A DNA stretch of 64,000 nt from positions 3,822 through 67,821 of the forward strand of contig CAYPOT010000011.1 in the NCBI GenBank assembly GCA_964412455.1, given 5' to 3'. Below the pieces are notes generated by a model, which saw only the letters and a program-made list of their open reading frames with translations, was not told the DNA's origin and did no database searches. Both the position numbers and the translations under genes were made by a program. Shown here in pieces: positions 1 through 64,000 of this stretch. Source of the DNA: an uncultured Nitrospiraceae bacterium (GTDB taxonomy: Bacteria; Nitrospirota; UBA9217). How positions within the stretch are numbered: position 1 is the stretch's first letter; every line of letters starts with the position of its first letter.

Positions 1-1
1 C

Positions 2-175
2 CGCGTCGTCAAAGAGACCTGCGTGGGCTGCAAGGCATGCCTCAAGGCCGGCTGCATCGCCCTCTCCTTCGTGCCCGAGGGGAAGAAAGGGCATTCCCAG
101 GTCGACGAGCTTCTGTGCAACGGGTGCAGCGTGTGCAGCCAGCTCTGCGCGACGAAGTCGATGGTAAGCACATAA
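2..175 (+). CDS. iorA: Indolepyruvate:ferredoxin oxidoreductase alpha subunit, C-terminal end (5' part outside window)
   Basis: The frame is open from the window edge to TAA 173-175. The translation ...KETCVGCKACLKAGC...LLCNGCSVCSQLC has two Cys clusters of 4Fe-4S ferredoxin type, and an iorB-like gene follows. Confidence 0.6.
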   Translation, partial: RVVKETCVGCKACLKAGCIALSFVPEGKKGHSQVDELLCNGCSVCSQLCATKSMVST

Positions 176-349
176 GAGTGCGGAGTGCGGATTTCGGAGT
201 GCGGAATGAAACAAGAGAAAAGAGAACTGAAACGGCAGTGAATGAATAGTTTGTTTGCTTTCTAACGAGTATTGATAGAAGTTCTTGTTATTAAGGTTTT
301 GCTGTTATCCGTGTCCATCCGTGGTTAATAACTCTTTAAGGGGTCTTGA

Positions 350-928
350 GTGAAGGTTTTCAATATACTTATAGCCGGTGTCGGCGGGCAGGGCGTGCTG
401 CTGACCAGCAAGATCATCGCAGAGGCGGCGCTCCTGCAGGGGCTCGATGTGAAGCAGAGCGAGGTGCACGGCATGGCCCAGCGCGGCGGGAGCGTCCTGT
501 CACAGGTGCGCTTCGGCGAAAAAGTGTTTTCACCGATCGTCAGCGAGGGAGACGCCGACCTGCTGATCGGGTTCGAACCTCTCGAGACCGCGCGCTATCT
601 CCACTTCCTGCGGGACGGCGGCATCGTGGTCTATAATACGCGTCCCATCGGCACGATCGGCGTGTCCATCGGCAAAGAGACCTACCCTCAGGATATCCAT
701 GAAACGATAAAGAAGAACGCCTCCTCGGTCCATCCCTTCGACGCAACGAACGCCGCGGTTGAGGTCGGCGAGAAGCGCGCGGTGAATCTCGTCCTCCTGG
801 GGGCGGCGCTCCGCTTTCTTCCGCTGGATCCGTCCGTGGTGGACAACGCCATCACCAACTCGGTGCCGAAAAAGCTGCTCGAGCTGAACCGCAAGGCCTT
901 TCTCGCCGGCAAGTCGCAGGCCGCCTGA
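350..928 (+). CDS. iorB: Indolepyruvate:ferredoxin oxidoreductase beta subunit
   Basis: 192-aa ORF with a GTG start. ILIAGVGGQGVLL...SEVHGMAQRGGSV is the signature N-terminus of the 2-oxoacid:ferredoxin oxidoreductase gamma-type domain. Confidence 0.8.
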   Translation: MKVFNILIAGVGGQGVLLTSKIIAEAALLQGLDVKQSEVHGMAQRGGSVLSQVRFGEKVFSPIVSEGDADLLIGFEPLETARYLHFLRDGGIVVYNTRPIGTIGVSIGKETYPQDIHETIKKNASSVHPFDATNAAVEVGEKRAVNLVLLGAALRFLPLDPSVVDNAITNSVPKKLLELNRKAFLAGKSQAA

Positions 929-1047
929 CATCCCTACGTCAACCTTTTCTTGACAAATAAGCACAGAATGGTTACAGTGACTTTACAGACCGCCCATGCC
1001 TCAGCGGCCGGTGTGATCTCGAACCAGAGAAGGAGCGACACGGCCAC

Positions 1048-1785
1048 GTGCTTGCCACTCCCGACGCAAACGTCCTGAACGCCTGCCGGACCCTCTTTGG
1101 CGCCGATGCCGCCCTATCGAACGAGTTTCTCTTTTCCCTCAAGCCGAACGTTATCAAGACCGCCTTCCGGAAAAAAGCCAAAGAGACCCACCCCGACCTC
1201 TTTACCGCCCACGATCCGCTCGTCCAAAAAAGGCAGTCCGAGCTTTTCCGTGTGGTGAACAGCGCGTATGACATCATGCGGAACTACTGCGAGCGGCGCG
1301 ACCGGTCGCCCCGCCCCCTTCGCGCGCGGCCGCCGCGCCGCGCCGCGGCCGCTACACCGTCATTCCACGAGGACGAGACCGGCTGGCGGTACCGGGGAGC
1401 GCTCCCGGAACGACGGCTTGAGATCGGCCGGTTCCTTTACTATAGGGGCGGCATTCCCTATCGCATCCTGATCAAAGCGCTTGCATGGCAGATGCGCCAG
1501 CGCCCTCCGGTCGGGACCATCGCCAGGCAATGGGGCTGGCTCAACGAGCGCGCGGTCCGCGCGATCCTGTCCTACCGGGGCCGGCCGTATCTTTTCGGCG
1601 AACGGGCGCTGCGGCTCGGGTTTCTCTCCTCACACCAGGCGCGGATCCTGCTCGCCTACCAGCGCACGCTTCAGAAGAAGCTCGGAAGGTACTTCGTGGA
1701 ACAGGGACATCTTTCACATGACGAGATGGAGCATCTTGCCGCCGAGCTGCGCAGGCACAATGCCCGTTATCCTTTCCCTAAGTAA
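1048..1785 (+). CDS. J-domain protein with four MshEN-like 24-aa repeats in the C-terminal half
   Basis: 245-aa ORF with a GTG start 13 nt after AGAAGGAG. AFRKKAKETHPDLF...VVNSAYDIM is a J domain with HPD. The C-terminal half has repeats of the form xxGxxLLxxGxL(x4)L(x3)LxxQ. Confidence 0.6.
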   Translation: MLATPDANVLNACRTLFGADAALSNEFLFSLKPNVIKTAFRKKAKETHPDLFTAHDPLVQKRQSELFRVVNSAYDIMRNYCERRDRSPRPLRARPPRRAAAATPSFHEDETGWRYRGALPERRLEIGRFLYYRGGIPYRILIKALAWQMRQRPPVGTIARQWGWLNERAVRAILSYRGRPYLFGERALRLGFLSSHQARILLAYQRTLQKKLGRYFVEQGHLSHDEMEHLAAELRRHNARYPFPK

Positions 1786-2026
1786 GATCGCATCAGCATA
1801 AGCATTCACCGCAGCCTAACGCAGGCGAGGATGCAGAGGACATCGTAAAATAGAATAATGACAGGTGTGGTCCGTCTCCTGCCCCGACCCCGAACTGCGA
1901 CACCCGCAACCAGATCAAAAATCCCTTTCGATTTTTATCCGCCCTTATCAGACGCTGATCCGCTTCTTCTGTGTCAATGCTATCTTTCTCTGTTGAGGGG
2001 CGGCAAGACAACGAACGGGCGGGAGC

Positions 2027-4966
2027 TTACTGCTCGAGGACCTGTTTCACCTTCGCAAGGATCTCGGCGCGGGTGGCCGGCTTGGGGAGGAAGGGTTGCC
2101 CGGCGGCAAGGATCCCCGTTTTCACGAGCAGTTCTTCGCTGTATCCGCTGGTGAACAGGACCTTTGCGCCCGGTGTGGTGCTCCGAACGAGACGATAGAC
2201 TTCCCGGCCGTTCATCTTCGGCATAATGATATCGGTGATGACGAGATGTATGCCCGCGTGGCCGTCGCGGTATTTCTGGACCGCGATCTCGCCGTCATCG
2301 GCCTCGATCACGAAATATCCATGGTCCTCGAAAACGGTCTTCACGTAGGAACGGGCGATCTCGTCGTCTTCTGCCAGCAGAATGGTCTTTCCTCCCGCCG
2401 TGGGGGTGGTCGCATGTACCAAGGGTACGGAGACGGCGGACGCTTCGGTCAGGGGAAGATAGACCGCGAACAGGGATCCCCGCCCCGGCGTGCTTGAAAC
2501 CGAAATGTACCCGTCGTGGTCCTTTACGATGTCATAGACGATGGAAAGGCCAAAACCGGTCCCTTTTCCGGAACCCTTTGTGGAGAAAAAGGGCTCGAAG
2601 ATCCGCTTGCGAACGCTTTCTCCCATACCGGTCCCGGTATCTTTCACCGACAGAGAAGCATAGGTCCCTGGTTTTCCAAAACCGTGCGTTTTCTTAAAAT
2701 CCGCGCCGATGTCGACAATGCCCGTACTGACCTCGATCGTGCCGCCGGAGGGCATGGCGTCCCGCGCATTGACGGCGAGGTTCATAAGGACGCGCTCGAT
2801 CTGGGGACTGTATGCCATGACCGGGACGGCCCTCGCGTCTGAGGCAATGACCAGCCGAACCGTCCCGGGGAGGACGCCGGTCAAAAATTTCGCCTGGTGG
2901 CCCACCAGCGAAGCCAGGTCACCGGGAAGAAGAGAGGATCCTTTCCGCGTCCCGTACGTAAGGAGCCGCTGGGTGAGCGTTGCCGCCCGCTCGGTTGAGC
3001 TCAGGATCTGACTCACGTGGCCCTGGAGCGGGTCGTCCTGCGGGATGCCCAGCTGCATAAGGCTTGCATGGCCGACAATAACGCCGAGGATATTATTGAA
3101 ATCGTGGGCGACACCTCCGGCGAGCTTGCCCATGGCCTCCATTTTTTTCAGGTAGTGAAGTCTGCTCTCGAGGTTCTTTCGCTCGGTGATCTCAAAGAGC
3201 GTCCCGATGATCGAGGGCATTCCCTGGTAATCCATGCTTCCCGCGGACATGATGACCCACTTCTCTTCCCCGTTCCGGGTGATGATCTTGAATTCATACT
3301 GGCTGGAAAGCTGCTCCTCCGTAAAACGTTTGCCCGTGCGGTCACGGATCACGTGCCGGTACTCGGGGTGCACGAGCCCCCAGAACTCCCTGCCCAGGAG
3401 CTCGCCATGGTCATATCCGGAGAGCAGCTCTCCCGCCGGGTTGGCGTACAGGAGCTTCCCGTCCTGAAGAATAAAGATCGCCGCGGGGATCGTCTCTGCC
3501 AGGGTGCGGAACTTGCCCTCGCTTTCCCGCAGGGACTCCTGGATGCGGAGGGTCTTCTGGAACAGGGTGGCGTTCTCGATCGCAACCGCCGCGTGTCCCG
3601 CAAGGGTCTCCAGCAGCAGGATGTCGGTCTGATTATAGGGCGATCGATTATTCTTGGGGCCGAGAGAAAGGCAGCCCTGCAGACGTCCCTGGTAGAAGAC
3701 CGGGACGAGCATGTCGGCGCCGATCGTTCGCATGGCACCCGCCAGGGCGGACGCCTTTTCCTCGGGCAGGGACTCCTGCATCAGGCGGATAACGGGGAGC
3801 TTTGTTTCGAGCAGATGTTGAACCACCTGTTCGGAAAGCTCGGAGCGATGAGCGGACCCGGCATCTCCGTCGAAGCTTTTCCGGAGCGACAGGACGTCAT
3901 CCTTTGCCTGGAGATACAGGGAAGCGCTCTCCACGCGAAGATCTTCCTTCAGGATCTTCATAATGTGGCTCAGGAGGTCGTCCAGGTTCAGGATGGTGGA
4001 CATGGCACGGGTGGCATTGCTGATGATGTCCTGGTACAGGTCCTTGTCCTTCAGGACGATGCTGTTGACCAGCGACTGCACCTTGCCGCTGAACGGGGTC
4101 CCGAAAAAAAGGAATCCGATGATCGAGAGCGACGCGAATATGGAAAACACATGGCTGAGAGCGTTCTCGAACAGGAGAAAAAGGCCGGCCTGGAGAAAGG
4201 AAAAGACCACCAGCAGCAGTATCGTCGCGATGGTGCGCGACAGAATGAGACGGATATCAAAGAGCTGGTACCGGGCAATGGCATAGACGGTCAGGGCGAC
4301 CCAGGGAAGACTGAAGTACGAGGCGAGTCCCGGTTCCAGGCCGAACCCGCCGAAGAGCTGCAGAACCCCCGCGGTGAACCCGGCTCCGCTGCCGAAGACG
4401 AAGACGCCGAAAAAGAAGAAACCAAGCTCCTTCCTGACGAGCCCCGAGGTGCTGCGCCGAAGAAGGAAGGCCTTGGCGATGACCCAGACCGCGAGACAGG
4501 CGCCGAAGAAGCGCAGAAGATTATCAAGCGGGCCCGGCTGGCTGGAGAACGGGATCAGGACGTAGTTTCCAGTGACAATAAGGTCGGTGAAAATGCTCAA
4601 GGCGAGCATGGCCGACCAGAAGGGGTAGAGAATGAGGCCGACGAGATAGCCGGTCCGGCTGTCCTCGCTCTCGCTGTAATAGAGGAACTGCAGCGCCGCG
4701 GGGAGCGTGAACCAGCCTATCCAGTTGGCGCGCGCGTAGAACGAATAGTCGAGCTCCAGGGAGGCGCTGACATACATGAGCCCCGTGCAGAGCGAGAAGG
4801 CCGCGGAAAAAAAGGCGAGGAGCGCCACGGACCTGTTGACCGGGCTGTTCCTCGGGTTCTGCCTGACCATGAGGAACCCGAGGAGAAGTTCTACCCCCGC
4901 CACAAAAAAGAGGGGATAGCCGATGATGGAATGAAGGTTTGTCATGAGTGTCGTTGCCAGACCCAA
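2027..4966 (-). CDS. Hybrid sensor histidine kinase/response regulator (multi-TM sensor, GAF, PAS, HisKA, HATPase, receiver)
   Basis: 979-aa ORF with about 8 hydrophobic N-terminal segments. H box GGVAHDFNNIL; N/G boxes NLAVNARDAM, DTGTGM, GTGFGLS; C-terminal receiver ILLAEDDE...DIIMPKMNG. TTG start at 4966, alternative ATG at 4945. Confidence 0.85.
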   Translation of the reverse strand: MGLATTLMTNLHSIIGYPLFFVAGVELLLGFLMVRQNPRNSPVNRSVALLAFFSAAFSLCTGLMYVSASLELDYSFYARANWIGWFTLPAALQFLYYSESEDSRTGYLVGLILYPFWSAMLALSIFTDLIVTGNYVLIPFSSQPGPLDNLLRFFGACLAVWVIAKAFLLRRSTSGLVRKELGFFFFGVFVFGSGAGFTAGVLQLFGGFGLEPGLASYFSLPWVALTVYAIARYQLFDIRLILSRTIATILLLVVFSFLQAGLFLLFENALSHVFSIFASLSIIGFLFFGTPFSGKVQSLVNSIVLKDKDLYQDIISNATRAMSTILNLDDLLSHIMKILKEDLRVESASLYLQAKDDVLSLRKSFDGDAGSAHRSELSEQVVQHLLETKLPVIRLMQESLPEEKASALAGAMRTIGADMLVPVFYQGRLQGCLSLGPKNNRSPYNQTDILLLETLAGHAAVAIENATLFQKTLRIQESLRESEGKFRTLAETIPAAIFILQDGKLLYANPAGELLSGYDHGELLGREFWGLVHPEYRHVIRDRTGKRFTEEQLSSQYEFKIITRNGEEKWVIMSAGSMDYQGMPSIIGTLFEITERKNLESRLHYLKKMEAMGKLAGGVAHDFNNILGVIVGHASLMQLGIPQDDPLQGHVSQILSSTERAATLTQRLLTYGTRKGSSLLPGDLASLVGHQAKFLTGVLPGTVRLVIASDARAVPVMAYSPQIERVLMNLAVNARDAMPSGGTIEVSTGIVDIGADFKKTHGFGKPGTYASLSVKDTGTGMGESVRKRIFEPFFSTKGSGKGTGFGLSIVYDIVKDHDGYISVSSTPGRGSLFAVYLPLTEASAVSVPLVHATTPTAGGKTILLAEDDEIARSYVKTVFEDHGYFVIEADDGEIAVQKYRDGHAGIHLVITDIIMPKMNGREVYRLVRSTTPGAKVLFTSGYSEELLVKTGILAAGQPFLPKPATRAEILAKVKQVLEQ

Positions 4967-5282
4967 TGGGGCGGATTATCTCACGATAGTTCACCGGGGG
5001 GACAGGATATTTACCGGTGATTATTTCGCGAAGCATTCGCCTTATCCGGACAAGCCCCGTTAGAGGCGCATGCCTCTAAAGCGGGGCAAGCCGGAACCAG
5101 GGAGGTCTTTTGTCGAACCATTACAGAAGAACAGCAAATAAACGCTTCAGAAAATCCTGCCAACCCTGTTATCCCGTCAAGGATCCATCCTGCTCCAATT
5201 ATTTTCACCGGCGGAGAATTGCCTTGCGAAGGCGGGGTTGCCGGGTTACACTGTCGCCATGCGGGAATGCGGAGAGGGCGGC

Positions 5283-6050
5283 ATGCGGGTCATATCGCTC
5301 CAGTCGGGGAGTAACGGAAACTGTGTCTACGTCGAGGCGGGCGGGGTGCGGCTGCTGTTCGATGCCGGCATCAGCGGCTCCACGGCGGCCGAGCGGCTCG
5401 CCGGCCACGGCAGGGACATCCGGAGCGTCGATGCCCTCATCATCTCACACAATCATTCCGACCATATCAGTTCCGCGGGCGTGTTCCAGCGGAAGTTCGA
5501 CATTCCCCTCTATGTCACGCCGCGCTGCCTGTCCGCCGCCCAGACCCGCTGCTCCCTCGGAAAGCTGAAAGAGGTCCAGCACTTCCGCAGCGGAAGCACG
5601 ATCTGCATCGGCGATGTGTCCGTGCATACCATCCCGACGCCGCACGACGGAGAGGACGGGGTCGCCTTTATCGTCGACGATGGCGCGCACCGCCTCGGGA
5701 TCCTGACCGACCTCGGGCATGTCTTCCAGGACCTCGGCAGGACGATCGCTTCTCTCGACGCGGTCTTCCTGGAGAGCAATTACGATCCGCACATGCTGGC
5801 GAACGGCCCCTACCCCCGTTTTCTCAAGAGCCGCATCAAGGGCCCCGGCGGACACATCTCGAACCGGGAAGCCGCGGAGCTTATTGCCGGCGCGGCAGGT
5901 TCCCGGCTCAAGTGGGCGTGCCTGGCGCACCTGTCCGGGGAGAACAACAGCCCCGAGGTAGCTCTGCGGACGCACCGGGAGGTGTTGGGGAAGGGCCTGT
6001 CTCTTCATGTCGCGAGCCGCTATGAGGTGTCGGACATTTTGACACTTTGA
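5283..6050 (+). CDS. MBL-fold metallo-hydrolase
   Basis: The ORF spans 5238-6050, with the likely ATG at 5283 (MRVISLQSGSNGNC). Metal-binding motif ISHNHSDH. Confidence 0.7.
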   Translation: MRVISLQSGSNGNCVYVEAGGVRLLFDAGISGSTAAERLAGHGRDIRSVDALIISHNHSDHISSAGVFQRKFDIPLYVTPRCLSAAQTRCSLGKLKEVQHFRSGSTICIGDVSVHTIPTPHDGEDGVAFIVDDGAHRLGILTDLGHVFQDLGRTIASLDAVFLESNYDPHMLANGPYPRFLKSRIKGPGGHISNREAAELIAGAAGSRLKWACLAHLSGENNSPEVALRTHREVLGKGLSLHVASRYEVSDILTL

Positions 6051-6098
6051 TTTTTCCTGTTTGGCAATAGTGATAATCCCGCATCAAGTATCCAGTGC

Positions 6099-6189
6099 TG
6101 TCATTGCGAGGAGCGACGCGACGCGGCAATCTCGATAGTACAACCGATTACGAACTGCGAGATTGCTTCGCCTTCGGCTCGCAATGACA
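6099..6189. repeat. Palindromic repeat family G (TGTCATTGCGAG...CTCGCAATGACA)
   Basis: 12-bp terminal inverted repeats are read directly. A second copy lies at 24690-24819. Confidence 0.75.
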
Positions 6190-6226
6190 CGCTGAGCGGA
6201 CCTTTTTACTATCATCAGGTGACCCT

Positions 6227-6859
6227 ATGCCCGGCGTGAACGCATTTGACAAGAACGTTGACCGGTACGAGCAGTGGTTCGTGGACCACCCGCTGGCCTA
6301 TGTGTCCGAACTGCGCGCTTTGCGGGAGCTGTTGCCGACGAGCGGCATCGGCATCGAGATCGGCGTCGGGACCGGCCGGTTCGCGGCCCCCCTTGAGCTC
6401 AAGAAAGGGATCGAGCCTTCGCGGCCCATGGCGGAGGTGGCGCGGAAACGGGGGATCGAGGTCGTCCCCGGCGTTGCCGAACACCTGCCGTTCGCGGACG
6501 GAGAGTTCGATCATGCTCTCATGGTCACCACGGTCTGCTTTCTCGACGACATGGATATGGCGTTCCAGGAGGTGCGGCGCGTTCTGCGGCCCGGAGGCTC
6601 GTTCGTCATCGGGTTCGTTGATCGCGAAAGCCCGCTGGGAATGGCATATCAGGACCGGAAGGACAAGAGCGCGTTCTACCAGGACGCCACGTTCTACTCC
6701 GCTGAAGACATCATAGCGCATCTTCAGAAGGCCGGCTTCGGCGGCTTCACGTTCCGGCAGACCCTGTTCCGTCCGCTGCCGGAGATGGAAGAGGTCGAAC
6801 CGGTGAAGGAGGGCCACGGTGAAGGTTCGTTCGTGGTTGTCCGGGGCGAAAAGAAATAA
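6227..6859 (+). CDS. Class I SAM-dependent methyltransferase
   Basis: 210 aa. Motif I GIGIEIGVGTGRFA and a post-I acidic residue; LRPGGSFVIG is typical of the Methyltransf_11 type. Confidence 0.8.
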   Translation: MPGVNAFDKNVDRYEQWFVDHPLAYVSELRALRELLPTSGIGIEIGVGTGRFAAPLELKKGIEPSRPMAEVARKRGIEVVPGVAEHLPFADGEFDHALMVTTVCFLDDMDMAFQEVRRVLRPGGSFVIGFVDRESPLGMAYQDRKDKSAFYQDATFYSAEDIIAHLQKAGFGGFTFRQTLFRPLPEMEEVEPVKEGHGEGSFVVVRGEKK

Positions 6860-6951
6860 ACCTGGCCCGGTCAAGCCGGAACCAAATCTGCCGCGAAGAC
6901 GCGATCAAAAGCAGGCGCTTCCAAGCGAGAGCACGAAGAGTTCATAATCCA

Positions 6952-7291
6952 GGTTCATTCGTAATTGAATTACAAATGCAAGGTATGGTCACAGAAACAA
7001 AGGCTCGGATAAAAACTTATCCGCAGATTACGCAGATTGACGCAGATTTAGTCTTTAACCACGGCCCAGAACGGTCGTTCTTTAATCTGCGAAATCTGTG
7101 AAATCTGCGGACGAATCTTAGCCTTTCTGGTTTGTTCAGCTTTTTCAACTAAGGTATGGTCACAGAAACAAAGGCTCGGATAAAAACTTATCCGCAGATT
7201 ACGCAGATTGACGCAGATTTAGTCTTTAACCACGGCCCAGAACGGTCGTTCTTTAATCTGCGAAATCTGTGAAATCTGCGGACGAATCTTA
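6952..7291 (+). repeat. Repeat family A, two tandem copies (171-bp period)
   Basis: 6980-7120 and 7151-7291 are identical over 141 nt by eye. The units carry internal inverted CCGCAGATT / AATCTGCGG blocks. Other copies lie at 14665-14885 (inverted), 52545-52764 and, partially, 42178-42256. Confidence 0.9.
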
Positions 7292-7361
7292 TTTTGAGTA
7301 GAATTTGATCCCATAGTTATTACCTGCTTGCACTGGAGATGATCCTGAGATAACGGACAGA

Positions 7362-8345
7362 ATGCAAACACCTCTTCGGCCAATCCACGTTCGCGGTCTT
7401 CAGATCGATCCGCCCTTGTTTCTCGCGCCCATGGCGGGCCTTACGCACAGCGCGCTCCGGCAGATCCTGTTCGGCTTCGGCGGGGTCGGTCTGGCCTCCA
7501 CGGAAATGCTCTCGGCAAAAAGGCTGCCCACCGAAAGCCCCCGGGTCTCCCCCTATTTGATACGGACCTCCTCGGAGCGGCCTCTTTCCTATCAGCTCCT
7601 GACCTCCACTGCCGATGAGTTGGCGCGCGCCATAGAGGCGCTTCATGCACTGAAGGCGGATGCAATCGATCTGAACATGGGCTGCCCGGCCGCCGCGGTC
7701 GGCAGGTTCGGCGCCGGCTTCAGCCTGATGGAACGGCCGGAGGACGCCCGCCGCATCGTGGCCGAGGCAAGGAAACGCACGCAGCTCCCCCTGACCGCGA
7801 AGATCCGGCTCGGCAGCGAACTGGATGAAGAGAAATTAAAGGGCTTCTGTACCATGCTCGAAGACGAGGGCATCGACCTGCTCTCGGTCCACGCCCGGCT
7901 CAAGAATGAGTCCTTTACAAGACGACCGCGCTGGGAAAATATTTCCGCCATCAAAAAATGGCTCACGATCCCTGTTATCGTCAATGGCGGCATCTTCTCG
8001 GTCCAGGACGCGGAAAACTGCCTGGCCGTCTCCGGCGCCGACGGCCTGATGCTCGGCCGCGGTGCAGTCATACGGCCCTGGCTGTTCGCGGAGATCGCGC
8101 GGGGTCTGTGCGGCAGCCCGCTCGCAGCGCCGGTGGTGTCGCTGCCCGAGGTATATGGAAGCTTTATCGACCACCTGGGAGGCCTCTTCCGGCCGGAATA
8201 CCGGCTGGGCAGGCTGAAGGAGTTCACCCATTATTTCGCCCGGAACTACAAGTTCGGACACCACCTGGCCTCGAGGGTCCAGAGCAGCGCGAGCGTGGAA
8301 GAAGCGCGGGAAAGAGCGGTCCAGTTTTTTGAAAAGGGCGCGTAG
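7362..8345 (+). CDS. dus: tRNA-dihydrouridine synthase
   Basis: 327 aa. PLFLAPMAGLT, DLNMGCP, LSVHAR and VNGGI motifs of the Dus TIM-barrel family. Confidence 0.85.
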   Translation: MQTPLRPIHVRGLQIDPPLFLAPMAGLTHSALRQILFGFGGVGLASTEMLSAKRLPTESPRVSPYLIRTSSERPLSYQLLTSTADELARAIEALHALKADAIDLNMGCPAAAVGRFGAGFSLMERPEDARRIVAEARKRTQLPLTAKIRLGSELDEEKLKGFCTMLEDEGIDLLSVHARLKNESFTRRPRWENISAIKKWLTIPVIVNGGIFSVQDAENCLAVSGADGLMLGRGAVIRPWLFAEIARGLCGSPLAAPVVSLPEVYGSFIDHLGGLFRPEYRLGRLKEFTHYFARNYKFGHHLASRVQSSASVEEARERAVQFFEKGA

Positions 8346-8458
8346 GCTGTAGAAGATCGGGCCGTCAGGATCATTGCGCAGCGAAAACCCGCATGGGCAA
8401 AACAACAAGGAGCGCGCCTGTTCCTGGATTTAACCCCGTAATATTACTCATTTTCCGC

Positions 8459-8487
8459 TTGACACCTGGAGAGGTTTTGGCTATAGT
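8459..8487 (+). promoter_or_regulatory. Sigma-70-type promoter for the tRNA pair
   Basis: TTGACA (8459-8464), a 17-nt spacer, then TATAGT (8482-8487). tRNA-Gln starts 17 nt downstream. Confidence 0.6.
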
Positions 8488-8504
8488 GCTCAGGCCGTAA
8501 TCCC

Positions 8505-8578
8505 TGGGGGATCGTCCAGTGGTAGGACGACAGGCTCTGAACCTGTTTACGGGGGTTCGAATCCTCCTCCCCCAACCA
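8505..8578 (+). tRNA. tRNA-Gln (anticodon CTG)
   Basis: Hand-folded cloverleaf. Acceptor TGGGGGA/TCCCCCA, anticodon loop CTCTGAA, T arm GGGGGTTCGAATCCTCC, encoded CCA. Confidence 0.85.
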
Positions 8579-8692
8579 TGCAAGAACCATTGCAAATTGG
8601 AAATTTGAAATTGCAAATTGGAAGTTGATCCAACACAGTTTACAATCTTCAATTTACAAACTGCAATTTACAATCTGACGCCTCATCAAGCT

Positions 8693-8768
8693 GGTCCCAT
8701 CGTCTAGCGGCCTAGGACGCTGGCCTCTCACGCCGGAGACACGGGTTCGATTCCCGTTGGGACCACCA
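8693..8768 (+). tRNA. tRNA-Glu (anticodon CTC)
   Basis: Hand-folded cloverleaf. Acceptor GGTCCCA/TGGGACC, D loop GTCTAGCGGCCTAGGAC, anticodon loop CTCTCAC, T loop GGTTCGATTCC, encoded CCA. Confidence 0.85.
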
Positions 8769-8797
8769 TTTCATAGTCCACAGAAGTCAGATACGCC

Positions 8798-8828
8798 GCA
8801 TAAGCCCCTTGCTACAAGGGGCTTATGC
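8798..8828 (+). terminator. Hairpin after the tRNA pair (possible terminator)
   Basis: GCATAAGCCCCTT-GCTA-CAAGGGGCTTATGC stem-loop followed by TGTTT. The T tract is weak. Confidence 0.45.
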
Positions 8829-9117
8829 TGTTTCCGGGCCCTTCCAGGTGATTGCCGGAAACGCCGCAGGCGGCCTGCTGGATAAACAAATCAAGTCCGA
8901 AGAGTGCTGAAGGGTGTGTACGCGATGGAGTGGATGATCGGGAGGAAATAGTGGCAGGCGAAAAAAAGACTTGACGCACGGGGGGGTCGTTCTGAGGGGA
9001 AAAAGATGCGCGGGAGACAACGCGTATTTTAGATATAAGCAAAGGAACTCATGCCTGATTCCGTACCGTCCTGTCCCTTGCCCCAGAAGCCAAAGAGACC
9101 CGACTCTCGCCGGGCGC

Positions 9118-9987
9118 CTATGCTCTTTCCAGAAAAATACCGGCCTCGATCCGTCCCTCGGCAACATACAGGGGAAACAGAAGCCCTTTGCCGCCTGCCG
9201 GCACGGGGATGCCGGCCGCGCTGCCGGTGAGGAGCTCGGGCGGGGAGATCTCAATCTCGTTTCCCATCTGGGACGCCATGGCCTCAATGTTCCCGCAGAT
9301 GACGTTCGCGAGTTCCATCACCGTGTCGTTCAGCATGGCTTCCGGTTCCTTCGAGACATCATCCGTGTAGAGCATTGCTCTGGCGATCAACGTCCGGACG
9401 CCGGCGGAGACCGAGAGCAGATACCGCGCCTTCACCGACCCGGTCAACCGTATTGCCACGATCGTGTCATTGGCGTCAAGACGCTGCACCGCCACACACT
9501 GACCCGGCCTGACCGTGAGGTTCGCCACCCGGGACAACAGCTTGTGCGTAAGATCGGCAGCGACTTCCCAGAGGGCGGGAGACGGCACTCCCGCGGGGAT
9601 CGACACCTTGTTGACCATCACATAGGGGGCCTGATCCGCCTTGAACGCATCCAGGTGTTTCGGCAGGTCCTCCGCTTTGACGGCACCCACCTTGATCAAG
9701 GCCTCTCCGATAAACAGGTGGCCGGTTTTCTGCTTTGCCAGCACCGCCTTCAACTGGCCCCCGGTCAGAATGCCGAGCTTCACGCACATGTCGCCGAACT
9801 GCAAATCTTCCGACCGCTGCGCGTCGTGGACGCGGGTAATGTCGGCATTGGTGATGAGACCCATGGAGAGGGCCATCTCGCCGAATTTGAGGTTCGTTGA
9901 ATCCTGCAAGGCAACGGCTTTCAACAGAGCTTCCTTCGTAATGACGTTCTTCTCCAAGAGGAACTGACCAAAAAATTTAACCGGCAC
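9118..9987 (-). CDS. CheX-domain protein with four N-terminal MshEN-like repeats
   Basis: 289 aa, GTG start 6 nt after AAGGAG. The C-terminal half (TIVAIRLTG...ELANVICGNI) resembles the CheX phosphatase fold. The N-terminal half has four 24-aa xFGxxLLxxGxI...Q motifs, each separated by 5 residues. Confidence 0.65.
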   Translation of the reverse strand: MPVKFFGQFLLEKNVITKEALLKAVALQDSTNLKFGEMALSMGLITNADITRVHDAQRSEDLQFGDMCVKLGILTGGQLKAVLAKQKTGHLFIGEALIKVGAVKAEDLPKHLDAFKADQAPYVMVNKVSIPAGVPSPALWEVAADLTHKLLSRVANLTVRPGQCVAVQRLDANDTIVAIRLTGSVKARYLLSVSAGVRTLIARAMLYTDDVSKEPEAMLNDTVMELANVICGNIEAMASQMGNEIEISPPELLTGSAAGIPVPAGGKGLLFPLYVAEGRIEAGIFLERA

Positions 9988-10026
9988 GTTCGATCTCCTT
10001 TGCGTAACGGATTTTTTGCGCTCTTT

Positions 10027-10386
10027 CTACAGCGCCCGCAGGATCTTCAGCACATCATCCGGCTGGAAGGGCTTTGCTATGACGTTCCTGGCGCCCAGTT
10101 TGAGCGCCTCGGTGAACTTGTCACCCACTCCGCCCAAAGAGGTGATCATCACAACTTTGGCAGCGGGGTCGATCGCCACGATGCTTCTCAGGGCGGTCGG
10201 CCCGTCCATCACCGGCATATTCATGTCCATGCAGACGATATCAGGACGGTCTGTCTGGTACATTTGTATCGCCTCGGCGCCGTTCCTGGCGTGCCCGATG
10301 ACCTCGAACTCGCCCGTACCGGCAATGATCTGGCCGAGCTGGCGCCCCACAGATAAGCTGTCATCCACCACCAGCACTTTCTTCAT
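10027..10386 (-). CDS. cheY: Single-domain CheY-like response regulator
   Basis: 119 aa. VLVVDDS, phospho-acceptor context IVCMDMNMPVMDG, ITS, and AKPF. Confidence 0.85.
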   Translation of the reverse strand: MKKVLVVDDSLSVGRQLGQIIAGTGEFEVIGHARNGAEAIQMYQTDRPDIVCMDMNMPVMDGPTALRSIVAIDPAAKVVMITSLGGVGDKFTEALKLGARNVIAKPFQPDDVLKILRAL

Positions 10387-10869
10387 AAATTATTATCCTC
10401 CCTTAGACCATATCGCGCCAGATCCGCGGAAAAACGTCGTGGCCGTTATCAGGACACGGGACATTACGCCTATTATACTATATGTATTAACGAAGGGTTG
10501 TTTATTCTTTCCTGATTAACAATCCCTCGCTCTTCTCCCCTGACCCATAATAGTATCCTGTCTACTGCTCAAAATTCCTTCTTGCCTTTTTCCCATATCT
10601 AACCTACCATCAAAGACATACACACCATCCTCGGTCGGATCCCGCGCCCTTCCAGCGGAGCCGGGGCCGGAAGGGATCACCGCGAATCTTACTTTCCTTA
10701 AGGAGCGAGCAAGGTTATGGACGAGAACAAGACGCGGCCAGAATGGAAACGGCCGGAGCGGAGCAGGAAAGCGGAGGGAAGAACATCGGGAAGATCGTCT
10801 TGCTGGTCGTGCTGCTGGTCGCCGCGTGGTACGCGCTGGAGTGGCTGATCGGGAAGAAGTAGCGGAAGG

Positions 10870-11147
10870 TACTGTCAAAAGTTCTATGAAAAAACGAAGA
10901 ATATTTTACCGCAGAGATCGCAGAGGTCGCAGAGAAATGCAAATCTTGAAATAAAAGCAGATTAAGTAAAAGAAACCTGGTTAAATTAGGAACATATTCA
11001 GGTTAAACGAACTTCAACGGACATTAGGCAAAGAATGTAGATTCAAAGAGGAAGATTTTGAGAGGTCACCGAGGGGGAGGGAGCAGAAAAGGTGTTTAAT
11101 GTATTGTAATCCAAGAAGTTCTCTGCGGTGAAAGTTTTGACATTACG
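10870..11147. mobile_element. MITE family B, copy 1
   Basis: Same about 280-bp element as 13411-13706. The ends are TACTGTCAAAAGTT... and ...AAGTTTTGACATTACG. It is flanked by the 10-bp direct repeats TAGCGGAAGG (10860-10869) and TAGCGGAATG (11148-11157). Confidence 0.8.
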
Positions 11148-11276
11148 TAGCGGAATGCAGGGAGAAAGACCAGCGCCACAGGGGTCCCGGTGAGGAGAGG
11201 TCGATACGTCAACAGGTCAAACCTGACCCCGATAGCTCTTTATCTTAATGGCTGCTTTCCTTCAGGAGGTCACTTC

Positions 11277-11765
11277 ATGAACACGCTTAAGCCGTCCCGC
11301 ACCGTTCTGTTTCTCTTCGGAGCGGTACTGGGCATTCTCGGCACGATCTTCCTTCCCGGCGTCGTGCGGCCTTACATCCCCGAATGGATAACGGGTACGA
11401 CGATAGCCGTGAAAGGGGCCGTTGCGGCAAAGCAGAAACAGGAGAAGGTCCTTCTTCTGACCGTCAATACGCCCGAAGGCATGCTGCTGGCCACCTTCAA
11501 GAAAAAGGTCGACGAGATCAACCTTCTGGTCAACGAAAAAGACACGATCGAATTCACCCTTCCGAAGTACACGCCCTTTATCGACGACCCGAAGATCATA
11601 CGGGTCGTAAAAGAACAGCAGGCGGTTCCTGAGCCGGCCCCTGCCGCAAAGCCAAAAAAGCAAAGCACAAAGGAAGTAAAACCCAAACGGCAGACAAAGC
11701 CGCCGGCCGCTGATCCGGCTCCCGCTCCCGGGGCGACAGAAATGAAGCCGCCGGACCAGAAGTGA
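11277..11765 (+). CDS. Membrane-anchored hypothetical protein with Pro/Ala/Lys-rich tail
   Basis: ATG 11277 lies 7 nt after AGGAGG. One N-terminal TM segment (VLFLFGAVLGILGTIFL) and a low-complexity C-terminus PEPAPAAKPKK... Confidence 0.55.
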   Translation: MNTLKPSRTVLFLFGAVLGILGTIFLPGVVRPYIPEWITGTTIAVKGAVAAKQKQEKVLLLTVNTPEGMLLATFKKKVDEINLLVNEKDTIEFTLPKYTPFIDDPKIIRVVKEQQAVPEPAPAAKPKKQSTKEVKPKRQTKPPAADPAPAPGATEMKPPDQK

Positions 11766-11906
11766 TGAGAAAACCCGACCCAAAACGCGAGAAGTGATCA
11801 AGTCCAGGAGCACCGGCAGAATATAATAATCAAAGACCTGAACCCGGGGGCCCGGACGTACCGGTGAAAGACACGGCCAGGGCCCGAGAGGTTCCCGAGG
11901 AGTTCC

Positions 11907-12578
11907 ATGGCATCCGCTGAAGCGCGGCCTGGATCGCCTGAGCAGCCGGCTTGGTCCGCGGCCATGGCCCAGGCATCAGCCCAACAGGCATTCGAGCTGT
12001 TCAAGAACAAGGAATACCGGCGATCGGCGCGCTTTGACGCGCTGGATCCGGTTGAACAGGACCGGATCTTCAATGAGCTGGTCGTCGCGCACCTTGTTTT
12101 GATCATGCTGGTCCTGGAGGCGCCGGACCTGCGTGTTCCGCCCGGGTCCCGGGAATACCTGGCCGGGCTGAAGGCGGCCGTCCCGAAAGCATACGTGGAC
12201 AACCTGCGGACCCTGGGCGTGGAGAACGAGCATCTCCTGGTGTGGAAGAAGCTTATCTCCCTTCGGTACGAAGAATACGCAAAGGACCGGCATGACGTGC
12301 GCGCCGCGGCTATGCACCTTGAGGCACGGGAGAAGGCCCTGGACCTCGACGATCTCTCCCTGATACAATTGCTCGTACCGGTTCAGGCGGTGGCCATCGG
12401 CTGCCACCACCATGTCTGCCGGGGGGACACCGATGGCCGCGATGAGCTGTTCAAGCTGACGATAAAAGCGCTGGCGAGATCCTACGCGGATGTCCGGATC
12501 CGGCTCGAAGGCGGGAAGATCACGTTCCTGATGCGGGCACGCCGGTTCCTGAGGCGGTTGCTGTCGCCCGGGAGGTAG
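11907..12578 (+). CDS. Hypothetical protein
   Basis: 223-aa ORF with protein-like composition. No motif recognised. Confidence 0.45.
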   Translation: MASAEARPGSPEQPAWSAAMAQASAQQAFELFKNKEYRRSARFDALDPVEQDRIFNELVVAHLVLIMLVLEAPDLRVPPGSREYLAGLKAAVPKAYVDNLRTLGVENEHLLVWKKLISLRYEEYAKDRHDVRAAAMHLEAREKALDLDDLSLIQLLVPVQAVAIGCHHHVCRGDTDGRDELFKLTIKALARSYADVRIRLEGGKITFLMRARRFLRRLLSPGR

Positions 12579-12710
12579 GCGGCGGGTGCCGGGTGAGAGG
12601 AAGAGCCGAAAGCGTCAACGTCCCGGAGTAAGAGAGTGTAAATGTCAAGAGTGAACGGCCTGACCCTCAGGGTTTCCGGTCGGCTTCATGTTTCCTCGGG
12701 AGGTGCAAGC

Positions 12711-13097
12711 ATGGGACGGATGATGGTAACGGTTGTTGCTGTTGCGCTCTGCACGCTGGTCATCCCGGCGGGGAATGCTTCGGCAGTCGGGCCCGACACG
12801 ACCCTTACCTGGGCCGGAGGCGGCAAGGGAAAGATTATGTTCGAAGGGAAAAAGCACGCCGAGACAGGCTACGTCTGCAAGGATTGCCATCAGGGCCTGT
12901 TCAGCATGAAGCACGGAACGGCCAAGATGACCCATGACGAGCTCAAGCAAGGCCATTACTGCGGCGCCTGCCACAACGGCACTCTCGCCTTCAGCACCGT
13001 TGACCAGGGGAAGTGCTTTGCGTGCCACCAGGGGAAAAAAAAGAAGCCGACGATGCCAGAGGAGAGGAAGCCAGAGGAAAAGAAGATGTACAAGTAA
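12711..13097 (+). CDS. Trihaem c-type cytochrome (c7/c3 family), exported
   Basis: ATG 12711 after GGGAGG. Signal peptide ...IPAGNASA. Three CXXCH motifs: CKDCH, CGACH, CFACH. Confidence 0.8.
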   Translation: MGRMMVTVVAVALCTLVIPAGNASAVGPDTTLTWAGGGKGKIMFEGKKHAETGYVCKDCHQGLFSMKHGTAKMTHDELKQGHYCGACHNGTLAFSTVDQGKCFACHQGKKKKPTMPEERKPEEKKMYK

Positions 13098-13212
13098 GAT
13101 GATCCCGGAAGGGCGGGGAAGAGGCGCAGTACTATAACTCCATAATCAGGAATGCCCCCCGTTGGAGCGTTAGCAGGATGGTGAATGCTATAGAGCAAAT
13201 ATCAAGATACAA

Positions 13213-13364
13213 CGGGCTGTTGTTCAAATCTTTTTTGTGCTTCGACTGGCTCAGCACGAACGGGAAAATCTTACAATAGCAAAGGCCAAACCGTTCGCCC
13301 TGAGTGCTCTGCTGAGTATGTCGAAGCATTGTCGAAGGGTGAACGGGGTTTGGGGAACAGCCCG
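13213..13364. mobile_element. MITE family C, copy 1
   Basis: Near-perfect terminal inverted repeats CGGGCTGTTG.. / ..CAGCCCG. Flanked by the 4-bp direct repeat ACAA (13209-13212 and 13365-13368). Confidence 0.8.
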
Positions 13365-13410
13365 ACAAGAGGTGACCCTAGAGGTTCTAACGATCAGCCC
13401 GCATGGCGGG

Positions 13411-13706
13411 TACTGTCAAAAGTTCTATGAAAAAATGACGGATATTTTACCGCAGAGGTCGCAGAGGTCGCAGAGAAATGCAGATCTTGAAATAAAAACA
13501 GAGGAAGTAAAAAAAGACTGGTTAAATTCGGAACATATTCAGGTTAAACGAACTTTAACGGACATTAGGCAAAGAATGTAGATTCAAAGAAGAAGATTTT
13601 GAGAGGTCACCGAGGGGGAGGGAGCAGAGAAGGAGTTTAATGTATTGTAATCCAAGATGTTCTCTGCGTCCTCCGCGTCCTCTGCGGTGAAAGTTTTGAC
13701 ATTACG
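13411..13706. mobile_element. MITE family B, copy 2
   Basis: Flanked by the perfect 10-bp direct repeat GCATGGCGGG (13401-13410 and 13707-13716). It also has internal inverted blocks ACCGCAGAGGTCGCAGAG / CTCTGCGTCCTCCGCG. Confidence 0.85.
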
Positions 13707-13729
13707 GCATGGCGGGCAAGGAGGGACTT

Positions 13730-14362
13730 ATGAAACGCGCATTGCTTGCGTCAATCGTTGGCATCGCCTGGCTGACAGCGGCTCCCGTGCCGTCAGTGGG
13801 CCAGACAGTAATGGATGAATGGGCCTCGGTGCAGGCCCCGCCGGCGCCCATGGTGAAGCCCGTGAGCGTCGATCCCCGGACCACGGCGCTCCTGATGCTT
13901 GACTTCAACAAGCAGACCTGCAATGCCGAGCGCAGGCCGCGCTGCATCGCCTCGATCCCCCGGGTGAAGAAGCTCCTCGCCCTGGCGCGGGCAAAAGGCG
14001 CGGCTGTGGTCTACAGCCTTTCGCCGGGCGCCCAGGCAGCGGACATCGCGCCAGAGCTCGCCCCGCAGAAGGACGAACCGGTCGTGGCGTCGGGACCGGA
14101 CAAGTTCCTCGGCACGGACCTGGAGAAGCTGCTGCAGGAGCGCAACATCCAGACCGTGATCATTGCGGGCACCGCGGCGCACGGTGCGGTGCTGCACACG
14201 GCGAGCGGCGCGGCGCTCAGGGAGCTGAAGGTCATCGTGCTTGTTGACGGCATCTCGGCGGAGACGCTCTATCCTGAGCAGTATACGGTCTGGCATCTGC
14301 TGAATGCGCCGCGGATCGGCGCCCAGGTGACCATCAGCCGAACGGACCTGGTGGCGTTCTGA
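13730..14362 (+). CDS. Isochorismatase-family protein, exported, catalytic Cys apparently absent
   Basis: ATG 13730 after AGGAGG. Signal peptide LLASIVGIAWLTAAP. The LLMLDFNKQ (Asp) and PDKFLGT (Lys) motifs are present, but GAVLHTA sits where the family has C-V. Confidence 0.6.
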   Translation: MKRALLASIVGIAWLTAAPVPSVGQTVMDEWASVQAPPAPMVKPVSVDPRTTALLMLDFNKQTCNAERRPRCIASIPRVKKLLALARAKGAAVVYSLSPGAQAADIAPELAPQKDEPVVASGPDKFLGTDLEKLLQERNIQTVIIAGTAAHGAVLHTASGAALRELKVIVLVDGISAETLYPEQYTVWHLLNAPRIGAQVTISRTDLVAF

Positions 14363-14371
14363 GAAGGGCGG

Positions 14372-14642
14372 TAGGGGAGCAGGAAGCAGGGGATGGCAAG
14401 AAAGTACGGGCTGTTGCCCAAATCTATTTTGTGCTTCGACTGGCTCAGCACGATCGGAAAAATCTTACAATAGCAAAGGCCATACCGTTCGCCCTGAGCT
14501 TGTCGAAGGGTGAGCGGGGTTTGGGCAACAGCCCGAGTAGATCTGACCCCGCTGGGCTCGCTGTGGGTTCTGAAATATCAGGAAATCATGTCTGACCCCG
14601 GAATGTCCCTGATAAGTCAACAAGTCAAGTCTGACCCGAGGG
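14372..14642 (+). repeat. Composite repeat D/E, copy interrupted by MITE C
   Basis: Collinear with 16690-16875 except for the inserted element 14407-14535. Confidence 0.8.
14407..14535. mobile_element. MITE family C, copy 2 (nested insertion)
   Basis: Perfect 16-bp TIR CGGGCTGTTGCCCAAA / TTTGGGCAACAGCCCG. TSD AGTA at 14403-14406 and 14536-14539. An uninterrupted paralogous site ...CAAGAAAGTAGATCTGACC lies at 16745-16763. Confidence 0.9.
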
Positions 14643-14664
14643 ATGACCCCAAGAAGTTTAGAGT

Positions 14665-14885
14665 CTTTCGTATGTAAGTTGAAATAAGCTTTACAAACCA
14701 GAAACCGAGAAAGGCTAATATTCGTCCGCAGATTACACAGATTACACAGATTAAAAAAAAGACCGTCCTGACAGGTGTTGTATGACTAAATCTGCGTCAA
14801 TCTGCGAAATCTGTGGATAAGTATATCCTCCGATCCTTTGTTTCTGTGGTCACCTTGCCTTTTCAACTATATTACGAATGAACCG
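14665..14885 (-). repeat. Repeat family A, inverted copy
   Basis: Its reverse complement matches 52545-52764 end to end by eye. Confidence 0.85.
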
Positions 14886-14926
14886 AAGTTTAAGAAGTTT
14901 TCTTTGGAAAAAACGAGGAGGAAGAG

Positions 14927-15244
14927 ATGGCGCGGACTCGTTTGCTCGCCGATGTGCTGCAGGAGCTGTATGATGACAGGAAGACAGGGGGCTACTTCAT
15001 TACCGTGAAGGAGGCCAGTGAAGACCTGTTCAAGATCTACGCAAAGGACAGGGAGATTGTCGCCGTAACCTATGGGTCTGCCAGCGGCCGGGATGCCCTC
15101 GATATCCTTGAGTACTACACGCTTGTGAACGGCACGTTCTTCGACGGGCTGGACGTGCCCGCGGGCATCGCGCCCCAGAAGTTACCGATGAAGAAGTTCA
15201 TCGAGATGATGAGGAAAGCGAACAAGACCATTCGCATTGCCTGA
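14927..15244 (+). CDS. DUF4388-domain protein
   Basis: 105 aa after GAGGAGG. LADVLQELYDDRKTGGYFI...EIVAV...GRDALDIL matches the DUF4388 pattern as I remember it. Confidence 0.55.
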   Translation: MARTRLLADVLQELYDDRKTGGYFITVKEASEDLFKIYAKDREIVAVTYGSASGRDALDILEYYTLVNGTFFDGLDVPAGIAPQKLPMKKFIEMMRKANKTIRIA

Positions 15245-15340
15245 ACAGCCTGCGCGCGCAGCAGAAACACCGGCTGCCCGGGAATCGATGGCCGCTGATC
15301 GCCCCTATTCTGAACGTCTAACTTCAAGAGGGACACACCC

Positions 15341-15613
15341 ATGTACTTCATGTCGATCAACAAGTTCAGATCCGACGCGGACCGGGCGCAGCTCAGCAAG
15401 GCGATCCCCTTGCACCGGGAATGGGCCAGGCAGCAGCTCGCAGCGGGCGTCCTCGTGCAGGCCGGCAAGTGGGGCGACCATGGCGGTATGATCGTCGTCA
15501 GGGCGGAGACCCGGGAGGAAGCCGACAAGGTCGTGAACCAGGACCCGCTCGTCCAGACGGGGCTGATCACCTTCGAAACAGCCCAGCTCCATGCGGCCGT
15601 GGCATTCAAATGA
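15341..15613 (+). CDS. YciI-family protein
   Basis: 90 aa. HREW...G(x)LVQAG...IVVRAETREEADKVVNQDPL pattern of YciI-like proteins. Confidence 0.65.
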   Translation: MYFMSINKFRSDADRAQLSKAIPLHREWARQQLAAGVLVQAGKWGDHGGMIVVRAETREEADKVVNQDPLVQTGLITFETAQLHAAVAFK

Positions 15614-15684
15614 GCGACTGCTTTGGGTGGCGAGGCATACCGAGGGATCCCTAAGAAGTTGAAGCAAAGTATCTCATGTTTTAA

Positions 15685-15764
15685 GTCTGACCCCAGGCGG
15701 TCCAGGCGGTCCCAGGCGGTCCCAGGCGGTCCCAGGCGGTCCCCAGGCGGTCCCAGGCGGTCCC
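15685..15764 (+). repeat. GTCTGACCCC core followed by about seven tandem AGGCGGTCC(C) units
   Basis: Read directly. 10-11-nt period with no unique spacers. Confidence 0.9.
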
Positions 15765-15939
15765 ACATGCTGGTCGCGCTGGGGCTTGATTATAAGGTCG
15801 TGACGAGTGACGAGGAAGGCGGCGTAGGGTGCGCACCAAAAGAGGCCCCTGAAGTTCTGCGTATCCCGAGAGGTTCCTCCTTTTCCCTTTACCGCCGCGA
15901 TGGCGTGTGCTAATATGTGTGTATGAGGAGGTGTATAAA

Positions 15940-16140
15940 ATGCGCACGAACATCGTTCTGAACGACGAGCTGGTCAAGAAGGCCTTCAAGCACTCGTCGG
16001 CGCGGACCAAGAAGGATCTGGTCCATGAGGCGCTGGAAGAGCTGATCTCGGCGCGTCAGCGCCGCGACCTGCGCGACCTGCGCGGGAAGATCTCCTTTGC
16101 CAAGGGCTACGATCACAAGAAGCTTCGCAAGGGAGCGTGA
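15940..16140 (+). CDS. vapB: Type II antitoxin, VapB-like (ribbon-helix-helix type)
   Basis: ATG 15940 after GAGGAGG. MRTNIVLNDELVKKA... Its stop overlaps the start of the PIN gene. Confidence 0.7.
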   Translation: MRTNIVLNDELVKKAFKHSSARTKKDLVHEALEELISARQRRDLRDLRGKISFAKGYDHKKLRKGA

Positions 16141-16544
16141 CCATGGTCCTCGTGGACACTTCCATCCTGATCGACTTCCTGCGCGGCGCCGAGAACGCCG
16201 CCGTCGGGCGGTTCCAGCAGATCCTCGACGGCAATATTCCCTTTGGCATCTCGCCGCTGACCTACCTTGAGGTCCTCCAGGGCACCCGCACCGAAAAGGA
16301 CTACGCAACGGTCAAAAGCTACCTCGAAACGCATCGGTTCTTCGGCCTGCTGGACGAGAAGGAATCCTACGCGGCTGCTGCCCGCATCTATTTCGACTGT
16401 CGCAGAAAAGGGATCACGATCAACAGCACCGTTGACTGCCTGATCGCCCAGACCGCGATAGAGAACGACCTTACACTGCTGCACAATGACGCGGACTTCG
16501 ACCGCATGCGGAAGGTGGCACCGCTCAAGATATATGGATCCTGA
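16137..16544 (+). CDS. vapC: PIN-domain toxin VapC
   Basis: 135 aa. VLVDTSILIDFLRG N-terminal acidic motif and a C-terminal DADF. Confidence 0.8.
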   Translation: MTMVLVDTSILIDFLRGAENAAVGRFQQILDGNIPFGISPLTYLEVLQGTRTEKDYATVKSYLETHRFFGLLDEKESYAAAARIYFDCRRKGITINSTVDCLIAQTAIENDLTLLHNDADFDRMRKVAPLKIYGS

Positions 16545-16608
16545 ACAGCCGTAATGCACGGAGAAAGACTTGACCGTCCCGGTGCTGAAGAGGAAGTGCA
16601 ACAAAAGA

Positions 16609-16665
16609 GACCTGACCCTCAGCGGCTGCTCAGCGGCTCGACCCTCAGCGGCTCTCAGCGGCTCT
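16609..16665 (+). repeat. GACCTGACCC core followed by tandem CTCAGCGGCT units
   Basis: Read directly. Same architecture as 15685-15764 and 21797-21859. Confidence 0.85.
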
Positions 16666-16671
16666 AACTCT

Positions 16672-16875
16672 TACTTCATAATTCTTAATTGGTTTAAGGG
16701 AGAGAAGGGAAGAGCGGGAAACTGGAGGCCAGGAGGGGAATGGCAAGAAAGTAGATCTGACCCCGCTGGGCTCGCTGTGGGGTCTGAAATATCAGGAAAT
16801 CATGTCTGACCCCGGAAGGTCCCGGAATCCGGAATGTCCTAAGTCAACAAGTCAAGTCTGACCGAGGACCTGACC
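16672..16875 (+). repeat. Composite repeat D/E, intact copy
   Basis: Its left part matches 20391-20478. Its right part matches 14536-14642. Confidence 0.8.
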
Positions 16876-16885
16876 CCGAGGACCC

Positions 16886-17734
16886 ATGAAGACTCTTTGC
16901 AGCGCACTGGTGATGTTTGCGGTAGGCATCGGCGGCGCCATGGCCACCTCGCCGGCGAGCGCCATCGACAATAGTGCCATCGGAAAACCCGAATTCCGGG
17001 AGCACAAAGCCACCTATGGGCTGGTGTACCGCTTGCCCAAGGACGTGACGAACATCCTCGATAACAAGATCTACCCGTTGCTGCGCGCGCGACTGGTGGC
17101 GCTGGGCCTTGCCGACGAGGCGCGTACCTTCAACCTGCAGCATGTAACGGTTATACAACTGCACAGCGCTGATCCGACGACGCCGGCGAAAATGCTGAAA
17201 GCGCTCCCCAAGGCGCCGGCAGTGCTGAACCTCACCCTGAAAGGGTTTTACAACACCGAGGCCTCCAAGGGTGCGGGCGCTCCGTGGTGGTTCGACCTGG
17301 GCGTGGTGAAAAGCGGGCAGGGCTACACGGCGATGATGTCTTACAACACCCTGGCCACCGCCGCGCTCACGCCGTTGCGCGACGGCCCCCTGCCCCGCTG
17401 CACCGGGCCTGTCTACGCCAACATGAGCGACGCCGCGAAGGAGCTCACGCGCACCGCTGGTGTGAACGGTGTCAACGTGATCAAAGACGGCAAGGAGACC
17501 GCCTCGTACAATCCGCACAACACCCTTGTGTACAGCATGACCAGGTACGACGAACGTCTGCAAGCTGCGATGAAGGCCGTTGCCGACGAGATGAACAGGG
17601 TCCTGCCCGACGGCATCACGACGCAGTTCAAGGACATGTCGATCGTCGAAATCGGCTTTATGGGCAACGTGCTGCGCGAGTTTTATCGCATCAACCTCGA
17701 GGACGGCGCTGCGTGGGATACCTCCAGTCCGTAG
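16886..17734 (+). CDS. Exported protein with two H-x-T-x motifs (possible 2H phosphoesterase)
   Basis: Signal peptide MKTLCSALVMFAVGIGGAMATSPASA. QHVTVIQL and PHNTLVYS are spaced about 117 aa apart. Confidence 0.45.
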   Translation: MKTLCSALVMFAVGIGGAMATSPASAIDNSAIGKPEFREHKATYGLVYRLPKDVTNILDNKIYPLLRARLVALGLADEARTFNLQHVTVIQLHSADPTTPAKMLKALPKAPAVLNLTLKGFYNTEASKGAGAPWWFDLGVVKSGQGYTAMMSYNTLATAALTPLRDGPLPRCTGPVYANMSDAAKELTRTAGVNGVNVIKDGKETASYNPHNTLVYSMTRYDERLQAAMKAVADEMNRVLPDGITTQFKDMSIVEIGFMGNVLREFYRINLEDGAAWDTSSP

Positions 17735-18010
17735 GTCGGGCAGAAGAAGGTTGAGAAAGTTCGGGTCTGGAAAGAAGAAGCAGTTGGCGCGGCAGGGTGG
17801 GCTGTTGCGGAAGCATCTGCGCCTTATCGCGCAAAGCGTGTTATCAGCAAGGGTGCGCGTTAGAAACAAGAAATGTCAAAAGGAAAGACCTGGTCATAGG
17901 TCCGGTCTATGCAACAAAAGAGACCTGACCGTTCGCAAGGGGTTCCCTAAAAAGACTTGACAGGCACGTCTTAAAAGTATACACTTCAGGTGTACACTTA
18001 GGAGGACGGC

Positions 18011-18250
18011 ATGAAGACCGCAACGGCAAAAGAACTTCGGAACCATGGATCGGCCATTCTCAAGCGTGTCAGGAACGGCGATGAAGTGGTCATCACCATG
18101 CGGGGGAAATCCATCGCTGTTCTGAAGCCGCTCGGCGAGCCCGACAAACCGTTCAGTCCCGCGGGGTTCGGCATCTGGAGGGGCCGGAAGGAGACAGCGG
18201 ACGTGAAACGCTGGCTTGATCAGCGGCGGGAACATCGGTATCACCGATGA
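18011..18250 (+). CDS. Phd/YefM-type antitoxin
   Basis: 79 aa. ATAKELRNHGSAILKRVRNGDEVVITMRGKSIAVLKPL. Overlaps the downstream PIN gene by 4 nt. Confidence 0.7.
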   Translation: MKTATAKELRNHGSAILKRVRNGDEVVITMRGKSIAVLKPLGEPDKPFSPAGFGIWRGRKETADVKRWLDQRREHRYHR

Positions 18251-18630
18251 TCTTCGATACCGATGTTCTGATCTGGTATTTCCGGGGCAATCAAAAAGCA
18301 AAGGAGTTCATCTCCAGCGTTCCGTACGGGGACCGGCAGGTGAGCTCCTTTTGCATTATGGAGCTGGTGCAAAGCTGCCGGGACCGGCAGGAAGTGCGCA
18401 CCGTCAAGGAATTCATCCGTGATAACTTCGCCGGCGTCATTCATCCCGATGATCATATTTCGGAAAAGGCGATTTCACTGCTCGAAATACACTCGGGACC
18501 GGACGGGCTGAGGACGATCGACGCGCTCATGGCGGCAACCGCTCTGCGGGAAGATGACACGCTCGCTACCGCGAACCATAAACACTTCAAGAAGATCGCG
18601 GGGCTGGATATCCGGAAGTTTGCGCCGTGA
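18247..18630 (+). CDS. vapC: PIN-domain toxin VapC
   Basis: 127 aa. MIFDTDVLIWYFRG...DALMAATAL... Confidence 0.8.
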   Translation: MIFDTDVLIWYFRGNQKAKEFISSVPYGDRQVSSFCIMELVQSCRDRQEVRTVKEFIRDNFAGVIHPDDHISEKAISLLEIHSGPDGLRTIDALMAATALREDDTLATANHKHFKKIAGLDIRKFAP

Positions 18631-18844
18631 AAGGGTGAAATGAGTTGCCGCACGCGTTTGAAGCGGGGAATGCCAAGCTGCAGGACCTGACCCTCAGGGG
18701 TCGCAAGTCTGACCCGGCACCGGCCCTAGGATAACCTAATTTTCTAAGACTGACCCCCGAGGCGCCCCAAAGAGCGCTTCCTTTTGGTTCAGATTTTATG
18801 TTATTATCCGGTTAAAGGCAATCGTGAAGAGGGAGGTGAATACT

Positions 18845-19075
18845 ATGAAGTTTACGCGTATAACAGTAAACCCCGATCAGATGGGTGGCGCGCCATGCAT
18901 TCGCGGTTTGCGCATCCCGGTGGCGACCGTCGTCGGCATGGTGGCGGACGATATGACCGAAGCCGAAATTTTGAAAGCATACCCAGACCTCGTGCACGAG
19001 GACATCCGGGAAGCCCTTCAGTACGCCGCTGAAGCCGTGCGGGAGCGTGAATTGCCGCTGGTGAATGTGGCGTGA
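18845..19075 (+). CDS. DUF433-family antitoxin-like protein
   Basis: ATG 18845 after [27 protein letters not shown]...[10 protein letters not shown]. Confidence 0.75.
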
Positions 19076-19452
19076 AGTTTCTCATCGACAACGCGTTGTC
19101 TCCCCTGGTTGCTGACGGTCTTCGCAAAGCCGGTCATGACGCCGTGCACGTGCGGGATTATGGCATGCATGCCGCCGATGATGCTGCCATCATGGAAAGG
19201 GCGAAAAATGAGGATCGAATTGTCGTTTCTGCCGATACTGACTTTGGCACTCTTCTGTCCCTGCGAAAGGAGAGTCAGCCATCGGTAATCCTCTTCCGCC
19301 GCGGAGCAGAACGTAGACCGGAAAAGCAGATTGCCCTTCTTTTGGCAAACCTTCCGGCAATCGATGCTGATTTAAAGCGAGGCAGCGTTGCCGTGTTTGA
19401 GCAATCACGCGTTCGTGTCCGATTACTGCCCATCGGACGGGAAGAAACGTAA
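19072..19452 (+). CDS. DUF5615 (PIN-like) toxin-like protein
   Basis: 126 aa. [11 protein letters not shown]...GHDAVHVRD...VSADTDFG. Its start overlaps the DUF433 stop. Confidence 0.7.
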
Positions 19453-19825
19453 ACTGATTTTCAATACACTTGGTGCCATCGATTCCATTCAGTACTCCGT
19501 AATTGAAGAAACCCCCTTGAAGTTCTTGCGTTTTTCAGTAATTTGCCCTATTCTCGTCCTGTCAAAACATTCAACCCTTCATGCGTTGCTCAAATTCTAA
19601 ACCATGCCAATTGGCTTCACAGGGAACCGTGTTTAAGAGGCATGGGATGCTGCGGATTCATGAGATCGGCGGCTGGAAATTTCTTAATTCACATTTCCGA
19701 CTTCTTACCTGGTTTCAGGGCGGCGTAGGTGATGTCAAGCAGCAAGACCCTATGGGTTCGCTACAGGAAAGCAAGCATAGAAGCATAGAAACAATGTCCC
19801 CAAATGTTCCTTGACCCATGCCCCT

Positions 19826-20386
19826 ATGATGAAGACCGCGATCATCGACATCGACAATACGCTCTGGCAGTTCTGTGATGCCTTCTACGAGGAGCTGAAG
19901 AAGATCAACCGCGCGTTCCCGCGGCCGGAAGCGTGGACGACCTGGAACTTCTTCGAAGGCTACTGCACGGAAGAGCAGTTCCTGGAAGCCGTGGACGCGG
20001 TCCATGTGCGGCAGGACAGCGACGAGCACCAGCCCTATCCTGAAGCGAAGGGTTTCCTTGGGTCTCTCAAGGAGCAGGGTTACCGGGTGATCATTGCAAG
20101 CCACCGAAGGACGGAAATGCGGGGACCGACAGAGCGGTGGCTCGAGCGACACGGGCTGGAACACGACGAGCTGCATCTCTCGTTCGACAAGACCGTGCTA
20201 TTCAAGGACGCGGCAGTGGTGGTGGACGATGCGCCGCAGACCCTGCAGAAGGCGGTGGAGCACGAGGCGATCGGGGCGGGGCTGCTCTTTCCCTGGAACC
20301 GCGATCATGCTGGAAACGGATTTGGTTTGTTTAAGAACTTGGACGAAGTGATGAAGTATATAATGGCTAAGCGTCCTTCTTCATAA
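19826..20386 (+). CDS. HAD-superfamily hydrolase (5'-nucleotidase-like)
   Basis: IIDIDNTLW is the DxDxT motif I. ATG 19826 is preferred over TTG 19811. Confidence 0.6.
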   Translation: MMKTAIIDIDNTLWQFCDAFYEELKKINRAFPRPEAWTTWNFFEGYCTEEQFLEAVDAVHVRQDSDEHQPYPEAKGFLGSLKEQGYRVIIASHRRTEMRGPTERWLERHGLEHDELHLSFDKTVLFKDAAVVVDDAPQTLQKAVEHEAIGAGLLFPWNRDHAGNGFGLFKNLDEVMKYIMAKRPSS

Positions 20387-20390
20387 CTTT

Positions 20391-20478
20391 TACTTCATAA
20401 TTCTTAATTGGTTTAAGGGAGAGAAGGGAAGAGCGGGAAGCAGGGGGCTGGCAAGAAAGTAGACCTGACGCTCAGGGT
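20391..20478 (+). repeat. Composite repeat D/E, partial copy
   Basis: TACTTCATAATTCTTAATTGGTTTAAGGGAGAGAAGGGAAGAGCGGGAA is shared with 16672-16720. Confidence 0.85.
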
Positions 20479-20501
20479 CTCTTGCGGCACAAGGAGACAG
20501 G

Positions 20502-21584
20502 ATGGGGCATATCGAGCTGGAAGTGAAGGACTGGGTGATGGCACTGAGCATTCTGGCCGCGGCGATCGTGGGCGGCCTGATACTGCATCTGGCGGTGTTT
20601 GCGGTCCTCAAGCGCATCGCCGGAACGACCGGCAGCATCATCGATGACGCCCTTATCCGGCACGGGCGGAGGCCGGCGCGGGTGCTCATTCCCCTGATGA
20701 CCGTCTTGGCGGTCCTTCCGTTCCTGGCGATCTCCGAAGAGCTCGTCGCCGTGGGCCGGCACGGGGTAATTCTGGGGCTGATCGCGACCGTAGCCTGGCT
20801 GGTCATCAGCCTCACGAACGTCTTCGACGACGTGGTGTTCTCGAAATACCGGGTCGATACGCAGGACAATCTCGCGGCGCGGCAGGTCCGGACAAAGACC
20901 TACGTGCTTCGCCGCGTCGCCGTGATCGCGATCACCGTGTTCGCCCTGTCGGTCATGCTCATGACCTTTCCTGCCATCCGCAACGTGGGCATCAGTCTCT
21001 TCGCCTCTGCGGGCGTGGCCGGCCTGGTGATCGGCATGGCCGCGCGGCCTATGCTGTCGAACCTCATCGCCGGCATCCAGATAGCCCTGACCCAGCCCAT
21101 CAGCATCGACGACGTGGTGATCGTCGAGGGGGAGTGGGGAAAGATCGAGGAGATCAGCTCCACCTACGTCGTCGTGCGCATCTGGGACCTGCGGCGGATG
21201 GTGCTCCCGCTCACCTATTTCATGGAGAAGCCCTTCCAGAACTGGACGCGCCGGACCGCCGATATCCTGGGCACGGTCTTTCTCTATACGGATTACACCC
21301 TTCCCGTGGAAGAAGTGCGGCAGGAGCTTCACCGCGTGCTCCAGGCATCGAAGCTCTGGGACGGAAAGACCTGGGGGCTGCAGGTGACGAATGCCACGGA
21401 GCACACAATAGAGCTGCGCGCGCTCATGAGCGCGCCCGATGCCAGCACGGCCTGGGACCTGCGCTGCGCCGTGCGGGAGAAGCTGATCGGGTTCCTCCAG
21501 GAAAAATATCCGCAGAGCCTTCCCCGGGTGCGGGCCGAGCTCGGCGGGAAGCAGAAAGGCACGGGCACGGGAGAAGGGGCATGA
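20502..21584 (+). CDS. MscS-family mechanosensitive channel
   Basis: 360 aa, N-terminal TM helices. NLIAGIQIALTQPISIDDVVIVEGEWGKIEEISSTYVVVR is the MscS pore/beta-domain signature. Confidence 0.85.
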   Translation: MGHIELEVKDWVMALSILAAAIVGGLILHLAVFAVLKRIAGTTGSIIDDALIRHGRRPARVLIPLMTVLAVLPFLAISEELVAVGRHGVILGLIATVAWLVISLTNVFDDVVFSKYRVDTQDNLAARQVRTKTYVLRRVAVIAITVFALSVMLMTFPAIRNVGISLFASAGVAGLVIGMAARPMLSNLIAGIQIALTQPISIDDVVIVEGEWGKIEEISSTYVVVRIWDLRRMVLPLTYFMEKPFQNWTRRTADILGTVFLYTDYTLPVEEVRQELHRVLQASKLWDGKTWGLQVTNATEHTIELRALMSAPDASTAWDLRCAVREKLIGFLQEKYPQSLPRVRAELGGKQKGTGTGEGA

Positions 21585-21796
21585 TCCGTTGAACGGCTTC
21601 GATTGCCTGCCGAGGGGGGATGTTCCGATCGCGGATGCAGATTGCAAGCTGTTCTCTGAGCTTTGAACTCAAAACGATGAACTTGATTTTACTGTCCCCT
21701 GGACCCTGGACCCTGAACTTTGACCCATGACCCATGACCCTGAAGTGATAGGCAGAAGGGGGAGGAGTAGGTGTGGGAGGGGAATGCCAAAATAAA

Positions 21797-21859
21797 AGAC
21801 CTGACCCTATCGGTGCTTGACCCTATCGGTGCTATCGGTGCTATCGGCTTCTATCGGCT
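21797..21859 (+). repeat. GACCTGACCC core followed by tandem CTATCGGTG units
   Basis: Read directly. It abuts the truncated 3' end of the IS21 transposase ORF. Confidence 0.85.
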
Positions 21860-22655
21860 ACTGCACAAGTTGGACCCCGGCCTCCACTTTTGCTTTGTCT
21901 TTGGGCTTTCTGACACGTGCGGGAATCACCGCGGCTCCATAGTGAACCGCCAGTTCCTGATAGGTGCGATTGATGCCAGGCTCATAGCGACAAGCCTTTG
22001 TGATGCCGCTCAGTAAATTATCAGGAACCAGGATCTCGGGCACGCCGCCGATAAACTCAAGGGTACGGACATGGGAGCCGATCCAGTCCGGAAGCCCCTG
22101 GGTATACGTTGCCTCGGCATACGTGAAGTTGCTGGCGCCCAGAACGGCCACGAAGACCTGGCACGCGTGGACCTCACCGGAAGACTGATCAATGACCGGA
22201 ACCGTCTGGCCGCAGTAATCAACAAACAGCTTCTCACCAGCGAGGTGAACTTGGCGCATGGAAATATCGAGCTTTTTCGCATAGGCGCGATAGAGGTCCG
22301 CGAAGTGGCTGTATTGATAGCCCTCGGGATAATGCGCTTTGTATTCGTCCCAGAGAAGTGTCAGGGTGACACTCTTTCGTGCAAGCTCCCGGTGGATGTC
22401 AGCCCAGACAGGAAGTGGTCGTGGGGTATCTAAAACAATGACAGGAGGGTAGAGCAGATGCTCAAGAGCGGCATCGTCCAGCTCTGCCGACAGTGGCCAA
22501 GACAGTCCGGCCTGTCTTGCACGTTTTGTATACTCGTCAACGGTGCTTCTGGCTATTCCACAGCTTTTGGCTATGGCGCGACGGCCTTGGCCGCATGACC
22601 ATTTGAGGCGGAGAACTTCCTTGATTGTTCGCATGGGTATTCTTTCTCTCGTCAT
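21858..22655 (-). pseudogene. istA: IS21-family transposase (IstA), 3'-truncated
   Basis: 265 aa with an HTH (RRAIAKSCGIARSTV) and the start of the DDE core (DYCGQ...VAVLGASN...). It lacks the C-terminal part expected for IstA, no istB follows, and it ends in a microsatellite. Confidence 0.7.
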
Positions 22656-22753
22656 CCTGTCTCCTTAAAAGCGATTTTTAAGGGGTCAGAATAGACGAAT
22701 CAGTAGAATTAACCCAGCGTTGTTTTATGCGTTAGAGGGTGCCCGAAATCGAA

Positions 22754-22809
22754 CGGAATGGTGGCCTGAATTGCAGCGGAATGGGTGCCTGAATTGGAGC
22801 GGAATACCC
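22754..22809. mobile_element. IS21-type terminal multi-repeat (left end of the IS remnant)
   Basis: A 23-bp unit CGGAATGGTGGCCTGAATTGCAG is repeated 2.4 times directly upstream of istA. IS21-family ends are known to carry such repeated transposase-binding sites. Confidence 0.5.
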
Positions 22810-22810
22810 A

Positions 22811-22983
22811 AGTACGAAAGGCAAATATATCAAAAGAATGCCTATCGTGTGCTTTTAACAAGGGCGCGTCAGGGAATGGTAATCGTGGTCCCACATGGAG
22901 ATGCTGCTGATCATACCCGGAATCCCACTTTTTATGATGCGACTTACAAGTATCTCTGCGAGATAGGGTTTACCGTTATTTAG
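22811..22983 (+). pseudogene. C-terminal fragment of an SF1-helicase-like (DUF2075-type) gene
   Basis: Only ...YQKNAYRVLLTRARQGMVIVVPHGD... remains. Upstream sequence in the same frame is the IS end. Confidence 0.5.
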
Positions 22984-22994
22984 TAAGGAGACAA

Positions 22995-23396
22995 ATGGTA
23001 GAAGAATATTGTGTGATATGTGGTTGTGAGCTGCACCGAAGCGGGGAATACGCAAAACCTACGGTTAAGGGCCGCTCTCATGCGACAAAGCATCATTTTG
23101 TCGCTGAACGGTTCTTCGGGCGCTCAACGAACCGCCGCGGCACGCAGCGCGACCCGATCTTCAAGACCTGCCCTTGGGATGTGGAAGGGGAGTCCGCTGC
23201 TTTCTGCTACGAATGCCACGAAGAGCTGATCCATAATCCCGTATTCCTTCCTGAGGACGTCAGGGCTTTTGCCGAGCTGGTAAGATCAAGAAAGCTGCAC
23301 GAGGTCAGCAAGTCATCCCGCCGATCCAAGATCGCCGGCAGGATCAAGCTGCTGCAAGGACATCTTAGCATCTTAGGGTCAGGTCTTGACATTTGA
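22995..23396 (+). CDS. HNH-like zinc-finger nuclease-family protein
   Basis: CVICGCELH...HATKHHFV...CYECHEELIHN gives a Cys/His arrangement of HNH type. The last about 12 codons are encoded by a repeat. Confidence 0.45.
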   Translation: MVEEYCVICGCELHRSGEYAKPTVKGRSHATKHHFVAERFFGRSTNRRGTQRDPIFKTCPWDVEGESAAFCYECHEELIHNPVFLPEDVRAFAELVRSRKLHEVSKSSRRSKIAGRIKLLQGHLSILGSGLDI

Positions 23397-23513
23397 CATT
23401 CGCTTTTATTAAGTCTTGTAAGTGGAAATTCTATATCGGTTGCGGACATCGTAGGGCCAGAGTCTTTTTTCCCTGATAGTATGCCGCACGGCCCGATCAT
23501 TTTGAGAGAGATT

Positions 23514-23858
23514 ATGTATTGCCCTAAATGCAGAACCGAATTCAGAAAGGGATTTGACACGTGCTCGGACTGTGAAATTCCGCTGGTTGACGAATTGCCA
23601 CCCGAGCCGCCGAAAGAGCCGGAGCCGGAATATGTGGAATACGTGAATCTGCTTTCTACCTATAACCAGGCCGATATCGCACTCATCAAATCCATTTTTG
23701 ACGGTGAGGATATTACCTACTTTTTCCAGGGTGAGAACTTTGCTTATCTGTTGGTCCAGCCGACGAAGCTGATGGTGAGCAAGGACGATGTCGATCGCGC
23801 GAAAGAACTTATGATGGAGTTGAACCTTAATTATCGATTTTTTTCCGGGACATCTTAG
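23514..23858 (+). CDS. Zinc-ribbon plus DUF2007-like protein
   Basis: MYCPKCRTEF...CSDCEIPLV, followed by a small alpha/beta domain (ADIALIKSIFDGEDI...DVDRAKELM). Confidence 0.5.
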   Translation: MYCPKCRTEFRKGFDTCSDCEIPLVDELPPEPPKEPEPEYVEYVNLLSTYNQADIALIKSIFDGEDITYFFQGENFAYLLVQPTKLMVSKDDVDRAKELMMELNLNYRFFSGTS

Positions 23859-24010
23859 GGACATCTTAGGCGGGAACAACTTAGGGTCAAGTAATGAATG
23901 GGGTCAGACGTAAATCTGTAGTTATGACGATCAGCATGCGGAACAAGGAGGCGGGCGTGATGAAAAGCGTACTATGCTATTACATTGACCGATGAAAGAT
24001 TCTATAGTAA

Positions 24011-24648
<638 letters not shown>

Positions 24649-24689
24649 CGAACATCCTGGGGTTGGATTGGACTCTTTCCTGGCAGTTT

Positions 24690-24819
24690 GCTGAAAAAGT
24701 CCTGATTTGTCATTGCGAGGAGCGTTTTTTGCGACGCGGCAATCTCGAAGTGCTTGATAATATTAAATACGAGTTTGCTTCGCTTCGCTCGCAAAGACAG
24801 GAAAAAGACTTTTTCAGCG
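24690..24819. repeat. Palindromic repeat family G, copy 2
   Basis: TGTCATTGCGAGGAGCG...GCGGCAATCTCGA...CTCGCAAAGACA, with an outer palindrome CTGAAAAAGTC / GACTTTTTCAG. Confidence 0.75.
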
Positions 24820-25145
24820 GCCTGCTAGAAGCATACCAGAGAGCTTAACCCTCTCTGGTATGCTGAGGTACCTTCATATGATTATCAGACTTAAATATTG
24901 AGATTCGGCAGTAGAGGGTCAGGTTTGAGTTCGTGAGTTGTTGTCCTCTTCCCTGTCCGCGATACAGGCGGCCACGACCTCTTCCGGTTCAAGGACGAAT
25001 CCCTCGAAGCCTCTGACAACCAGCCCGATCCCGATGTCCTCATTTTCTCTTCTCTCAGTTCTGCCACACACACAATTCCCGCAGACATCAGGGTCTATAC
25101 TGTTGGACTTTTGGTAAAACTCCCGGCGATGGGCTCAGGTCTTGC

Positions 25146-25334
25146 CAGGCGGTTGAAAAACCAATTACGCAGGCTAAAGCAGCTCGACTGAGCGCCTCGA
25201 CTGAGCTCGTCGAAGTCTCGCCGAAGTCCTGCGGCTGCCAAATCGTAACGCGTCGATATTATAATTGGCAGCCAGCACCGCGCAGGTTGTCCTTGACATG
25301 TAGCCACGTAATAGTATAATGTATACACACGCAG
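25146..25334 (+). repeat. Repeat family F, copy 1 (carries an orphan promoter)
   Basis: Near-identical to 25773-25948 apart from a 13-nt internal duplication. Confidence 0.9.
25293..25320 (+). promoter_or_regulatory. Consensus sigma-70 promoter inside repeat F1, with no obvious gene downstream
   Basis: TTGACA, 16 nt, then TATAAT, read directly. Confidence 0.6.
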
Positions 25335-25772
25335 CACCGTGCGAGGCACCTCCCGGCCAGGTCTTTTATTTTGACATCTCCCTGTTTTGCTTCCATTGTT
25401 CCTTCATGAACAGCCCCCTTCGGGAACATCAGGGTCGACTATTTGCTTTCAAGGCGGGCGAAAAGGAGAAAAAAATGCGCGAAATAGTGTCTCAAGGCTC
25501 ATGGAGAAGATCGGGACGATCATGGGGATAGATGGGGTCAGACTTAAAACATGAGATGTTGAGAGCCTGCAGGGCCAGTTCTACGTTATTGCTACCGGGA
25601 TATTTCCGACCAGTCATCGTGTTGGAATGACGTGAAGGCAGTCCAGACCCTAAGCGTTTCAAACCTGCGCTGACCGCAGCAACCTGATCCCTCCCGTACT
25701 CTGCCTGATGGATAACCGCTATCACCACCTGCTCTGCACCGCTTTGTGAGACCGTCTGGGGTCAGACATGAT

Positions 25773-25948
25773 CAGGCTGTTGAAAAACCAATTACGCAGG
25801 CTAAAGCAGCTCGACTGAGCTCGTCGAAGTCTCGCCGAAGTCCTGCGGCTACCAAATCGTAACGCGTCGATATTATAATTGGCAGCCAGCACCGCGCAGG
25901 TTGTCCTTGACATGTAGCCACGTAATAGTATAATGTATACACACGCAG
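25773..25948 (+). repeat. Repeat family F, copy 2
   Basis: See 25146-25334. Confidence 0.9.
25907..25934 (+). promoter_or_regulatory. Consensus sigma-70 promoter inside repeat F2, driving the VapB-like/PIN pair
   Basis: TTGACA, 16 nt, then TATAAT. ATG 25966 lies 31 nt downstream, after GGAAGGAGG. Confidence 0.7.
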
Positions 25949-25965
25949 AACAGGAAGGAGGGGCC

Positions 25966-26163
25966 ATGCAGACCGCAACGAAAAAGACCGCTAAACATTT
26001 CAGGCTTGATGCAGCGACGATCAAAAGCGCGCAGAAGATACTCGGGACCAAGACGGAGACCGAGGCCATCGAAACAGCGCTTGCCGAGGTCATCTACCAG
26101 GAAAAGATGAGAAAGTTCATCGAGCAAACTGCCGGTAAATACAAGTTCGAGGGCCTTCGTTGA
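25966..26163 (+). CDS. Type II antitoxin, VapB-like
   Basis: 65 aa. KHFRLDAATIKSAQKILGTKTETEAIETAL. Overlaps the PIN gene by 4 nt. Confidence 0.6.
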   Translation: MQTATKKTAKHFRLDAATIKSAQKILGTKTETEAIETALAEVIYQEKMRKFIEQTAGKYKFEGLR

Positions 26164-26582
26164 AACCGAAGGCTGTTCCCGATACTTCCTTTTTGGTCGA
26201 GCACTTCCGAAAAGAAACGGTGCAGGAAGCATTTCTGGACCTTACCCGCTATTATCACCTGTCTTTCAGTCCAGTTGTGCTCATGGAACTGCGCGCTGGC
26301 GCCTTCGATCCGAAGGAACAGAAGCTTATCGACCAGATCGAGAGGAACTTCACCGTCCTGTCGGTGAGCGGGCGTCAATGGTCTGTTTGCGGCGAGATCA
26401 TGATGAAGCTGAGACGGGACAAGAAGATCGACCGTGAGCGTGAGCGGATCAAAGGACTCCTGGCAGACATCCTGATCGCGGTATCGGTCAGGGACACTGG
26501 CGCTGTCCTCATCACGAAAAATGAAAAGGACTTCAAACTTATCCGCGAAGTGTACGATTTCAAATATGTCGCGGTTGATTGA
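26160..26582 (+). CDS. PIN-domain toxin
   Basis: 140 aa, TTG start. VPDTSFLVEHF...LADILIAVSVRDTGAVLITKNEKDF. Confidence 0.7.
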   Translation: MKPKAVPDTSFLVEHFRKETVQEAFLDLTRYYHLSFSPVVLMELRAGAFDPKEQKLIDQIERNFTVLSVSGRQWSVCGEIMMKLRRDKKIDRERERIKGLLADILIAVSVRDTGAVLITKNEKDFKLIREVYDFKYVAVD

Positions 26583-26972
26583 TGCTATCACGTTGTATCC
26601 AGGGCAGAGAGGGCAGAGAGGGCAGAGGGTCAGGCTCGAGTTCGTGAGTTGTTGCAACGTCCTAGGGTCAGGTCATTTATTTTGACATTCTCCGTTTTCT
26701 CTGCTAGCGTTCTCGCCTGTCCCGTCCTTTCGCAGAAGATCCTGTTGCGTCCGATGTTGATTAATTTACTCTGATGCGATATATTTTGTGTGTTATCCAG
26801 TCCTGAGGAGATGATATATTATAAGCCTGTCTTGGATACAACGTTATCCACAACGTGTCAATCCAGAGGTTGTCCCCGGGTGTTCCCCGAAACAAGACAG
26901 GATAGCGTGCTGGTATGGCTTTAGCTGTAGAGAGAAAATGCTGTATATACTTTAGAAACGTGAGGTGTTGTC

Positions 26973-27311
26973 ATGGCGGAGACTTTTAAAAGGATGAAGA
27001 TTAAAGTTATTATCATCGGCATCGCAGCCTGCTTCCTCGCAGGGTTGTACAGTTACTTTATCGCGGACACCATAACGACAAGGATAACCGATGCGCAGAT
27101 GATGAAGGTGGATGGAAAGTTTATGATCGCTACCGAGGATCGGCCCTTTGTCAATTACGACGCGAAATACCGACTCAAGTTAAATTCCGGCACCGTGCAG
27201 AACGACGCCATAAAGTTGCGGGGAAAGCTGGTTAAGATCAGGAAATACGGATGGCGCATACCCATCTTCTCTCAGTACGAGAATGTGGTGAAGATCGAGG
27301 AGGTGAAGTAG
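26973..27311 (+). CDS. Membrane-anchored hypothetical protein (DUF1523-like?)
   Basis: 112 aa, one N-terminal TM segment. The family assignment is from memory only. Confidence 0.4.
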   Translation: MAETFKRMKIKVIIIGIAACFLAGLYSYFIADTITTRITDAQMMKVDGKFMIATEDRPFVNYDAKYRLKLNSGTVQNDAIKLRGKLVKIRKYGWRIPIFSQYENVVKIEEVK

Positions 27312-27508
27312 GAAAGATCACGGTGACGTCATGTCCTGCGTTGACGTTTGTCTTAGATAGTATGGTTATCTGGGACCGTCTGGGGTCAGACCTGATATCC
27401 TGACTAACTGCTATTTTTCCAGTCCCTCTGTGTCAATATAAGTGAAACGTCGTGGGCTCAGGTCTATACTGTTTAACTTTCATTTTTCTGCCTGATAATC
27501 TTATCGCC

Positions 27509-27580
27509 ATGGCCCGTCCGTTGCGCATTGAATACTCTGGTGCTGTCTGCCACCTCACCTCCCGCGGTAATGAAAAAAAA
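27509..27580 (+). pseudogene. 5' stub of a REP-associated tyrosine transposase (RAYT / IS200-like)
   Basis: MARPLRIEYSGAVCHLTSRGNEKK matches the characteristic RAYT N-terminus (..RIEYPGAxYHVTxRGN..). Similarity stops after about 22 codons. Confidence 0.5.
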
Positions 27581-27612
27581 CCCATCAGACACGGAGACGG
27601 GTTGACACCTCC

Positions 27613-27646
27613 AAATACAAAAACCGGCGATAACATCTTCGCCGGT
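27613..27646 (-). terminator. Rho-independent terminator of the 27678-28004 gene
   Basis: On the minus strand: ACCGGCGA-loop-TCGCCGGT followed by TTTTGTATTT. Confidence 0.6.
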
Positions 27647-27677
27647 CCCGTGCGCGCTGCAGTTTGTCCGCCATTAC

Positions 27678-28004
27678 CTACCCGCCGAGATACCCGCCGG
27701 AAATGTCCGGCCCGCTCCCGCCTACGGGCGCCAGAACGGAAACATCGCTTTCGATGTCCTTCCTGCCCCCCCGTGAGGTCATCCAGTCGAAGGATGTCCC
27801 CTTTTCAAGCACCTGGAGCTTCCAGTCTACATACTCCGCCAGCTCGATCAGGTGCCGGTCATGCGCGACCAGCATCGGGCTGTCCTTCCCGTAGGTCCTG
27901 GCAAGTTCTTCGCGCAGCAGATAGATCCGCCTCTTGATGCTTTCCAATTCCCGTTCTACGTCCTCAAAGTACGCCTTCTCTTTTGTTTCCATTGCGGTTC
28001 CCAT
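27678..28004 (-). CDS. Hypothetical protein (coiled-coil-like)
   Basis: 108-aa ORF followed by a terminator. No motif recognised. Confidence 0.45.
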   Translation of the reverse strand: MGTAMETKEKAYFEDVERELESIKRRIYLLREELARTYGKDSPMLVAHDRHLIELAEYVDWKLQVLEKGTSFDWMTSRGGRKDIESDVSVLAPVGGSGPDISGGYLGG

Positions 28005-28324
28005 GATATGCCTCCTTGGTGCAACATTGGCCTGCCCTGCCCCTCCTTCCCGGCCTAAATAATAGGACCTTCCAACTCCTGTTGTTCGTGTACTATAACT
28101 CCCGTACGCGGGAAGTCAAGGACAATGGCCGGGTACATTCGGTATCCTATATGCATGCAGGCCATCACCATCGTGCCACCATCGTGGGGTGCCCTTTAAA
28201 AATGAGTATCTGGTCTATCCTGTTTGGCGTTGCCCGGAGCTGTGACCGGGGATTAATATAATGAACATCAGGGGCCATGTCCATACTAGTTGACTTCCCC
28301 TTTTCCCTCTGCTATTTTCTCTCC

Positions 28325-28693
28325 ATGGCTGATCCCAATTCCAGGCTGGTCTATTCGACTGAAGAGGTCATCCCAAGGAAGGGAAAGCCGGCTGACCACA
28401 ACGCTTCGGCTCCTGTTGATCCCGCAAAACGCAGGACAACCGTGCGCCTCGACCGGAAAGGCAGGGGCGGCAAGTCGGTCACGGTGATAGAGGGACTTCA
28501 GCTCCCGGCTGAGGACAGCGAAAAGCTTCTGAAGCGATTAAAGACAAAATTCGGCACCGGCGGAGTTGTTAAGAATGGCGCGCTCGAGATCCAGGGGGAC
28601 CATTGCGATGGGATCATGGCTGAGCTGGGTAAGGTGGGGTATAGACCGAAACGGTCGGGTGAATCCAGGAGCGAGCGCATAGCAAGCGATTAG
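28325..28693 (+). CDS. yciH: SUI1/YciH-family translation initiation factor
   Basis: LVYSTE...VRLDRKGRGGKSVTVIEGL...LKTKFGTGGVVKNGALEIQGDH is the SUI1 signature. Confidence 0.8.
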   Translation: MADPNSRLVYSTEEVIPRKGKPADHNASAPVDPAKRRTTVRLDRKGRGGKSVTVIEGLQLPAEDSEKLLKRLKTKFGTGGVVKNGALEIQGDHCDGIMAELGKVGYRPKRSGESRSERIASD

Positions 28694-28759
28694 AATAAGA
28701 AACTTCCCTGAGGATCGAAGCTCCATGCAGTTATCTGTAGGGAGCTTAAATAGGAGGCA

Positions 28760-29119
28760 TTACTTGTGCCCCATCTCCTCGTGTGCATTGTGCCGCGATA
28801 TCAGCTTGACGGTATGAAAGAACGGTGCATTCGTAGAGCTCGTGATCAAGACCAGGATCCCCTCCGAATGGGGGTCGTAGCTGCCTAAAAGCGCTGCCAG
28901 GCCGGCTTTAGGTTCTTTGCCGTCGATTATTTCAAGAACATCGTTCCTGGTCAGGTAATCATCCTCGATGGGAACAGTGCCATTGATCACCGGCTCCGTA
29001 TAGACAAGAACGGCACCTTTTCCTGCTGATAAATAACACTCTCTGAACACCAGGGAAACTTCAGGCCAAAACGGGCCAAGAGCCGCTAACGCCTTATCTC
29101 GCTCTTCCATTGGGGTCAT
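28760..29119 (-). CDS. Hypothetical protein
   Basis: 119-aa ORF lying 16 nt downstream of the 29136-29579 gene on the same strand. Confidence 0.45.
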   Translation of the reverse strand: MTPMEERDKALAALGPFWPEVSLVFRECYLSAGKGAVLVYTEPVINGTVPIEDDYLTRNDVLEIIDGKEPKAGLAALLGSYDPHSEGILVLITSSTNAPFFHTVKLISRHNAHEEMGHK

Positions 29120-29135
29120 CGTTGTTTTCTCTCCG

Positions 29136-29579
29136 CTACTTCTTCTTACGGATCACTGGTCCCATGGTCGAAATGATGATCCTATTCACTTCCTCTTCGT
29201 TCAAGCCGAGTTTTTTATTCATCAGAACAGTTTCCGCCTTTGCCCTGGCAAGGCTGCAATGCCAGCCCCAGTCCAATTTATAGAACCCGGCTTCACCCTC
29301 GACAGCAAAACACATGATATAAGCACCCTCTTTGCGTTCGGCATCACTTACAAAATATGCCATTCGTTTGCCTTTGAACGCTGAGGTGACAAACTCCATG
29401 ACCTGCTTCTGCAATTCAAGTTTCTGCTTTGCGAGAGAGACCGGCTTTCCCTTTGAGGGGGCGCCAGGCCTCTTTTTTGCTGCGGCAGCTGCCGGTTTTT
29501 TCTTTGACGTGGATACGGTCTTCTTTGTTGCAACAGAACCGGCCTTTTTCTTTGATGGAGAAACAGTTTTTGCTTTCAT
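29136..29579 (-). CDS. Hypothetical protein with Lys/Ala/Pro-rich (histone-H1-like) N-terminus
   Basis: 147 aa. KKKAGSVATKKTVSTSKKKPAAAAAKKRPGAPSKGK, followed by a globular domain. Confidence 0.5.
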   Translation of the reverse strand: MKAKTVSPSKKKAGSVATKKTVSTSKKKPAAAAAKKRPGAPSKGKPVSLAKQKLELQKQVMEFVTSAFKGKRMAYFVSDAERKEGAYIMCFAVEGEAGFYKLDWGWHCSLARAKAETVLMNKKLGLNEEEVNRIIISTMGPVIRKKK

Positions 29580-29785
29580 GAGCAGCCTCCGAAATTATTT
29601 TCATGGCTATTGTAGAGGTAATTCGTCTGAAGTGCAAGAAGACCTTTCTTTAAAGACCCGAACCTCTGCTTCCTCTGCTCCGATCTCCGACCACGTCATT
29701 CTGATCTCTCTTGTATAACGTCCGGGGGAATATACATGGTATAATGATCACATTCACACTATCCAGGTGATCAAGGAGGCGCACA

Positions 29786-29914
29786 ATGGGAGACAAGGGC
29801 GGAAAAAAGAACAAGGAAAAGGGCCAGAAGCAGAAAGAAGTAAAGCATGTCCATGACGTGCAGCAGCAAAAGGACAAGCAGCAGAAGAGCCCGTTCGATA
29901 TAAAGGGCAGATAG
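29786..29914 (+). CDS. Possible 42-aa lysine-rich micro-protein
   Basis: ATG lies 6 nt after AAGGAGG. MGDKGGKKNKEKGQKQKEVKHVHDVQQQKDKQQKSPFDIKGR. Not in the ORF track because it is under 60 aa. Confidence 0.4.
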   Translation: MGDKGGKKNKEKGQKQKEVKHVHDVQQQKDKQQKSPFDIKGR

Positions 29915-30074
29915 ACCTGGACCGGTCTTTCGCAGGCGCGGCGGTGAAGTCTCTGACCGCGGGCCTGCAGAGGGCAGGGGAACCTGACCCCTGCGCGCAG
30001 CAAGAATTGCCCCGCCGTATTTGCAGGCACGGGCCATCAGATCGCTACGTCATACTCGTGAGGAGAGTTTCTGA

Positions 30075-30455
30075 ATGCAGAAAATATATTATGTGTCCGC
30101 ATTGGTGGCCGTACTGTCATTTTCCAGTTGGAACGCTGCCGAAGGCGCCGGCTCCAGGATCGCGGGGAGCTGCGATAACGCCGCGAGCGGGTTTTGCAAC
30201 GAATTTACCGGCTCCTCCTACAAAGCGGCGAATGTGGAGAGATCATGTAAGGGACAAAAGATGACGTTCCTCACAGGCGCCTGCAAGACCGAGGGGCGGG
30301 TGGGCTCGTGCCTGATGTACAAGGGCAAGAACAACGAATCTTACTATCGTTACTACAAGAGCTATCCGGGCTATGGCATCAAACCGAAAGGCGGTGTTGC
30401 CGCGGAGGCCGAAAGACAATGCGCCAAAATGAAAGGTGCGTGGACCCCGAACTGA
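30075..30455 (+). CDS. Exported Cys-containing hypothetical protein
   Basis: Signal peptide YYVSALVAVLSFSSWNAAEG. Six Cys in the mature part. Confidence 0.5.
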   Translation: MQKIYYVSALVAVLSFSSWNAAEGAGSRIAGSCDNAASGFCNEFTGSSYKAANVERSCKGQKMTFLTGACKTEGRVGSCLMYKGKNNESYYRYYKSYPGYGIKPKGGVAAEAERQCAKMKGAWTPN

Positions 30456-30559
30456 GCCGCGGAACCTGGGGGGCAGAGGGTCGAACATTTTTTAGGGCAG
30501 CTCTTTTTGGGCAACAGCCCGAAAAGACCTGACACGGCGGCTTTCTCTGGGGAGGGGTC

Positions 30560-31771
30560 ATGGACGCGAAAGAACATAAGGAGGAGCCAGGAATGAAGAC
30601 CGAACGTTCGCCCGAGGAGAAAAGCGTCCGGAACAAAGACGAGATGGAATCCTCCGCGCCCGCTCCTGTAACGCTGCGCATGCCGGTTGATGCCAGCAGT
30701 TTTTCGCTCGCTCTGCTCGCGGTGCTTGCGGTCATCTACGTACTGCATTGGGCCGCGGCGGTATTGATTCCGCTGATGTTGGGCGTGATGATCAGCTATG
30801 CGCTTTCTTCCCCTGTCGACCTGATGCACAAATGGCGGATCCCGCGTGCCATCGGGGCCGCTGTGTTGTTGCTCTGTATCGTGGGAGGGTCCGGTTCTCT
30901 GATGTATTCGCTCAGCGACGATGCTGCCAGGATGATCGAAACCCTGCCCGACGCCGCGTATAAGATCCGCCTGGCAAGGCTCAAGGAACGGAAAACATCA
31001 GAAGGCGCGATGGCGAACGTGCAAAAAGCCGCGACCCAACTCGAGCGGGCAGCGAGCGAGACAGGCGCTCCGGCACCTGCCGCCCCGAGCGGGGTGACGC
31101 GGGTGCAGATCGAAAAGCCAAAACTGAATGTCAAAGACTACCTTTGGATGGGAACCAAGGGCGCACTTGTGTTTGCCGGCCAGCTCACCATGGTCTTGTT
31201 TCTGGCGTATTTTATGCTGGTTTCAGGCGACACGTTCCGGCGCAAACTGGTCAAGATGACCGGCCCCGCCTTCAGCAAGAAAAAGATCACCCTCCGGGTG
31301 CTGGATGAAATTACCGACCAGATCCAACGCTATCTGCTGGTGCAGATATTCACCAGCATTCTAGTGGGCGTGGTGACCTGGCTCGCGTTTCTCTGGGTCG
31401 GCCTGGAGCATGCGGCAATCTGGGGGATCGCCGCCGGGGTATTCAATACCATGCCCTATCTCGGTCCGGTCATCGTTACCGGCGGCACGGCGCTCGTCGC
31501 TTTTCTCCAATTCGGAACGATCAGCATGACGGTTCTGGTCGCGGGCGTCTCGCTGGTCATCACCAGTCTCGAAGGTTACTTGCTGACGCCGTGGCTTACC
31601 GGTCGGGCAGGCCGGATGAGCCCGGTGGTGATTTTCGTCAGCGTGCTGTTTTGGGGTTGGTTGTGGGGCGTGTGGGGTCTCTTGCTGGGTGTGCCCATCA
31701 TCATGATCATCAAGGCCGTATGCGATCGGGTGGAAGATTTGAAACCCATCGGGGAACTGCTCGGCGATTAG
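30560..31771 (+). CDS. AI-2E family transporter (PerM/UPF0118)
   Basis: 403 aa, multi-TM. FNTMPYLGPVIV...LFWGWLWGVWGLLLGVPI is typical of the family. Confidence 0.8.
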   Translation: MDAKEHKEEPGMKTERSPEEKSVRNKDEMESSAPAPVTLRMPVDASSFSLALLAVLAVIYVLHWAAAVLIPLMLGVMISYALSSPVDLMHKWRIPRAIGAAVLLLCIVGGSGSLMYSLSDDAARMIETLPDAAYKIRLARLKERKTSEGAMANVQKAATQLERAASETGAPAPAAPSGVTRVQIEKPKLNVKDYLWMGTKGALVFAGQLTMVLFLAYFMLVSGDTFRRKLVKMTGPAFSKKKITLRVLDEITDQIQRYLLVQIFTSILVGVVTWLAFLWVGLEHAAIWGIAAGVFNTMPYLGPVIVTGGTALVAFLQFGTISMTVLVAGVSLVITSLEGYLLTPWLTGRAGRMSPVVIFVSVLFWGWLWGVWGLLLGVPIIMIIKAVCDRVEDLKPIGELLGD

Positions 31772-31987
31772 AAATCGCCGGGGTCAGGTGGATAGAGAGT
31801 TAGTTACGAATCAAATTCTACTCAAAACGGCAAAGAGCCTATAGGGTCACGTCTTGTAATTTGACATTCTCACAAAATCGCCAACCTTACCGCTCCCGAC
31901 GTCATCGCCCAGGAGATCAATCGAACGCGGGGACCGTAGAGGGTCAAACATGATATGCTGGTATGTTGACATTCCCTTGCATCGTAT

Positions 31988-32515
31988 TTGCCGGAGATCC
32001 GGGAAATGCTCACGGTGACCCCATTCATGTCCACCTGCCGGGAGGCGCGATCCATGGACGCTGATCTCTTCACCACCGCACTCGGTCCTTTCTGGAGCAA
32101 CAGCGGGACCAGGACCTGGAGCCTGCTGTTCGGCCCCGACAAGATCATCGCCGTTCCCTACACCTTCTTCGAAGCCTTCCAGTTCGGGCTTCGCGTCAAC
32201 CTTGGCTTCTGGCCCCGGGACCCGGGAGCGGCCTTTCGCGGCCGCGTCCGGGAGGGGATACGCGAGGCCGATCTGCCGCGCGACCGTCCGTTCAGGCGCT
32301 ATCACGCGCATGTGCTCCGATCCATCGTCATCCGATCGAACAGCACGGCCAATACGCTTTTGTTCGAGAAGCTGTCCGGCGAGACGGACGAGTATGCCAT
32401 CGCCCTGCGGGACGAGACCGACCTGTACCGGGCGGTCCTCGGCGAGTTCTATCCCGGCCGGTATCATGAAAAGGACTTTCCCGCCGGCGCCCTGGGGAAA
32501 CTGCTCAGAAAATGA
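31988..32515 (+). CDS. Hypothetical protein
   Basis: 175-aa ORF. The start is uncertain (alternative ATG near 32054). No motif recognised. Confidence 0.35.
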   Translation: MPEIREMLTVTPFMSTCREARSMDADLFTTALGPFWSNSGTRTWSLLFGPDKIIAVPYTFFEAFQFGLRVNLGFWPRDPGAAFRGRVREGIREADLPRDRPFRRYHAHVLRSIVIRSNSTANTLLFEKLSGETDEYAIALRDETDLYRAVLGEFYPGRYHEKDFPAGALGKLLRK

Positions 32516-32719
32516 CTAAGTATCGGGCTCGCTTCTTTCTGTTTGACAGGGAATCACCCTGAATCAGGCTTGAGTTGCCGCTTCGATCTCTTCTCATGAA
32601 AATGTCCGACGAGGTAATTCCATAAACGCATGGCGTGTTGCTGTTTGACTTTCCCCGCAGTCCTTGCTAATCTATCCCACCCTGATCAGCGGTCCCCGGG
32701 AAGTGCAAGAGGGCTTCCC

Positions 32720-32866
32720 ATGGACCGCGCGCGCATCGCATTTACCCGTTCCAACGGTGCAGGCAAGGAGTTGTCCACAGATATCCATGCCATCGACCCG
32801 GACGGCAAGAATGGGTCCCGGCTCACGATGAACCGGGATCACGTCTTACCCCGGCCGCCTTTTTGA
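32720..32866 (+). pseudogene. Possible fragment of a TolB/PD40 beta-propeller repeat protein
   Basis: RIAFTRSNGAGKELSTDIHAIDPDGKNGSRLT resembles a single PD40 repeat. It is too short to be functional. Confidence 0.25.
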
Positions 32867-32870
32867 AACG

Positions 32871-33782
32871 ATGACAACCAATTTTTTCAATTCACTATCT
32901 CACACGGATTTTCTGCGGCTGACGCTCGAGGCATTTTCGCGGCAGGGGTACGAGGTGGAACAGAGCGCCGCCGCGGGGGCTGATGGAGTGCTGATCGGCA
33001 GGAACGGCGAGCGGATCGGCATTCTCTGCAAGAAATACCGCGGAGCGTTCATCGGCCGGCCGGTCCTTCAGCAATTTTATGGAGCAATGGAACAGATCGG
33101 CTGCAAGGAAGGATACCTGGTAACGACGACAGATTGCTCGCCCGAATCGTACGAATTCGCAAAAGGGAAAGGCATCGGCCTGTACAGCCGTGAACGAACG
33201 ATAGAATTGCTGAAAACAGCGTTCGGGGAGGAGTTCATCCGAAGCGGCAGGATGCCTGAACTGGGACCAAAGGCAATAACCGTCCCCGCGGCAGTCCTCC
33301 AAACCATCAGCGTTGCGTCGTACGAGAAGGTGTCTGTCTCCGACCTGAAGAACGCGCGTGAACCGGAAAGGACGCCTGAACCGGCAGAGGCTACGGAACC
33401 GGAAAAAGCTTCAGAACAAGTTCAAGCGCCGCCGGAGGAGACAGCCAGCGAGGACCTGCCGGAGGAAGTGCTGGTAGTAGAGAGCATCGGATCTCCCGGG
33501 GCCTCAGAGACCGCTTCACCGGAGAACACGAGGACCATTTTCTGCGCGGAATGCAATAAGCAGCTGAGGGTGCCGACCGACCAGGGGATGATAACGGTGA
33601 CCTGCACTGAGTGCGGATTGCAGCAGATCTATCAGCCCGAGCTGAACAGTGACGGTGAAGTGAAGACAACGACGATCGTTGCGTGTCAGACCTGCTCGCA
33701 GCAGTTGAACGTCCCGACCAACCGTGGGCAGCTGAACGTACGGTGCCCGAAGTGCGGAGCGAAATGGTTGTTCACGCCATGA
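32871..33782 (+). CDS. Mrr-type restriction endonuclease domain fused to two zinc ribbons
   Basis: The N-terminus (FLRLTLEAFSRQGYEV...GADGVL...ILCKKYRG..VGRPVLQQFYG) matches Mrr_cat. An acidic linker follows. The C-terminus has CAECNKQLRVP...CTECG and CQTCSQQLNVP...CPKCG. Confidence 0.65.
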   Translation: MTTNFFNSLSHTDFLRLTLEAFSRQGYEVEQSAAAGADGVLIGRNGERIGILCKKYRGAFIGRPVLQQFYGAMEQIGCKEGYLVTTTDCSPESYEFAKGKGIGLYSRERTIELLKTAFGEEFIRSGRMPELGPKAITVPAAVLQTISVASYEKVSVSDLKNAREPERTPEPAEATEPEKASEQVQAPPEETASEDLPEEVLVVESIGSPGASETASPENTRTIFCAECNKQLRVPTDQGMITVTCTECGLQQIYQPELNSDGEVKTTTIVACQTCSQQLNVPTNRGQLNVRCPKCGAKWLFTP

Positions 33783-33930
33783 AAGGCTTTTGTTCCGCCA
33801 AACGATGGACCGTATGAGAACTGCGAAAACAGCCCCGTCCACCTTCATGCGGCCCTCCCGGGGCGCCGTCAAAAACTTCCCCAGCCCTCCGCGCTTTTGC
33901 ATCTGACCTGCTTGTCTAAACATATTGGAG

Positions 33931-33959
33931 TTGACAGATCAATCAATTGCCATTATGAT
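33931..33959 (+). promoter_or_regulatory. Sigma-70-type promoter upstream of the tandem USP gene
   Basis: TTGACA, 17 nt, then TATGAT. Confidence 0.5.
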
Positions 33960-34063
33960 TTGCTTAGATGCATCATTTCGGCCAAGCGCTACATATTGCT
34001 GCAGGAGCGTTTTTCTGAAAAGGAACGTTTTCCATATATATCACACTGCGAGGAGGAATTTTT

Positions 34064-34984
34064 ATGTCAGAGATCTGCCCAATAGTGAATACAGACAGGC
34101 TGCTGCTTGCGACGGAAAGCTCGGAATTCAGCGAGGGGGCCATCCGGGAAGCGATCCGGCTCGCGAAGCGCTGCGGGAGCAAGCTGACCGCGTTGTCGGT
34201 GATCGAAACAAACCCCGAGTTCGGGGCGCAGGCGCCCGCGGTCCTGGAAAAGATGGAAAAAGAAGTGCACGCGCATCTCGACTCGGTGAAAGCGCGCGCC
34301 AAGCAGGAGGGCGTCGCGTGCGAGACGGTCACCTACGAGGGCGAGGATTCTTATAAATATATCGTCGACGAGGCCGTGAAGCAGAAAAGCACCATGATCA
34401 TCATGGGACGGCGCGGCAAGAAGGGCTTCCGGCGGCTGGTGATGGGGAGCACGACGGCATGGACCATCGGCCACGCGCCGTGCAGCGTCATGGTCGTGCC
34501 GCGGGCAGCGAAGGTGGATATCACGAGCATCGTCGTGGCCACGGACGGCTCGAAATATTCGGCCGACGCTGCGTCCGAAGCCATCGGCATCGCCAAGCGC
34601 AATAACGCGAAACTGACGGTCCTCGCGGTCGTTCCGGCGGATATCGCCATGATAACGGACATCGATTTTACCGCGATCGATCGCGAGAAGTTCGCCGATC
34701 AGGAGATGCTGACGGCGGAAAAGAACGCCAGGTTGGTAAAGGACGCTGCGCAGAAGGCGGGCGTGGATGTCCAGGCCTTCGTCATGACCGGCAAGCCCGC
34801 CGATGCCATCCTGGAGATCGCCAAAGATAAATCGGCCGACCTGGTGGTCGTGGGAAGCCACGGCAGGACGGGCCTTGAACGGCTGCTGCTGGGCAGCATT
34901 GCCGAGCGCGTGATCGTCATGTCCTCCTGTGCCGCTCTGGTGGTGAAAAGGGAAGAGAAGCAGCCAAAGCCGGACACCAAATAA
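34064..34984 (+). CDS. Universal stress protein, tandem USP domains
   Basis: 306 aa. Two ATP-motif regions: MGRRGKKGFRRLVMGSTT and VGSHGRTGLERLLLGSIAERV. Confidence 0.85.
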   Translation: MSEICPIVNTDRLLLATESSEFSEGAIREAIRLAKRCGSKLTALSVIETNPEFGAQAPAVLEKMEKEVHAHLDSVKARAKQEGVACETVTYEGEDSYKYIVDEAVKQKSTMIIMGRRGKKGFRRLVMGSTTAWTIGHAPCSVMVVPRAAKVDITSIVVATDGSKYSADAASEAIGIAKRNNAKLTVLAVVPADIAMITDIDFTAIDREKFADQEMLTAEKNARLVKDAAQKAGVDVQAFVMTGKPADAILEIAKDKSADLVVVGSHGRTGLERLLLGSIAERVIVMSSCAALVVKREEKQPKPDTK

Positions 34985-34992
34985 GAGTCATT

Positions 34993-35109
34993 CGTAAAAA
35001 AGCCGTTCTCGCGCAAAGTCACGGAGGCCGCAAAGAAATGCCTGAAAGCGTTCAATTGGACGCTCTTCGTGCCTTTGCGCCTTCGGGTGAAAAATTGACT
35101 TCCTGCGAG
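34993..35109 (-). repeat. Repeat family H, copy 1
   Basis: Reverse complement of 36653-36769 by eye (…AAGTCAATTTTTCAC.CGAAGGC.CAAAGGCACGAAGA…). Confidence 0.8.
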
Positions 35110-35157
35110 ACCATCAGGATCCGCTATTTGAAGTCTGTCACCGCCCTGTGCTGAACT

Positions 35158-36462
35158 ATGCTGAACATCCTGATCATTTCCGATGAAGCGAAGGGCCTCG
35201 CCTCTCTGTTCCGGTCCACGGGATACACGCCGGACACCCGGGACCTGAAAGAGGCGGACAGCGCATCGCAGGGCGACGAGCCATCGGACAAATACGACAT
35301 CGCGTTCCTCGACCTGGACGCGGAGAACTGGCGGGAGCGGCTCCTGGACGCGCGGCACAGCATGCCCGTTATCGCTTTTTCCCTCCCCGATCTGCACAAG
35401 GCCGTGGAAGCGCTGAAGCTGGGCGCCGGCGATTATCTGGAAAAACCCCTCACCGCCGAGGTCCTGTCCGAGGTCATCGCGCGGCACCAGAAACGGATCC
35501 TGAGCCACAAGTACGGCTTCGACGAGATCATCGGGAACAGCGCGCCGATGCAGGAAGTGTTCGGGCTCATCAAGAAGGCGGCCGCAAGCGAGAGCAACGT
35601 GCTGATCACCGGCGAAAGCGGCACGGGCAAGGAGCTTATCGCCCGGGCCATCCACCGGTGGAGCCCGCGCAGCGAAAAGTCGTTCACGACCATCAATTGC
35701 ACGGCAATTCCCGATACGCTCCTCGAGTCGGAGCTCTTCGGCTTCGAAAAGGGTTCGTTCACCGGCGCGCAGTACACCAAGAAGGGGCTTCTGGAGCAGG
35801 CCGACGGCGGCACGGTGTTCTTCGACGAGATCGGCGATGTGTCGCCGCTCTTCCAGACCAAGGTGCTGCGCGTCCTGCAGGAAGGGGAGATCATGCGTAT
35901 CGGCGGAATGCGCCAGATCCGCGTGGATCTCCGGTTCATCACCGCCACGAACCGCGACCTCAAGATCGCGTGCCAGCGCGGCGTTTTCCGGGAAGACCTT
36001 TTCTACCGCCTCGACGTCATCAATATCCATCTCCCGCCATTGCGTGACCGCATGGAGGATGTCGCGCTTCTGGCGAAGCACTTTGTCCAGAAGCATGCGC
36101 ACAAGCGGAAGGACGTTCTGATCAAGTGCATCAGCGGCGAGGCGCTGAGCCTTCTGCTGGAGCATCCCTATCCCGGGAACGTGCGGGAGCTCGAGAACAT
36201 CATCGAACGTTCGATCTCTTTCGCGAACACCTCCGAGATCCTTTCCGCCGACCTTCCGCCCAATCTCCGCCAGACGCACGCGCCCGTAAAGCACCGGGCA
36301 TCGGCCCAGCGGCTGAAGGACGCCCTTTCCGCGGTCGAAAAAGAAACCATTACCGCTGCGCTTCTCGAATCGGGCGGGAACATCTCGCGCGCGGCCGCTC
36401 TTCTTGGCATCTACCGGCAGCAACTCCAGAGAAAGATCAAACAGCTTAAGATCGCCGTTTAA
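35158..36462 (+). CDS. Sigma-54-dependent transcriptional activator (NtrC family) with divergent receiver
   Basis: 434 aa. Walker A GESGTGKE, GAFTGA-type loop ESELFGFEKGSFTGA, C-terminal Fis HTH AALLGIYRQQLQRKIK. No adjacent kinase. Confidence 0.85.
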   Translation: MLNILIISDEAKGLASLFRSTGYTPDTRDLKEADSASQGDEPSDKYDIAFLDLDAENWRERLLDARHSMPVIAFSLPDLHKAVEALKLGAGDYLEKPLTAEVLSEVIARHQKRILSHKYGFDEIIGNSAPMQEVFGLIKKAAASESNVLITGESGTGKELIARAIHRWSPRSEKSFTTINCTAIPDTLLESELFGFEKGSFTGAQYTKKGLLEQADGGTVFFDEIGDVSPLFQTKVLRVLQEGEIMRIGGMRQIRVDLRFITATNRDLKIACQRGVFREDLFYRLDVINIHLPPLRDRMEDVALLAKHFVQKHAHKRKDVLIKCISGEALSLLLEHPYPGNVRELENIIERSISFANTSEILSADLPPNLRQTHAPVKHRASAQRLKDALSAVEKETITAALLESGGNISRAAALLGIYRQQLQRKIKQLKIAV

Positions 36463-36652
36463 GGTTCATTCGCAATAAAGTTGAAAAAGCTGCGACGGAC
36501 CACCGTCTTTCGCAACCAGAAGCAGGCGCTTCTAAGCGGGCCGCCAGGCACGCAAAACAATCAACAACAGTTTCCAGAGCAGCAGCCCGAAAGCATTTGA
36601 CGCTGATACCCGCGGATCCCGTTATGATCTCCATGGAGACAGCTTTGATGAC

Positions 36653-36769
36653 CTCGTAAGAAGTCAATTTTTCACACGAAGGCACAAAGGCACGAAGAAA
36701 GGCGCATTGAAAACATTCAGGTATTTCTTTGTGGCCTCCGTGATCTTTGTGTGAGAGCGACTTTTTACG
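36653..36769 (+). repeat. Repeat family H, copy 2
   Basis: See 34993-35109. The two copies bracket the EBP gene in inverted orientation. Confidence 0.8.
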
Positions 36770-36991
36770 ACTGCATCAGCTTTGACGTATCAGTAAAAAT
36801 CGCTTTTCCTTCATCGGCTTTATCCGCGCCTAAGAATCGGTTCGTTCTTGTCATTTAATCCCCCCATCGCAACATTTCATTGCGTTATCTCAGCCGATTA
36901 ATCCCTTATAATTCCATAAGGCATGCAACCTATAAATGCACCTATTTGCGGTCTATTCCATTATAGCTCATTTTTTCAAGTACTTAAATCC

Positions 36992-37007
36992 TGGCATAGT
37001 ACTTGTA
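36992..37007 (+). promoter_or_regulatory. Sigma-54-type promoter (TGGCATAGTACTTGTA)
   Basis: GG and TG(T) elements have the canonical 12-nt register, but the -12 reads TTGT rather than TTGC. It lies about 33 nt upstream of ATG 37041. Confidence 0.5.
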
Positions 37008-37040
37008 ATACAGTTAGGTATACCAGAAAGGGAGGGTCAT

Positions 37041-37199
37041 ATGCAGAAGCTCATGAAAGCATTTGAAAACATGATGGTTGCGATCACCTTCGCTGAAGCC
37101 GGAGAGTATGACGAAGCACGCAGGCTATCGACCCAGGATCAAGAAGATGAGGCATCCGGCGAAACCGCCTCTCTGGGCATAAAGGCTGTAAAGGCTTAA
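37041..37199 (+). CDS. 52-aa micro-protein with FAEAGE core (paralogue of 54153-54293)
   Basis: ATG after GGGAGGG. MQKLMKAFENMMVAITFAEAGEYDEARRL... aligns without gaps to the other copy over 29 residues. Confidence 0.6.
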   Translation: MQKLMKAFENMMVAITFAEAGEYDEARRLSTQDQEDEASGETASLGIKAVKA

Positions 37200-37296
37200 T
37201 TCGCCTGGAGCAATTAACGGGACTTCCCTATGGAAATAGCGGCCCCGATTTTTTTGTCTATTAATAATCATTATAACGTTATAAAGAAATGAAATC

Positions 37297-38037
37297 ATGT
37301 TAAATAATAAAGCGGTAAACAGGGAAAGCCAGCAAAAGCTCTATGTGCAGATGTATTCGATCATCAAGGACAAGATCGAACAAAGGGAGTGGCCTGCCGG
37401 TTCGCAGATCCCCACCGAAGACGATCTCTGCACGACCTACAATGTGAGCAAGGCCACGGTAAGAATGGCCATCGCGGAACTGGTGAGGAGCGGTTTTCTG
37501 AGAAAACAGCAGGGCAAGGGGACGTTCGTCAGTCACGGCCAGCCCGATCTTGGCATTACGATGAAAACGAAGTTGACGGAAGACATGTTTGGAGAGGGGG
37601 TGGTCGCGAGCAAAGAGGTCCTGGTCAAGGGAGTGAAAGCGCCGCCCGAGGATGTGCGGAACCATTTGCAGCCGGAAGGCGACATCTTTTATCTCCTGTG
37701 CAAGCGCGTGGTGCAGGGCGAACCGGCCTACCTTGAGGAGTCATTCATCCCGCTCGAGGTCGTGCCTGATATTGAAGAGGCCGATCTCTGCCAGACGCCT
37801 TTCTATGAGATGATGCAGCAGAGAGCAAAAAAAAAGATCCAGAAGGTCGTCCAGACGATCGAGATCGCCGAGATGACCGGCGATGCCGCCGCGATCCTCA
37901 AGAGCGAAAAAGGGGCGCCCATGCTGCTGCTGCACCGGCTCCTGGTCGGTACAGACGGCAAGCCCCTGGCCTATACGCGGCTCATGGGGGACGGGAAAAA
38001 GTACAAATTGCAGACCGAATTGATCCAGATCGTATAA
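37297..38037 (+). CDS. GntR-family regulator (HutC-type, UTRA effector domain)
   Basis: 246 aa. IPTEDDLCTTYNVSKATVRMAIAELVRSGFLRKQQGKGTFV winged HTH. Confidence 0.8.
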   Translation: MLNNKAVNRESQQKLYVQMYSIIKDKIEQREWPAGSQIPTEDDLCTTYNVSKATVRMAIAELVRSGFLRKQQGKGTFVSHGQPDLGITMKTKLTEDMFGEGVVASKEVLVKGVKAPPEDVRNHLQPEGDIFYLLCKRVVQGEPAYLEESFIPLEVVPDIEEADLCQTPFYEMMQQRAKKKIQKVVQTIEIAEMTGDAAAILKSEKGAPMLLLHRLLVGTDGKPLAYTRLMGDGKKYKLQTELIQIV

Positions 38038-38070
38038 AGAACTACACTTCATCGGAGGGAGGTTTTAAGT

Positions 38071-39318
38071 ATGGGTATCTTTCGCAGCACCTATGAGTTT
38101 ATGAAACAGGCGTCCATCGCGCACGCCAAGTGGGACTATGAGGTCTCCATGAGCATCATCCACAACCGCAAGAAGATGTGGATGCTGCTGCTGCTGCTGC
38201 TGCCGATCGTGATTGTCTCGTGGGCAGACGCAGGCAATATGCTGGGCGGGAAAACGGCCTACGCTCCGGCATTCTATTCGACCGGTATCTTCATGGTCTC
38301 CATCGCCATCGGGTTGGCCGCGGGTCTTATTACCGGCTGCATCGGCGCCGGCGGCGGATTCATCATCACGCCCGCCCTGATGGCCGCGGGCGTGAAAGGC
38401 ATCCTCGCCGTGGGCACCGACGTGTTCCACATCTTTGCCAAGGCGATCATGGGCACCACGGTCCACAAGAAGCTCGGCAACGTATCAGTGAAGCTTGCCA
38501 TGGCGTTCCTCGTGGGTTCGGGCGCCGGGACGTTCATCGGAGGCTATATTAACAGGTTGCTCTATGACAAAGACCCGCTCCTGTCCGAGGCCTTCATCAG
38601 CCTGGTCTATGCCGTCCTGCTCGGTTTTCTCGGTGTGTACGCCGCAATGGATTTCTGGAAGTCCACGAGGGGCCCGGGGGGCGGAGACGCTCACGGCGGC
38701 CCGGCCGGCACCACCGACTTCGCGATCAAGCTCCAGAAGATCAACATTCCGCCGATGATCACCTTTGATGAAGATTATGTCGAAGGCGGCAAGAAGATCT
38801 CCGGCGTGTTCGTTGCAATGGGCGGCGTGATCGTCGGCATCCTGGCGGCCATCATGGGCGTGGGCGGCGGCTTCATCACCTTCCCCATGTTCGTGTACAC
38901 CTTTGGCGTGTCCACCGCCACAACGGTGGGAACCGACATTCTCCAGATCATCTTTACGGCGGGCCTCGCCTCGATCGCCCAGTATGCCATCTACGGGTAT
39001 GTGTTCTACACGCTGGCCATGGGCATGCTGATCGGTTCGCTCATCGGCATCCAGGTCGGCGCGCTCACGACCAAAGTAGTGAAGGGCATTCAGATCCGCG
39101 GGTTCTACGCCTTGTCCATCCTCGCGGGCTTCGTCAACAGGGCCAGCACACTCCCCAAGAAGATGGTAGAGCTCGAGTACATCAGCCTGTCCAGTACCAC
39201 GGTAAACGCCATCGAATCCGTGGGAAACATTGTATTCTGGATCGTGGTCGCCGCCTTCGGCATCTGGATCTTCAGCAAGTTCTTCGCGAACATAAAAACA
39301 CTCAGGCAGGAGGCATAG
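38071..39318 (+). CDS. TauE/SafE-family (DUF81) anion exporter, long form
   Basis: 415 aa, multi-TM. Duplicated G(x)GGG(x)I(x)P motifs: GCIGAGGGFIITPAL and IMGVGGGFITFPMF. Confidence 0.75.
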   Translation: MGIFRSTYEFMKQASIAHAKWDYEVSMSIIHNRKKMWMLLLLLLPIVIVSWADAGNMLGGKTAYAPAFYSTGIFMVSIAIGLAAGLITGCIGAGGGFIITPALMAAGVKGILAVGTDVFHIFAKAIMGTTVHKKLGNVSVKLAMAFLVGSGAGTFIGGYINRLLYDKDPLLSEAFISLVYAVLLGFLGVYAAMDFWKSTRGPGGGDAHGGPAGTTDFAIKLQKINIPPMITFDEDYVEGGKKISGVFVAMGGVIVGILAAIMGVGGGFITFPMFVYTFGVSTATTVGTDILQIIFTAGLASIAQYAIYGYVFYTLAMGMLIGSLIGIQVGALTTKVVKGIQIRGFYALSILAGFVNRASTLPKKMVELEYISLSSTTVNAIESVGNIVFWIVVAAFGIWIFSKFFANIKTLRQEA

Positions 39319-39320
39319 CC

Positions 39321-40034
39321 ATGATCGTAAAAAATAACAAGACATTTTTCACCGGTGCATTCCTTGCGGTGACGTTCGCCGGCGTGCTCGCGCTGATCTT
39401 CTCGCCCATCTTCGGTGAGGGAAAGAACGGGCTCGTGTACGCAGACGATATGTTCAACAAGCTTTCGAAAGGGTCGTCCTACTTTATTCCCAAAGTTACA
39501 AAAAGCAATGAGCCGTTTGCGAATACCGCCATTGAAGTGAGCGTGAAGCTTGAGAAGCCGGAGCAGAGCGACGGCACGGTCAAGCTTCTTGCCACCACGG
39601 GAATGGCCGCGAAAAAAGCGAATTCCGAGCTCCAGATCAACGGCAATCTCGGCGCGCTGATGTCGAAGATCCTGCAGGACTCCGACGATATGTTCAAGAA
39701 CGAGGGCGAAACGGTAGCCAAGCGCTACGGCGTCGAGGAAAAGAAGGTCATGGAGTCATGGCATGCTCTGCTCAAGTCCATGGACAAGGCGCTCAAGAAG
39801 CAGGGCAAGATCTCTGAAGCGAAGATCGTCTCTGATGTGATGAAAAAGGCCGTGGAGCCGGCATACAACTACTATGGCGTGATACCGCGGCAGGTATCGG
39901 AAAAGGCCGGCATCATGACCGCGCTGCTCGTGTTCTACGTCATCTATACCATGTGGTGGGGCTTTGCCATCTTCTACATGTTCGATGGGATCGGTCTGAC
40001 AATGAAAAAAGCCAAAGTGAAGAAGGAGGTCTAA
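39321..40034 (+). CDS. Hypothetical bitopic membrane protein
   Basis: 237 aa with N- and C-terminal TM segments. Starts 2 nt after the TauE stop. Confidence 0.55.
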   Translation: MIVKNNKTFFTGAFLAVTFAGVLALIFSPIFGEGKNGLVYADDMFNKLSKGSSYFIPKVTKSNEPFANTAIEVSVKLEKPEQSDGTVKLLATTGMAAKKANSELQINGNLGALMSKILQDSDDMFKNEGETVAKRYGVEEKKVMESWHALLKSMDKALKKQGKISEAKIVSDVMKKAVEPAYNYYGVIPRQVSEKAGIMTALLVFYVIYTMWWGFAIFYMFDGIGLTMKKAKVKKEV

Positions 40035-40041
40035 GAGAACC

Positions 40042-40485
40042 ATGAACGTACTCGTGCCGATCGACGGCTCCAAGCACTCCACGGAAGGCCTCCGCGTCGC
40101 TTCCCATTTTGCCAAGACCAACAAGGCCAAGATCTATATCCTCAACGTCATCGCCTCGGTGGCCGATGTGGACCTCGAGCTCTCAGCGTCGGAGCGTGAC
40201 AGGCTTCACGAGAGCCTGAAGCGCCGCGGCGAGGACCTGCTGGCAAAGGCCACTGACCAGATGAAGGCGCACGGCGTGACCGACATCAGCTCGGTCCTGG
40301 TTACCGGCGACTCGCCGGCGAATGAGATCGTGGCCTTCGCGGAAAAGGAAAAGATCGATCTGATCGTGATCGGCAGCAAGGGCAAGAGCGCGACCGCCCG
40401 CTTCCTGCTCGGCAGCGTCGCATCGAAGGTCGTGAAATACAGCCACTGCTGCGTGTATGTGGTAAAAGAACCCTGTTGGATATAA
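40042..40485 (+). CDS. Universal stress protein
   Basis: 147 aa. VLVPIDGS...IVIGSKGKSATARFLLGSVASKVV. Confidence 0.85.
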   Translation: MNVLVPIDGSKHSTEGLRVASHFAKTNKAKIYILNVIASVADVDLELSASERDRLHESLKRRGEDLLAKATDQMKAHGVTDISSVLVTGDSPANEIVAFAEKEKIDLIVIGSKGKSATARFLLGSVASKVVKYSHCCVYVVKEPCWI

Positions 40486-40512
40486 AACTGGCCCTATTGA
40501 AGCGCCGTGCAA

Positions 40513-40541
40513 GGCGGACACGAGAGTGTCCGCCTTTTTTG
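40513..40541 (+). terminator. Rho-independent terminator
   Basis: GGCGGACAC-GAGA-GTGTCCGCC followed by TTTTTTG. Confidence 0.8.
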
Positions 40542-40850
40542 TCTTTACAAAGCGTGCATTGTCATTATAATAATGTCGGAAGCAGCCGGTTTGCCTCGAA
40601 GTTTCTCCACACGATTGTCAGAAATGGTAAAATTAATCCTCAATCTGGTGGATAATTGAAAATACTCGTTCAGACATCACTCGCCGCGGAACGGTTGGAC
40701 CGCTTTTTTGCTGCGAAGTATTGCCCTTTTTCCATCAAAACCGTTCAGATCTTTATCGGCATCATCACGATCGCGATATTAGCAGCCGTCCACCCGCTCG
40801 GCCGGCAGCTTGAAATGTTTGGTGTCTCCCACTGATATCCGACTTCAGTC

Positions 40851-40866
40851 TGGCCAGGGGAGTGCT
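40851..40866 (+). promoter_or_regulatory. Possible sigma-54 promoter upstream of the Mrp cluster (TGGCCAGGGGAGTGCT)
   Basis: GG and GC sit in the correct 12-nt register. It lies about 130 nt upstream of the mrpE ATG. Weaker match than the others. Confidence 0.3.
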
Positions 40867-40994
40867 ACGCGATCGTACAGGGAAAGAAGCAGGACCTTAC
40901 CTTATAACGATACGGAGGCTGTTATGAAAACAGGAGACGTAATGATACGATTGCAGCCGAGACAACGTTCAAAGGGCGCGGGTACAGGTGAACT

Positions 40995-41471
40995 ATGAGA
41001 TACTTCATTCCCTTTGCCGCACTTTTTACGGTATGGATGGTCTGGTCAGGCATGTTCGACGCCTATCATCTTTCGCTGGGGGCCATTTCGTGCGCAATCG
41101 TGGTCTTCATGACCCAAGACTTACTATTCAGCCGCAAACGTAATCCTCATGCGTTTCAAGAGACCATAAGGTTCCTCAAATACATTCCCTGGCTCCTATA
41201 CCAGATCGTCCTTTCCAACCTGCATGTGGCGCATCTGGCCCTGAGCCCCAAAATGCCCATTGATCCTCAGCTGGTAAAGTTCAAAAGCAAACTGAAAAAG
41301 GACGTCTCGCACGTGGTATTCGGCAACTCCATCACCCTGACCCCCGGCACGATCACGGCGGACATCAGGGACGGAGAATACTATGTCCATGCCTTGAGCA
41401 AAAAGACCGCCGAGGACCTGCTGAGCGGCGATATGGAAAAAAAGATCGCCCATATCTTTAGGGAGGAGTAA
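40995..41471 (+). CDS. mrpE: Mrp/Mnh antiporter subunit E
   Basis: 158 aa. LLYQIVLSNLHVA...NSITLTPGTITADI is the MnhE signature. Confidence 0.8.
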   Translation: MRYFIPFAALFTVWMVWSGMFDAYHLSLGAISCAIVVFMTQDLLFSRKRNPHAFQETIRFLKYIPWLLYQIVLSNLHVAHLALSPKMPIDPQLVKFKSKLKKDVSHVVFGNSITLTPGTITADIRDGEYYVHALSKKTAEDLLSGDMEKKIAHIFREE

Positions 41472-41780
41472 ATGGAAGACTTCATTCTCGGCATCAGCAT
41501 CGTTATGGCCCTTCTGGCCATGATCGTCCTGTACCGCGTGGTGTACGGACCGACCGTGCTGGACAGGATAGTGGCTGTAGGGGTCATCGGCACAAAGACG
41601 ACCATACTCCTCTGCCTCATGGGGCTTATTTACAAGAGGATCGATATGTTCGTGGATATCGCCCTGGCCTACGCCCTTTTGAACTTTATCGCCACCCTTG
41701 CCGCGGCGAAGTTCTTCCGGGTGAGAAAGAGCATCATGCCGGGCGAAAAATTCTTCAAAGACAGGGAGATGAACATATGA
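41472..41780 (+). CDS. mrpF: Mrp/Mnh antiporter subunit F
   Basis: 102 aa, 3 TM. YRVVYGPTVLDRIVA motif. Confidence 0.75.
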   Translation: MEDFILGISIVMALLAMIVLYRVVYGPTVLDRIVAVGVIGTKTTILLCLMGLIYKRIDMFVDIALAYALLNFIATLAAAKFFRVRKSIMPGEKFFKDREMNI

Positions 41781-42133
41781 CGAACATACTATCGATCCTA
41801 TCGGCAGTCCTGATGATCACGGGCGCTTTTTTCTTCTTCACGGCAAGTATCGGCCTGCTGCGTTTTCCGGATTTTTTCACCAGGATGCACGCGGCGGGCA
41901 AGGGCGACACCCTCGGCGCTTTCCTCATGCTTTCGGGCATGGCGCTTTACAATCTGAACGCGGGGTTCACGCTGTTCGCCTTTCTGGTCAGCGTAAAGGT
42001 CATGCTTATCGCGGTCTTTATCTTTATCGCGAATCCCACGGCCTGCCATGCGATCACCAAGGCTGCGCTTGACGCGGGCGTGACGCCCTGGACGAAGGAC
42101 AAAACAGTAGACAGGAGTAAGGTAACTGCTTAG
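41777..42133 (+). CDS. mrpG: Mrp/Mnh antiporter subunit G
   Basis: 118 aa. GLLRFPDFFTRMHAAGKGDTLG motif. Confidence 0.8.
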   Translation: MTNILSILSAVLMITGAFFFFTASIGLLRFPDFFTRMHAAGKGDTLGAFLMLSGMALYNLNAGFTLFAFLVSVKVMLIAVFIFIANPTACHAITKAALDAGVTPWTKDKTVDRSKVTA

Positions 42134-42177
42134 CCGCTTCTGGGGATGCAAAGCGGAAACACCAGAGAAAAAAGATT

Positions 42178-42256
42178 AATCCGCAGATGGCCGCAGATTT
42201 TAAAACCGGTCAATCAGGTTTGGTTTAATCTGTGAAATCTGCGCAATCTGTGGATA
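42178..42256. repeat. Family-A-like palindromic repeat inside the Mrp cluster
   Basis: CCGCAGATGGCCGCAGATTT...AATCTGTGAAATCTGCGCAATCTGTGG, between mrpG and the next gene. Confidence 0.75.
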
Positions 42257-42299
42257 AAAAAGTCCTGAGTAGTTACGGAGCAAGAAAGGGGGAAAACGG

Positions 42300-42545
42300 A
42301 TGATCTGGCAACTCGATTTCATTATTCTCATCATGGTCGTTATCTGCGCAGTGGCGGCCATTAACGTGAAGGACCTGCTGAGCTCGGCCATCATTCTCGG
42401 GGCCTACAGCTTTCTCATGTGCCTGCTCTGGACGGGAATGGGGGCGGTTGACGTGGCCTTTACCGAGGCTGCGGTCGGCGCCGGCATCAGCACCGCCTTC
42501 TTTATCGCCGCCATATACCAGACGACCAGGAGAACAAACGATTAG
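42300..42545 (+). CDS. MbhD-like (DUF4040) small membrane subunit
   Basis: 81 aa, 3 TM. Its position and size match the first piece of a split MrpB/MbhD. Confidence 0.6.
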   Translation: MIWQLDFIILIMVVICAVAAINVKDLLSSAIILGAYSFLMCLLWTGMGAVDVAFTEAAVGAGISTAFFIAAIYQTTRRTND

Positions 42546-42549
42546 ATTT

Positions 42550-42613
42550 CCCCTCACCCCCCGATAGAGCCATTCGGGGGCAGGCCTGACCCTCTCCCGC
42601 AAGGGGCGAGGGA
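42550..42613. repeat. Gly/Pro-codon-like palindromic repeat (CCCTCACC...CCTCTCCCGCAAGGGGCGAGGG)
   Basis: Intergenic insertion between two Mrp genes. A related hairpin lies at 61675-61722. Confidence 0.6.
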
Positions 42614-42634
42614 ATAAATAAGGAGGACCAACGA

Positions 42635-42910
42635 TTGAAGATCTTCGCGCTGATCGCGGTCATCATCACCGGCGGGCTGCTTGTGTTCAGCACCCATGAA
42701 ATGCCCGACTGGGGCTCTCTTACATCTCCGGCCAGTACCCATGTATCGCCGCGGTATCTGGAAAAAACCATTCAGGAAACGGCGACGCCCAATGCGGTCA
42801 CGTCCGTGCTTGCGGACTACCGGGGTTATGACACCCTCGGAGAGACCACGGTCATCTTTACCGCGGGGATCGCGTGCATACTATTGCTGAGGAGGGTGAG
42901 GAAAACATGA
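42635..42910 (+). CDS. MbhE-like small membrane subunit
   Basis: 91 aa, TTG start 8 nt after AAGGAGG. NAVTSVLADYRGYDTLGETTVIFTAG is the MnhB-type motif. Confidence 0.65.
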   Translation: MKIFALIAVIITGGLLVFSTHEMPDWGSLTSPASTHVSPRYLEKTIQETATPNAVTSVLADYRGYDTLGETTVIFTAGIACILLLRRVRKT

Positions 42911-43365
42911 TCAAACAATTCGACAGCGTGATAATCCAGAGCGTAAGCAGGTACCTGACGCCGTTGATCCTTCTCTTCGCCATGTACGTGATCGCCCACG
43001 GCCACTACAGCCCCGGCGGGGGGTTCCAGGGCGGCTGCATCCTCGGGGCGAGCTTCATCCTGATCCTGATCGCGAATGATATGGATGCGGTCAAAAAAAG
43101 AATGACGGAAAAAATGAACACGATACTCACGGGCGTGGGTGTGCTGATATACGCCGGGATCGGGTTTGTCTGCCTGCTGCTCGGGGCAAACTATCTTGAC
43201 TACGGCATCCTTGCGGAGATCCTGCCGGTGGGGACCGCCAAGGCAAGGGCACTCGGGACCCTGGGTATAGAGATCGGCGTGGGGATCACGGTCATGGCGG
43301 TCATGGTCTCCATATTCCTCAATCTTGCCTCCGGAGGCGGGCACGGGGAAGGGACGGTGGAATAA
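42907..43365 (+). CDS. mrpB: Mrp/Mnh antiporter subunit B
   Basis: ATG 42907 overlaps the previous stop. HGHYSPGGGFQGG motif. Confidence 0.8.
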   Translation: MIKQFDSVIIQSVSRYLTPLILLFAMYVIAHGHYSPGGGFQGGCILGASFILILIANDMDAVKKRMTEKMNTILTGVGVLIYAGIGFVCLLLGANYLDYGILAEILPVGTAKARALGTLGIEIGVGITVMAVMVSIFLNLASGGGHGEGTVE

Positions 43366-43366
43366 C

Positions 43367-43717
43367 ATGGAATTCGTGATCGGAAAATATAATTACTGGA
43401 TCTATATCGTCCTCATGATGATCGGCTTCTATGCCATGATAGCCAAGAAAAACCTCATGAAAAAGCTCGTGGGGATGAACATCTTCCAGACCGCGATCAT
43501 ACTTTTTTTCGTATCCATGGGCTCAAAAAAAGGCGCGACTATTCCTATTCTGCAGGCCGGACAGGTTGTTGACGCGTCCGGCTACATGAACCCGCTGCCG
43601 CATGTGCTCATGCTTACGGCCATCGTGGTCATGGTGAGCACCTTCGGCGTGGCGCTCGCCCTTGCCATACTGATCTACAAACGGTACAAGACCCTGGAAG
43701 AGGATGAAATGCAATGA
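43367..43717 (+). CDS. mrpC: Mrp/Mnh antiporter subunit C (NuoK-like)
   Basis: 116 aa, 3 TM. KKNLMKKLVGMNIFQTAIILFF. Confidence 0.8.
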   Translation: MEFVIGKYNYWIYIVLMMIGFYAMIAKKNLMKKLVGMNIFQTAIILFFVSMGSKKGATIPILQAGQVVDASGYMNPLPHVLMLTAIVVMVSTFGVALALAILIYKRYKTLEEDEMQ

Positions 43718-45201
43718 TAACAAACGCTCCGATCCTCATCATCGTAGTGCCGCTCCTGGCATCTCTGATCAACATCATACTGGGACTGCGCTGGCGAGCG
43801 CTCAGCTTCCCCCTGATGCTGGCGGCCCTTTCCGTGAGCGCGGCATCGAGTTTCATCGCGCTCGACACCGTGATCGGGTCCGGGACCATTCACTACCGTC
43901 TCGGCGGCTGGGCGCCGCCCTGGGGCATTGAGTATGTGATAGACCATTTGAACGGTTTTGTGGCCGTGATCGTATCGTTCGTCAGCCTCGTCATCGCCGT
44001 TTATTCAAGGAAGAGCATTGAGCAGGAGTTCCCCGGCAAGACCGTGTACTTCAACTCCATCTTTTTGCTGTTCGTTACCGGCCTGCTCGGCATTGTCGTG
44101 ACGGGCGACATCTTCAATATCTACGTATTCCTCGAAATAACCTCTCTGGCGGGCTACGCTCTCGTGGCCATCGGGCCGGACAAGCGGGCCCCGCTCGCCG
44201 CCTTCAACTATGTGGTCATGGGCACGATCGGGGCTTGTTTTTATCTCCTCGGCGTCGGCTATCTGTATATCATGACGGGCACCCTTAACATCGCGGACAT
44301 GTCGAGGCTTCTGCCCGGCCTGTACCATTCCCCGGTGATACAGGTCGCCTTCGCCTTCTTTATGGTGGGAATAGCGGTCAAGATCGCCCTCTTCCCTCTG
44401 CACCGATGGCTTCCGGACGCTTATACCCTCGCCCCTTCATCGGTGAGCGCCTTAGTCGCATCAACCATGACAAAAGTGGGCGCCTATGTGATGATGCGGA
44501 TCATGTTCACGGTGTTCCAACCGTCTTTTTCCATCGAGGTCCTGCCGGTGATGTCCATACTGGGCTGGGTGGCCGCGGCGGCGGTGATCTTCGGCTGCGG
44601 GTACGCGATCGCCCAGACGGAGCTCAAGAGGATGCTATCGTATATCCTGATCGCTGAAGTGGGCTACATCGTCATGGGCGTGAGCTTCGCGAACAGGACC
44701 GGCCTTACCGGCTCGATACTGCATATTCTTAACGATTCGTTCATGATGGCCTGCCTGTTCCTTGCCGTCGGCGCGATAGCGTATAAGACAAAAAACACGA
44801 ACATTGATTCACTGTCGCAGCTCCACAAAACCATGCCCATTACCATGGCCGCCCTTGTCGTGGGAGGCGTCTCGGTCGTGGGCATTCCGCCGACAGCCGG
44901 TTTTTTCAGCAAATGGTATCTGGTGCTTGGGGCGATCGAGGCCGGGAAATGGGTGTTTGCGGCGGTGCTGTTGATCAGCAGCCTGATGTCGGCCATCGTC
45001 TTCTTCAGGATCATCGAGCGCGTTTACTTCACCGCTGCAGGCCCCGGTCATGGCCGTGGCGCGAAGGCTGGAATGGATGAGGCGCCGCTCAGCATGCTCA
45101 TCCCGGTCCTTATCATGGCCTCGGGGATATTGACCCTCGGGTTCTTCAGCGGCAGGATCATCAAAACCGTGATACAGTTCGCCGTGCCGGCCGGGTTATA
45201 A
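43714..45201 (+). CDS. mrpD: Mrp subunit D (NuoM/N-like antiporter subunit), copy 1
   Basis: 495 aa, about 14 TM. FPLHRWLPDAY and the proton-pump fold pattern. Confidence 0.85.
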   Translation: MITNAPILIIVVPLLASLINIILGLRWRALSFPLMLAALSVSAASSFIALDTVIGSGTIHYRLGGWAPPWGIEYVIDHLNGFVAVIVSFVSLVIAVYSRKSIEQEFPGKTVYFNSIFLLFVTGLLGIVVTGDIFNIYVFLEITSLAGYALVAIGPDKRAPLAAFNYVVMGTIGACFYLLGVGYLYIMTGTLNIADMSRLLPGLYHSPVIQVAFAFFMVGIAVKIALFPLHRWLPDAYTLAPSSVSALVASTMTKVGAYVMMRIMFTVFQPSFSIEVLPVMSILGWVAAAAVIFGCGYAIAQTELKRMLSYILIAEVGYIVMGVSFANRTGLTGSILHILNDSFMMACLFLAVGAIAYKTKNTNIDSLSQLHKTMPITMAALVVGGVSVVGIPPTAGFFSKWYLVLGAIEAGKWVFAAVLLISSLMSAIVFFRIIERVYFTAAGPGHGRGAKAGMDEAPLSMLIPVLIMASGILTLGFFSGRIIKTVIQFAVPAGL

Positions 45202-45210
45202 AGAATATTA

Positions 45211-45353
45211 GCCACGAAGGACTTCGACGAGCTCAGTCGAGTCGCTCTAAGACACAAAGAAGACCTTAAAAATAAACGAGCTAGTCAAGCCACGGTTGCC
45301 ATAGGCCACATTGAGACACTCAAGCTTTTTTCGCGCCTTCGTGTCTTTGTGGC
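45211..45353. repeat. Family-H-like palindromic repeat between the two mrpD genes
   Basis: GCCACGAAGG...GACACAAAGAAG...CGCGCCTTCGTGTCTTTGTGGC. Confidence 0.7.
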
Positions 45354-45383
45354 AAATTTGGTTTCTCTCTGGCAGGAGGAAGG

Positions 45384-46901
45384 ATGGAAGTTCTCTATTC
45401 TGCTCGACCGCTGCTGGCCGTACTGGTTTCCCTTGTCGCCGCGTTCCTTATCCTTCTTACAGGGGAACGGAGAAGAAACCTCAGAGAGACCTGGACCATT
45501 CTGGCCGGCGTGGTCAAGTTTTCGCTCGTCGCATCCATGGTTCCCTTTATCCTCGATGGAAAGGTGATTGAATACACGGTCCTGACCATTGCCCCGGGCC
45601 TTTTGATCCAGTTCCGGGTGGACGCCCTCGGCGTTTTTTTCGGCCTTACCGCGTCTTTTCTTTGGATCATCACGTCATTCTATTCCATCGGGTACGTGCG
45701 GTCGTTGAAAGAGCACGCCCAGACGAGATATTTCGCCTGCTTCGCGATAGCGCTTTCAGCGACAATGGGTGTGGCCTTTTCCGCGAACATGTTCACGACC
45801 TTCCTGTTCTATGAGCTCATAACCATCTGCACGTACCCGCTCGTTGCGCACAAGGAGACCCCGGAGGCCCGGAAAGGGGCGCGAAGATATGTCGCCTATC
45901 TGCTCGGAACGTCCGTCGCGTTCCTGCTCTTTGCGATTTTCCTCACCTACAACGCGGCCGGCACACTCGATTTCTCCAACCAGGGGATCCTCGCGGGCAA
46001 GGCCTCGGATGCCATGCTCATAGTGATTTTCGTTCTTTTCATGGCAGGCATAGGAAAGGCGGCGATGATGCCGTTCCATTCCTGGCTGCCCGCCGCCATG
46101 GTCGCTCCCACTCCGGTCAGCGCCCTCCTGCATGCAGTCGCCGTGGTGAAGACCGGGGTCTTTGTCGTGGTAAAGGTCGTGCTGCATATATTCGGGGTTA
46201 ATCTGCTGAGAGACCTCGGGCTCGGCGCGGCCCTCGCATATTTCGCCTCGTTCACCATTATCGTCGCTTCGATCATCGCGCTTCGCAAGGACAACCTCAA
46301 GGCCCGGCTGGCCTACTCAACCGTGAGCCAGCTCTCCTACGTTATTCTCGGCGTCGCCCTTCTGACCCCGTCGGGCATCACCGGCAGCATCATGCACATC
46401 GTGCTGCATGCCTTCGGCAAAATAACCCTCTTCTTCGCCGCCGGCGCGATCTACGCGGCGGCCCACAAGACCGAGATCAGCCAACTCGACGGAATCGGTA
46501 AAAAAATGCCCTTTACCATGGCCGCGTTCACCCTGGGCGCGCTCTCCATGATAGGGATACCTCCGCTCGGAGGGTTCCTGAGCAAATGGTACATCGCGCT
46601 CGGCTCGATCGAGGCGGGCCAATTGCCCATTCTCGCTGTTATCGCAACGAGCACGATCCTGAATGCCGCATATTTCCTGCCGATAGTATATGCGGCCTTC
46701 TTCAGGGATCCCAAAGAGGAACACCACCCTGATTCACATTCTCACTCAGAGAACCACAAATCCGCAATTCACGAGGCCCCCGCCATGATGGTCGTGCCGC
46801 TGGTCCTTACCGCGACCGGAGCGGTCGCTTTATTTTTCAAGCCGTCGTTATTTCTTGATCTTGCGCGGATGGCGGTAACGACCGTAACCGGAGGGAATTG
46901 A
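45384..46901 (+). CDS. mrpD: Mrp subunit D (NuoM/N-like antiporter subunit), copy 2
   Basis: 505 aa. MPFHSWLPAAMVAPTPVSALLHA motif. Confidence 0.85.
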   Translation: MEVLYSARPLLAVLVSLVAAFLILLTGERRRNLRETWTILAGVVKFSLVASMVPFILDGKVIEYTVLTIAPGLLIQFRVDALGVFFGLTASFLWIITSFYSIGYVRSLKEHAQTRYFACFAIALSATMGVAFSANMFTTFLFYELITICTYPLVAHKETPEARKGARRYVAYLLGTSVAFLLFAIFLTYNAAGTLDFSNQGILAGKASDAMLIVIFVLFMAGIGKAAMMPFHSWLPAAMVAPTPVSALLHAVAVVKTGVFVVVKVVLHIFGVNLLRDLGLGAALAYFASFTIIVASIIALRKDNLKARLAYSTVSQLSYVILGVALLTPSGITGSIMHIVLHAFGKITLFFAAGAIYAAAHKTEISQLDGIGKKMPFTMAAFTLGALSMIGIPPLGGFLSKWYIALGSIEAGQLPILAVIATSTILNAAYFLPIVYAAFFRDPKEEHHPDSHSHSENHKSAIHEAPAMMVVPLVLTATGAVALFFKPSLFLDLARMAVTTVTGGN

Positions 46902-46902
46902 G

Positions 46903-47028
46903 ATGAAGAATGAGCATAAGGAGCTCCTGGAGCTCAAACACGATCCTGAGCCGGGATACCTGAAGGCTTTCTTTATTGCCGTTTCAATCGGCGTCGTATA
47001 TTTAGCCGTCATTTTCTTATCATCCTGA
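46903..47028 (+). CDS. 41-aa single-TM micro-protein in the Mrp cluster
   Basis: ATG lies 1 nt after the mrpD stop and 8 nt after GGAGGG. ...GYLKAFFIAVSIGVVYLAVIFLSS. Confidence 0.5.
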   Translation: MKNEHKELLELKHDPEPGYLKAFFIAVSIGVVYLAVIFLSS

Positions 47029-47042
47029 AAAGGAGCACTCTC

Positions 47043-47285
47043 ATGGAGAAAAAACATTTTTTTGATAAGCCGGAAAATTTAAAACGGTTTTTAAAGGTTT
47101 TTTATATCTTCCTTGTTCTGCTGGTAGTTGTTGACCTGTTCATACCCAAGCATCCTTATTTCACGTGGGAAGAATTCCCGTCTTTTTACGCCACCTACGG
47201 GTTTGTGGCATGCGTCCTTCTCGTATTGGCGGCAAAATATATCCTTCGTCCCCTTGTCAGGAGAAGGGAGAATTATTATGAGTAA
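47043..47285 (+). CDS. 80-aa two-TM protein in the Mrp cluster
   Basis: RBS AGGAG 7 nt upstream. Two hydrophobic helices. Overlaps the next gene by 8 nt. Confidence 0.6.
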   Translation: MEKKHFFDKPENLKRFLKVFYIFLVLLVVVDLFIPKHPYFTWEEFPSFYATYGFVACVLLVLAAKYILRPLVRRRENYYE

Positions 47286-49077
47286 CGCGTTCCCCCCGGC
47301 TGCGATCTTCATCCTTGGCGCGTTTTTGATCCCTCTTTTCAAGGGTCGGGCAAGAGCTGGATACCTGCTCACTCTGCCTGTTGTCGCCTTTATCAATCTC
47401 CTTGGCATGCAGGAGGGTTCGTACTGGTCTGTCCCTTTCCTGGAATATCAGATGGTGTTCGGCAGGGTTGACAGGCTCAGCATGGCCTTTGGATATATCT
47501 TCACGATCGTGTCCTTTATCGGGGCGCTCTATGCCGTTCGTGTCAAGGAAGCAGGCCAGCATGTGGCGGCCTTTCTGTACGCGGGAAGCGCATTAGGCGC
47601 GGTATTCGCCGGGGACATGCTCTCTTTGTTCGTATTCTGGGAAGTCATGGCGTTCGCTGCGGCGTATCTTGTCTGGGCAGGGAAGAGGCCCGGATCCCAG
47701 GCGGCCGGTTACAGGTATCTTCTGGTCCATATCTTCGGCGGGCTCTGCCTCCTTGTGGGCATACTCATTCATGTGCATAACACCGGGTCAATCGAATTCG
47801 GGTACCTGGGCTTAAACAGCCTTGCGTCGTATTTTATCCTGCTCGGATTCGGAATAAACGGCGCCTTCCCGCTTCTCCATGCGTGGCTTCCGGATGCTTA
47901 TCCGGAGTCGACTTTTTCCGGCACGGTTTTTTTGAGCGCCTTTACCACCAAGACCGCCGTCTATGTTCTTGCGAGGTCTTTTCCCGGCACCGACCTGTTG
48001 ATCTGGATCGGCGTCGCTATGACGGCATTTCCCATCTTCTACGCGGTCATTGAAAACGACATGCGAAAGGTGCTCTCCTACAGCCTGATCAACCAGGTCG
48101 GGTTCATGGTGACGGGCATCGGGATAGGCACGGCGCTTTCGCTGAACGGTACGGTCGCCCATGCTTTCGCCCATATCCTGTACAAGGCCCTTCTCTTCAT
48201 GTCAATGGGCGCGGTTCTGCACCAGACAGGAAAGATAAACGCCACCGACCTCGGCGGACTGTACAAGAGCATGCCGCTTACGACCATATTCTGCATCATC
48301 GGCGCCGCGTCAATATCGGGCGTCCCTCTCTTTAGCGGATTCGTAAGCAAATCCATGATCGTGAGCGCGTCCGGTCACGAGGGCCTGACGTTCATATGGT
48401 TTGTTCTTATTTTCGCCTCCGCGGGCGTCTTCCATCATTCAGGGATCAAGATCCCGTATTTCGCTTTTTTCTCCCACGACTCTGGCTTACGACCAAAAGA
48501 GGCCCCGTTCAACATGCTTCTCGCCATGGGGATCGCCGCCTTCCTTTGCATTTTCATTGGCGTATTCCCCGGATATCTCTACAACATACTGCCGCATCCC
48601 GTTGACTATGCGCCGTACACCGGCGCGCACGTTATTGATCAACTCCAACTGCTTTTCTTCTCGGCGCTGGCATTCACCCTTCTGATGCTGTCTGGAATAT
48701 ATCCTGCCGAGATCAGGGCGACCAACCTCGACGCGGACTGGTTCTACCGGAAGGGCGCCAGGGCGTTCATGTGGGCCGTGAATAATCCGATGGCGAGGTT
48801 CGGGGGATGGATAAACAGGGTCGCCTTTGACGTCATACCTGCTTCCCTGTCATGGTTCAGCAAAAATCCGATTTCGGCAATGAAGATCGGCACGGACACC
48901 CTGTTGTTGAAATTCAGCAAAGAAGACCGGAAGGCCGGCATTGAGCGGAGACTTAAGGTGGAGAAGGCGGCTTTTCCCGGGGACATAGTAAAGCACCGTC
49001 CGATCGGCCAGAGCGTGCTGTGGGCAACGCTGTTTCTCCTTGCCTATCTGCTGATATACTACGCCAATAGGGGATGA
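47278..49077 (+). CDS. NuoL/MrpA-like antiporter subunit with long C-terminal extension
   Basis: 599 aa from ATG 47278. FPLLHAWLPDAYPEST motif. About 100 mostly polar residues are followed by a final TM segment (VLWATLFLLAYLLIYY), as in a NuoL lateral helix plus anchor. Confidence 0.8.
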   Translation: MSNAFPPAAIFILGAFLIPLFKGRARAGYLLTLPVVAFINLLGMQEGSYWSVPFLEYQMVFGRVDRLSMAFGYIFTIVSFIGALYAVRVKEAGQHVAAFLYAGSALGAVFAGDMLSLFVFWEVMAFAAAYLVWAGKRPGSQAAGYRYLLVHIFGGLCLLVGILIHVHNTGSIEFGYLGLNSLASYFILLGFGINGAFPLLHAWLPDAYPESTFSGTVFLSAFTTKTAVYVLARSFPGTDLLIWIGVAMTAFPIFYAVIENDMRKVLSYSLINQVGFMVTGIGIGTALSLNGTVAHAFAHILYKALLFMSMGAVLHQTGKINATDLGGLYKSMPLTTIFCIIGAASISGVPLFSGFVSKSMIVSASGHEGLTFIWFVLIFASAGVFHHSGIKIPYFAFFSHDSGLRPKEAPFNMLLAMGIAAFLCIFIGVFPGYLYNILPHPVDYAPYTGAHVIDQLQLLFFSALAFTLLMLSGIYPAEIRATNLDADWFYRKGARAFMWAVNNPMARFGGWINRVAFDVIPASLSWFSKNPISAMKIGTDTLLLKFSKEDRKAGIERRLKVEKAAFPGDIVKHRPIGQSVLWATLFLLAYLLIYYANRG

Positions 49078-49203
49078 TTTCGCACTGCCTGACGACCCTG
49101 GTTAGCAGGCCCGACGCTCGTCTCCTGTTGCGCCATCGGCGATGGCCCGGCAGGCCGTCTGCCTGAAGATCTCCCGCGGACCCTCCAGGCGCTGGCCGTT
49201 GTC

Positions 49204-49533
49204 ATGGATGCGACCTTCCGGACCGCGCCGATAATTATTTTTCTTGCCTATCCGGCCATCATTTCCAAAAAGACACATAAGATGATCATGGCGGTGTTCG
49301 GGGCCGAGCTCATACTCGTTCTCAATCTTCTGGAACAGCGCGAGGCGTTTCGCCTGGAGGAATTCGGCGTCGACTGGAACGCGATCTTCCTGCTGATCTC
49401 GATGATGGTGATCATCAACCTGATGCGCCCCACTGGAGCGTTCGAGTACATCGCGATCAAAAGCGCGAAGCCGGTCAAGGGAGATCCGTTCAGGATCGCT
49501 CGTGGTCCTCGGGATGGTGCTGACCGGGTTTGA
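49204..49533 (+). pseudogene. N-terminal fragment of an ArsB/NhaD-type permease
   Basis: ...VDWNAIFLLISMMVIINLMRPTGAFEYIAIKSAK... is the family's conserved N-terminal region. The ORF ends after about 110 codons. Confidence 0.45.
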
Positions 49534-49677
49534 GTTCCACGGAGTTCTGCGCTTCCAGCAGGCAACCATCTGGCGCACGGAGTACTCCAGTTTGAAAGCA
49601 ATAAATCCGGTTCGACTGACCGGGTTAATTCTTGAACGTATTGTGAAGAACCTGCATTTCGGCTATAATCACGCTGT

Positions 49678-51132
49678 ATGAAAATCCGCGACAAATTGTT
49701 CCTCGGATTCGGCCTCTACCTGGCGCTTGTGGTCATTTTCGGCATTCTCGCCTACAAGGACCTGCGAATGATCGGCACCCACCTCCTGCACCTTGAGGTC
49801 TCCGATGACATCACCAGCTCCCTGCTCGAGGCGCGCCGCCACGAAAAGAACTACTTCCTGTACCGGGAACCGGACAGCCTCGGGGAGATGGCGCATTACC
49901 TGGCGGCGATGAAGGGATCCATCGAAAAGATCCGCACCGAAATGGCAAACAACATCGGCGCCGAACGGGTTGGCCTGATGGACCGTGCGATCGCCGACTA
50001 CGAACGATTGATCGGCAATTTGGGCCTGATGAAGGCCGGACGCGGCAAGGCTATGGCGCAGGGCCAGCAGGAAGAGGCGGAGGTCGAACTGATCCGCATG
50101 ACCGCGCGGGAGATCCATGTTCACGTGGAGGCGAACGCGCGAAAAGAGCGTGCTGATATCGACGCCATTGTCAGGATGTCAGCGATCCTGCTGGCGGTCA
50201 CGATTGGTCTCATCATCGTGTTCGGTACGATCATCAACAGCAAGCTGGCGAAGAGCATCGTGGTTCCCATCCAGGAGCTCGAGCGCATCACCAAGAAGAT
50301 CGCCCGGGGCGACTTTTCCGAGAACATCGTAATAAAAGGACACGACGAGATCGCGTCGCTGGCGCAATCCTTCAACCAGATGGAGGACAAGCTGGACCAC
50401 GCGATGACGGCCCTGGACGAGATCATCACGAAGCTGCGAGAGAAGCAGTCCCAGCTGGTGGAGGCGGAAAAGCTGGCGGGGATCGGGAAGCTGGCCGCGG
50501 GCATCGCCCACGAGATCAACAACCCCCTCACGTCGGTGCTTACCTTTTCGAACCTGATGCTGGAACAGTGTCCTCCGGACGATCCCCGGTACGATAAGCT
50601 GAAGCTCATGGCCAGGGAAACCGACCGCGCGAGGACCATCGTGCGCCAGCTGCTCAACTTCGGCCGCGAGACCGTCATTAAAGCGGTGAAGATCAACATC
50701 AACCAGCCGGTGACCGAGATCACGGAGTCGCTGATCGCCCAGGAGGCCTTCAAGGGGATCGAGATTTCCCTGAAGCTTGCCGACAATCTCCCGGAGGTAT
50801 ACGCCGACCCTGCCCAGGTCGGCCAGGTCGTCCTGAACATCCTGCTGAATGCCATTCATGCCATCACTCCGCCCGGGAGGATCGACGTCTCTTCACGGCT
50901 CGCGGACAAGAACGTTGAAGTTGTCTTCACCGACACGGGCAGGGGCATACCTGAGGAGCACATGAACAAGATCTTTGATCCGTTCTTCTCCACCAAGGCG
51001 GCGACCAAAGGCACGGGGCTCGGGCTCGCCGTCAGTTATGGTATTATTAAGAAGCACGGCGGAGAAATTGCCGTCGAGAGCACCGTGGGGAAAGGGACCA
51101 CCTTTATTGTGAGGATGCCGATCTATGGATAA
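49678..51132 (+). CDS. Sensor histidine kinase (2 TM, HAMP, HisKA, HATPase)
   Basis: 484 aa. H box [12 protein letters not shown]; N/G boxes [25 protein letters not shown]. Confidence 0.85.
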
Positions 51133-52516
51133 GCTCCGGGCGCTGGTCGTCGACGACGAGTCAAGTGTGTGCGAGGCCGTCAAGGCTATCCTCGAACTCG
51201 AGGGGCTGGACGTTACCACCACGGTCAGCAGTGTCGATGCCGTGGATATGGTCAAAAAGGACGGCTACGACTTGATCATTTCGGACCTCAAGATGCCGGT
51301 CATGGACGGCCTCCAGTTCTATGACAAGGTCCGGGAGATCGAAAGCGACAGCATTTTTATCATCATCACCGCCTACGGCACCATCCCGTCGGCCGTGGAC
51401 GCAGTGAAAAAGGGCGTCTATGACTACATTCCCAAACCCTTCACACCCGACGAAGTGCGGCTGCCGTTGCGCCGCGCCCTGGAGAAGAGGCGGCTCGAGC
51501 AGGAGAACATCACTCTCCGGACGCAGATCGAGACGCGGTACTCCTTTCAGAACATCATCGGCAACAGCCCCGAGATCCGCGAGATATTCCGCATCATGCG
51601 CCACGCCGCCTCGAGCGAGTCCAGCGTACTGGTGACCGGCGAGAGCGGGACCGGCAAGGAGCTTGTGGCGCGCGCCATCCACTCCAACAGCGTCCGCGCC
51701 CGGAAGAAGTTCATGACCGTGAACTGCGGCGCCATCCCCGAGGGGCTCATCGAATCGGAGCTCTTCGGCCACGTGAAAGGCTCGTTCACCGGAGCAGTGG
51801 CCGACAAGAAAGGACTGGTCGAGGAGGCGGACAAGGGGACGCTCTTTCTGGACGAGATCGGCGAGCTGGCGCCCCAGCTCCAGGTGAAGCTTCTCCGCAT
51901 TCTGCAGGAGGGCGAGTTCACGCGCATCGGCGACACCCTGCCCCGGCGGGTGAATGTCCGCGTTATTGCGGCCACGAACCGCGACCTCAAAAAGTCCATT
52001 GCCGATAAGATGTTCCGGGAAGACCTTTTTTACCGGCTGAACGTGATTCCCATCGAGCTGCCGCCCCTCCGGAGGCGCACCGAGGACATTCCGCTTTTGG
52101 CCAATCATTTCGTGGAGAAACACAAGGGCAAGGCGGCGGAAAAGAACATCACCGGCTTCGCCAAGGACGCCCTGCAGGCGCTTATGAACTACCACTTTCC
52201 CGGGAATGTGCGCGAGCTTGAGAACGCGATAGAGTACGCGATCGCTTTTACCGCGGGGCCGGCCATCCAGCGCGACGAACTGCCGAAGTATATCCTGGAA
52301 GAGAAGAAGCTCAACGAAGAGGCCCGGACGATACCGCTCATGCCGCTCAAGGACGCGAAGCACCAGTTCGAACGGAGCATGATCATGGCGGCGCTGATCG
52401 AATCGGGCGGCAACATCTCCGAGGCCGCGCGCCTGCTTCACATCCACCGCCAGAACCTCCAGCAGAAGATCCATCTCCTCGGCATCGATCTTGACTCCGT
52501 TTCTGCCTCAAAATAA
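51125..52516 (+). CDS. Sigma-54-dependent response regulator (NtrC/AtoC family)
   Basis: 463 aa. Receiver ALVVDDE...ISDLKMPVMDG, GESGTGKE, ESELFGHVKGSFTGA, HTH AARLLHIHRQNLQQKI. Overlaps the kinase gene by 8 nt. Confidence 0.9.
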   Translation: MDKLRALVVDDESSVCEAVKAILELEGLDVTTTVSSVDAVDMVKKDGYDLIISDLKMPVMDGLQFYDKVREIESDSIFIIITAYGTIPSAVDAVKKGVYDYIPKPFTPDEVRLPLRRALEKRRLEQENITLRTQIETRYSFQNIIGNSPEIREIFRIMRHAASSESSVLVTGESGTGKELVARAIHSNSVRARKKFMTVNCGAIPEGLIESELFGHVKGSFTGAVADKKGLVEEADKGTLFLDEIGELAPQLQVKLLRILQEGEFTRIGDTLPRRVNVRVIAATNRDLKKSIADKMFREDLFYRLNVIPIELPPLRRRTEDIPLLANHFVEKHKGKAAEKNITGFAKDALQALMNYHFPGNVRELENAIEYAIAFTAGPAIQRDELPKYILEEKKLNEEARTIPLMPLKDAKHQFERSMIMAALIESGGNISEAARLLHIHRQNLQQKIHLLGIDLDSVSASK

Positions 52517-52544
52517 GCACTTTCCCCCGGCTGGCTCTTATTTC

Positions 52545-52764
52545 GGTTCATACGTAATAAAGTTGAAAAGGCAAGGTATGGTCACAGAAACAAAGGCTCG
52601 GAGGAAAAACTTATCCACAGATTACGCAGATTACGCAGATTTAGTCTTTAACCACGGTCCAGAACGGTCGTTTTTTAATCTGCGAAATCTGTGAAATCTG
52701 CGGACGAATCTTAGCCTTTCTCGTTTTCTGGTTTGTTCAGCCTTTTTCGACTAAAATACGAAAG
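52545..52764 (+). repeat. Repeat family A, full-length copy
   Basis: About 20-bp imperfect TIR CGTAATAAAGTTGAAAAGGC / GCCTTTTTCGACTAAAATACG. Confidence 0.85.
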
Positions 52765-52810
52765 ACCCCTTCTTTCTCCCTTATCCGCAGTAATACTTTG
52801 CACATCCTTC

Positions 52811-52828
52811 TGCAGTAAAAATACTGCA
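52811..52828. promoter_or_regulatory. Perfect palindrome TGCAGTA-AAAA-TACTGCA (candidate EBP binding site)
   Basis: Its left edge is 58 nt upstream of the -24 GG of the promoter at 52868. Confidence 0.5.
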
Positions 52829-52867
52829 CCGTCCTTGTAATCCGCTGTTTTTTTGCCATTATTATTT

Positions 52868-52883
52868 TGGCACGTGTTCTGCA
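52868..52883 (+). promoter_or_regulatory. Sigma-54 promoter TGGCACGTGTTCTGCA
   Basis: Near-consensus match to TGGCACG-N4-TTGCA. It lies 59 nt upstream of ATG 52942. Confidence 0.7.
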
Positions 52884-52941
52884 ATAGTAACAATCAAAGA
52901 GCAGCGAAATTAAAACAAAATTTCTTAAGGAGGATACAAAA

Positions 52942-53373
52942 ATGAAGATCATGATTGCTTATGACGGGACGCTGCAGGCGAAGGAAGCTTTGGTGTACGG
53001 GATCGAGAAGGCGCGCGCAAAGGGCGGCGAGATGGTAGCGCTCCATGTGTTCAACAGCCCGATGTTCGCGGACTACGACGCCACAGTGAACACGCGGGAT
53101 GCGGCGAGGGCCGAGGCTGCACGGTTCGTGGACGAGGCGAAAGCGATCATCCGCGAGAAGGGCAAGGGCGTCAAGGCGAGCTTCTACACCACCGAGGGGA
53201 GTCCGGAAGAGGAAGTGATCAGCTTCGCGAAGGCCGAGCAGGTCGACGTGCTCCTCTGTCCCCCGAAGTTCAAGACCATCATCGGCAAGTATCAGAAGGC
53301 GCTTGCCGGGTCCGAATTGGCCGGGGAGACGGCAAAAATGAATGTCGCGGCGCTTTCAACGAAGATGATGTAG
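52942..53373 (+). CDS. Divergent USP-like protein
   Basis: 143 aa. MKIMIAYDGTLQAKEALVYGIEKARAKGGEMVALHVF has USP-type topology, but no G-x2-G-x9-G(S/T) ATP motif was seen. Confidence 0.55.
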   Translation: MKIMIAYDGTLQAKEALVYGIEKARAKGGEMVALHVFNSPMFADYDATVNTRDAARAEAARFVDEAKAIIREKGKGVKASFYTTEGSPEEEVISFAKAEQVDVLLCPPKFKTIIGKYQKALAGSELAGETAKMNVAALSTKMM

Positions 53374-53396
53374 ATGCTTTGCCATCGAAACGAAAC

Positions 53397-53430
53397 AGCC
53401 TCTCCCGCGTGGGAGAGGCTGAAGGTTTTG
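53397..53430 (+). terminator. Hairpin terminator after the USP-like gene
   Basis: AGCCTCTCCC-GCGT-GGGAGAGGCT followed by GAAGGTTTTG. Confidence 0.55.
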
Positions 53431-53467
53431 ATGGAGGATACAAATTCAAGAATGAGGGAGAAGGAAG

Positions 53468-53668
53468 ATGGAACTGGAATATCTCTATCAACATTCGGGA
53501 TCGTTCATGGTCCTGCAGCTCATGATGGGTTCTCTGCTGGTGCCTGCCGCGCTGGGAAGGACGGACCTGTACCGGTCGTTCGTGAGAAGCATGGCATCCT
53601 CTGTGGTGAGCTTTGGACCGGTGGCGCTCTTGTCTTATGTCCTGTATGAAATTTCCCGGCTGTCCTAG
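53468..53668 (+). CDS. Possible 66-aa membrane micro-protein
   Basis: ATG after GGAGAAGGAAG. Two hydrophobic stretches. No homology recognised. Confidence 0.3.
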   Translation: MELEYLYQHSGSFMVLQLMMGSLLVPAALGRTDLYRSFVRSMASSVVSFGPVALLSYVLYEISRLS

Positions 53669-53889
53669 TCAGAGGTCGTGCTACGCTCACAGAGATCATG
53701 CGATGTCAAGGATGAGAGGACCGGAAGGAACCTTGATACTGAAGAGTCGGATCGGTAAGACGATAAAGGCGGATAGATCTTTTCTTGACGTTAAGACAAA
53801 CCCCTCCTGCATTAACCGCCGTTATCAGGACTTTTTATCAACTTTAATCTGTGTCAAAGGTCTTTCCTGATTCCGGTTCTTTGGTCCAA

Positions 53890-54111
53890 TCAGGGCTCGA
53901 AATCGGTCATGTCTATTTCCCAGAACGCATTCGACGGTTTGTCTGAAGTTCGCTTCTTGTTCATTTCCTGATATATTCTATAGCGTCGCCAGATCTTCAG
54001 GAAGACCGGAGGGACCGCGGCGGATTCATCCGCGGTCATGATAAGGATGGAGGTGAACAGCATGCCGTACAGAACGGCAAAGCGCACATCAGTCAACAGG
54101 GTGATATCCAT
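53890..54111 (-). CDS. 73-aa membrane protein co-transcribed with the FAEAGE micro-ORF
   Basis: ATG 54111 lies 7 nt after AGGAGG. One TM segment (FAVLYGMLFTSILIM). Confidence 0.5.
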   Translation of the reverse strand: MDITLLTDVRFAVLYGMLFTSILIMTADESAAVPPVFLKIWRRYRIYQEMNKKRTSDKPSNAFWEIDMTDFEP

Positions 54112-54152
54112 CAAAGGGCCTCCTGGTACATTCTGTCCTGGTTAAGCGATCG

Positions 54153-54293
54153 CTATACGGCTTGACAGGTCTCAGCGATTTCCGCTTCGCACAGTTCCTG
54201 GCCCATGAATTTCCGGGCGGTTTCCTGCTCACCTGCCTCGGCAAACGCAACGGAGATCCAAATCGTTTCGAACATCCTGATCAGCTTTTTCAT
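54153..54293 (-). CDS. 46-aa micro-protein with FAEAGE core (paralogue of 37041-37199)
   Basis: ATG 54293 after GAGAGGA. MKKLIRMFETIWISVAFAEAGEQETARKF... Confidence 0.6.
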   Translation of the reverse strand: MKKLIRMFETIWISVAFAEAGEQETARKFMGQELCEAEIAETCQAV

Positions 54294-54327
54294 GGCTATC
54301 CTCTCTGGACATAATCTGACTTCTACA

Positions 54328-54344
54328 TAGCAATGGCTATGCCA
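54328..54344 (-). promoter_or_regulatory. Sigma-54 promoter TGGCATAGCCATTGCTA
   Basis: Read on the minus strand. GG/GC are in canonical register. It lies about 34 nt upstream of ATG 54293. Confidence 0.7.
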
Positions 54345-54567
54345 TATACCAACACATTGATTTCGTAGACATATTATAAACATGGCAATCTATGGTGCAA
54401 CACCATATTGCGCACTTGCGTTTGAAAACAGGCGTTCAGCTGGTAACTAATCATTAAATTATAGATAATTAGATGCATCATATTATTGCATGGGCATGTT
54501 TTCATTCTGGAAGGCGAGCGTTGATAATTTAATTGTTCCAACCGAAGTATTTTCTTGCAGCCATTTG

Positions 54568-54585
54568 TGCAGTCAGAACACTGCG
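54568..54585. promoter_or_regulatory. Imperfect palindrome TGCAGTC-AGAA-CACTGCG (candidate EBP binding site)
   Basis: Its left edge is 58 nt upstream of the -24 GG at 54626, the same geometry as 52811-52828. Confidence 0.45.
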
Positions 54586-54624
54586 TCACGTTCTTAATGC
54601 ATTGATAATTGAGGGTAATATTTA

Positions 54625-54640
54625 TGGCAAGGTACGTGCA
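54625..54640 (+). promoter_or_regulatory. Sigma-54 promoter TGGCAAGGTACGTGCA
   Basis: GG/GC are in canonical register. It lies 46 nt upstream of ATG 54686. Confidence 0.65.
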
Positions 54641-54685
54641 AGATAGATCGCAGATGGACAAAACAAAGAGTTAAAAGGTGAGACT

Positions 54686-55480
54686 ATGAACATCCTTGTC
54701 GTCTATGATGGTACATTACACGCGAAAAAGGCATTGCTTTATGGGTTCAAGAAGATCCAGGAGGCAGGCGGTGAAATGACGGTATTGCAGGTATTCGATC
54801 CACGACCGTTCATTGATTATGACGCCGGACCGCAGGCCGAAGAGATGGCCCGCAAAGAGGCGTCGCAGGGCCTTGCTGAGGCAAGACGGCTCGTCAGCGA
54901 GCAGGCAGCCGGTATTGCCGTTCGGTTCATTTCAGACGAAGGCGATGTCGCCCGGAAGGTCCTGGAATATGCCGAAGCAGAACGTCCAGGTCTTGTTCTT
55001 GCTCCTCCCCGATACCGGGACCTGACCAAGACATTAACCTGCCCGCTCACGCTGGTCCCCGGAACCATCCTGGTGCCCATGGATAATACGGGAAGTCCCG
55101 CGGCGAGCATTGACCGTATCGTTGAGGAAGCGGAGTCGACAGGTTCCAGGGTTCTGCTCCTCGGTGTCGTTCCCGTCCATCTTTACAGCAGGGAGGAAAA
55201 AAAGGACCTGGAGCGGGTAAAAAAGGAAATAATCGCCGCCATAAAGAAGTTGAAAAAAACGCTTGCGGAAAAAGGGATCGCTGTCTCCGAGATCGTGCGC
55301 TCCGGGTATCCCGATGAGGAGATACTGAAGGCGGCCGGAGAGCATACCGTTTCGCTCATCCTGTTGCCGTCGGGCAGCACGGTGCCTTCCGAGCTCACCA
55401 AAGCGACGGCCATTATTCTCGAAGAGTCCGAGCGGCTGAAATGGCCGGTGTTCCTTCTGCCTCCCGCGGAAGCCGTCTAG
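54686..55480 (+). CDS. Tandem divergent USP-like protein
   Basis: 264 aa. The N-terminus MNILVVYDGTLHAKKALLYGFKKIQEAGGEMTVLQVF is paralogous to 52942-53373. Confidence 0.55.
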   Translation: MNILVVYDGTLHAKKALLYGFKKIQEAGGEMTVLQVFDPRPFIDYDAGPQAEEMARKEASQGLAEARRLVSEQAAGIAVRFISDEGDVARKVLEYAEAERPGLVLAPPRYRDLTKTLTCPLTLVPGTILVPMDNTGSPAASIDRIVEEAESTGSRVLLLGVVPVHLYSREEKKDLERVKKEIIAAIKKLKKTLAEKGIAVSEIVRSGYPDEEILKAAGEHTVSLILLPSGSTVPSELTKATAIILEESERLKWPVFLLPPAEAV

Positions 55481-55802
55481 CCCGGGCTCCGCAGTTAAAA
55501 AAGACAGCTTCGATAAATCAATAAGGCGAACTTTCTACGCCTTATCAAACGATCTGCTGTGCCGCATCTCCTCCAGACGTTTCCCGGGAGCAGTACCCGG
55601 TCCCGCGCATTCCATCCGCCGCTGACAGGTCCGCCACATTTCCATCGCGAGGAAGCAAGTCAACAGAGGGGCATCGGTGCGCTCTGTGGTCCGGTGATCG
55701 ATTGGTCGCCGCACGGGGCCGCTTTTTGCGCTCCGGAACGGCATCGGATCCTGTTGATAGATACAGGCAGAAAAGAAAGGCCGTCCCTGTACTTGAGTCT
55801 GC

Positions 55803-56462
55803 TCAAGCGCGTGATTGATTTTTTGCGAAAAAGAGCGCTATCGCCTGCGTCCTGCTTTTTACATTGAGCTTCTTATATACACGGTACAGATGCGACTTCA
55901 CGGTCCGCTCGCTAATATTGCTTCCGCCCGCGATCTCACGATTGGTAGCACCCTGAAGCACCCTCGTGAGCACTTCCATTTCACGGTCGGTCAAAGATCG
56001 AAGTTTCGGGACATGAGCATGAAGCGTTTCCGGCAATAACATCGGCTTTGACAGTGCCATTTCGAGAAGTCTTCTTTCCACCCATATCTCCCCCTCATGG
56101 ACAGTGCGAATCGCTTTTGCCACGCTCACCGGAGAGTCGGTAATGCGAATGTACCCCCTGACCCCGGTCTTGACGTTTGTAATGACGGTTTCATCTGAAG
56201 GAGGGTTCTCAAAGATGAGGATCATTCTCGTATGAGGAGATTCAGCCTCGACCGAATTGATCAAACGGGACAGGGTCCGCCGTTTTAAAACAGCAGGATT
56301 CAGAATGATGATATCGGGCCTGGCTGACAGTTGCCTGAGCGCATTATCAATGGTTGAGACAACTCCAACCACTTCAATATCGTGGTGTTTGTTTAACATT
56401 TTTGTCAACGTCTCAGCCTGGCCGCTGTTGTTATCAGCTACCAGTATTCGAATAACGCTCAT
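55803..56462 (-). CDS. LuxR/NarL-family regulator with a pseudo-receiver domain
   Basis: 219 aa. C-terminal HTH LTDREMEVLTRVLQGATNREIAGGSNISERTVKSHL. The receiver has ADNN and IIILNPAV where DD and the phospho-Asp are expected. Confidence 0.75.
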   Translation of the reverse strand: MSVIRILVADNNSGQAETLTKMLNKHHDIEVVGVVSTIDNALRQLSARPDIIILNPAVLKRRTLSRLINSVEAESPHTRMILIFENPPSDETVITNVKTGVRGYIRITDSPVSVAKAIRTVHEGEIWVERRLLEMALSKPMLLPETLHAHVPKLRSLTDREMEVLTRVLQGATNREIAGGSNISERTVKSHLYRVYKKLNVKSRTQAIALFFAKNQSRA

Positions 56463-56700
56463 AATGCCTCCAGCGCATCGTTCATTTATATACTATTTTA
56501 GAACGACCAGGATGTCAAGCTGACGACAAGGAACCCAGCCGTCGCGCAATATTCGCACAAATAACAATATTGCATACAGATAAGCGCAGTATGTTAACGG
56601 CACTCATTCGCAGACAGCTTTATAATATAAAACCCGGATACGGTGGGAGTCGCAGACCGACGCCAACTTCCCGGGAGATAATGAAGATCCCGTCATTTAG

Positions 56701-56830
56701 CAGGCTGTTGAAAAACTAATATCGCAGGCTAAATCCTTCGGCTGCCAAATCGTAACGTATTTATTTCTCGCAAGCAGCCGCATCCTTTAGGGTGCGTTTT
56801 CAGCTTTTCGACGCCTTTTTCAACAGCCTG
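56701..56830. repeat. Repeat family F-related palindromic element
   Basis: 15-bp TIR CAGGCTGTTGAAAAA / TTTTTCAACAGCCTG. Its left arm is shared with 25146 and 25773. Confidence 0.8.
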
Positions 56831-57253
56831 TTAAGATAATCTCACAGGGTACTGATTGCTGATTTTGTGGTCAGTGCGTTGAATTTTCAGGAGATTATCC
56901 TATAGCGGCCCGCGGGACTTTAATCCGTTCTCTCTTTAAGTTTCCTTAAAACCCTTATCCAGAAGAGAGTATTTCAGCGACATATTTTACATTCAACCAA
57001 TATTTAATACGCATTTATAGCCATATTTTACATGTAGTTACAGTCACTACGGGGTAAGTTTTTACGTAAGTCCGCATGAAGTTAAAAATTGTTATTGACA
57101 GTAATTATATTTTGTGATATTTCCATAACAGGGTTTCTAATACTTTAGTCTTACTGGTGGGCTTCCTGGCTTCTTAAGAACTGTGTCAAAAAAGGGGGTG
57201 ACTTGCTGGTAAGAAGCCCAAGCCGACCAAATCATAACCAAGGAGGACCGACC

Positions 57254-57817
57254 ATGATCAAGAAGATCGCAAGTATTTTACTCCTGTTGCTTTTAGTTGC
57301 GGTGCCCGTGGCATTCGCGGAGGATGAAGTCGGGGAAGTGGCAAGCGCGATCAAATCCGCCGCGCCGATACCGCCCGGACAATTCGCGATTATCGCGAAA
57401 TACGCGGATCGATATCTGAGCGGTGTTGCCGGCCGCACGATCTATGCCTCGGTGTTTAATGATGGCATCAACGATCCGGCCAAACCCTATGACGACCTGA
57501 GCGATTTCTTTGTTCTCGATATCAGGTCGGCGGCGGATTTTGCTAAGGGACACATAGAGGGCGCGGTCAACGTACCGTTTGCGCTCGTCGCAAAGTCTGA
57601 AAACCTCGTCCTGTACCCGACGGACAAGCCGATGCTCATTGTGTGCTACACGGGTCATACGGCATCAGTCGCAACAGGCATTCTGAACACCCTGGGCTAT
57701 GATACGTGGACACTCCGTTTCGGCATGATGTCCTGGACGGGATATTCAACACAGAAGATCTATTCCCCCAGTGTAACTCAGGGCATTTACGGCGGCGCAT
57801 ATCCGGTAGTACAATAG
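57254..57817 (+). CDS. Exported single-domain rhodanese sulfurtransferase
   Basis: ATG 57254. Signal peptide ILLLLLLVAVPVAFA. FFVLDIRSAADFAKGHIEGAVN and catalytic loop CYTGHT. Confidence 0.75.
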   Translation: MIKKIASILLLLLLVAVPVAFAEDEVGEVASAIKSAAPIPPGQFAIIAKYADRYLSGVAGRTIYASVFNDGINDPAKPYDDLSDFFVLDIRSAADFAKGHIEGAVNVPFALVAKSENLVLYPTDKPMLIVCYTGHTASVATGILNTLGYDTWTLRFGMMSWTGYSTQKIYSPSVTQGIYGGAYPVVQ

Positions 57818-58029
57818 AGAATCCAGCATGGGGTCCCCGGGAACGGGGACCCCATTTTAGTTAATTAATGCTGCAACTATCCGCAATTATTATACTTATT
57901 CAACAACATATTGAAATGACGAGTTAATAGTGATTGTCAGCAAATAGGTTGCCGTTTCATCGTGAAGTTTGCAGCAATGCTGTCGCTGTATATTGATAAA
58001 GAAGCTCATGTCAAACAGGGGAGGGGAAA

Positions 58030-58539
58030 ATGGATTTTTTCACGCGAACAAGAGGTTCCAGGCCCTATTCGGCGCAAAAGCGGTCCATCGAAACGTCCAT
58101 ACTCGCGATCTTTATTCTTGTGCTTGTGCTTGCAGCCTTCACCAGGGGAGACGCCGCCGAAAAAACGACGGATCAACTCCTGGATGAGGCACGCGCAGCA
58201 GTAAAGAGCGTCTCGATCCAGGAGGTTAAGGGCATCGTCGAGCGGAAGGAGAAGGTGGTCCTTCTCGACATCAGGGACATGAAACAATTCAGTATTGATC
58301 ATATCCAGGGCGCGCAGAGCATGTCGCGGGCAGTAGGCCTTTCTCCGCGCATTCTCGAGTATCACTTGCAGAAAATCGCGCCGGATAAGACCGCCAGGAT
58401 CATCGTGTACTGCGAGTTCGACACCCGTTCTCCACTGGCGGTAAAAGAGATGAATGCGATCGGATATTCAAATGCCATGTATATGAAAGGTGGAGTGGAG
58501 GCCTGGAAAAAGGAAGGATATCCGCTCGAAAAACAGTGA
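58030..58539 (+). CDS. Membrane-anchored/exported single-domain rhodanese
   Basis: 169 aa. Hydrophobic segment ILAIFILVLVLAAF. VVLLDIRDMKQFSIDHIQGA and catalytic loop CEFDTR. Confidence 0.75.
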   Translation: MDFFTRTRGSRPYSAQKRSIETSILAIFILVLVLAAFTRGDAAEKTTDQLLDEARAAVKSVSIQEVKGIVERKEKVVLLDIRDMKQFSIDHIQGAQSMSRAVGLSPRILEYHLQKIAPDKTARIIVYCEFDTRSPLAVKEMNAIGYSNAMYMKGGVEAWKKEGYPLEKQ

Positions 58540-58561
58540 TGCTCCCCGGGAGGAATGAACG

Positions 58562-60190
58562 ATGAACATTCGCACGGTAATGAATCGCAGCCTGGCAGTC
58601 GGCGCCTCGGTGGTTGCCATGGCCGTTGCCGGTCAGTTTTTCGTGAGCTGCGGCGGCAACTATGAAAAGCCTTCAACAACGCAAACCGAATCCGCGCTGA
58701 TCCCGGCTGAAACCCTGAGAGCCTGGATGGCTGCCGGTAAGGTGAACGGCGCCGGCTACGACCGGGTGGTCATCCTCGATGTGAGCACCTCGGCAAATTA
58801 TGCCGCCGGGCACATTCCCGGAGCGCTTTTTCTCGATCCCAACGATCTCAGTCAATCCAGGACCGAAGGCGTCGGGATTTCCGGCACCGAGGTCCTGGAA
58901 GGTTCAAAAATGGACGCGCTGATCCAAAAGTACGGGATAGACGGCGGGACGACGGTTGTCTTCTCGGGGTCGTCTTCTCCTTCGGGTTTTCCTTGGAGTA
59001 TGATGAATCCTTCGCGGGCATATTTTGTATTCCGATACTGGGGCTTCCCCAAGTCGCGGCTTAAGCTGCTGGACGGGTTGAATGCGTCCTGGACCTCCGG
59101 GCTGACCACCGATCCCTCTCCGTCAGTCGCGCAGTCTACCTATAGCGTCAAGAACAACCGGGCGCTGCGGAGCGACCTCAGGGTGTCATTATCGGAAATG
59201 ATCGATTATGCGGATGGTAAAATACCCGGCGTCCTCCCGATAGACGTCAGAAGCGCGGCTACGGGCGGATCCTACGCAGGAGTCCGCGGTTCCACCACAG
59301 GCCTATATTCAACCGTCAGCGGGACCGCATCAGTAACGGATGTCATGGTTTTTGAAGGCCGCATCAGGGGCGCTCAAGCCCTGCTCTACAGTTCTCTCTA
59401 CAACGGGTCGTATATGTTCAACCCAACGGACCAGCTCATAGCGAGTTTCACCGCCATCGGGCTTGACAGTACAAAAACCGCTTATGTCTACTGCAGAGTC
59501 GGGAACCTTGCAGCAATCGGATTTTTCGTACTCGACGGAATACTTGGATGGCCGACGGCTGTTTATGACGGTTCATGGTCACAATGGGGACAATTATCGG
59601 GGAACGCGAGCATGAAAGGTCAGCTCAGCGCGGCATCGCCCTGGCGAACGGATATAGCGGGGCGCAGCGACCTGATCGTTTATAATTATGAATCAATCAG
59701 CGCCGTCACTTTTTCGGGAACAGGGACGAATGATTTGGTGACAGGCGGGCTCTATACGAGCGGGACAACTTCAACATTCACCGTGCAGATTGATTTTGTT
59801 GGCACTCCGGATACGTTCAAATGGACGGGCGATGGTGGTTCTACCTGGGCAACGGGCATCCCGATCACGGGCAGCGCTCAATTATTAGTCAGCGGTCTGA
59901 CCGTCTCTTTTGGTTCAACCGGAGGACATGCGCTGGACGATTCCTGGACGTTTACGGCGAGAGCGAGAAAAAATGTCGAGCAATTGACCGCGGATGGAAC
60001 CACCTGTTCGGCAACCTACCTGGCAAACGGCGCCATAGCGAACTCCACCGCCGGCACAACGGCCTGCACCAATTCCCCGGCCTCTTTTGATACCGGCGCC
60101 AACCGGGTCGAGGAGGCAGACAAGGCTTACATAAAGTCAGGCGGATCGGGAGGAGGCGGGGGCGGAGGGAGCGTTCCTACCGGCTGCTAA
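58562..60190 (+). CDS. Tandem-rhodanese lipoprotein with Thr/Gly-rich C-terminal domain ending in a poly-Gly tether plus Cys
   Basis: 542 aa. Lipobox-like AGQFFVSC. The first domain has no loop Cys (VVFSGSSS). The second has the loop YCRVGN and DGSWSQWG. The C-terminus is ...SGGSGGGGGGGSVPTGC. Confidence 0.75.
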   Translation: MNIRTVMNRSLAVGASVVAMAVAGQFFVSCGGNYEKPSTTQTESALIPAETLRAWMAAGKVNGAGYDRVVILDVSTSANYAAGHIPGALFLDPNDLSQSRTEGVGISGTEVLEGSKMDALIQKYGIDGGTTVVFSGSSSPSGFPWSMMNPSRAYFVFRYWGFPKSRLKLLDGLNASWTSGLTTDPSPSVAQSTYSVKNNRALRSDLRVSLSEMIDYADGKIPGVLPIDVRSAATGGSYAGVRGSTTGLYSTVSGTASVTDVMVFEGRIRGAQALLYSSLYNGSYMFNPTDQLIASFTAIGLDSTKTAYVYCRVGNLAAIGFFVLDGILGWPTAVYDGSWSQWGQLSGNASMKGQLSAASPWRTDIAGRSDLIVYNYESISAVTFSGTGTNDLVTGGLYTSGTTSTFTVQIDFVGTPDTFKWTGDGGSTWATGIPITGSAQLLVSGLTVSFGSTGGHALDDSWTFTARARKNVEQLTADGTTCSATYLANGAIANSTAGTTACTNSPASFDTGANRVEEADKAYIKSGGSGGGGGGGSVPTGC

Positions 60191-60280
60191 TGATGCCCCT
60201 GTTGCCGAGGTCTGTTTTTTGAAGCGATTCGTCATGTATGCTTTGGTATGCGTCAGCTGTCAGGCGCGAAGGAGGAATTC

Positions 60281-61513
60281 ATGAGTAAGGGGATGCGAAT
60301 GAGGATATTCACGGTCTGCACAGGTTTTATCCTTCTTTTGCTCGGTATTGCCCGGATAGGCGCAGCCGAGGAGGCGAAATCATCCTGTCTGACCTCAGAC
60401 GGTGCAGTGATAAGGATGAGCGACACGGCTTTCATGCGAATTAATTATCAAAGCCAGTTCGTGGGCGCCTGGCGGGACACGGGGTCCGGGCGCGATGGGA
60501 CGAAGCCCACGACCGATTTCTATTTTCGGCGCAACCGGTTGACCCTGAGCGGACAGGCAACCAACGAGCTGAGCTATGCGATCAAATTGGACCACTCGGG
60601 TCCGCGACGGGTCGGCGCTGTCGACGTTGCGCAGGAGCCGGTCAGCGAGTTCGAGGTGCTTGAGGCGCATGTGGACGCGGAGCTCGGCAAGGACTTTCAC
60701 GTGACGGTAGGAAAGACAAAAATACCTTTTACGCGTGAGGTGCTGGAAGGCTGTTTCAATCCCCTTACACTCGATCGTTCGCTGTTCATCGCCACCCCCA
60801 TGCAACGAACAAGGGATATGGGGGTAGTGCTCTGGGGAAACGCGATCCAATCCAAAGTTAAATATATGGCGGCAATTCAAGAGGGGCAGGAGACTTCCAA
60901 CGCACCCGAGAGTTCTCCCCGCTACACAGGCCGGGTCCATCTCGCACTGCTCGACCCCGAAAGCGTCTTTGGCTACAGCGGCACCTACCTGGGAAACAAA
61001 ATGGTCTTTACGATCGGCGGCGCCGCCCAGTATGAGGCAGGCGCGGTCTACGGTGATGTGAACAACATGGCGGGTGAAAAAGATTATAAATCATGGACCG
61101 CGGATATCTTTATCGAGTATCCTGTAGGGCTTGCCGGCTCGGCTACGCTCTCGGCCGCTTACATGGAAACGAACTTTGATAAAGCGTATCAGGGATCTGA
61201 TCCGGATCCCGGAAGCGTCGGCGTTGACGGTGAGAAAAAAGGATGGTATGCTAAGGCCGGTTTCCTCTTTATTGACAAGATCGGCCCGGGCCAGATCCAG
61301 CCTTTTCTCAGGTATGAAGATTGGAACTTTGCCCAGCTGAACGGCGTTTTCGCACAGCGGATAAAATGGACCGGCGGCGGCGTAAATTACCTCATCAATG
61401 GCCAGAATTTGAGGTTGACGCTGGAATATGCGCAGACTGATTTTAAAGATGAGGAAAATTCAGATTCACAGGATTTCACGACGATAACCTCGATGCTCCA
61501 GTTCAGTTTTTAG
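60281..61513 (+). CDS. Outer-membrane porin-like beta-barrel (OprO/P-like?)
   Basis: ATG 60281 after AAGGAGG. Signal peptide ...LLLLGIARIGAAEE. Alternating beta-strand pattern, FYFRRNRLTLSG, and C-terminal MLQFSF. Confidence 0.65.
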   Translation: MSKGMRMRIFTVCTGFILLLLGIARIGAAEEAKSSCLTSDGAVIRMSDTAFMRINYQSQFVGAWRDTGSGRDGTKPTTDFYFRRNRLTLSGQATNELSYAIKLDHSGPRRVGAVDVAQEPVSEFEVLEAHVDAELGKDFHVTVGKTKIPFTREVLEGCFNPLTLDRSLFIATPMQRTRDMGVVLWGNAIQSKVKYMAAIQEGQETSNAPESSPRYTGRVHLALLDPESVFGYSGTYLGNKMVFTIGGAAQYEAGAVYGDVNNMAGEKDYKSWTADIFIEYPVGLAGSATLSAAYMETNFDKAYQGSDPDPGSVGVDGEKKGWYAKAGFLFIDKIGPGQIQPFLRYEDWNFAQLNGVFAQRIKWTGGGVNYLINGQNLRLTLEYAQTDFKDEENSDSQDFTTITSMLQFSF

Positions 61514-61674
61514 TTGTCACCACCGGGCGCGGCAAGCGGCTTGATCAAACCTGATCCGCAAGCCGAAACGGAAAGGCGTCTCACGCAAAGCAGCAAAGGA
61601 CGCCAGGAAAACTTTTAGGCCTTGGTCTTAAATAGCGACTAATACGAGCGCAATAGAATTTGTTACGGCTTTGC

Positions 61675-61722
61675 CCCTCACCTTTATCCTCTCCCCATAG
61701 GGGAGAGGGTTGGGAGAGGGGG
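61675..61722. repeat. Hairpin repeat CCTCTCCCC-ATA-GGGGAGAGG with flanking G/C-rich arms
   Basis: Read directly. Same class as 42550-42613. Confidence 0.6.
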
Positions 61723-61983
61723 GACGTGCCGGGATGGAACATTATCTATTTCGTTTGTATTGGTCCGGCCTTTCTTTACGACTTTGCGCGAAAACAGACA
61801 GCCTTATTTGTAGAAATTGGTTCAAAAGGCATGATAACTGTTCTGCAGAGTCTTTTCTATTTGCCCCGGTGGTACCGGGGGTTCTACCGCCGGTCTTTTA
61901 ACAACAGCGGGATGCCGGATAAGGTCCGTCATGACAAACAAACTTTTTAAAACAGACTCTGAGCGCTATTGAGGGCCGCTACG

Positions 61984-63627
61984 ATGGGAATGCTGAAAGA
62001 TAAGGTCGCTAAAAGTATAGGCGCAAAACTGGTGCTGGTCATGTCTATCGTCATTGCCCTTATCATGATCCTCAGCTCGGCCTTTATTGCCCAAAATCTC
62101 TATCGGGGGCAGGTTCGCATGCTTGAGGCGCGGGCACACGAGCTCGGTTTTTTCCTGGGGAAGAACCTGTCCGATCCCATTCTTTTTAAAGACAGCATCG
62201 CGATCGACAGCCTCGTGGCGGAAGCAGCTTCAGCAAGGGACATGGTATTTGTATACGTATCGGACACCCCCGGGACGGTGCTGTCGAGCGCGGTTGCAAG
62301 CTTCAATGAAAAAGAGACCGGCGAACTCCTCAAAGGGGAAAAAAGCGAAGATGTCCGCGCACTCGCGGATAGAATTATGAAGACGCTCGATGTGATGACA
62401 CTGACGTCGGACGTTCAGGTGGACGGCAAAAAGCTCGGAACCGTGACCATGGGATTCTCAAAGCGGGCGATCACGCGCGAGACAAACAGCATAACAGGAA
62501 TGCTTGCCGGGACCAGCGTGGTGATCATTCTGGCGCTCGCGGGAATGATATATTTCATGGTCCGCAGGCTGGTCGTACTGCCCGCGGCTTCCGCTGTCAG
62601 TGTGGTGAGGCTGGTGGCGGCCGGAGACCTTTCGAAGGAAATCCGCGTTCGCTCCCTTGACGAGCTCGGAGAGCTGGGGGGAATGATCAATAAGATGATC
62701 GTCGATCTCAGGGAATTAATAGGAAAAATACGGGAGAGCGCTGAAGATACGACAGCACATGCCCAGCAGATCGCCTCGGGTTCGGACGTCCTTTCCCGCG
62801 GCGCTTCCGAACAGGCGTCATCCGTCGAGGAGGTCTCTTCTTCAACGGAGGAAATGGCCGCCAATATCCGTCAAAATACGGAGACCGCGAACGAGACCAA
62901 GAAGATCGCCCTCAAGGCGGCGGAAAACGCACAAGAGGGTGGCAAGGCTGTTGATGAAACCGTGATCGCGATGAAGGAGATATCGGGAAAGGTATCATTC
63001 ATCGGGGAGATCGCCCGGCAAACGAACCTGCTTGCTTTGAATGCGGCAATCGAGGCGGCACGGGCCGGAGAGCACGGGAGGGGATTCGCGGTCGTAGCGT
63101 CTGAAGTGCGAAAGCTCGCGGAAAGAAGCCAGGCGGCGGCAGATGAAATAAACAAGCTTTCCCTGACCAGCGTCGGAGTGGCCGAACTGGCGGGCCAATT
63201 GCTCAAGAAGATCGTTCCGGACATTCAAAAAACCGCGGAGATGGTGATGGAGATCAGCAGCGCCAGCGCCGAACAGAATTCAGGTGCTGAACAGATCAAC
63301 AAGGCCGTCCAGCAGCTCGACAGGGTAATTCAACAAAACGCGGGCGCCGCGGAAGAAATGGCTTCAACGGCGGAAGTGCTTTCGTCCCAGGCCGATCAAC
63401 TCCTGTCAACCGTCTCCTTCTTCAAGATGTCGGGAAAGGAAGATGCTTCGGCCCGGAGCAAAAACGTGAGGGCCATAAGCCATGACCGGGATGTCGCCAG
63501 GTCGCCGGGGAATACGGCAGCGCCTGCACCGGGAAGAGAAATAAAAGCGATCGGAAGGCGCTCAGGTGTGACACTGGATATGGGGAGCGTTCAAGATAAA
63601 CACGATGACGCATTTGAGAAATTTTGA
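61984..63627 (+). CDS. Methyl-accepting chemotaxis protein
   Basis: 2 TM plus HAMP. The signalling hairpin [41 protein letters not shown] is highly conserved. ATG 61984 is preferred over TTG 61969. Confidence 0.9.
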
Positions 63628-63805
63628 ACGGCGGGTGCGCGAAACGGTTAGCCGGAGTTCCACAGTTAAAACAATATTGCTTCGACAAAACAATAAGTAG
63701 ATTATTTAAACATGCTCTATTCCGCACTCCATTTCAATTCATTTCGGTTGGTTCGGAATCGACAACCCGAGCAGTTGGAGCAAAACCCGTAACGCTTGCG
63801 GCGCT

Positions 63806-64000
63806 TTAGATACAGTCCGCAGCCTTTTGCAGAAAGAACGCCCGAAACCTTTCAGCCTGGAAGCCCCGAAAGACTCCTGTGACCCACTCCGGAATATTCG
63901 GTTCTTTCTCAAAAGTGGCAGGGTAGGCCCTGGCTTGCCGATCAGGAACCTTCCGATTTCCTCCCAGTTGACCTTCTCTTGAGTGTTGAATCCGCGTAGC
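63806..64000 (-). CDS. Possible 3' end of a CDS entering from beyond the window
   Basis: One minus-strand frame is open from the window edge to TAA (complement of 63806-63808). A second frame is also open for most of the stretch, so the frame is ambiguous. Confidence 0.2.
   Translation of the reverse strand, partial: ATRIQHSREGQLGGNRKVPDRQARAYPATFEKEPNIPEWVTGVFRGFQAERFRAFFLQKAADCI

Follow-up and report, generated by a model that had tools for sequence, protein, structure and literature searches.

A cytochrome-free ExtH/ExtI locus with exported rhodaneses and a chemoreceptor in an uncultured Nitrospirota-like bacterium

What might a set of exported rhodaneses do beside a porin when no cytochrome is encoded with them? 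This question is raised by a locus in a 64-kb stretch of DNA (here, the window) from an uncultured Nitrospirota-like bacterium, for which a first-pass annotation had suggested a relay moving a sulfur or selenium anion at or across the outer membrane. The underlying observation is confirmed by our analysis, and the interpretation as a whole is supported in part. None of the three refutation tests put forward with it, on co-occurrence of the genes in relatives, on the loop cysteines of orthologues, and on the barrel prediction, went against it.

Genes of the locus and their conservation

Four co-directional open reading frames were called on the + strand at the positions first annotated, each with a Shine-Dalgarno sequence 5 to 8 nt upstream. 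They encode two exported single-domain rhodaneses, here referred to as Rhd1 (57254..57817, 187 aa) and Rhd2 (58030..58539, 169 aa), an outer-membrane-type lipoprotein with a tandem rhodanese (58562..60190), and a 16-strand anion porin of the OprP/OprO class (60281..61513, 410 aa). With the NCBIfam equivalog NF040901 (ExtH) the lipoprotein scores 299 bits, where 200 are required, and with NF040900 (porin_ExtI) the porin scores 431 bits, where 150 are required. Since both proteins pass these cut-offs, the proposed likeness to ExtH and ExtI goes beyond analogy to orthology, and on this basis the pair belongs to an already known and named family rather than to a new system. What is new in the window is its context, namely, two exported single-cysteine rhodaneses and an orthologous methyl-accepting chemotaxis protein (MCP), without ExtJKL or a multihaem cytochrome.

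The cluster also has a fifth conserved gene, that of the MCP (61969..63627, + strand), which was not part of the unit first drawn; its true start may be the ATG at 61984. Its product consists of a transmembrane segment, a periplasmic sensor of ~150 aa, a second transmembrane segment, a HAMP domain, and a signalling domain (Pfam MCPsignal, E 2e-37, plus HAMP); the sensor has a faint match to sCache_3_2 (E 0.025). An orthologue lies directly 3' of the ExtI gene at relative loci L001, L002, L084, L085, and L086, and the sensor domain is 66 to 79% identical among orthologues, being conserved as much as the signalling domain. This co-inheritance shows that the MCP is linked to the cluster and does not in itself give the signal that is sensed.

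The gaps between the four genes had all been described as short, but this does not apply to the first gene. Directly 3' of Rhd1 lies a terminator-like hairpin of the intrinsic type (57828..57855, + strand), which has a 12-bp stem with 9 G-C pairs and is followed by TTTAGTT, and a 212-nt spacer separates Rhd1 from Rhd2; because of these features, Rhd1 probably has its own transcript. Orthologues of Rhd1 are present at L001, L084, and L085 and absent from L002, L086, and L004. The conserved core is thus Rhd2-ExtH-ExtI-MCP, with Rhd1 as a facultative, separately terminated member, rather than the four-gene unit originally drawn. This core recurs in a single clade (ExtI 66 to 100% identical) on six contigs that are independent of one another and have unrelated flanks, and the majority of the ~80 loci recovered, which span four phyla, have the ExtH and ExtI genes side by side. 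Rhd2 belongs to a narrow family of 32 homologues, each at least 56% identical, and adjoins ExtH in every close-relative locus examined.

It could be argued that these are independent genes, adjacent by chance or through shared regulation, in which a phosphate-type porin stands next to unrelated periplasmic rhodaneses that, for instance, detoxify cyanide or respond to envelope stress in the manner of PspE. The separate terminator of Rhd1, the common and promiscuous nature of rhodanese domains, the reference to phosphate in the name of the porin's Pfam family, and the universal stress protein genes upstream of the cluster (Pfam) would all fit such an explanation. However, it is largely refuted by synteny, as the gene order is kept on the six contigs while both flanks change, and the pairing of ExtH with ExtI in four phyla and the narrow, ExtH-adjoining Rhd2 family also speak against it. 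In addition, starving Geobacter of phosphate did not raise ExtI expression (PMC5877670), which also sets ExtI apart from OprP/OprO. We consider a set of independent genes to be exceedingly improbable.

Cysteines and folds of the exported proteins

Pfam recognizes two rhodanese stretches in ExtH, and the features first read from its sequence are present: a lipobox (FVSC) with Cys30, invariant in 46 homologues, a tandem rhodanese at residues ~45 to 345 with a Cys-less N-terminal domain, and a second domain with the catalytic Cys311 in the motif YCRVGN (codon 59492-59494), which is invariant in all 46 sequences. The AF2 model (pLDDT 88.5) is similar to the thiosulfate sulfurtransferases 3aax and 1uar (Foldseek, TM ~0.8). 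In six relatives, an in-frame TGA replaces the codon for the catalytic Cys, probably encoding selenocysteine, and this replacement implies a redox-active nucleophile at that position. The C-terminal ~180 residues had been described as a Thr/Gly-rich tail, but the model instead shows a confidently folded, clade-specific beta-sandwich insert (residues 369 to 466, nt 59666-59959), a conserved helix with the pattern N-x2-E-x2-D-x2-Y (residues 515 to 526), after which a disordered arm, rich in Gly, runs to Cys542 (codon 60185-60187). Residues 377 to 542 gave no Pfam or PDB match. Cys542 is at least 90% conserved among the 46 homologues, and a terminal Cys on a Gly-rich arm is present in 64 of 77 ExtH proteins, across phyla.

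Both small rhodaneses contain a single rhodanese domain (PF00581; E 8e-12 for Rhd1 and 4e-15 for Rhd2) and a single cysteine. In Rhd1, the loop VCYTGHTAS holds this residue, Cys131 (codon 57644-57646), which is kept in four of four sequences, and the predicted signal peptide (...PVAFA|ED) is present as annotated. In Rhd2, the residue is Cys128 (codon 58411-58413), which is invariant in 32 of 32 sequences and belongs to the acidic loop YCEFDTRS. The Rhd2 domain and loop were read correctly, but the N-terminal anchor assigned to this protein looks like a cleavable signal peptide, as the orthologues carry an AxA signal-peptidase site and read ...ALA|AEK. An acidic loop (CEFDTR) is unusual for a rhodanese that binds anions and counts against the function proposed below.

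ExtI has a signal peptide (...RIGAA|EE), a full-length Porin_O_P match (PF07396, E 4e-20), and the Arg-rich motif TTDFYFRRNRL. The predicted beta-barrel was obtained as an AF2 model of moderate confidence (pLDDT 74) with 16 long strands, the L3 region being its weakest part; OprP (2o4v, E 1e-13) and OprO are its best Foldseek matches. Cys158 (codon 60752-60754) lies at the L3 position, in a loop of 30 residues that joins strands 5 and 6, and together with R84, R86, K147, R152, R166, R218, and H220 is invariant in 84 of 84 sequences. While every full-length protein among the top-14 representatives has this Cys, more distant Porin_O_P-like outgroup proteins have G, A, N, or T in its place.

Proposed substrate and route across the outer membrane

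We judge it reasonably probable that the locus is a capture and import module for sulfane sulfur (polysulfide or thiosulfate) or selenite. An external chalcogen anion with transferable sulfur, such as polysulfide formed from S0 or thiosulfate, with selenite being chemically equivalent, would enter through ExtI as an arginine-lined outer-membrane anion porin of the OprP class. ExtH, a lipoprotein of the thiosulfate sulfurtransferase type that may face either the cell surface or the periplasm, would act at or in ExtI and hold the anion as a persulfide (or perselenide) on its cysteines. Rhd2 and Rhd1, as soluble periplasmic single-cysteine rhodaneses, would pass the bound sulfur (or selenium) onward, much as Sud serves polysulfide reductase, to a final acceptor encoded elsewhere in the genome. 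The MCP inherited with the cluster would tie motility to the substrate itself or to the system's state. That this amounts to a stand-alone relay is something we infer, and the flow could be outward instead of inward. The pathway is open-ended in the window, as no terminal reductase, oxidase, or inner-membrane sulfur transporter is encoded in the 64 kb.

Work on Geobacter gives this scheme its background. Geobacter ExtI is required for selenite and tellurite reduction (PMC5877670) and, according to the account of Jahan 2019 given in PMC8981825, for selenite uptake and the outer-membrane localisation of ExtH; contact between ExtI and ExtH has been reported for Geobacter only. ExtKL, encoded beside extHI, reduces polysulfide in the periplasm and is indispensable for S0 respiration, and the route of polysulfide across the outer membrane was stated to be unknown (PMC13510729). 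In Desulfurivibrio, a lipoprotein sulfurtransferase, a porin, and YeeE have been proposed to import polysulfide (PMC12142623). The ExtH/ExtI family is concentrated in sulfur-reducing, -disproportionating, and -oxidising lineages (Desulfuromonadales, Thermodesulfovibrionia-type Nitrospirota, and Thiobacillus), and YeeE/YedE "sulphur transport" proteins are encoded at five of the 12 ExtHI loci from Nitrospirota and at 19 of the 23 from Proteobacteria. Pentahaem ORFs accompany ExtHI in Desulfobacterota, Acidobacteriota, and Proteobacteria. These sulfur genes are the neighbours of ExtHI elsewhere and support the sulfur reading.

YedE-family proteins are, at the same time, linked to selenium use. 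Their presence beside ExtHI in other loci would also suit a system devoted to selenium, either to take up selenite or to detoxify it, in which sulfur is not the physiological substrate, ExtI admits selenite, and ExtH, Rhd1, and Rhd2 produce protein-bound perselenide for selenoprotein synthesis or Se0 deposition. Consistent with this, the NCBIfam name refers to a "selenite/tellurite reduction operon", ExtH itself is a probable selenoprotein in relatives, and the neighbouring Geobacter enzyme ExtKL also reduces selenite (PMC13510729). As far as the accounts in PMC5877670 and PMC8981825 go, the only phenotypes measured for ExtI are impaired uptake of selenite and impaired reduction of selenite and tellurite; the substrates tested with any ExtI were selenite and tellurite only, not polysulfide or thiosulfate. 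However, the essential role of ExtKL is polysulfide reduction, the family is concentrated in lineages that metabolise sulfur, a chemoreceptor of its own and as many as three rhodaneses are more in keeping with a substrate used for energy than with a trace element, and no selD, selA, or selB was found near the cluster within the window. An exclusively selenium-directed function therefore seems rather unlikely to us, although sulfur and selenium roles may coexist because the chemistry does not discriminate between them.

The lack of cytochromes noted at first is real. No cluster protein contains a haem-binding motif, the window locus has no ExtJ, ExtKL, ExtMN cytochromes, or Rieske/cytochrome b, and the sole CXXCH-rich ORF in the 64 kb, a c7-type trihaem protein, lies 45 kb away. 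Multihaem ORFs adjoin ExtHI in 1 of 12 Nitrospirota loci, compared with 22 of 23 proteobacterial loci, and in no member of the window's clade; from these neighbourhoods, a cytochrome-free ExtHI is the rule in Nitrospirota and not special to the window. These data count against the possibility that the locus is a partner-less or degenerate remnant of a porin-cytochrome conduit of the extHIJKL type, which would mediate extracellular electron transfer via cytochromes encoded elsewhere, with the rhodaneses as accessories. Such an origin would agree with the multihaem ORFs beside most non-Nitrospirota ExtHI pairs and with locus L040, in which an 8-haem ORF is retained downstream along with a Rieske protein and cytochrome b. 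The barrel of the Mtr-type conduit (MtrB) is much wider than a general porin, whereas ExtI is modelled at general-porin size, like OprP. Moreover, this clade gained sulfurtransferases and a chemoreceptor, which are under conservation. When first described, extHIJKL was grouped with four other putative electron conduits of the outer membrane, with phenotypes seen on Fe(III) and Mn(IV) (PMC6148476), but ExtKL is now known as an enzyme and not a wire (PMC13510729). We regard a conduit remnant as very unlikely.

Comparison with known systems

The closest known system is the extHIJKLMNOPQS cluster of Geobacter sulfurreducens, whose ExtH (GSU2940) and ExtI (GSU2939) belong to the same families and are encoded in the same order, with the lipoprotein immediately upstream of the porin. 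The Gly-rich ExtH arm with its terminal Cys and the single conserved Cys of ExtI are likewise common to both. In contrast, the window lacks ExtJ, the pentahaem selenoprotein ExtKL, and the other redox partners, adds the two small rhodaneses and the MCP, and has the insert in ExtH, and its ExtI is only ~40 to 44% identical to Geobacter-type proteins. The clusters described in PMC6148476 have a LysR regulator; none is evident upstream of the window cluster, where a LuxR-type regulator gene is found instead (Pfam).

ExtI shares its Pfam family, over the full length, its modelled fold, and arginine-rich lumen residues with OprP/OprO of Pseudomonas aeruginosa, which are selective for phosphate and polyphosphate. 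However, identity is ~15%, no HMM match to PDB sequences was obtained, and ExtI differs in its invariant L3-position Cys and in always being partnered with a lipoprotein. Porin-cytochrome conduits (MtrCAB and OmbB-OmaB-OmcB), with which extHIJKL was originally classed, also combine a barrel and a lipoprotein encoded together, but the redox-active groups of the window proteins are cysteines.

Wolinella succinogenes Sud, the periplasmic polysulfide-sulfur transferase for Psr, is small, exported, and one-cysteine like Rhd1 and Rhd2, and the same role in carrying periplasmic sulfane sulfur is proposed for them. Rhd2 aligns with Sud across the whole domain, with weak similarity (1qxn, E 3.5e-6), but its loop is acidic, no psr genes are nearby, and its partner would be an outer-membrane module rather than an inner-membrane molybdoenzyme.

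SoxY of the SoxYZ carrier has a C-terminal GGCGG swinging arm. The flexible ExtH arm, ending in ...GGGC or, in Thiobacillus-type proteins, ...NPCGG, is of the same design and may carry sulfur covalently, although ExtH residues 377 to 542 gave no sign of kinship in sequence or fold in Pfam or PDB and the arm sits on a rhodanese lipoprotein rather than a SoxZ-bound carrier. The same concept of an outer-membrane route for polysulfide has been put forward from genome and proteome data for Desulfurivibrio dismutans RS05165 (lipoprotein sulfurtransferase), RS05170 (porin), and YeeE/YedE (PMC12142623), and an ExtI homologue is present in the Desulfurivibrionaceae locus L047. YeeE is absent from the window locus, which alone has the extra Sud-like rhodaneses and the MCP.

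Gene order, transcription and conservation of the cluster

The first-pass annotation proposed four co-directional genes, and all four were found on the forward strand with exactly the coordinates it gave: Rhd1 (57254-57817) and Rhd2 (58030-58539), the two small rhodaneses; ExtH (58562-60190), the tandem-rhodanese lipoprotein; and ExtI (60281-61513), the porin. Each is preceded by a ribosome-binding site, AAGGAGGA for the genes at 57254 and 60281, GGGGAGGGG for that at 58030 and GGGAGGA for that at 58562. A Pfam rhodanese domain is present in each of the first three products, Porin_O_P matches the fourth over its full length, and the active-site loops that had been cited were all confirmed in the sequence. 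The short gaps described throughout do not apply to Rhd1, where a strong hairpin resembling an intrinsic terminator (57828-57855; 12 pairs, including 9 G-C) comes after the gene and 212 nt separate it from Rhd2; judging from these features, Rhd1 probably has a transcript of its own. ExtH lies 90 nt upstream of ExtI.

Rhd1 and Rhd2, both exported and made up of one rhodanese domain, contain exactly one Cys each, that of the active-site loop, a combination they have in common with Sud. This residue is kept in all four Rhd1 orthologues, and Cys128 of Rhd2 is invariant among the 32 homologues found, which are all at least 56% identical and hence form a narrow family. Rhd2 had been described as carrying an N-terminal anchor; since its aligned orthologues have classical AxA cleavage sites, the protein is more likely to be soluble in the periplasm.

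The nearest named database relatives are the Nitrospirota MAGs Nitrospirae bacterium GWC2_56_14 and GWC2_57_13, and judging from these best hits the window probably derives from an uncultured member of the Nitrospirota. Among the comparison loci retrieved around ExtI relatives in other genomes (designated L001, L002 and so on), the order Rhd1-Rhd2-ExtH-ExtI-MCP is found in L001, L084 and L085 (ExtI identity, 66%, 72% and 70%, respectively), Rhd2-ExtH-ExtI-MCP is found in L002 and L086 (87% and 67%), and Rhd2-ExtH-ExtI is found in L004 (63%). Based on these arrangements, the core is Rhd2-ExtH-ExtI-MCP and Rhd1 is facultative. The linkage behind the proposed four-gene unit is therefore conserved, but its membership has to be revised, with the chemoreceptor gene MCP at 61969-63627 as a fifth conserved gene. 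The downstream MCPs are orthologous, and their periplasmic sensors are 66 to 79% identical to that of the window and conserved as much as the signaling domain. Chance adjacency of the genes, for which the terminator-like hairpin after Rhd1 might be quoted, is poorly supported, as the Rhd2-ExtH-ExtI(-MCP) order is kept amid flanking genes that are completely different in each of the close relatives.

On the same contig past position 64000 (L087:11876-16125), CheY, a STAS-domain protein and CheA are encoded directly after MCP, so that the cluster borders a chemotaxis operon in this organism; che genes next to MCP are not conserved in the relatives. The ExtI-MCP spacer (61514-61968) measures 455 nt in the window versus roughly 40 to 130 nt in relatives, and it contains the REP-like palindrome CCTCTCCCC-ATA-GGGGAGAGG at 61688-61708. 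A 96-amino-acid ORF at 61660-61950, which covers this palindrome, was judged to be spurious.

A HAMP histidine kinase/sigma-54 regulator pair (49678-52516) was considered as a regulator of the cluster, a link that is not supported: no sigma-54 promoter-like site precedes Rhd1 or Rhd2. Downstream of this pair, sigma-54 promoter-like sites were detected at 52868-52883 (TGGCACGTGTTCTGCA, one mismatch) and 54625-54640 (TGGCAAGGTACGTGCA, two mismatches), 46 to 74 nt upstream of the universal-stress-protein genes starting at 52942 and 54686, which probably form a regulon apart from the rhodanese cluster. A LuxR/GerE regulator gene (55803-56462) was also dismissed as a cluster member, since it stands beside the cluster in no relative. 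An Rfam scan of the whole window returned two tRNAs only and hence no riboswitch or known small RNA near the cluster. In the long stretch between Rhd1 and the gene upstream of it, about 100 nt are enclosed by inverted copies of a 19-nt motif, TTAGCAGGCTGTTGAAAAA (56697-56834), and another inverted pair of this motif, with its copies about 960 nt apart, is found at 24810-25787. With four matches versus 0.01 expected, these pairs have the look of terminal inverted repeats that bound a small mobile element. Elsewhere, the window encodes a GntR regulator with a TauE/SafE-family (sulfite-exporter-type) membrane protein (37297-39318), an Mrp-type cation/proton antiporter cluster (40995-49077) and, as its sole multihaem ORF, a c7-type trihaem cytochrome (12642-13097). 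No terminal reductase, YeeE/YedE protein or cytochrome partner was found in the window.

ExtH, ExtI and their conserved cysteines

The first-pass annotation likened the lipoprotein and the porin to ExtH and ExtI of Geobacter; database models place both proteins at the level of orthology. ExtI scores 431 bits (cutoff, 150) on NF040900, "selenite/tellurite reduction operon porin ExtI," over model positions 31 to 403 of 403, and ExtH scores 299 bits (cutoff, 200) on the equivalog model NF040901, [quoted passage not shown] with only residues 18 to 367 matched and the C-terminal third falling beyond that region. As both scores exceed the equivalog cutoffs, the two proteins are orthology-level members of the named family.

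ExtI has an N-terminal signal sequence, as read from its sequence, and matches Pfam PF07396 over its full length (E value, 4e-20). Its AlphaFold2 model, of moderate confidence (pLDDT, 74), has 16 long strands, and the best Foldseek matches are OprP (2o4v; E value, 1e-13; TM score, 0.61) and OprO, with general 16-strand porins next in rank, in agreement with the β-barrel that had been predicted. Searches of the PDB by sequence, with the single sequence as well as a profile, found nothing, and hence Pfam and structure comparison were required to recognize the relationship to OprP. All 84 ExtI sequences compared, which represent four phyla, have Cys158, and this residue is embedded in a signature derived in this analysis, K-x4-RE-x2-E-x-C-x2-PL[TS]xDR. 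In the model it is located in a 30-residue loop between strands 5 and 6, which we take, from porin topology, to be the position of constriction loop L3 of 16-strand porins. A profile search of 1.84 billion representatives returned 63 sequences with E values of ≤1e-30 and 703 with E values of ≤1e-10. An equivalent of Cys158 is present in all full-length representatives of the top 14 and is replaced by Gly, Ala, Asn or Thr from rank 15 on, identifying this residue as a signature of ExtI that is not general to Porin_O_P. A second residue, Cys36 (60386-60388, ...AKSSCLTSDG), is located near the mature N terminus; in the 84-sequence alignment, its column holds Cys in 8 sequences and a gap in 70.

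The nearest Cys-less outgroup porin has Gly at the position of the ExtI Cys (L090:3554-7765). Around its gene lie those for OsmC, a Metal_resist protein, DsrE and an aminotransferase resembling cysteine desulfurases, and a histidine kinase and sigma-54 regulator are encoded upstream; this single outgroup neighborhood thus has a sulfur-related context and no rhodanese lipoprotein. In one further case, a divergent porin that does contain the Cys, the contig is short and no ExtH was seen on it.

ExtH carries the lipobox ...GQFFVSC|GG (judged by eye), with Cys30 invariant in 46 homologues. An AlphaFold2 model built from these homologues (pLDDT, 88.5; pTM, 0.85) shows that residues ~45 to 345 form a two-domain rhodanese, with Foldseek TM scores of ~0.8 versus the thiosulfate sulfurtransferases 3aax, 3hwi and 1uar and bovine TST. 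The loop of the N-terminal domain reads without a Cys, and Cys311 of the C-terminal domain is invariant in all 46 homologues, so that the active-site Cys is conserved in each of the three rhodaneses. The catalytic loop, CRVGNL, has Arg at position +1, in common with thiosulfate-type enzymes (CRxGx[R/T] class). In Thiobacillus-type ExtH proteins (L058, L066, L079 and others), the loop is YCETTFRAM, with Glu at +1 and Arg at +5, which is closer to that of Rhd2 (YCEFDTRS) than to that of ExtH (YCRVGNL) in the window.

The C-terminal part, which the first-pass annotation treated as a Thr/Gly-rich tail of about 180 residues, is structured instead. The model comprises a β-sandwich confined to the closest clade (residues 369 to 466), a helix with the family-wide motif N-x2-E-x2-D-x2-Y (residues 515 to 526) and a Gly-rich, disordered arm (residues 529 to 542; pLDDT, <50) that ends ...SGGSGGGGGGGSVPTGC, with Cys542 as the last residue. 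No Pfam or PDB sequence match was obtained for residues 377 to 542 (166 residues). At least 90% of the 46 homologues retain the terminal Cys, and 64 of 77 ExtH proteins have a Cys within the last three residues of a Gly/Ser-rich C terminus, which ends ...C in 43 and ...NPCG(G) in 21; the 8 proteins ending ...PIAPGY represent a Nitrospirota subgroup. Directly upstream of one ExtI homologue (L054:9244-9786), a 180-amino-acid lipoprotein is encoded (lipobox ...FTNGC) that ends ...GECG and was not matched by the rhodanese queries from the window, which hints that the companion feature of ExtI is the terminal-Cys arm rather than the rhodanese.

At six Nitrospirota loci, the catalytic Cys311 position of ExtH is occupied by a TGA codon, and the reading frame continues (...HVY-TGA-RTGVIAS): L006:9397-9399, L011:8802-8804, L014:3084-3086, L015:8884-8886, L017:8620-8622 and L052:9343-9345. 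From their sequences, these are probably selenocysteine variants that gene callers have split into two ORFs. Five of the TGA sequences were folded as a SECIS test, and two of them have a hairpin, GGACUGG-N8-CCAGUUC, that begins 4 nt past the UGA; the fold energies of the five were not significantly better than those of shuffled sequences, and the selenocysteine assignment therefore rests on the in-frame TGA in six loci.

Family-wide gene neighborhoods and multihaem cytochromes

At least 388 stretches encoding an ExtI relative were recovered when one genome per species was scanned with a pattern and the matches were confirmed by tblastn. For the best 80, ORFs were called and labeled by phmmer against the window proteins, and CXXCH motifs were counted; ExtH and ExtI are paired in most of these 80 loci. 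Three architectures were recognized. In Desulfuromonadales/Geobacter and Vicinamibacteria, ExtH and ExtI are followed by an ORF of ~100 amino acids, a 5-haem ORF and then 12-haem and other cytochromes. In Thiobacillus and other Proteobacteria, the order is ExtH, 5-haem ORF, 3-haem ORF, ExtI, histidine kinase and sigma-54 regulator, usually with a YeeE/YedE gene close by. In Nitrospirota, ExtH and ExtI occur without cytochromes. In loci where ExtI has 3 kb or more of sequence on either side, a multihaem ORF was present within 6 kb in 22/23 loci from Proteobacteria, 14/19 of the Desulfobacterota type and 4/5 from Acidobacteriota, compared with 1/12 from Nitrospirota and 0/4 from the clade of the window. 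The absence of cytochromes that had been noted for the cluster also holds on inspection, with no CXXCH motif in the five cluster proteins and the nearest multihaem ORF 45 kb off; the multihaem ORFs of a Geobacteraceae-type ExtJ/ExtKL operon are thus lacking within this distance.

These counts bear on the idea that the cluster is a remnant of an electron conduit. The cytochromes that accompany the pair in other phyla would fit such an origin, as would one Nitrospirota locus (L040:11577-14889) in which a Rieske protein, cytochrome b and an 8-haem ORF lie directly downstream of ExtI, an intermediate architecture recalling ExtO/ExtP and the cytochromes of the Geobacter cluster. With a multihaem ORF at 1 of 12 Nitrospirota loci, the lack of cytochromes is the norm of this phylum and not a peculiarity of the window, and the remnant explanation is poorly supported.

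At several other Nitrospirota loci, the genes upstream of ExtH are those for two YeeE/YedE membrane proteins of the "sulphur transport" family (PF04143), along with a sigma-54 regulator and a histidine kinase with a PAS domain. One or two PF04143 genes precede ExtH-ExtI, in the company of such a kinase and regulator, in L012 (605-8133), L006, L009, L010, L040 and L076 and in most of the Thiobacillus-type loci L056 to L083, which suggests that these lineages have an import path across both the outer and inner membranes.

Proposed function and comparison with known systems

[quoted passage not shown] As Jahan 2019 is summarized in PMC8981825, selenite uptake is impaired when ExtI is deficient, and ExtH is then displaced from its outer-membrane location; ExtI is thus required for the localization of ExtH, suggesting direct contact between the two proteins. 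In 2026, ExtKL (GSU2937-2936, renamed MccSep) was shown to be a periplasmic pentahaem selenoenzyme that reduces polysulfide and is essential in S0 respiration, with the authors stating that the outer-membrane route of polysulfide is unknown (PMC13510729). For Desulfurivibrio dismutans, lipoprotein sulfurtransferases with a co-located porin and YeeE/YedE were proposed in 2025 to be polysulfide importers (PMC12142623). How elemental sulfur or polysulfide crosses the outer membrane is an acknowledged gap in sulfur-respiring and -disproportionating bacteria.

The finding of ExtH and ExtI with only sulfur carriers and a chemoreceptor in place of cytochromes argues that the two proteins handle sulfur or selenium as a unit of their own and are not part of a conduit. 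The family assignments, the folds, the signals for export, the conserved Cys residues and the conserved gene order are best explained by an outer-membrane module for the capture and import of a chalcogen anion with transferable sulfur, foremost polysulfide or thiosulfate, with selenite as a chemically equivalent substrate. In such a module, ExtI would be the anion channel, ExtH the catalytic lipoprotein, and Rhd2 and Rhd1 Sud-like carriers that may receive sulfur in the periplasm, while MCP would couple behavior to the same chemistry. A selenium-only system instead of a sulfur module, a less likely reading, would agree with the selenite phenotypes of Geobacter and with the names of the family models; the polysulfide-reducing activity of ExtKL and the proposed polysulfide importers of D. 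dismutans are in line with a sulfur module.

A more specific version of the import module, which we regard as unlikely, is that ExtH and ExtI do not act as a passive channel but form a covalent Cys relay by which sulfane sulfur or selenium passes the outer membrane. The Gly-rich arm of ExtH would enter the ExtI pore, where Cys542 would meet Cys158 of the L3 loop, and sulfur from Cys311 (selenocysteine in some relatives) would move from Cys to Cys across the membrane to Rhd2 and Rhd1 in the clade of the window or to the polysulfide reductase ExtKL in Geobacter. A disulfide or polysulfide tether between Cys542 and Cys158 would also account for the dependence of ExtH localization on ExtI. If true, this relay would be the missing outer-membrane route for S0-derived polysulfide. 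The pore-loop Cys of ExtI, the terminal-Cys arm of ExtH and the exchange of selenocysteine and Cys at the catalytic position are precise mutational targets in Geobacter, which is genetically tractable. The Rhd2(+Rhd1)-ExtH-ExtI-MCP arrangement was not found in the searchable papers, nor were the invariant pore-loop Cys, the terminal-Cys arm and the selenocysteine variants. The ExtH/ExtI pair itself is already known and automatically annotated by NCBI, and its cytochrome-free form is common in Nitrospirota; the range of ExtI, described as "unique to Geobacteraceae" (PMC5877670), is here extended to at least four phyla.

ExtI shares its Pfam family and fold with OprP and OprO, and many Arg residues are invariant in ExtI; its substrate is probably other than phosphate, given the Cys specific to ExtI and the sulfur-related surroundings. 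Rhd1 and Rhd2 may work like Sud, but they are not classed as Sud, as the match of Rhd2 to Sud (1qxn; E value, 3.5e-6) is weak, with other rhodaneses scoring higher, and no psr genes are present in the window. SoxY has a C-terminal carrier arm, and ExtH likewise has a Gly-flanked C-terminal Cys on a flexible peptide; no homology was found for the ExtH arm, and the resemblance is functional only. In porin-cytochrome conduits, multihaem cytochromes of the periplasm, the cell surface or both are encoded together with the barrel, whereas none are encoded in the cluster described here. In the Geobacter ext cluster, ExtI is followed by ExtJ, ExtKL and cytochromes, whereas in the window it is followed by MCP; the ExtJKL-cytochrome operon is a trait of the Geobacter cluster and not of the ExtI family.
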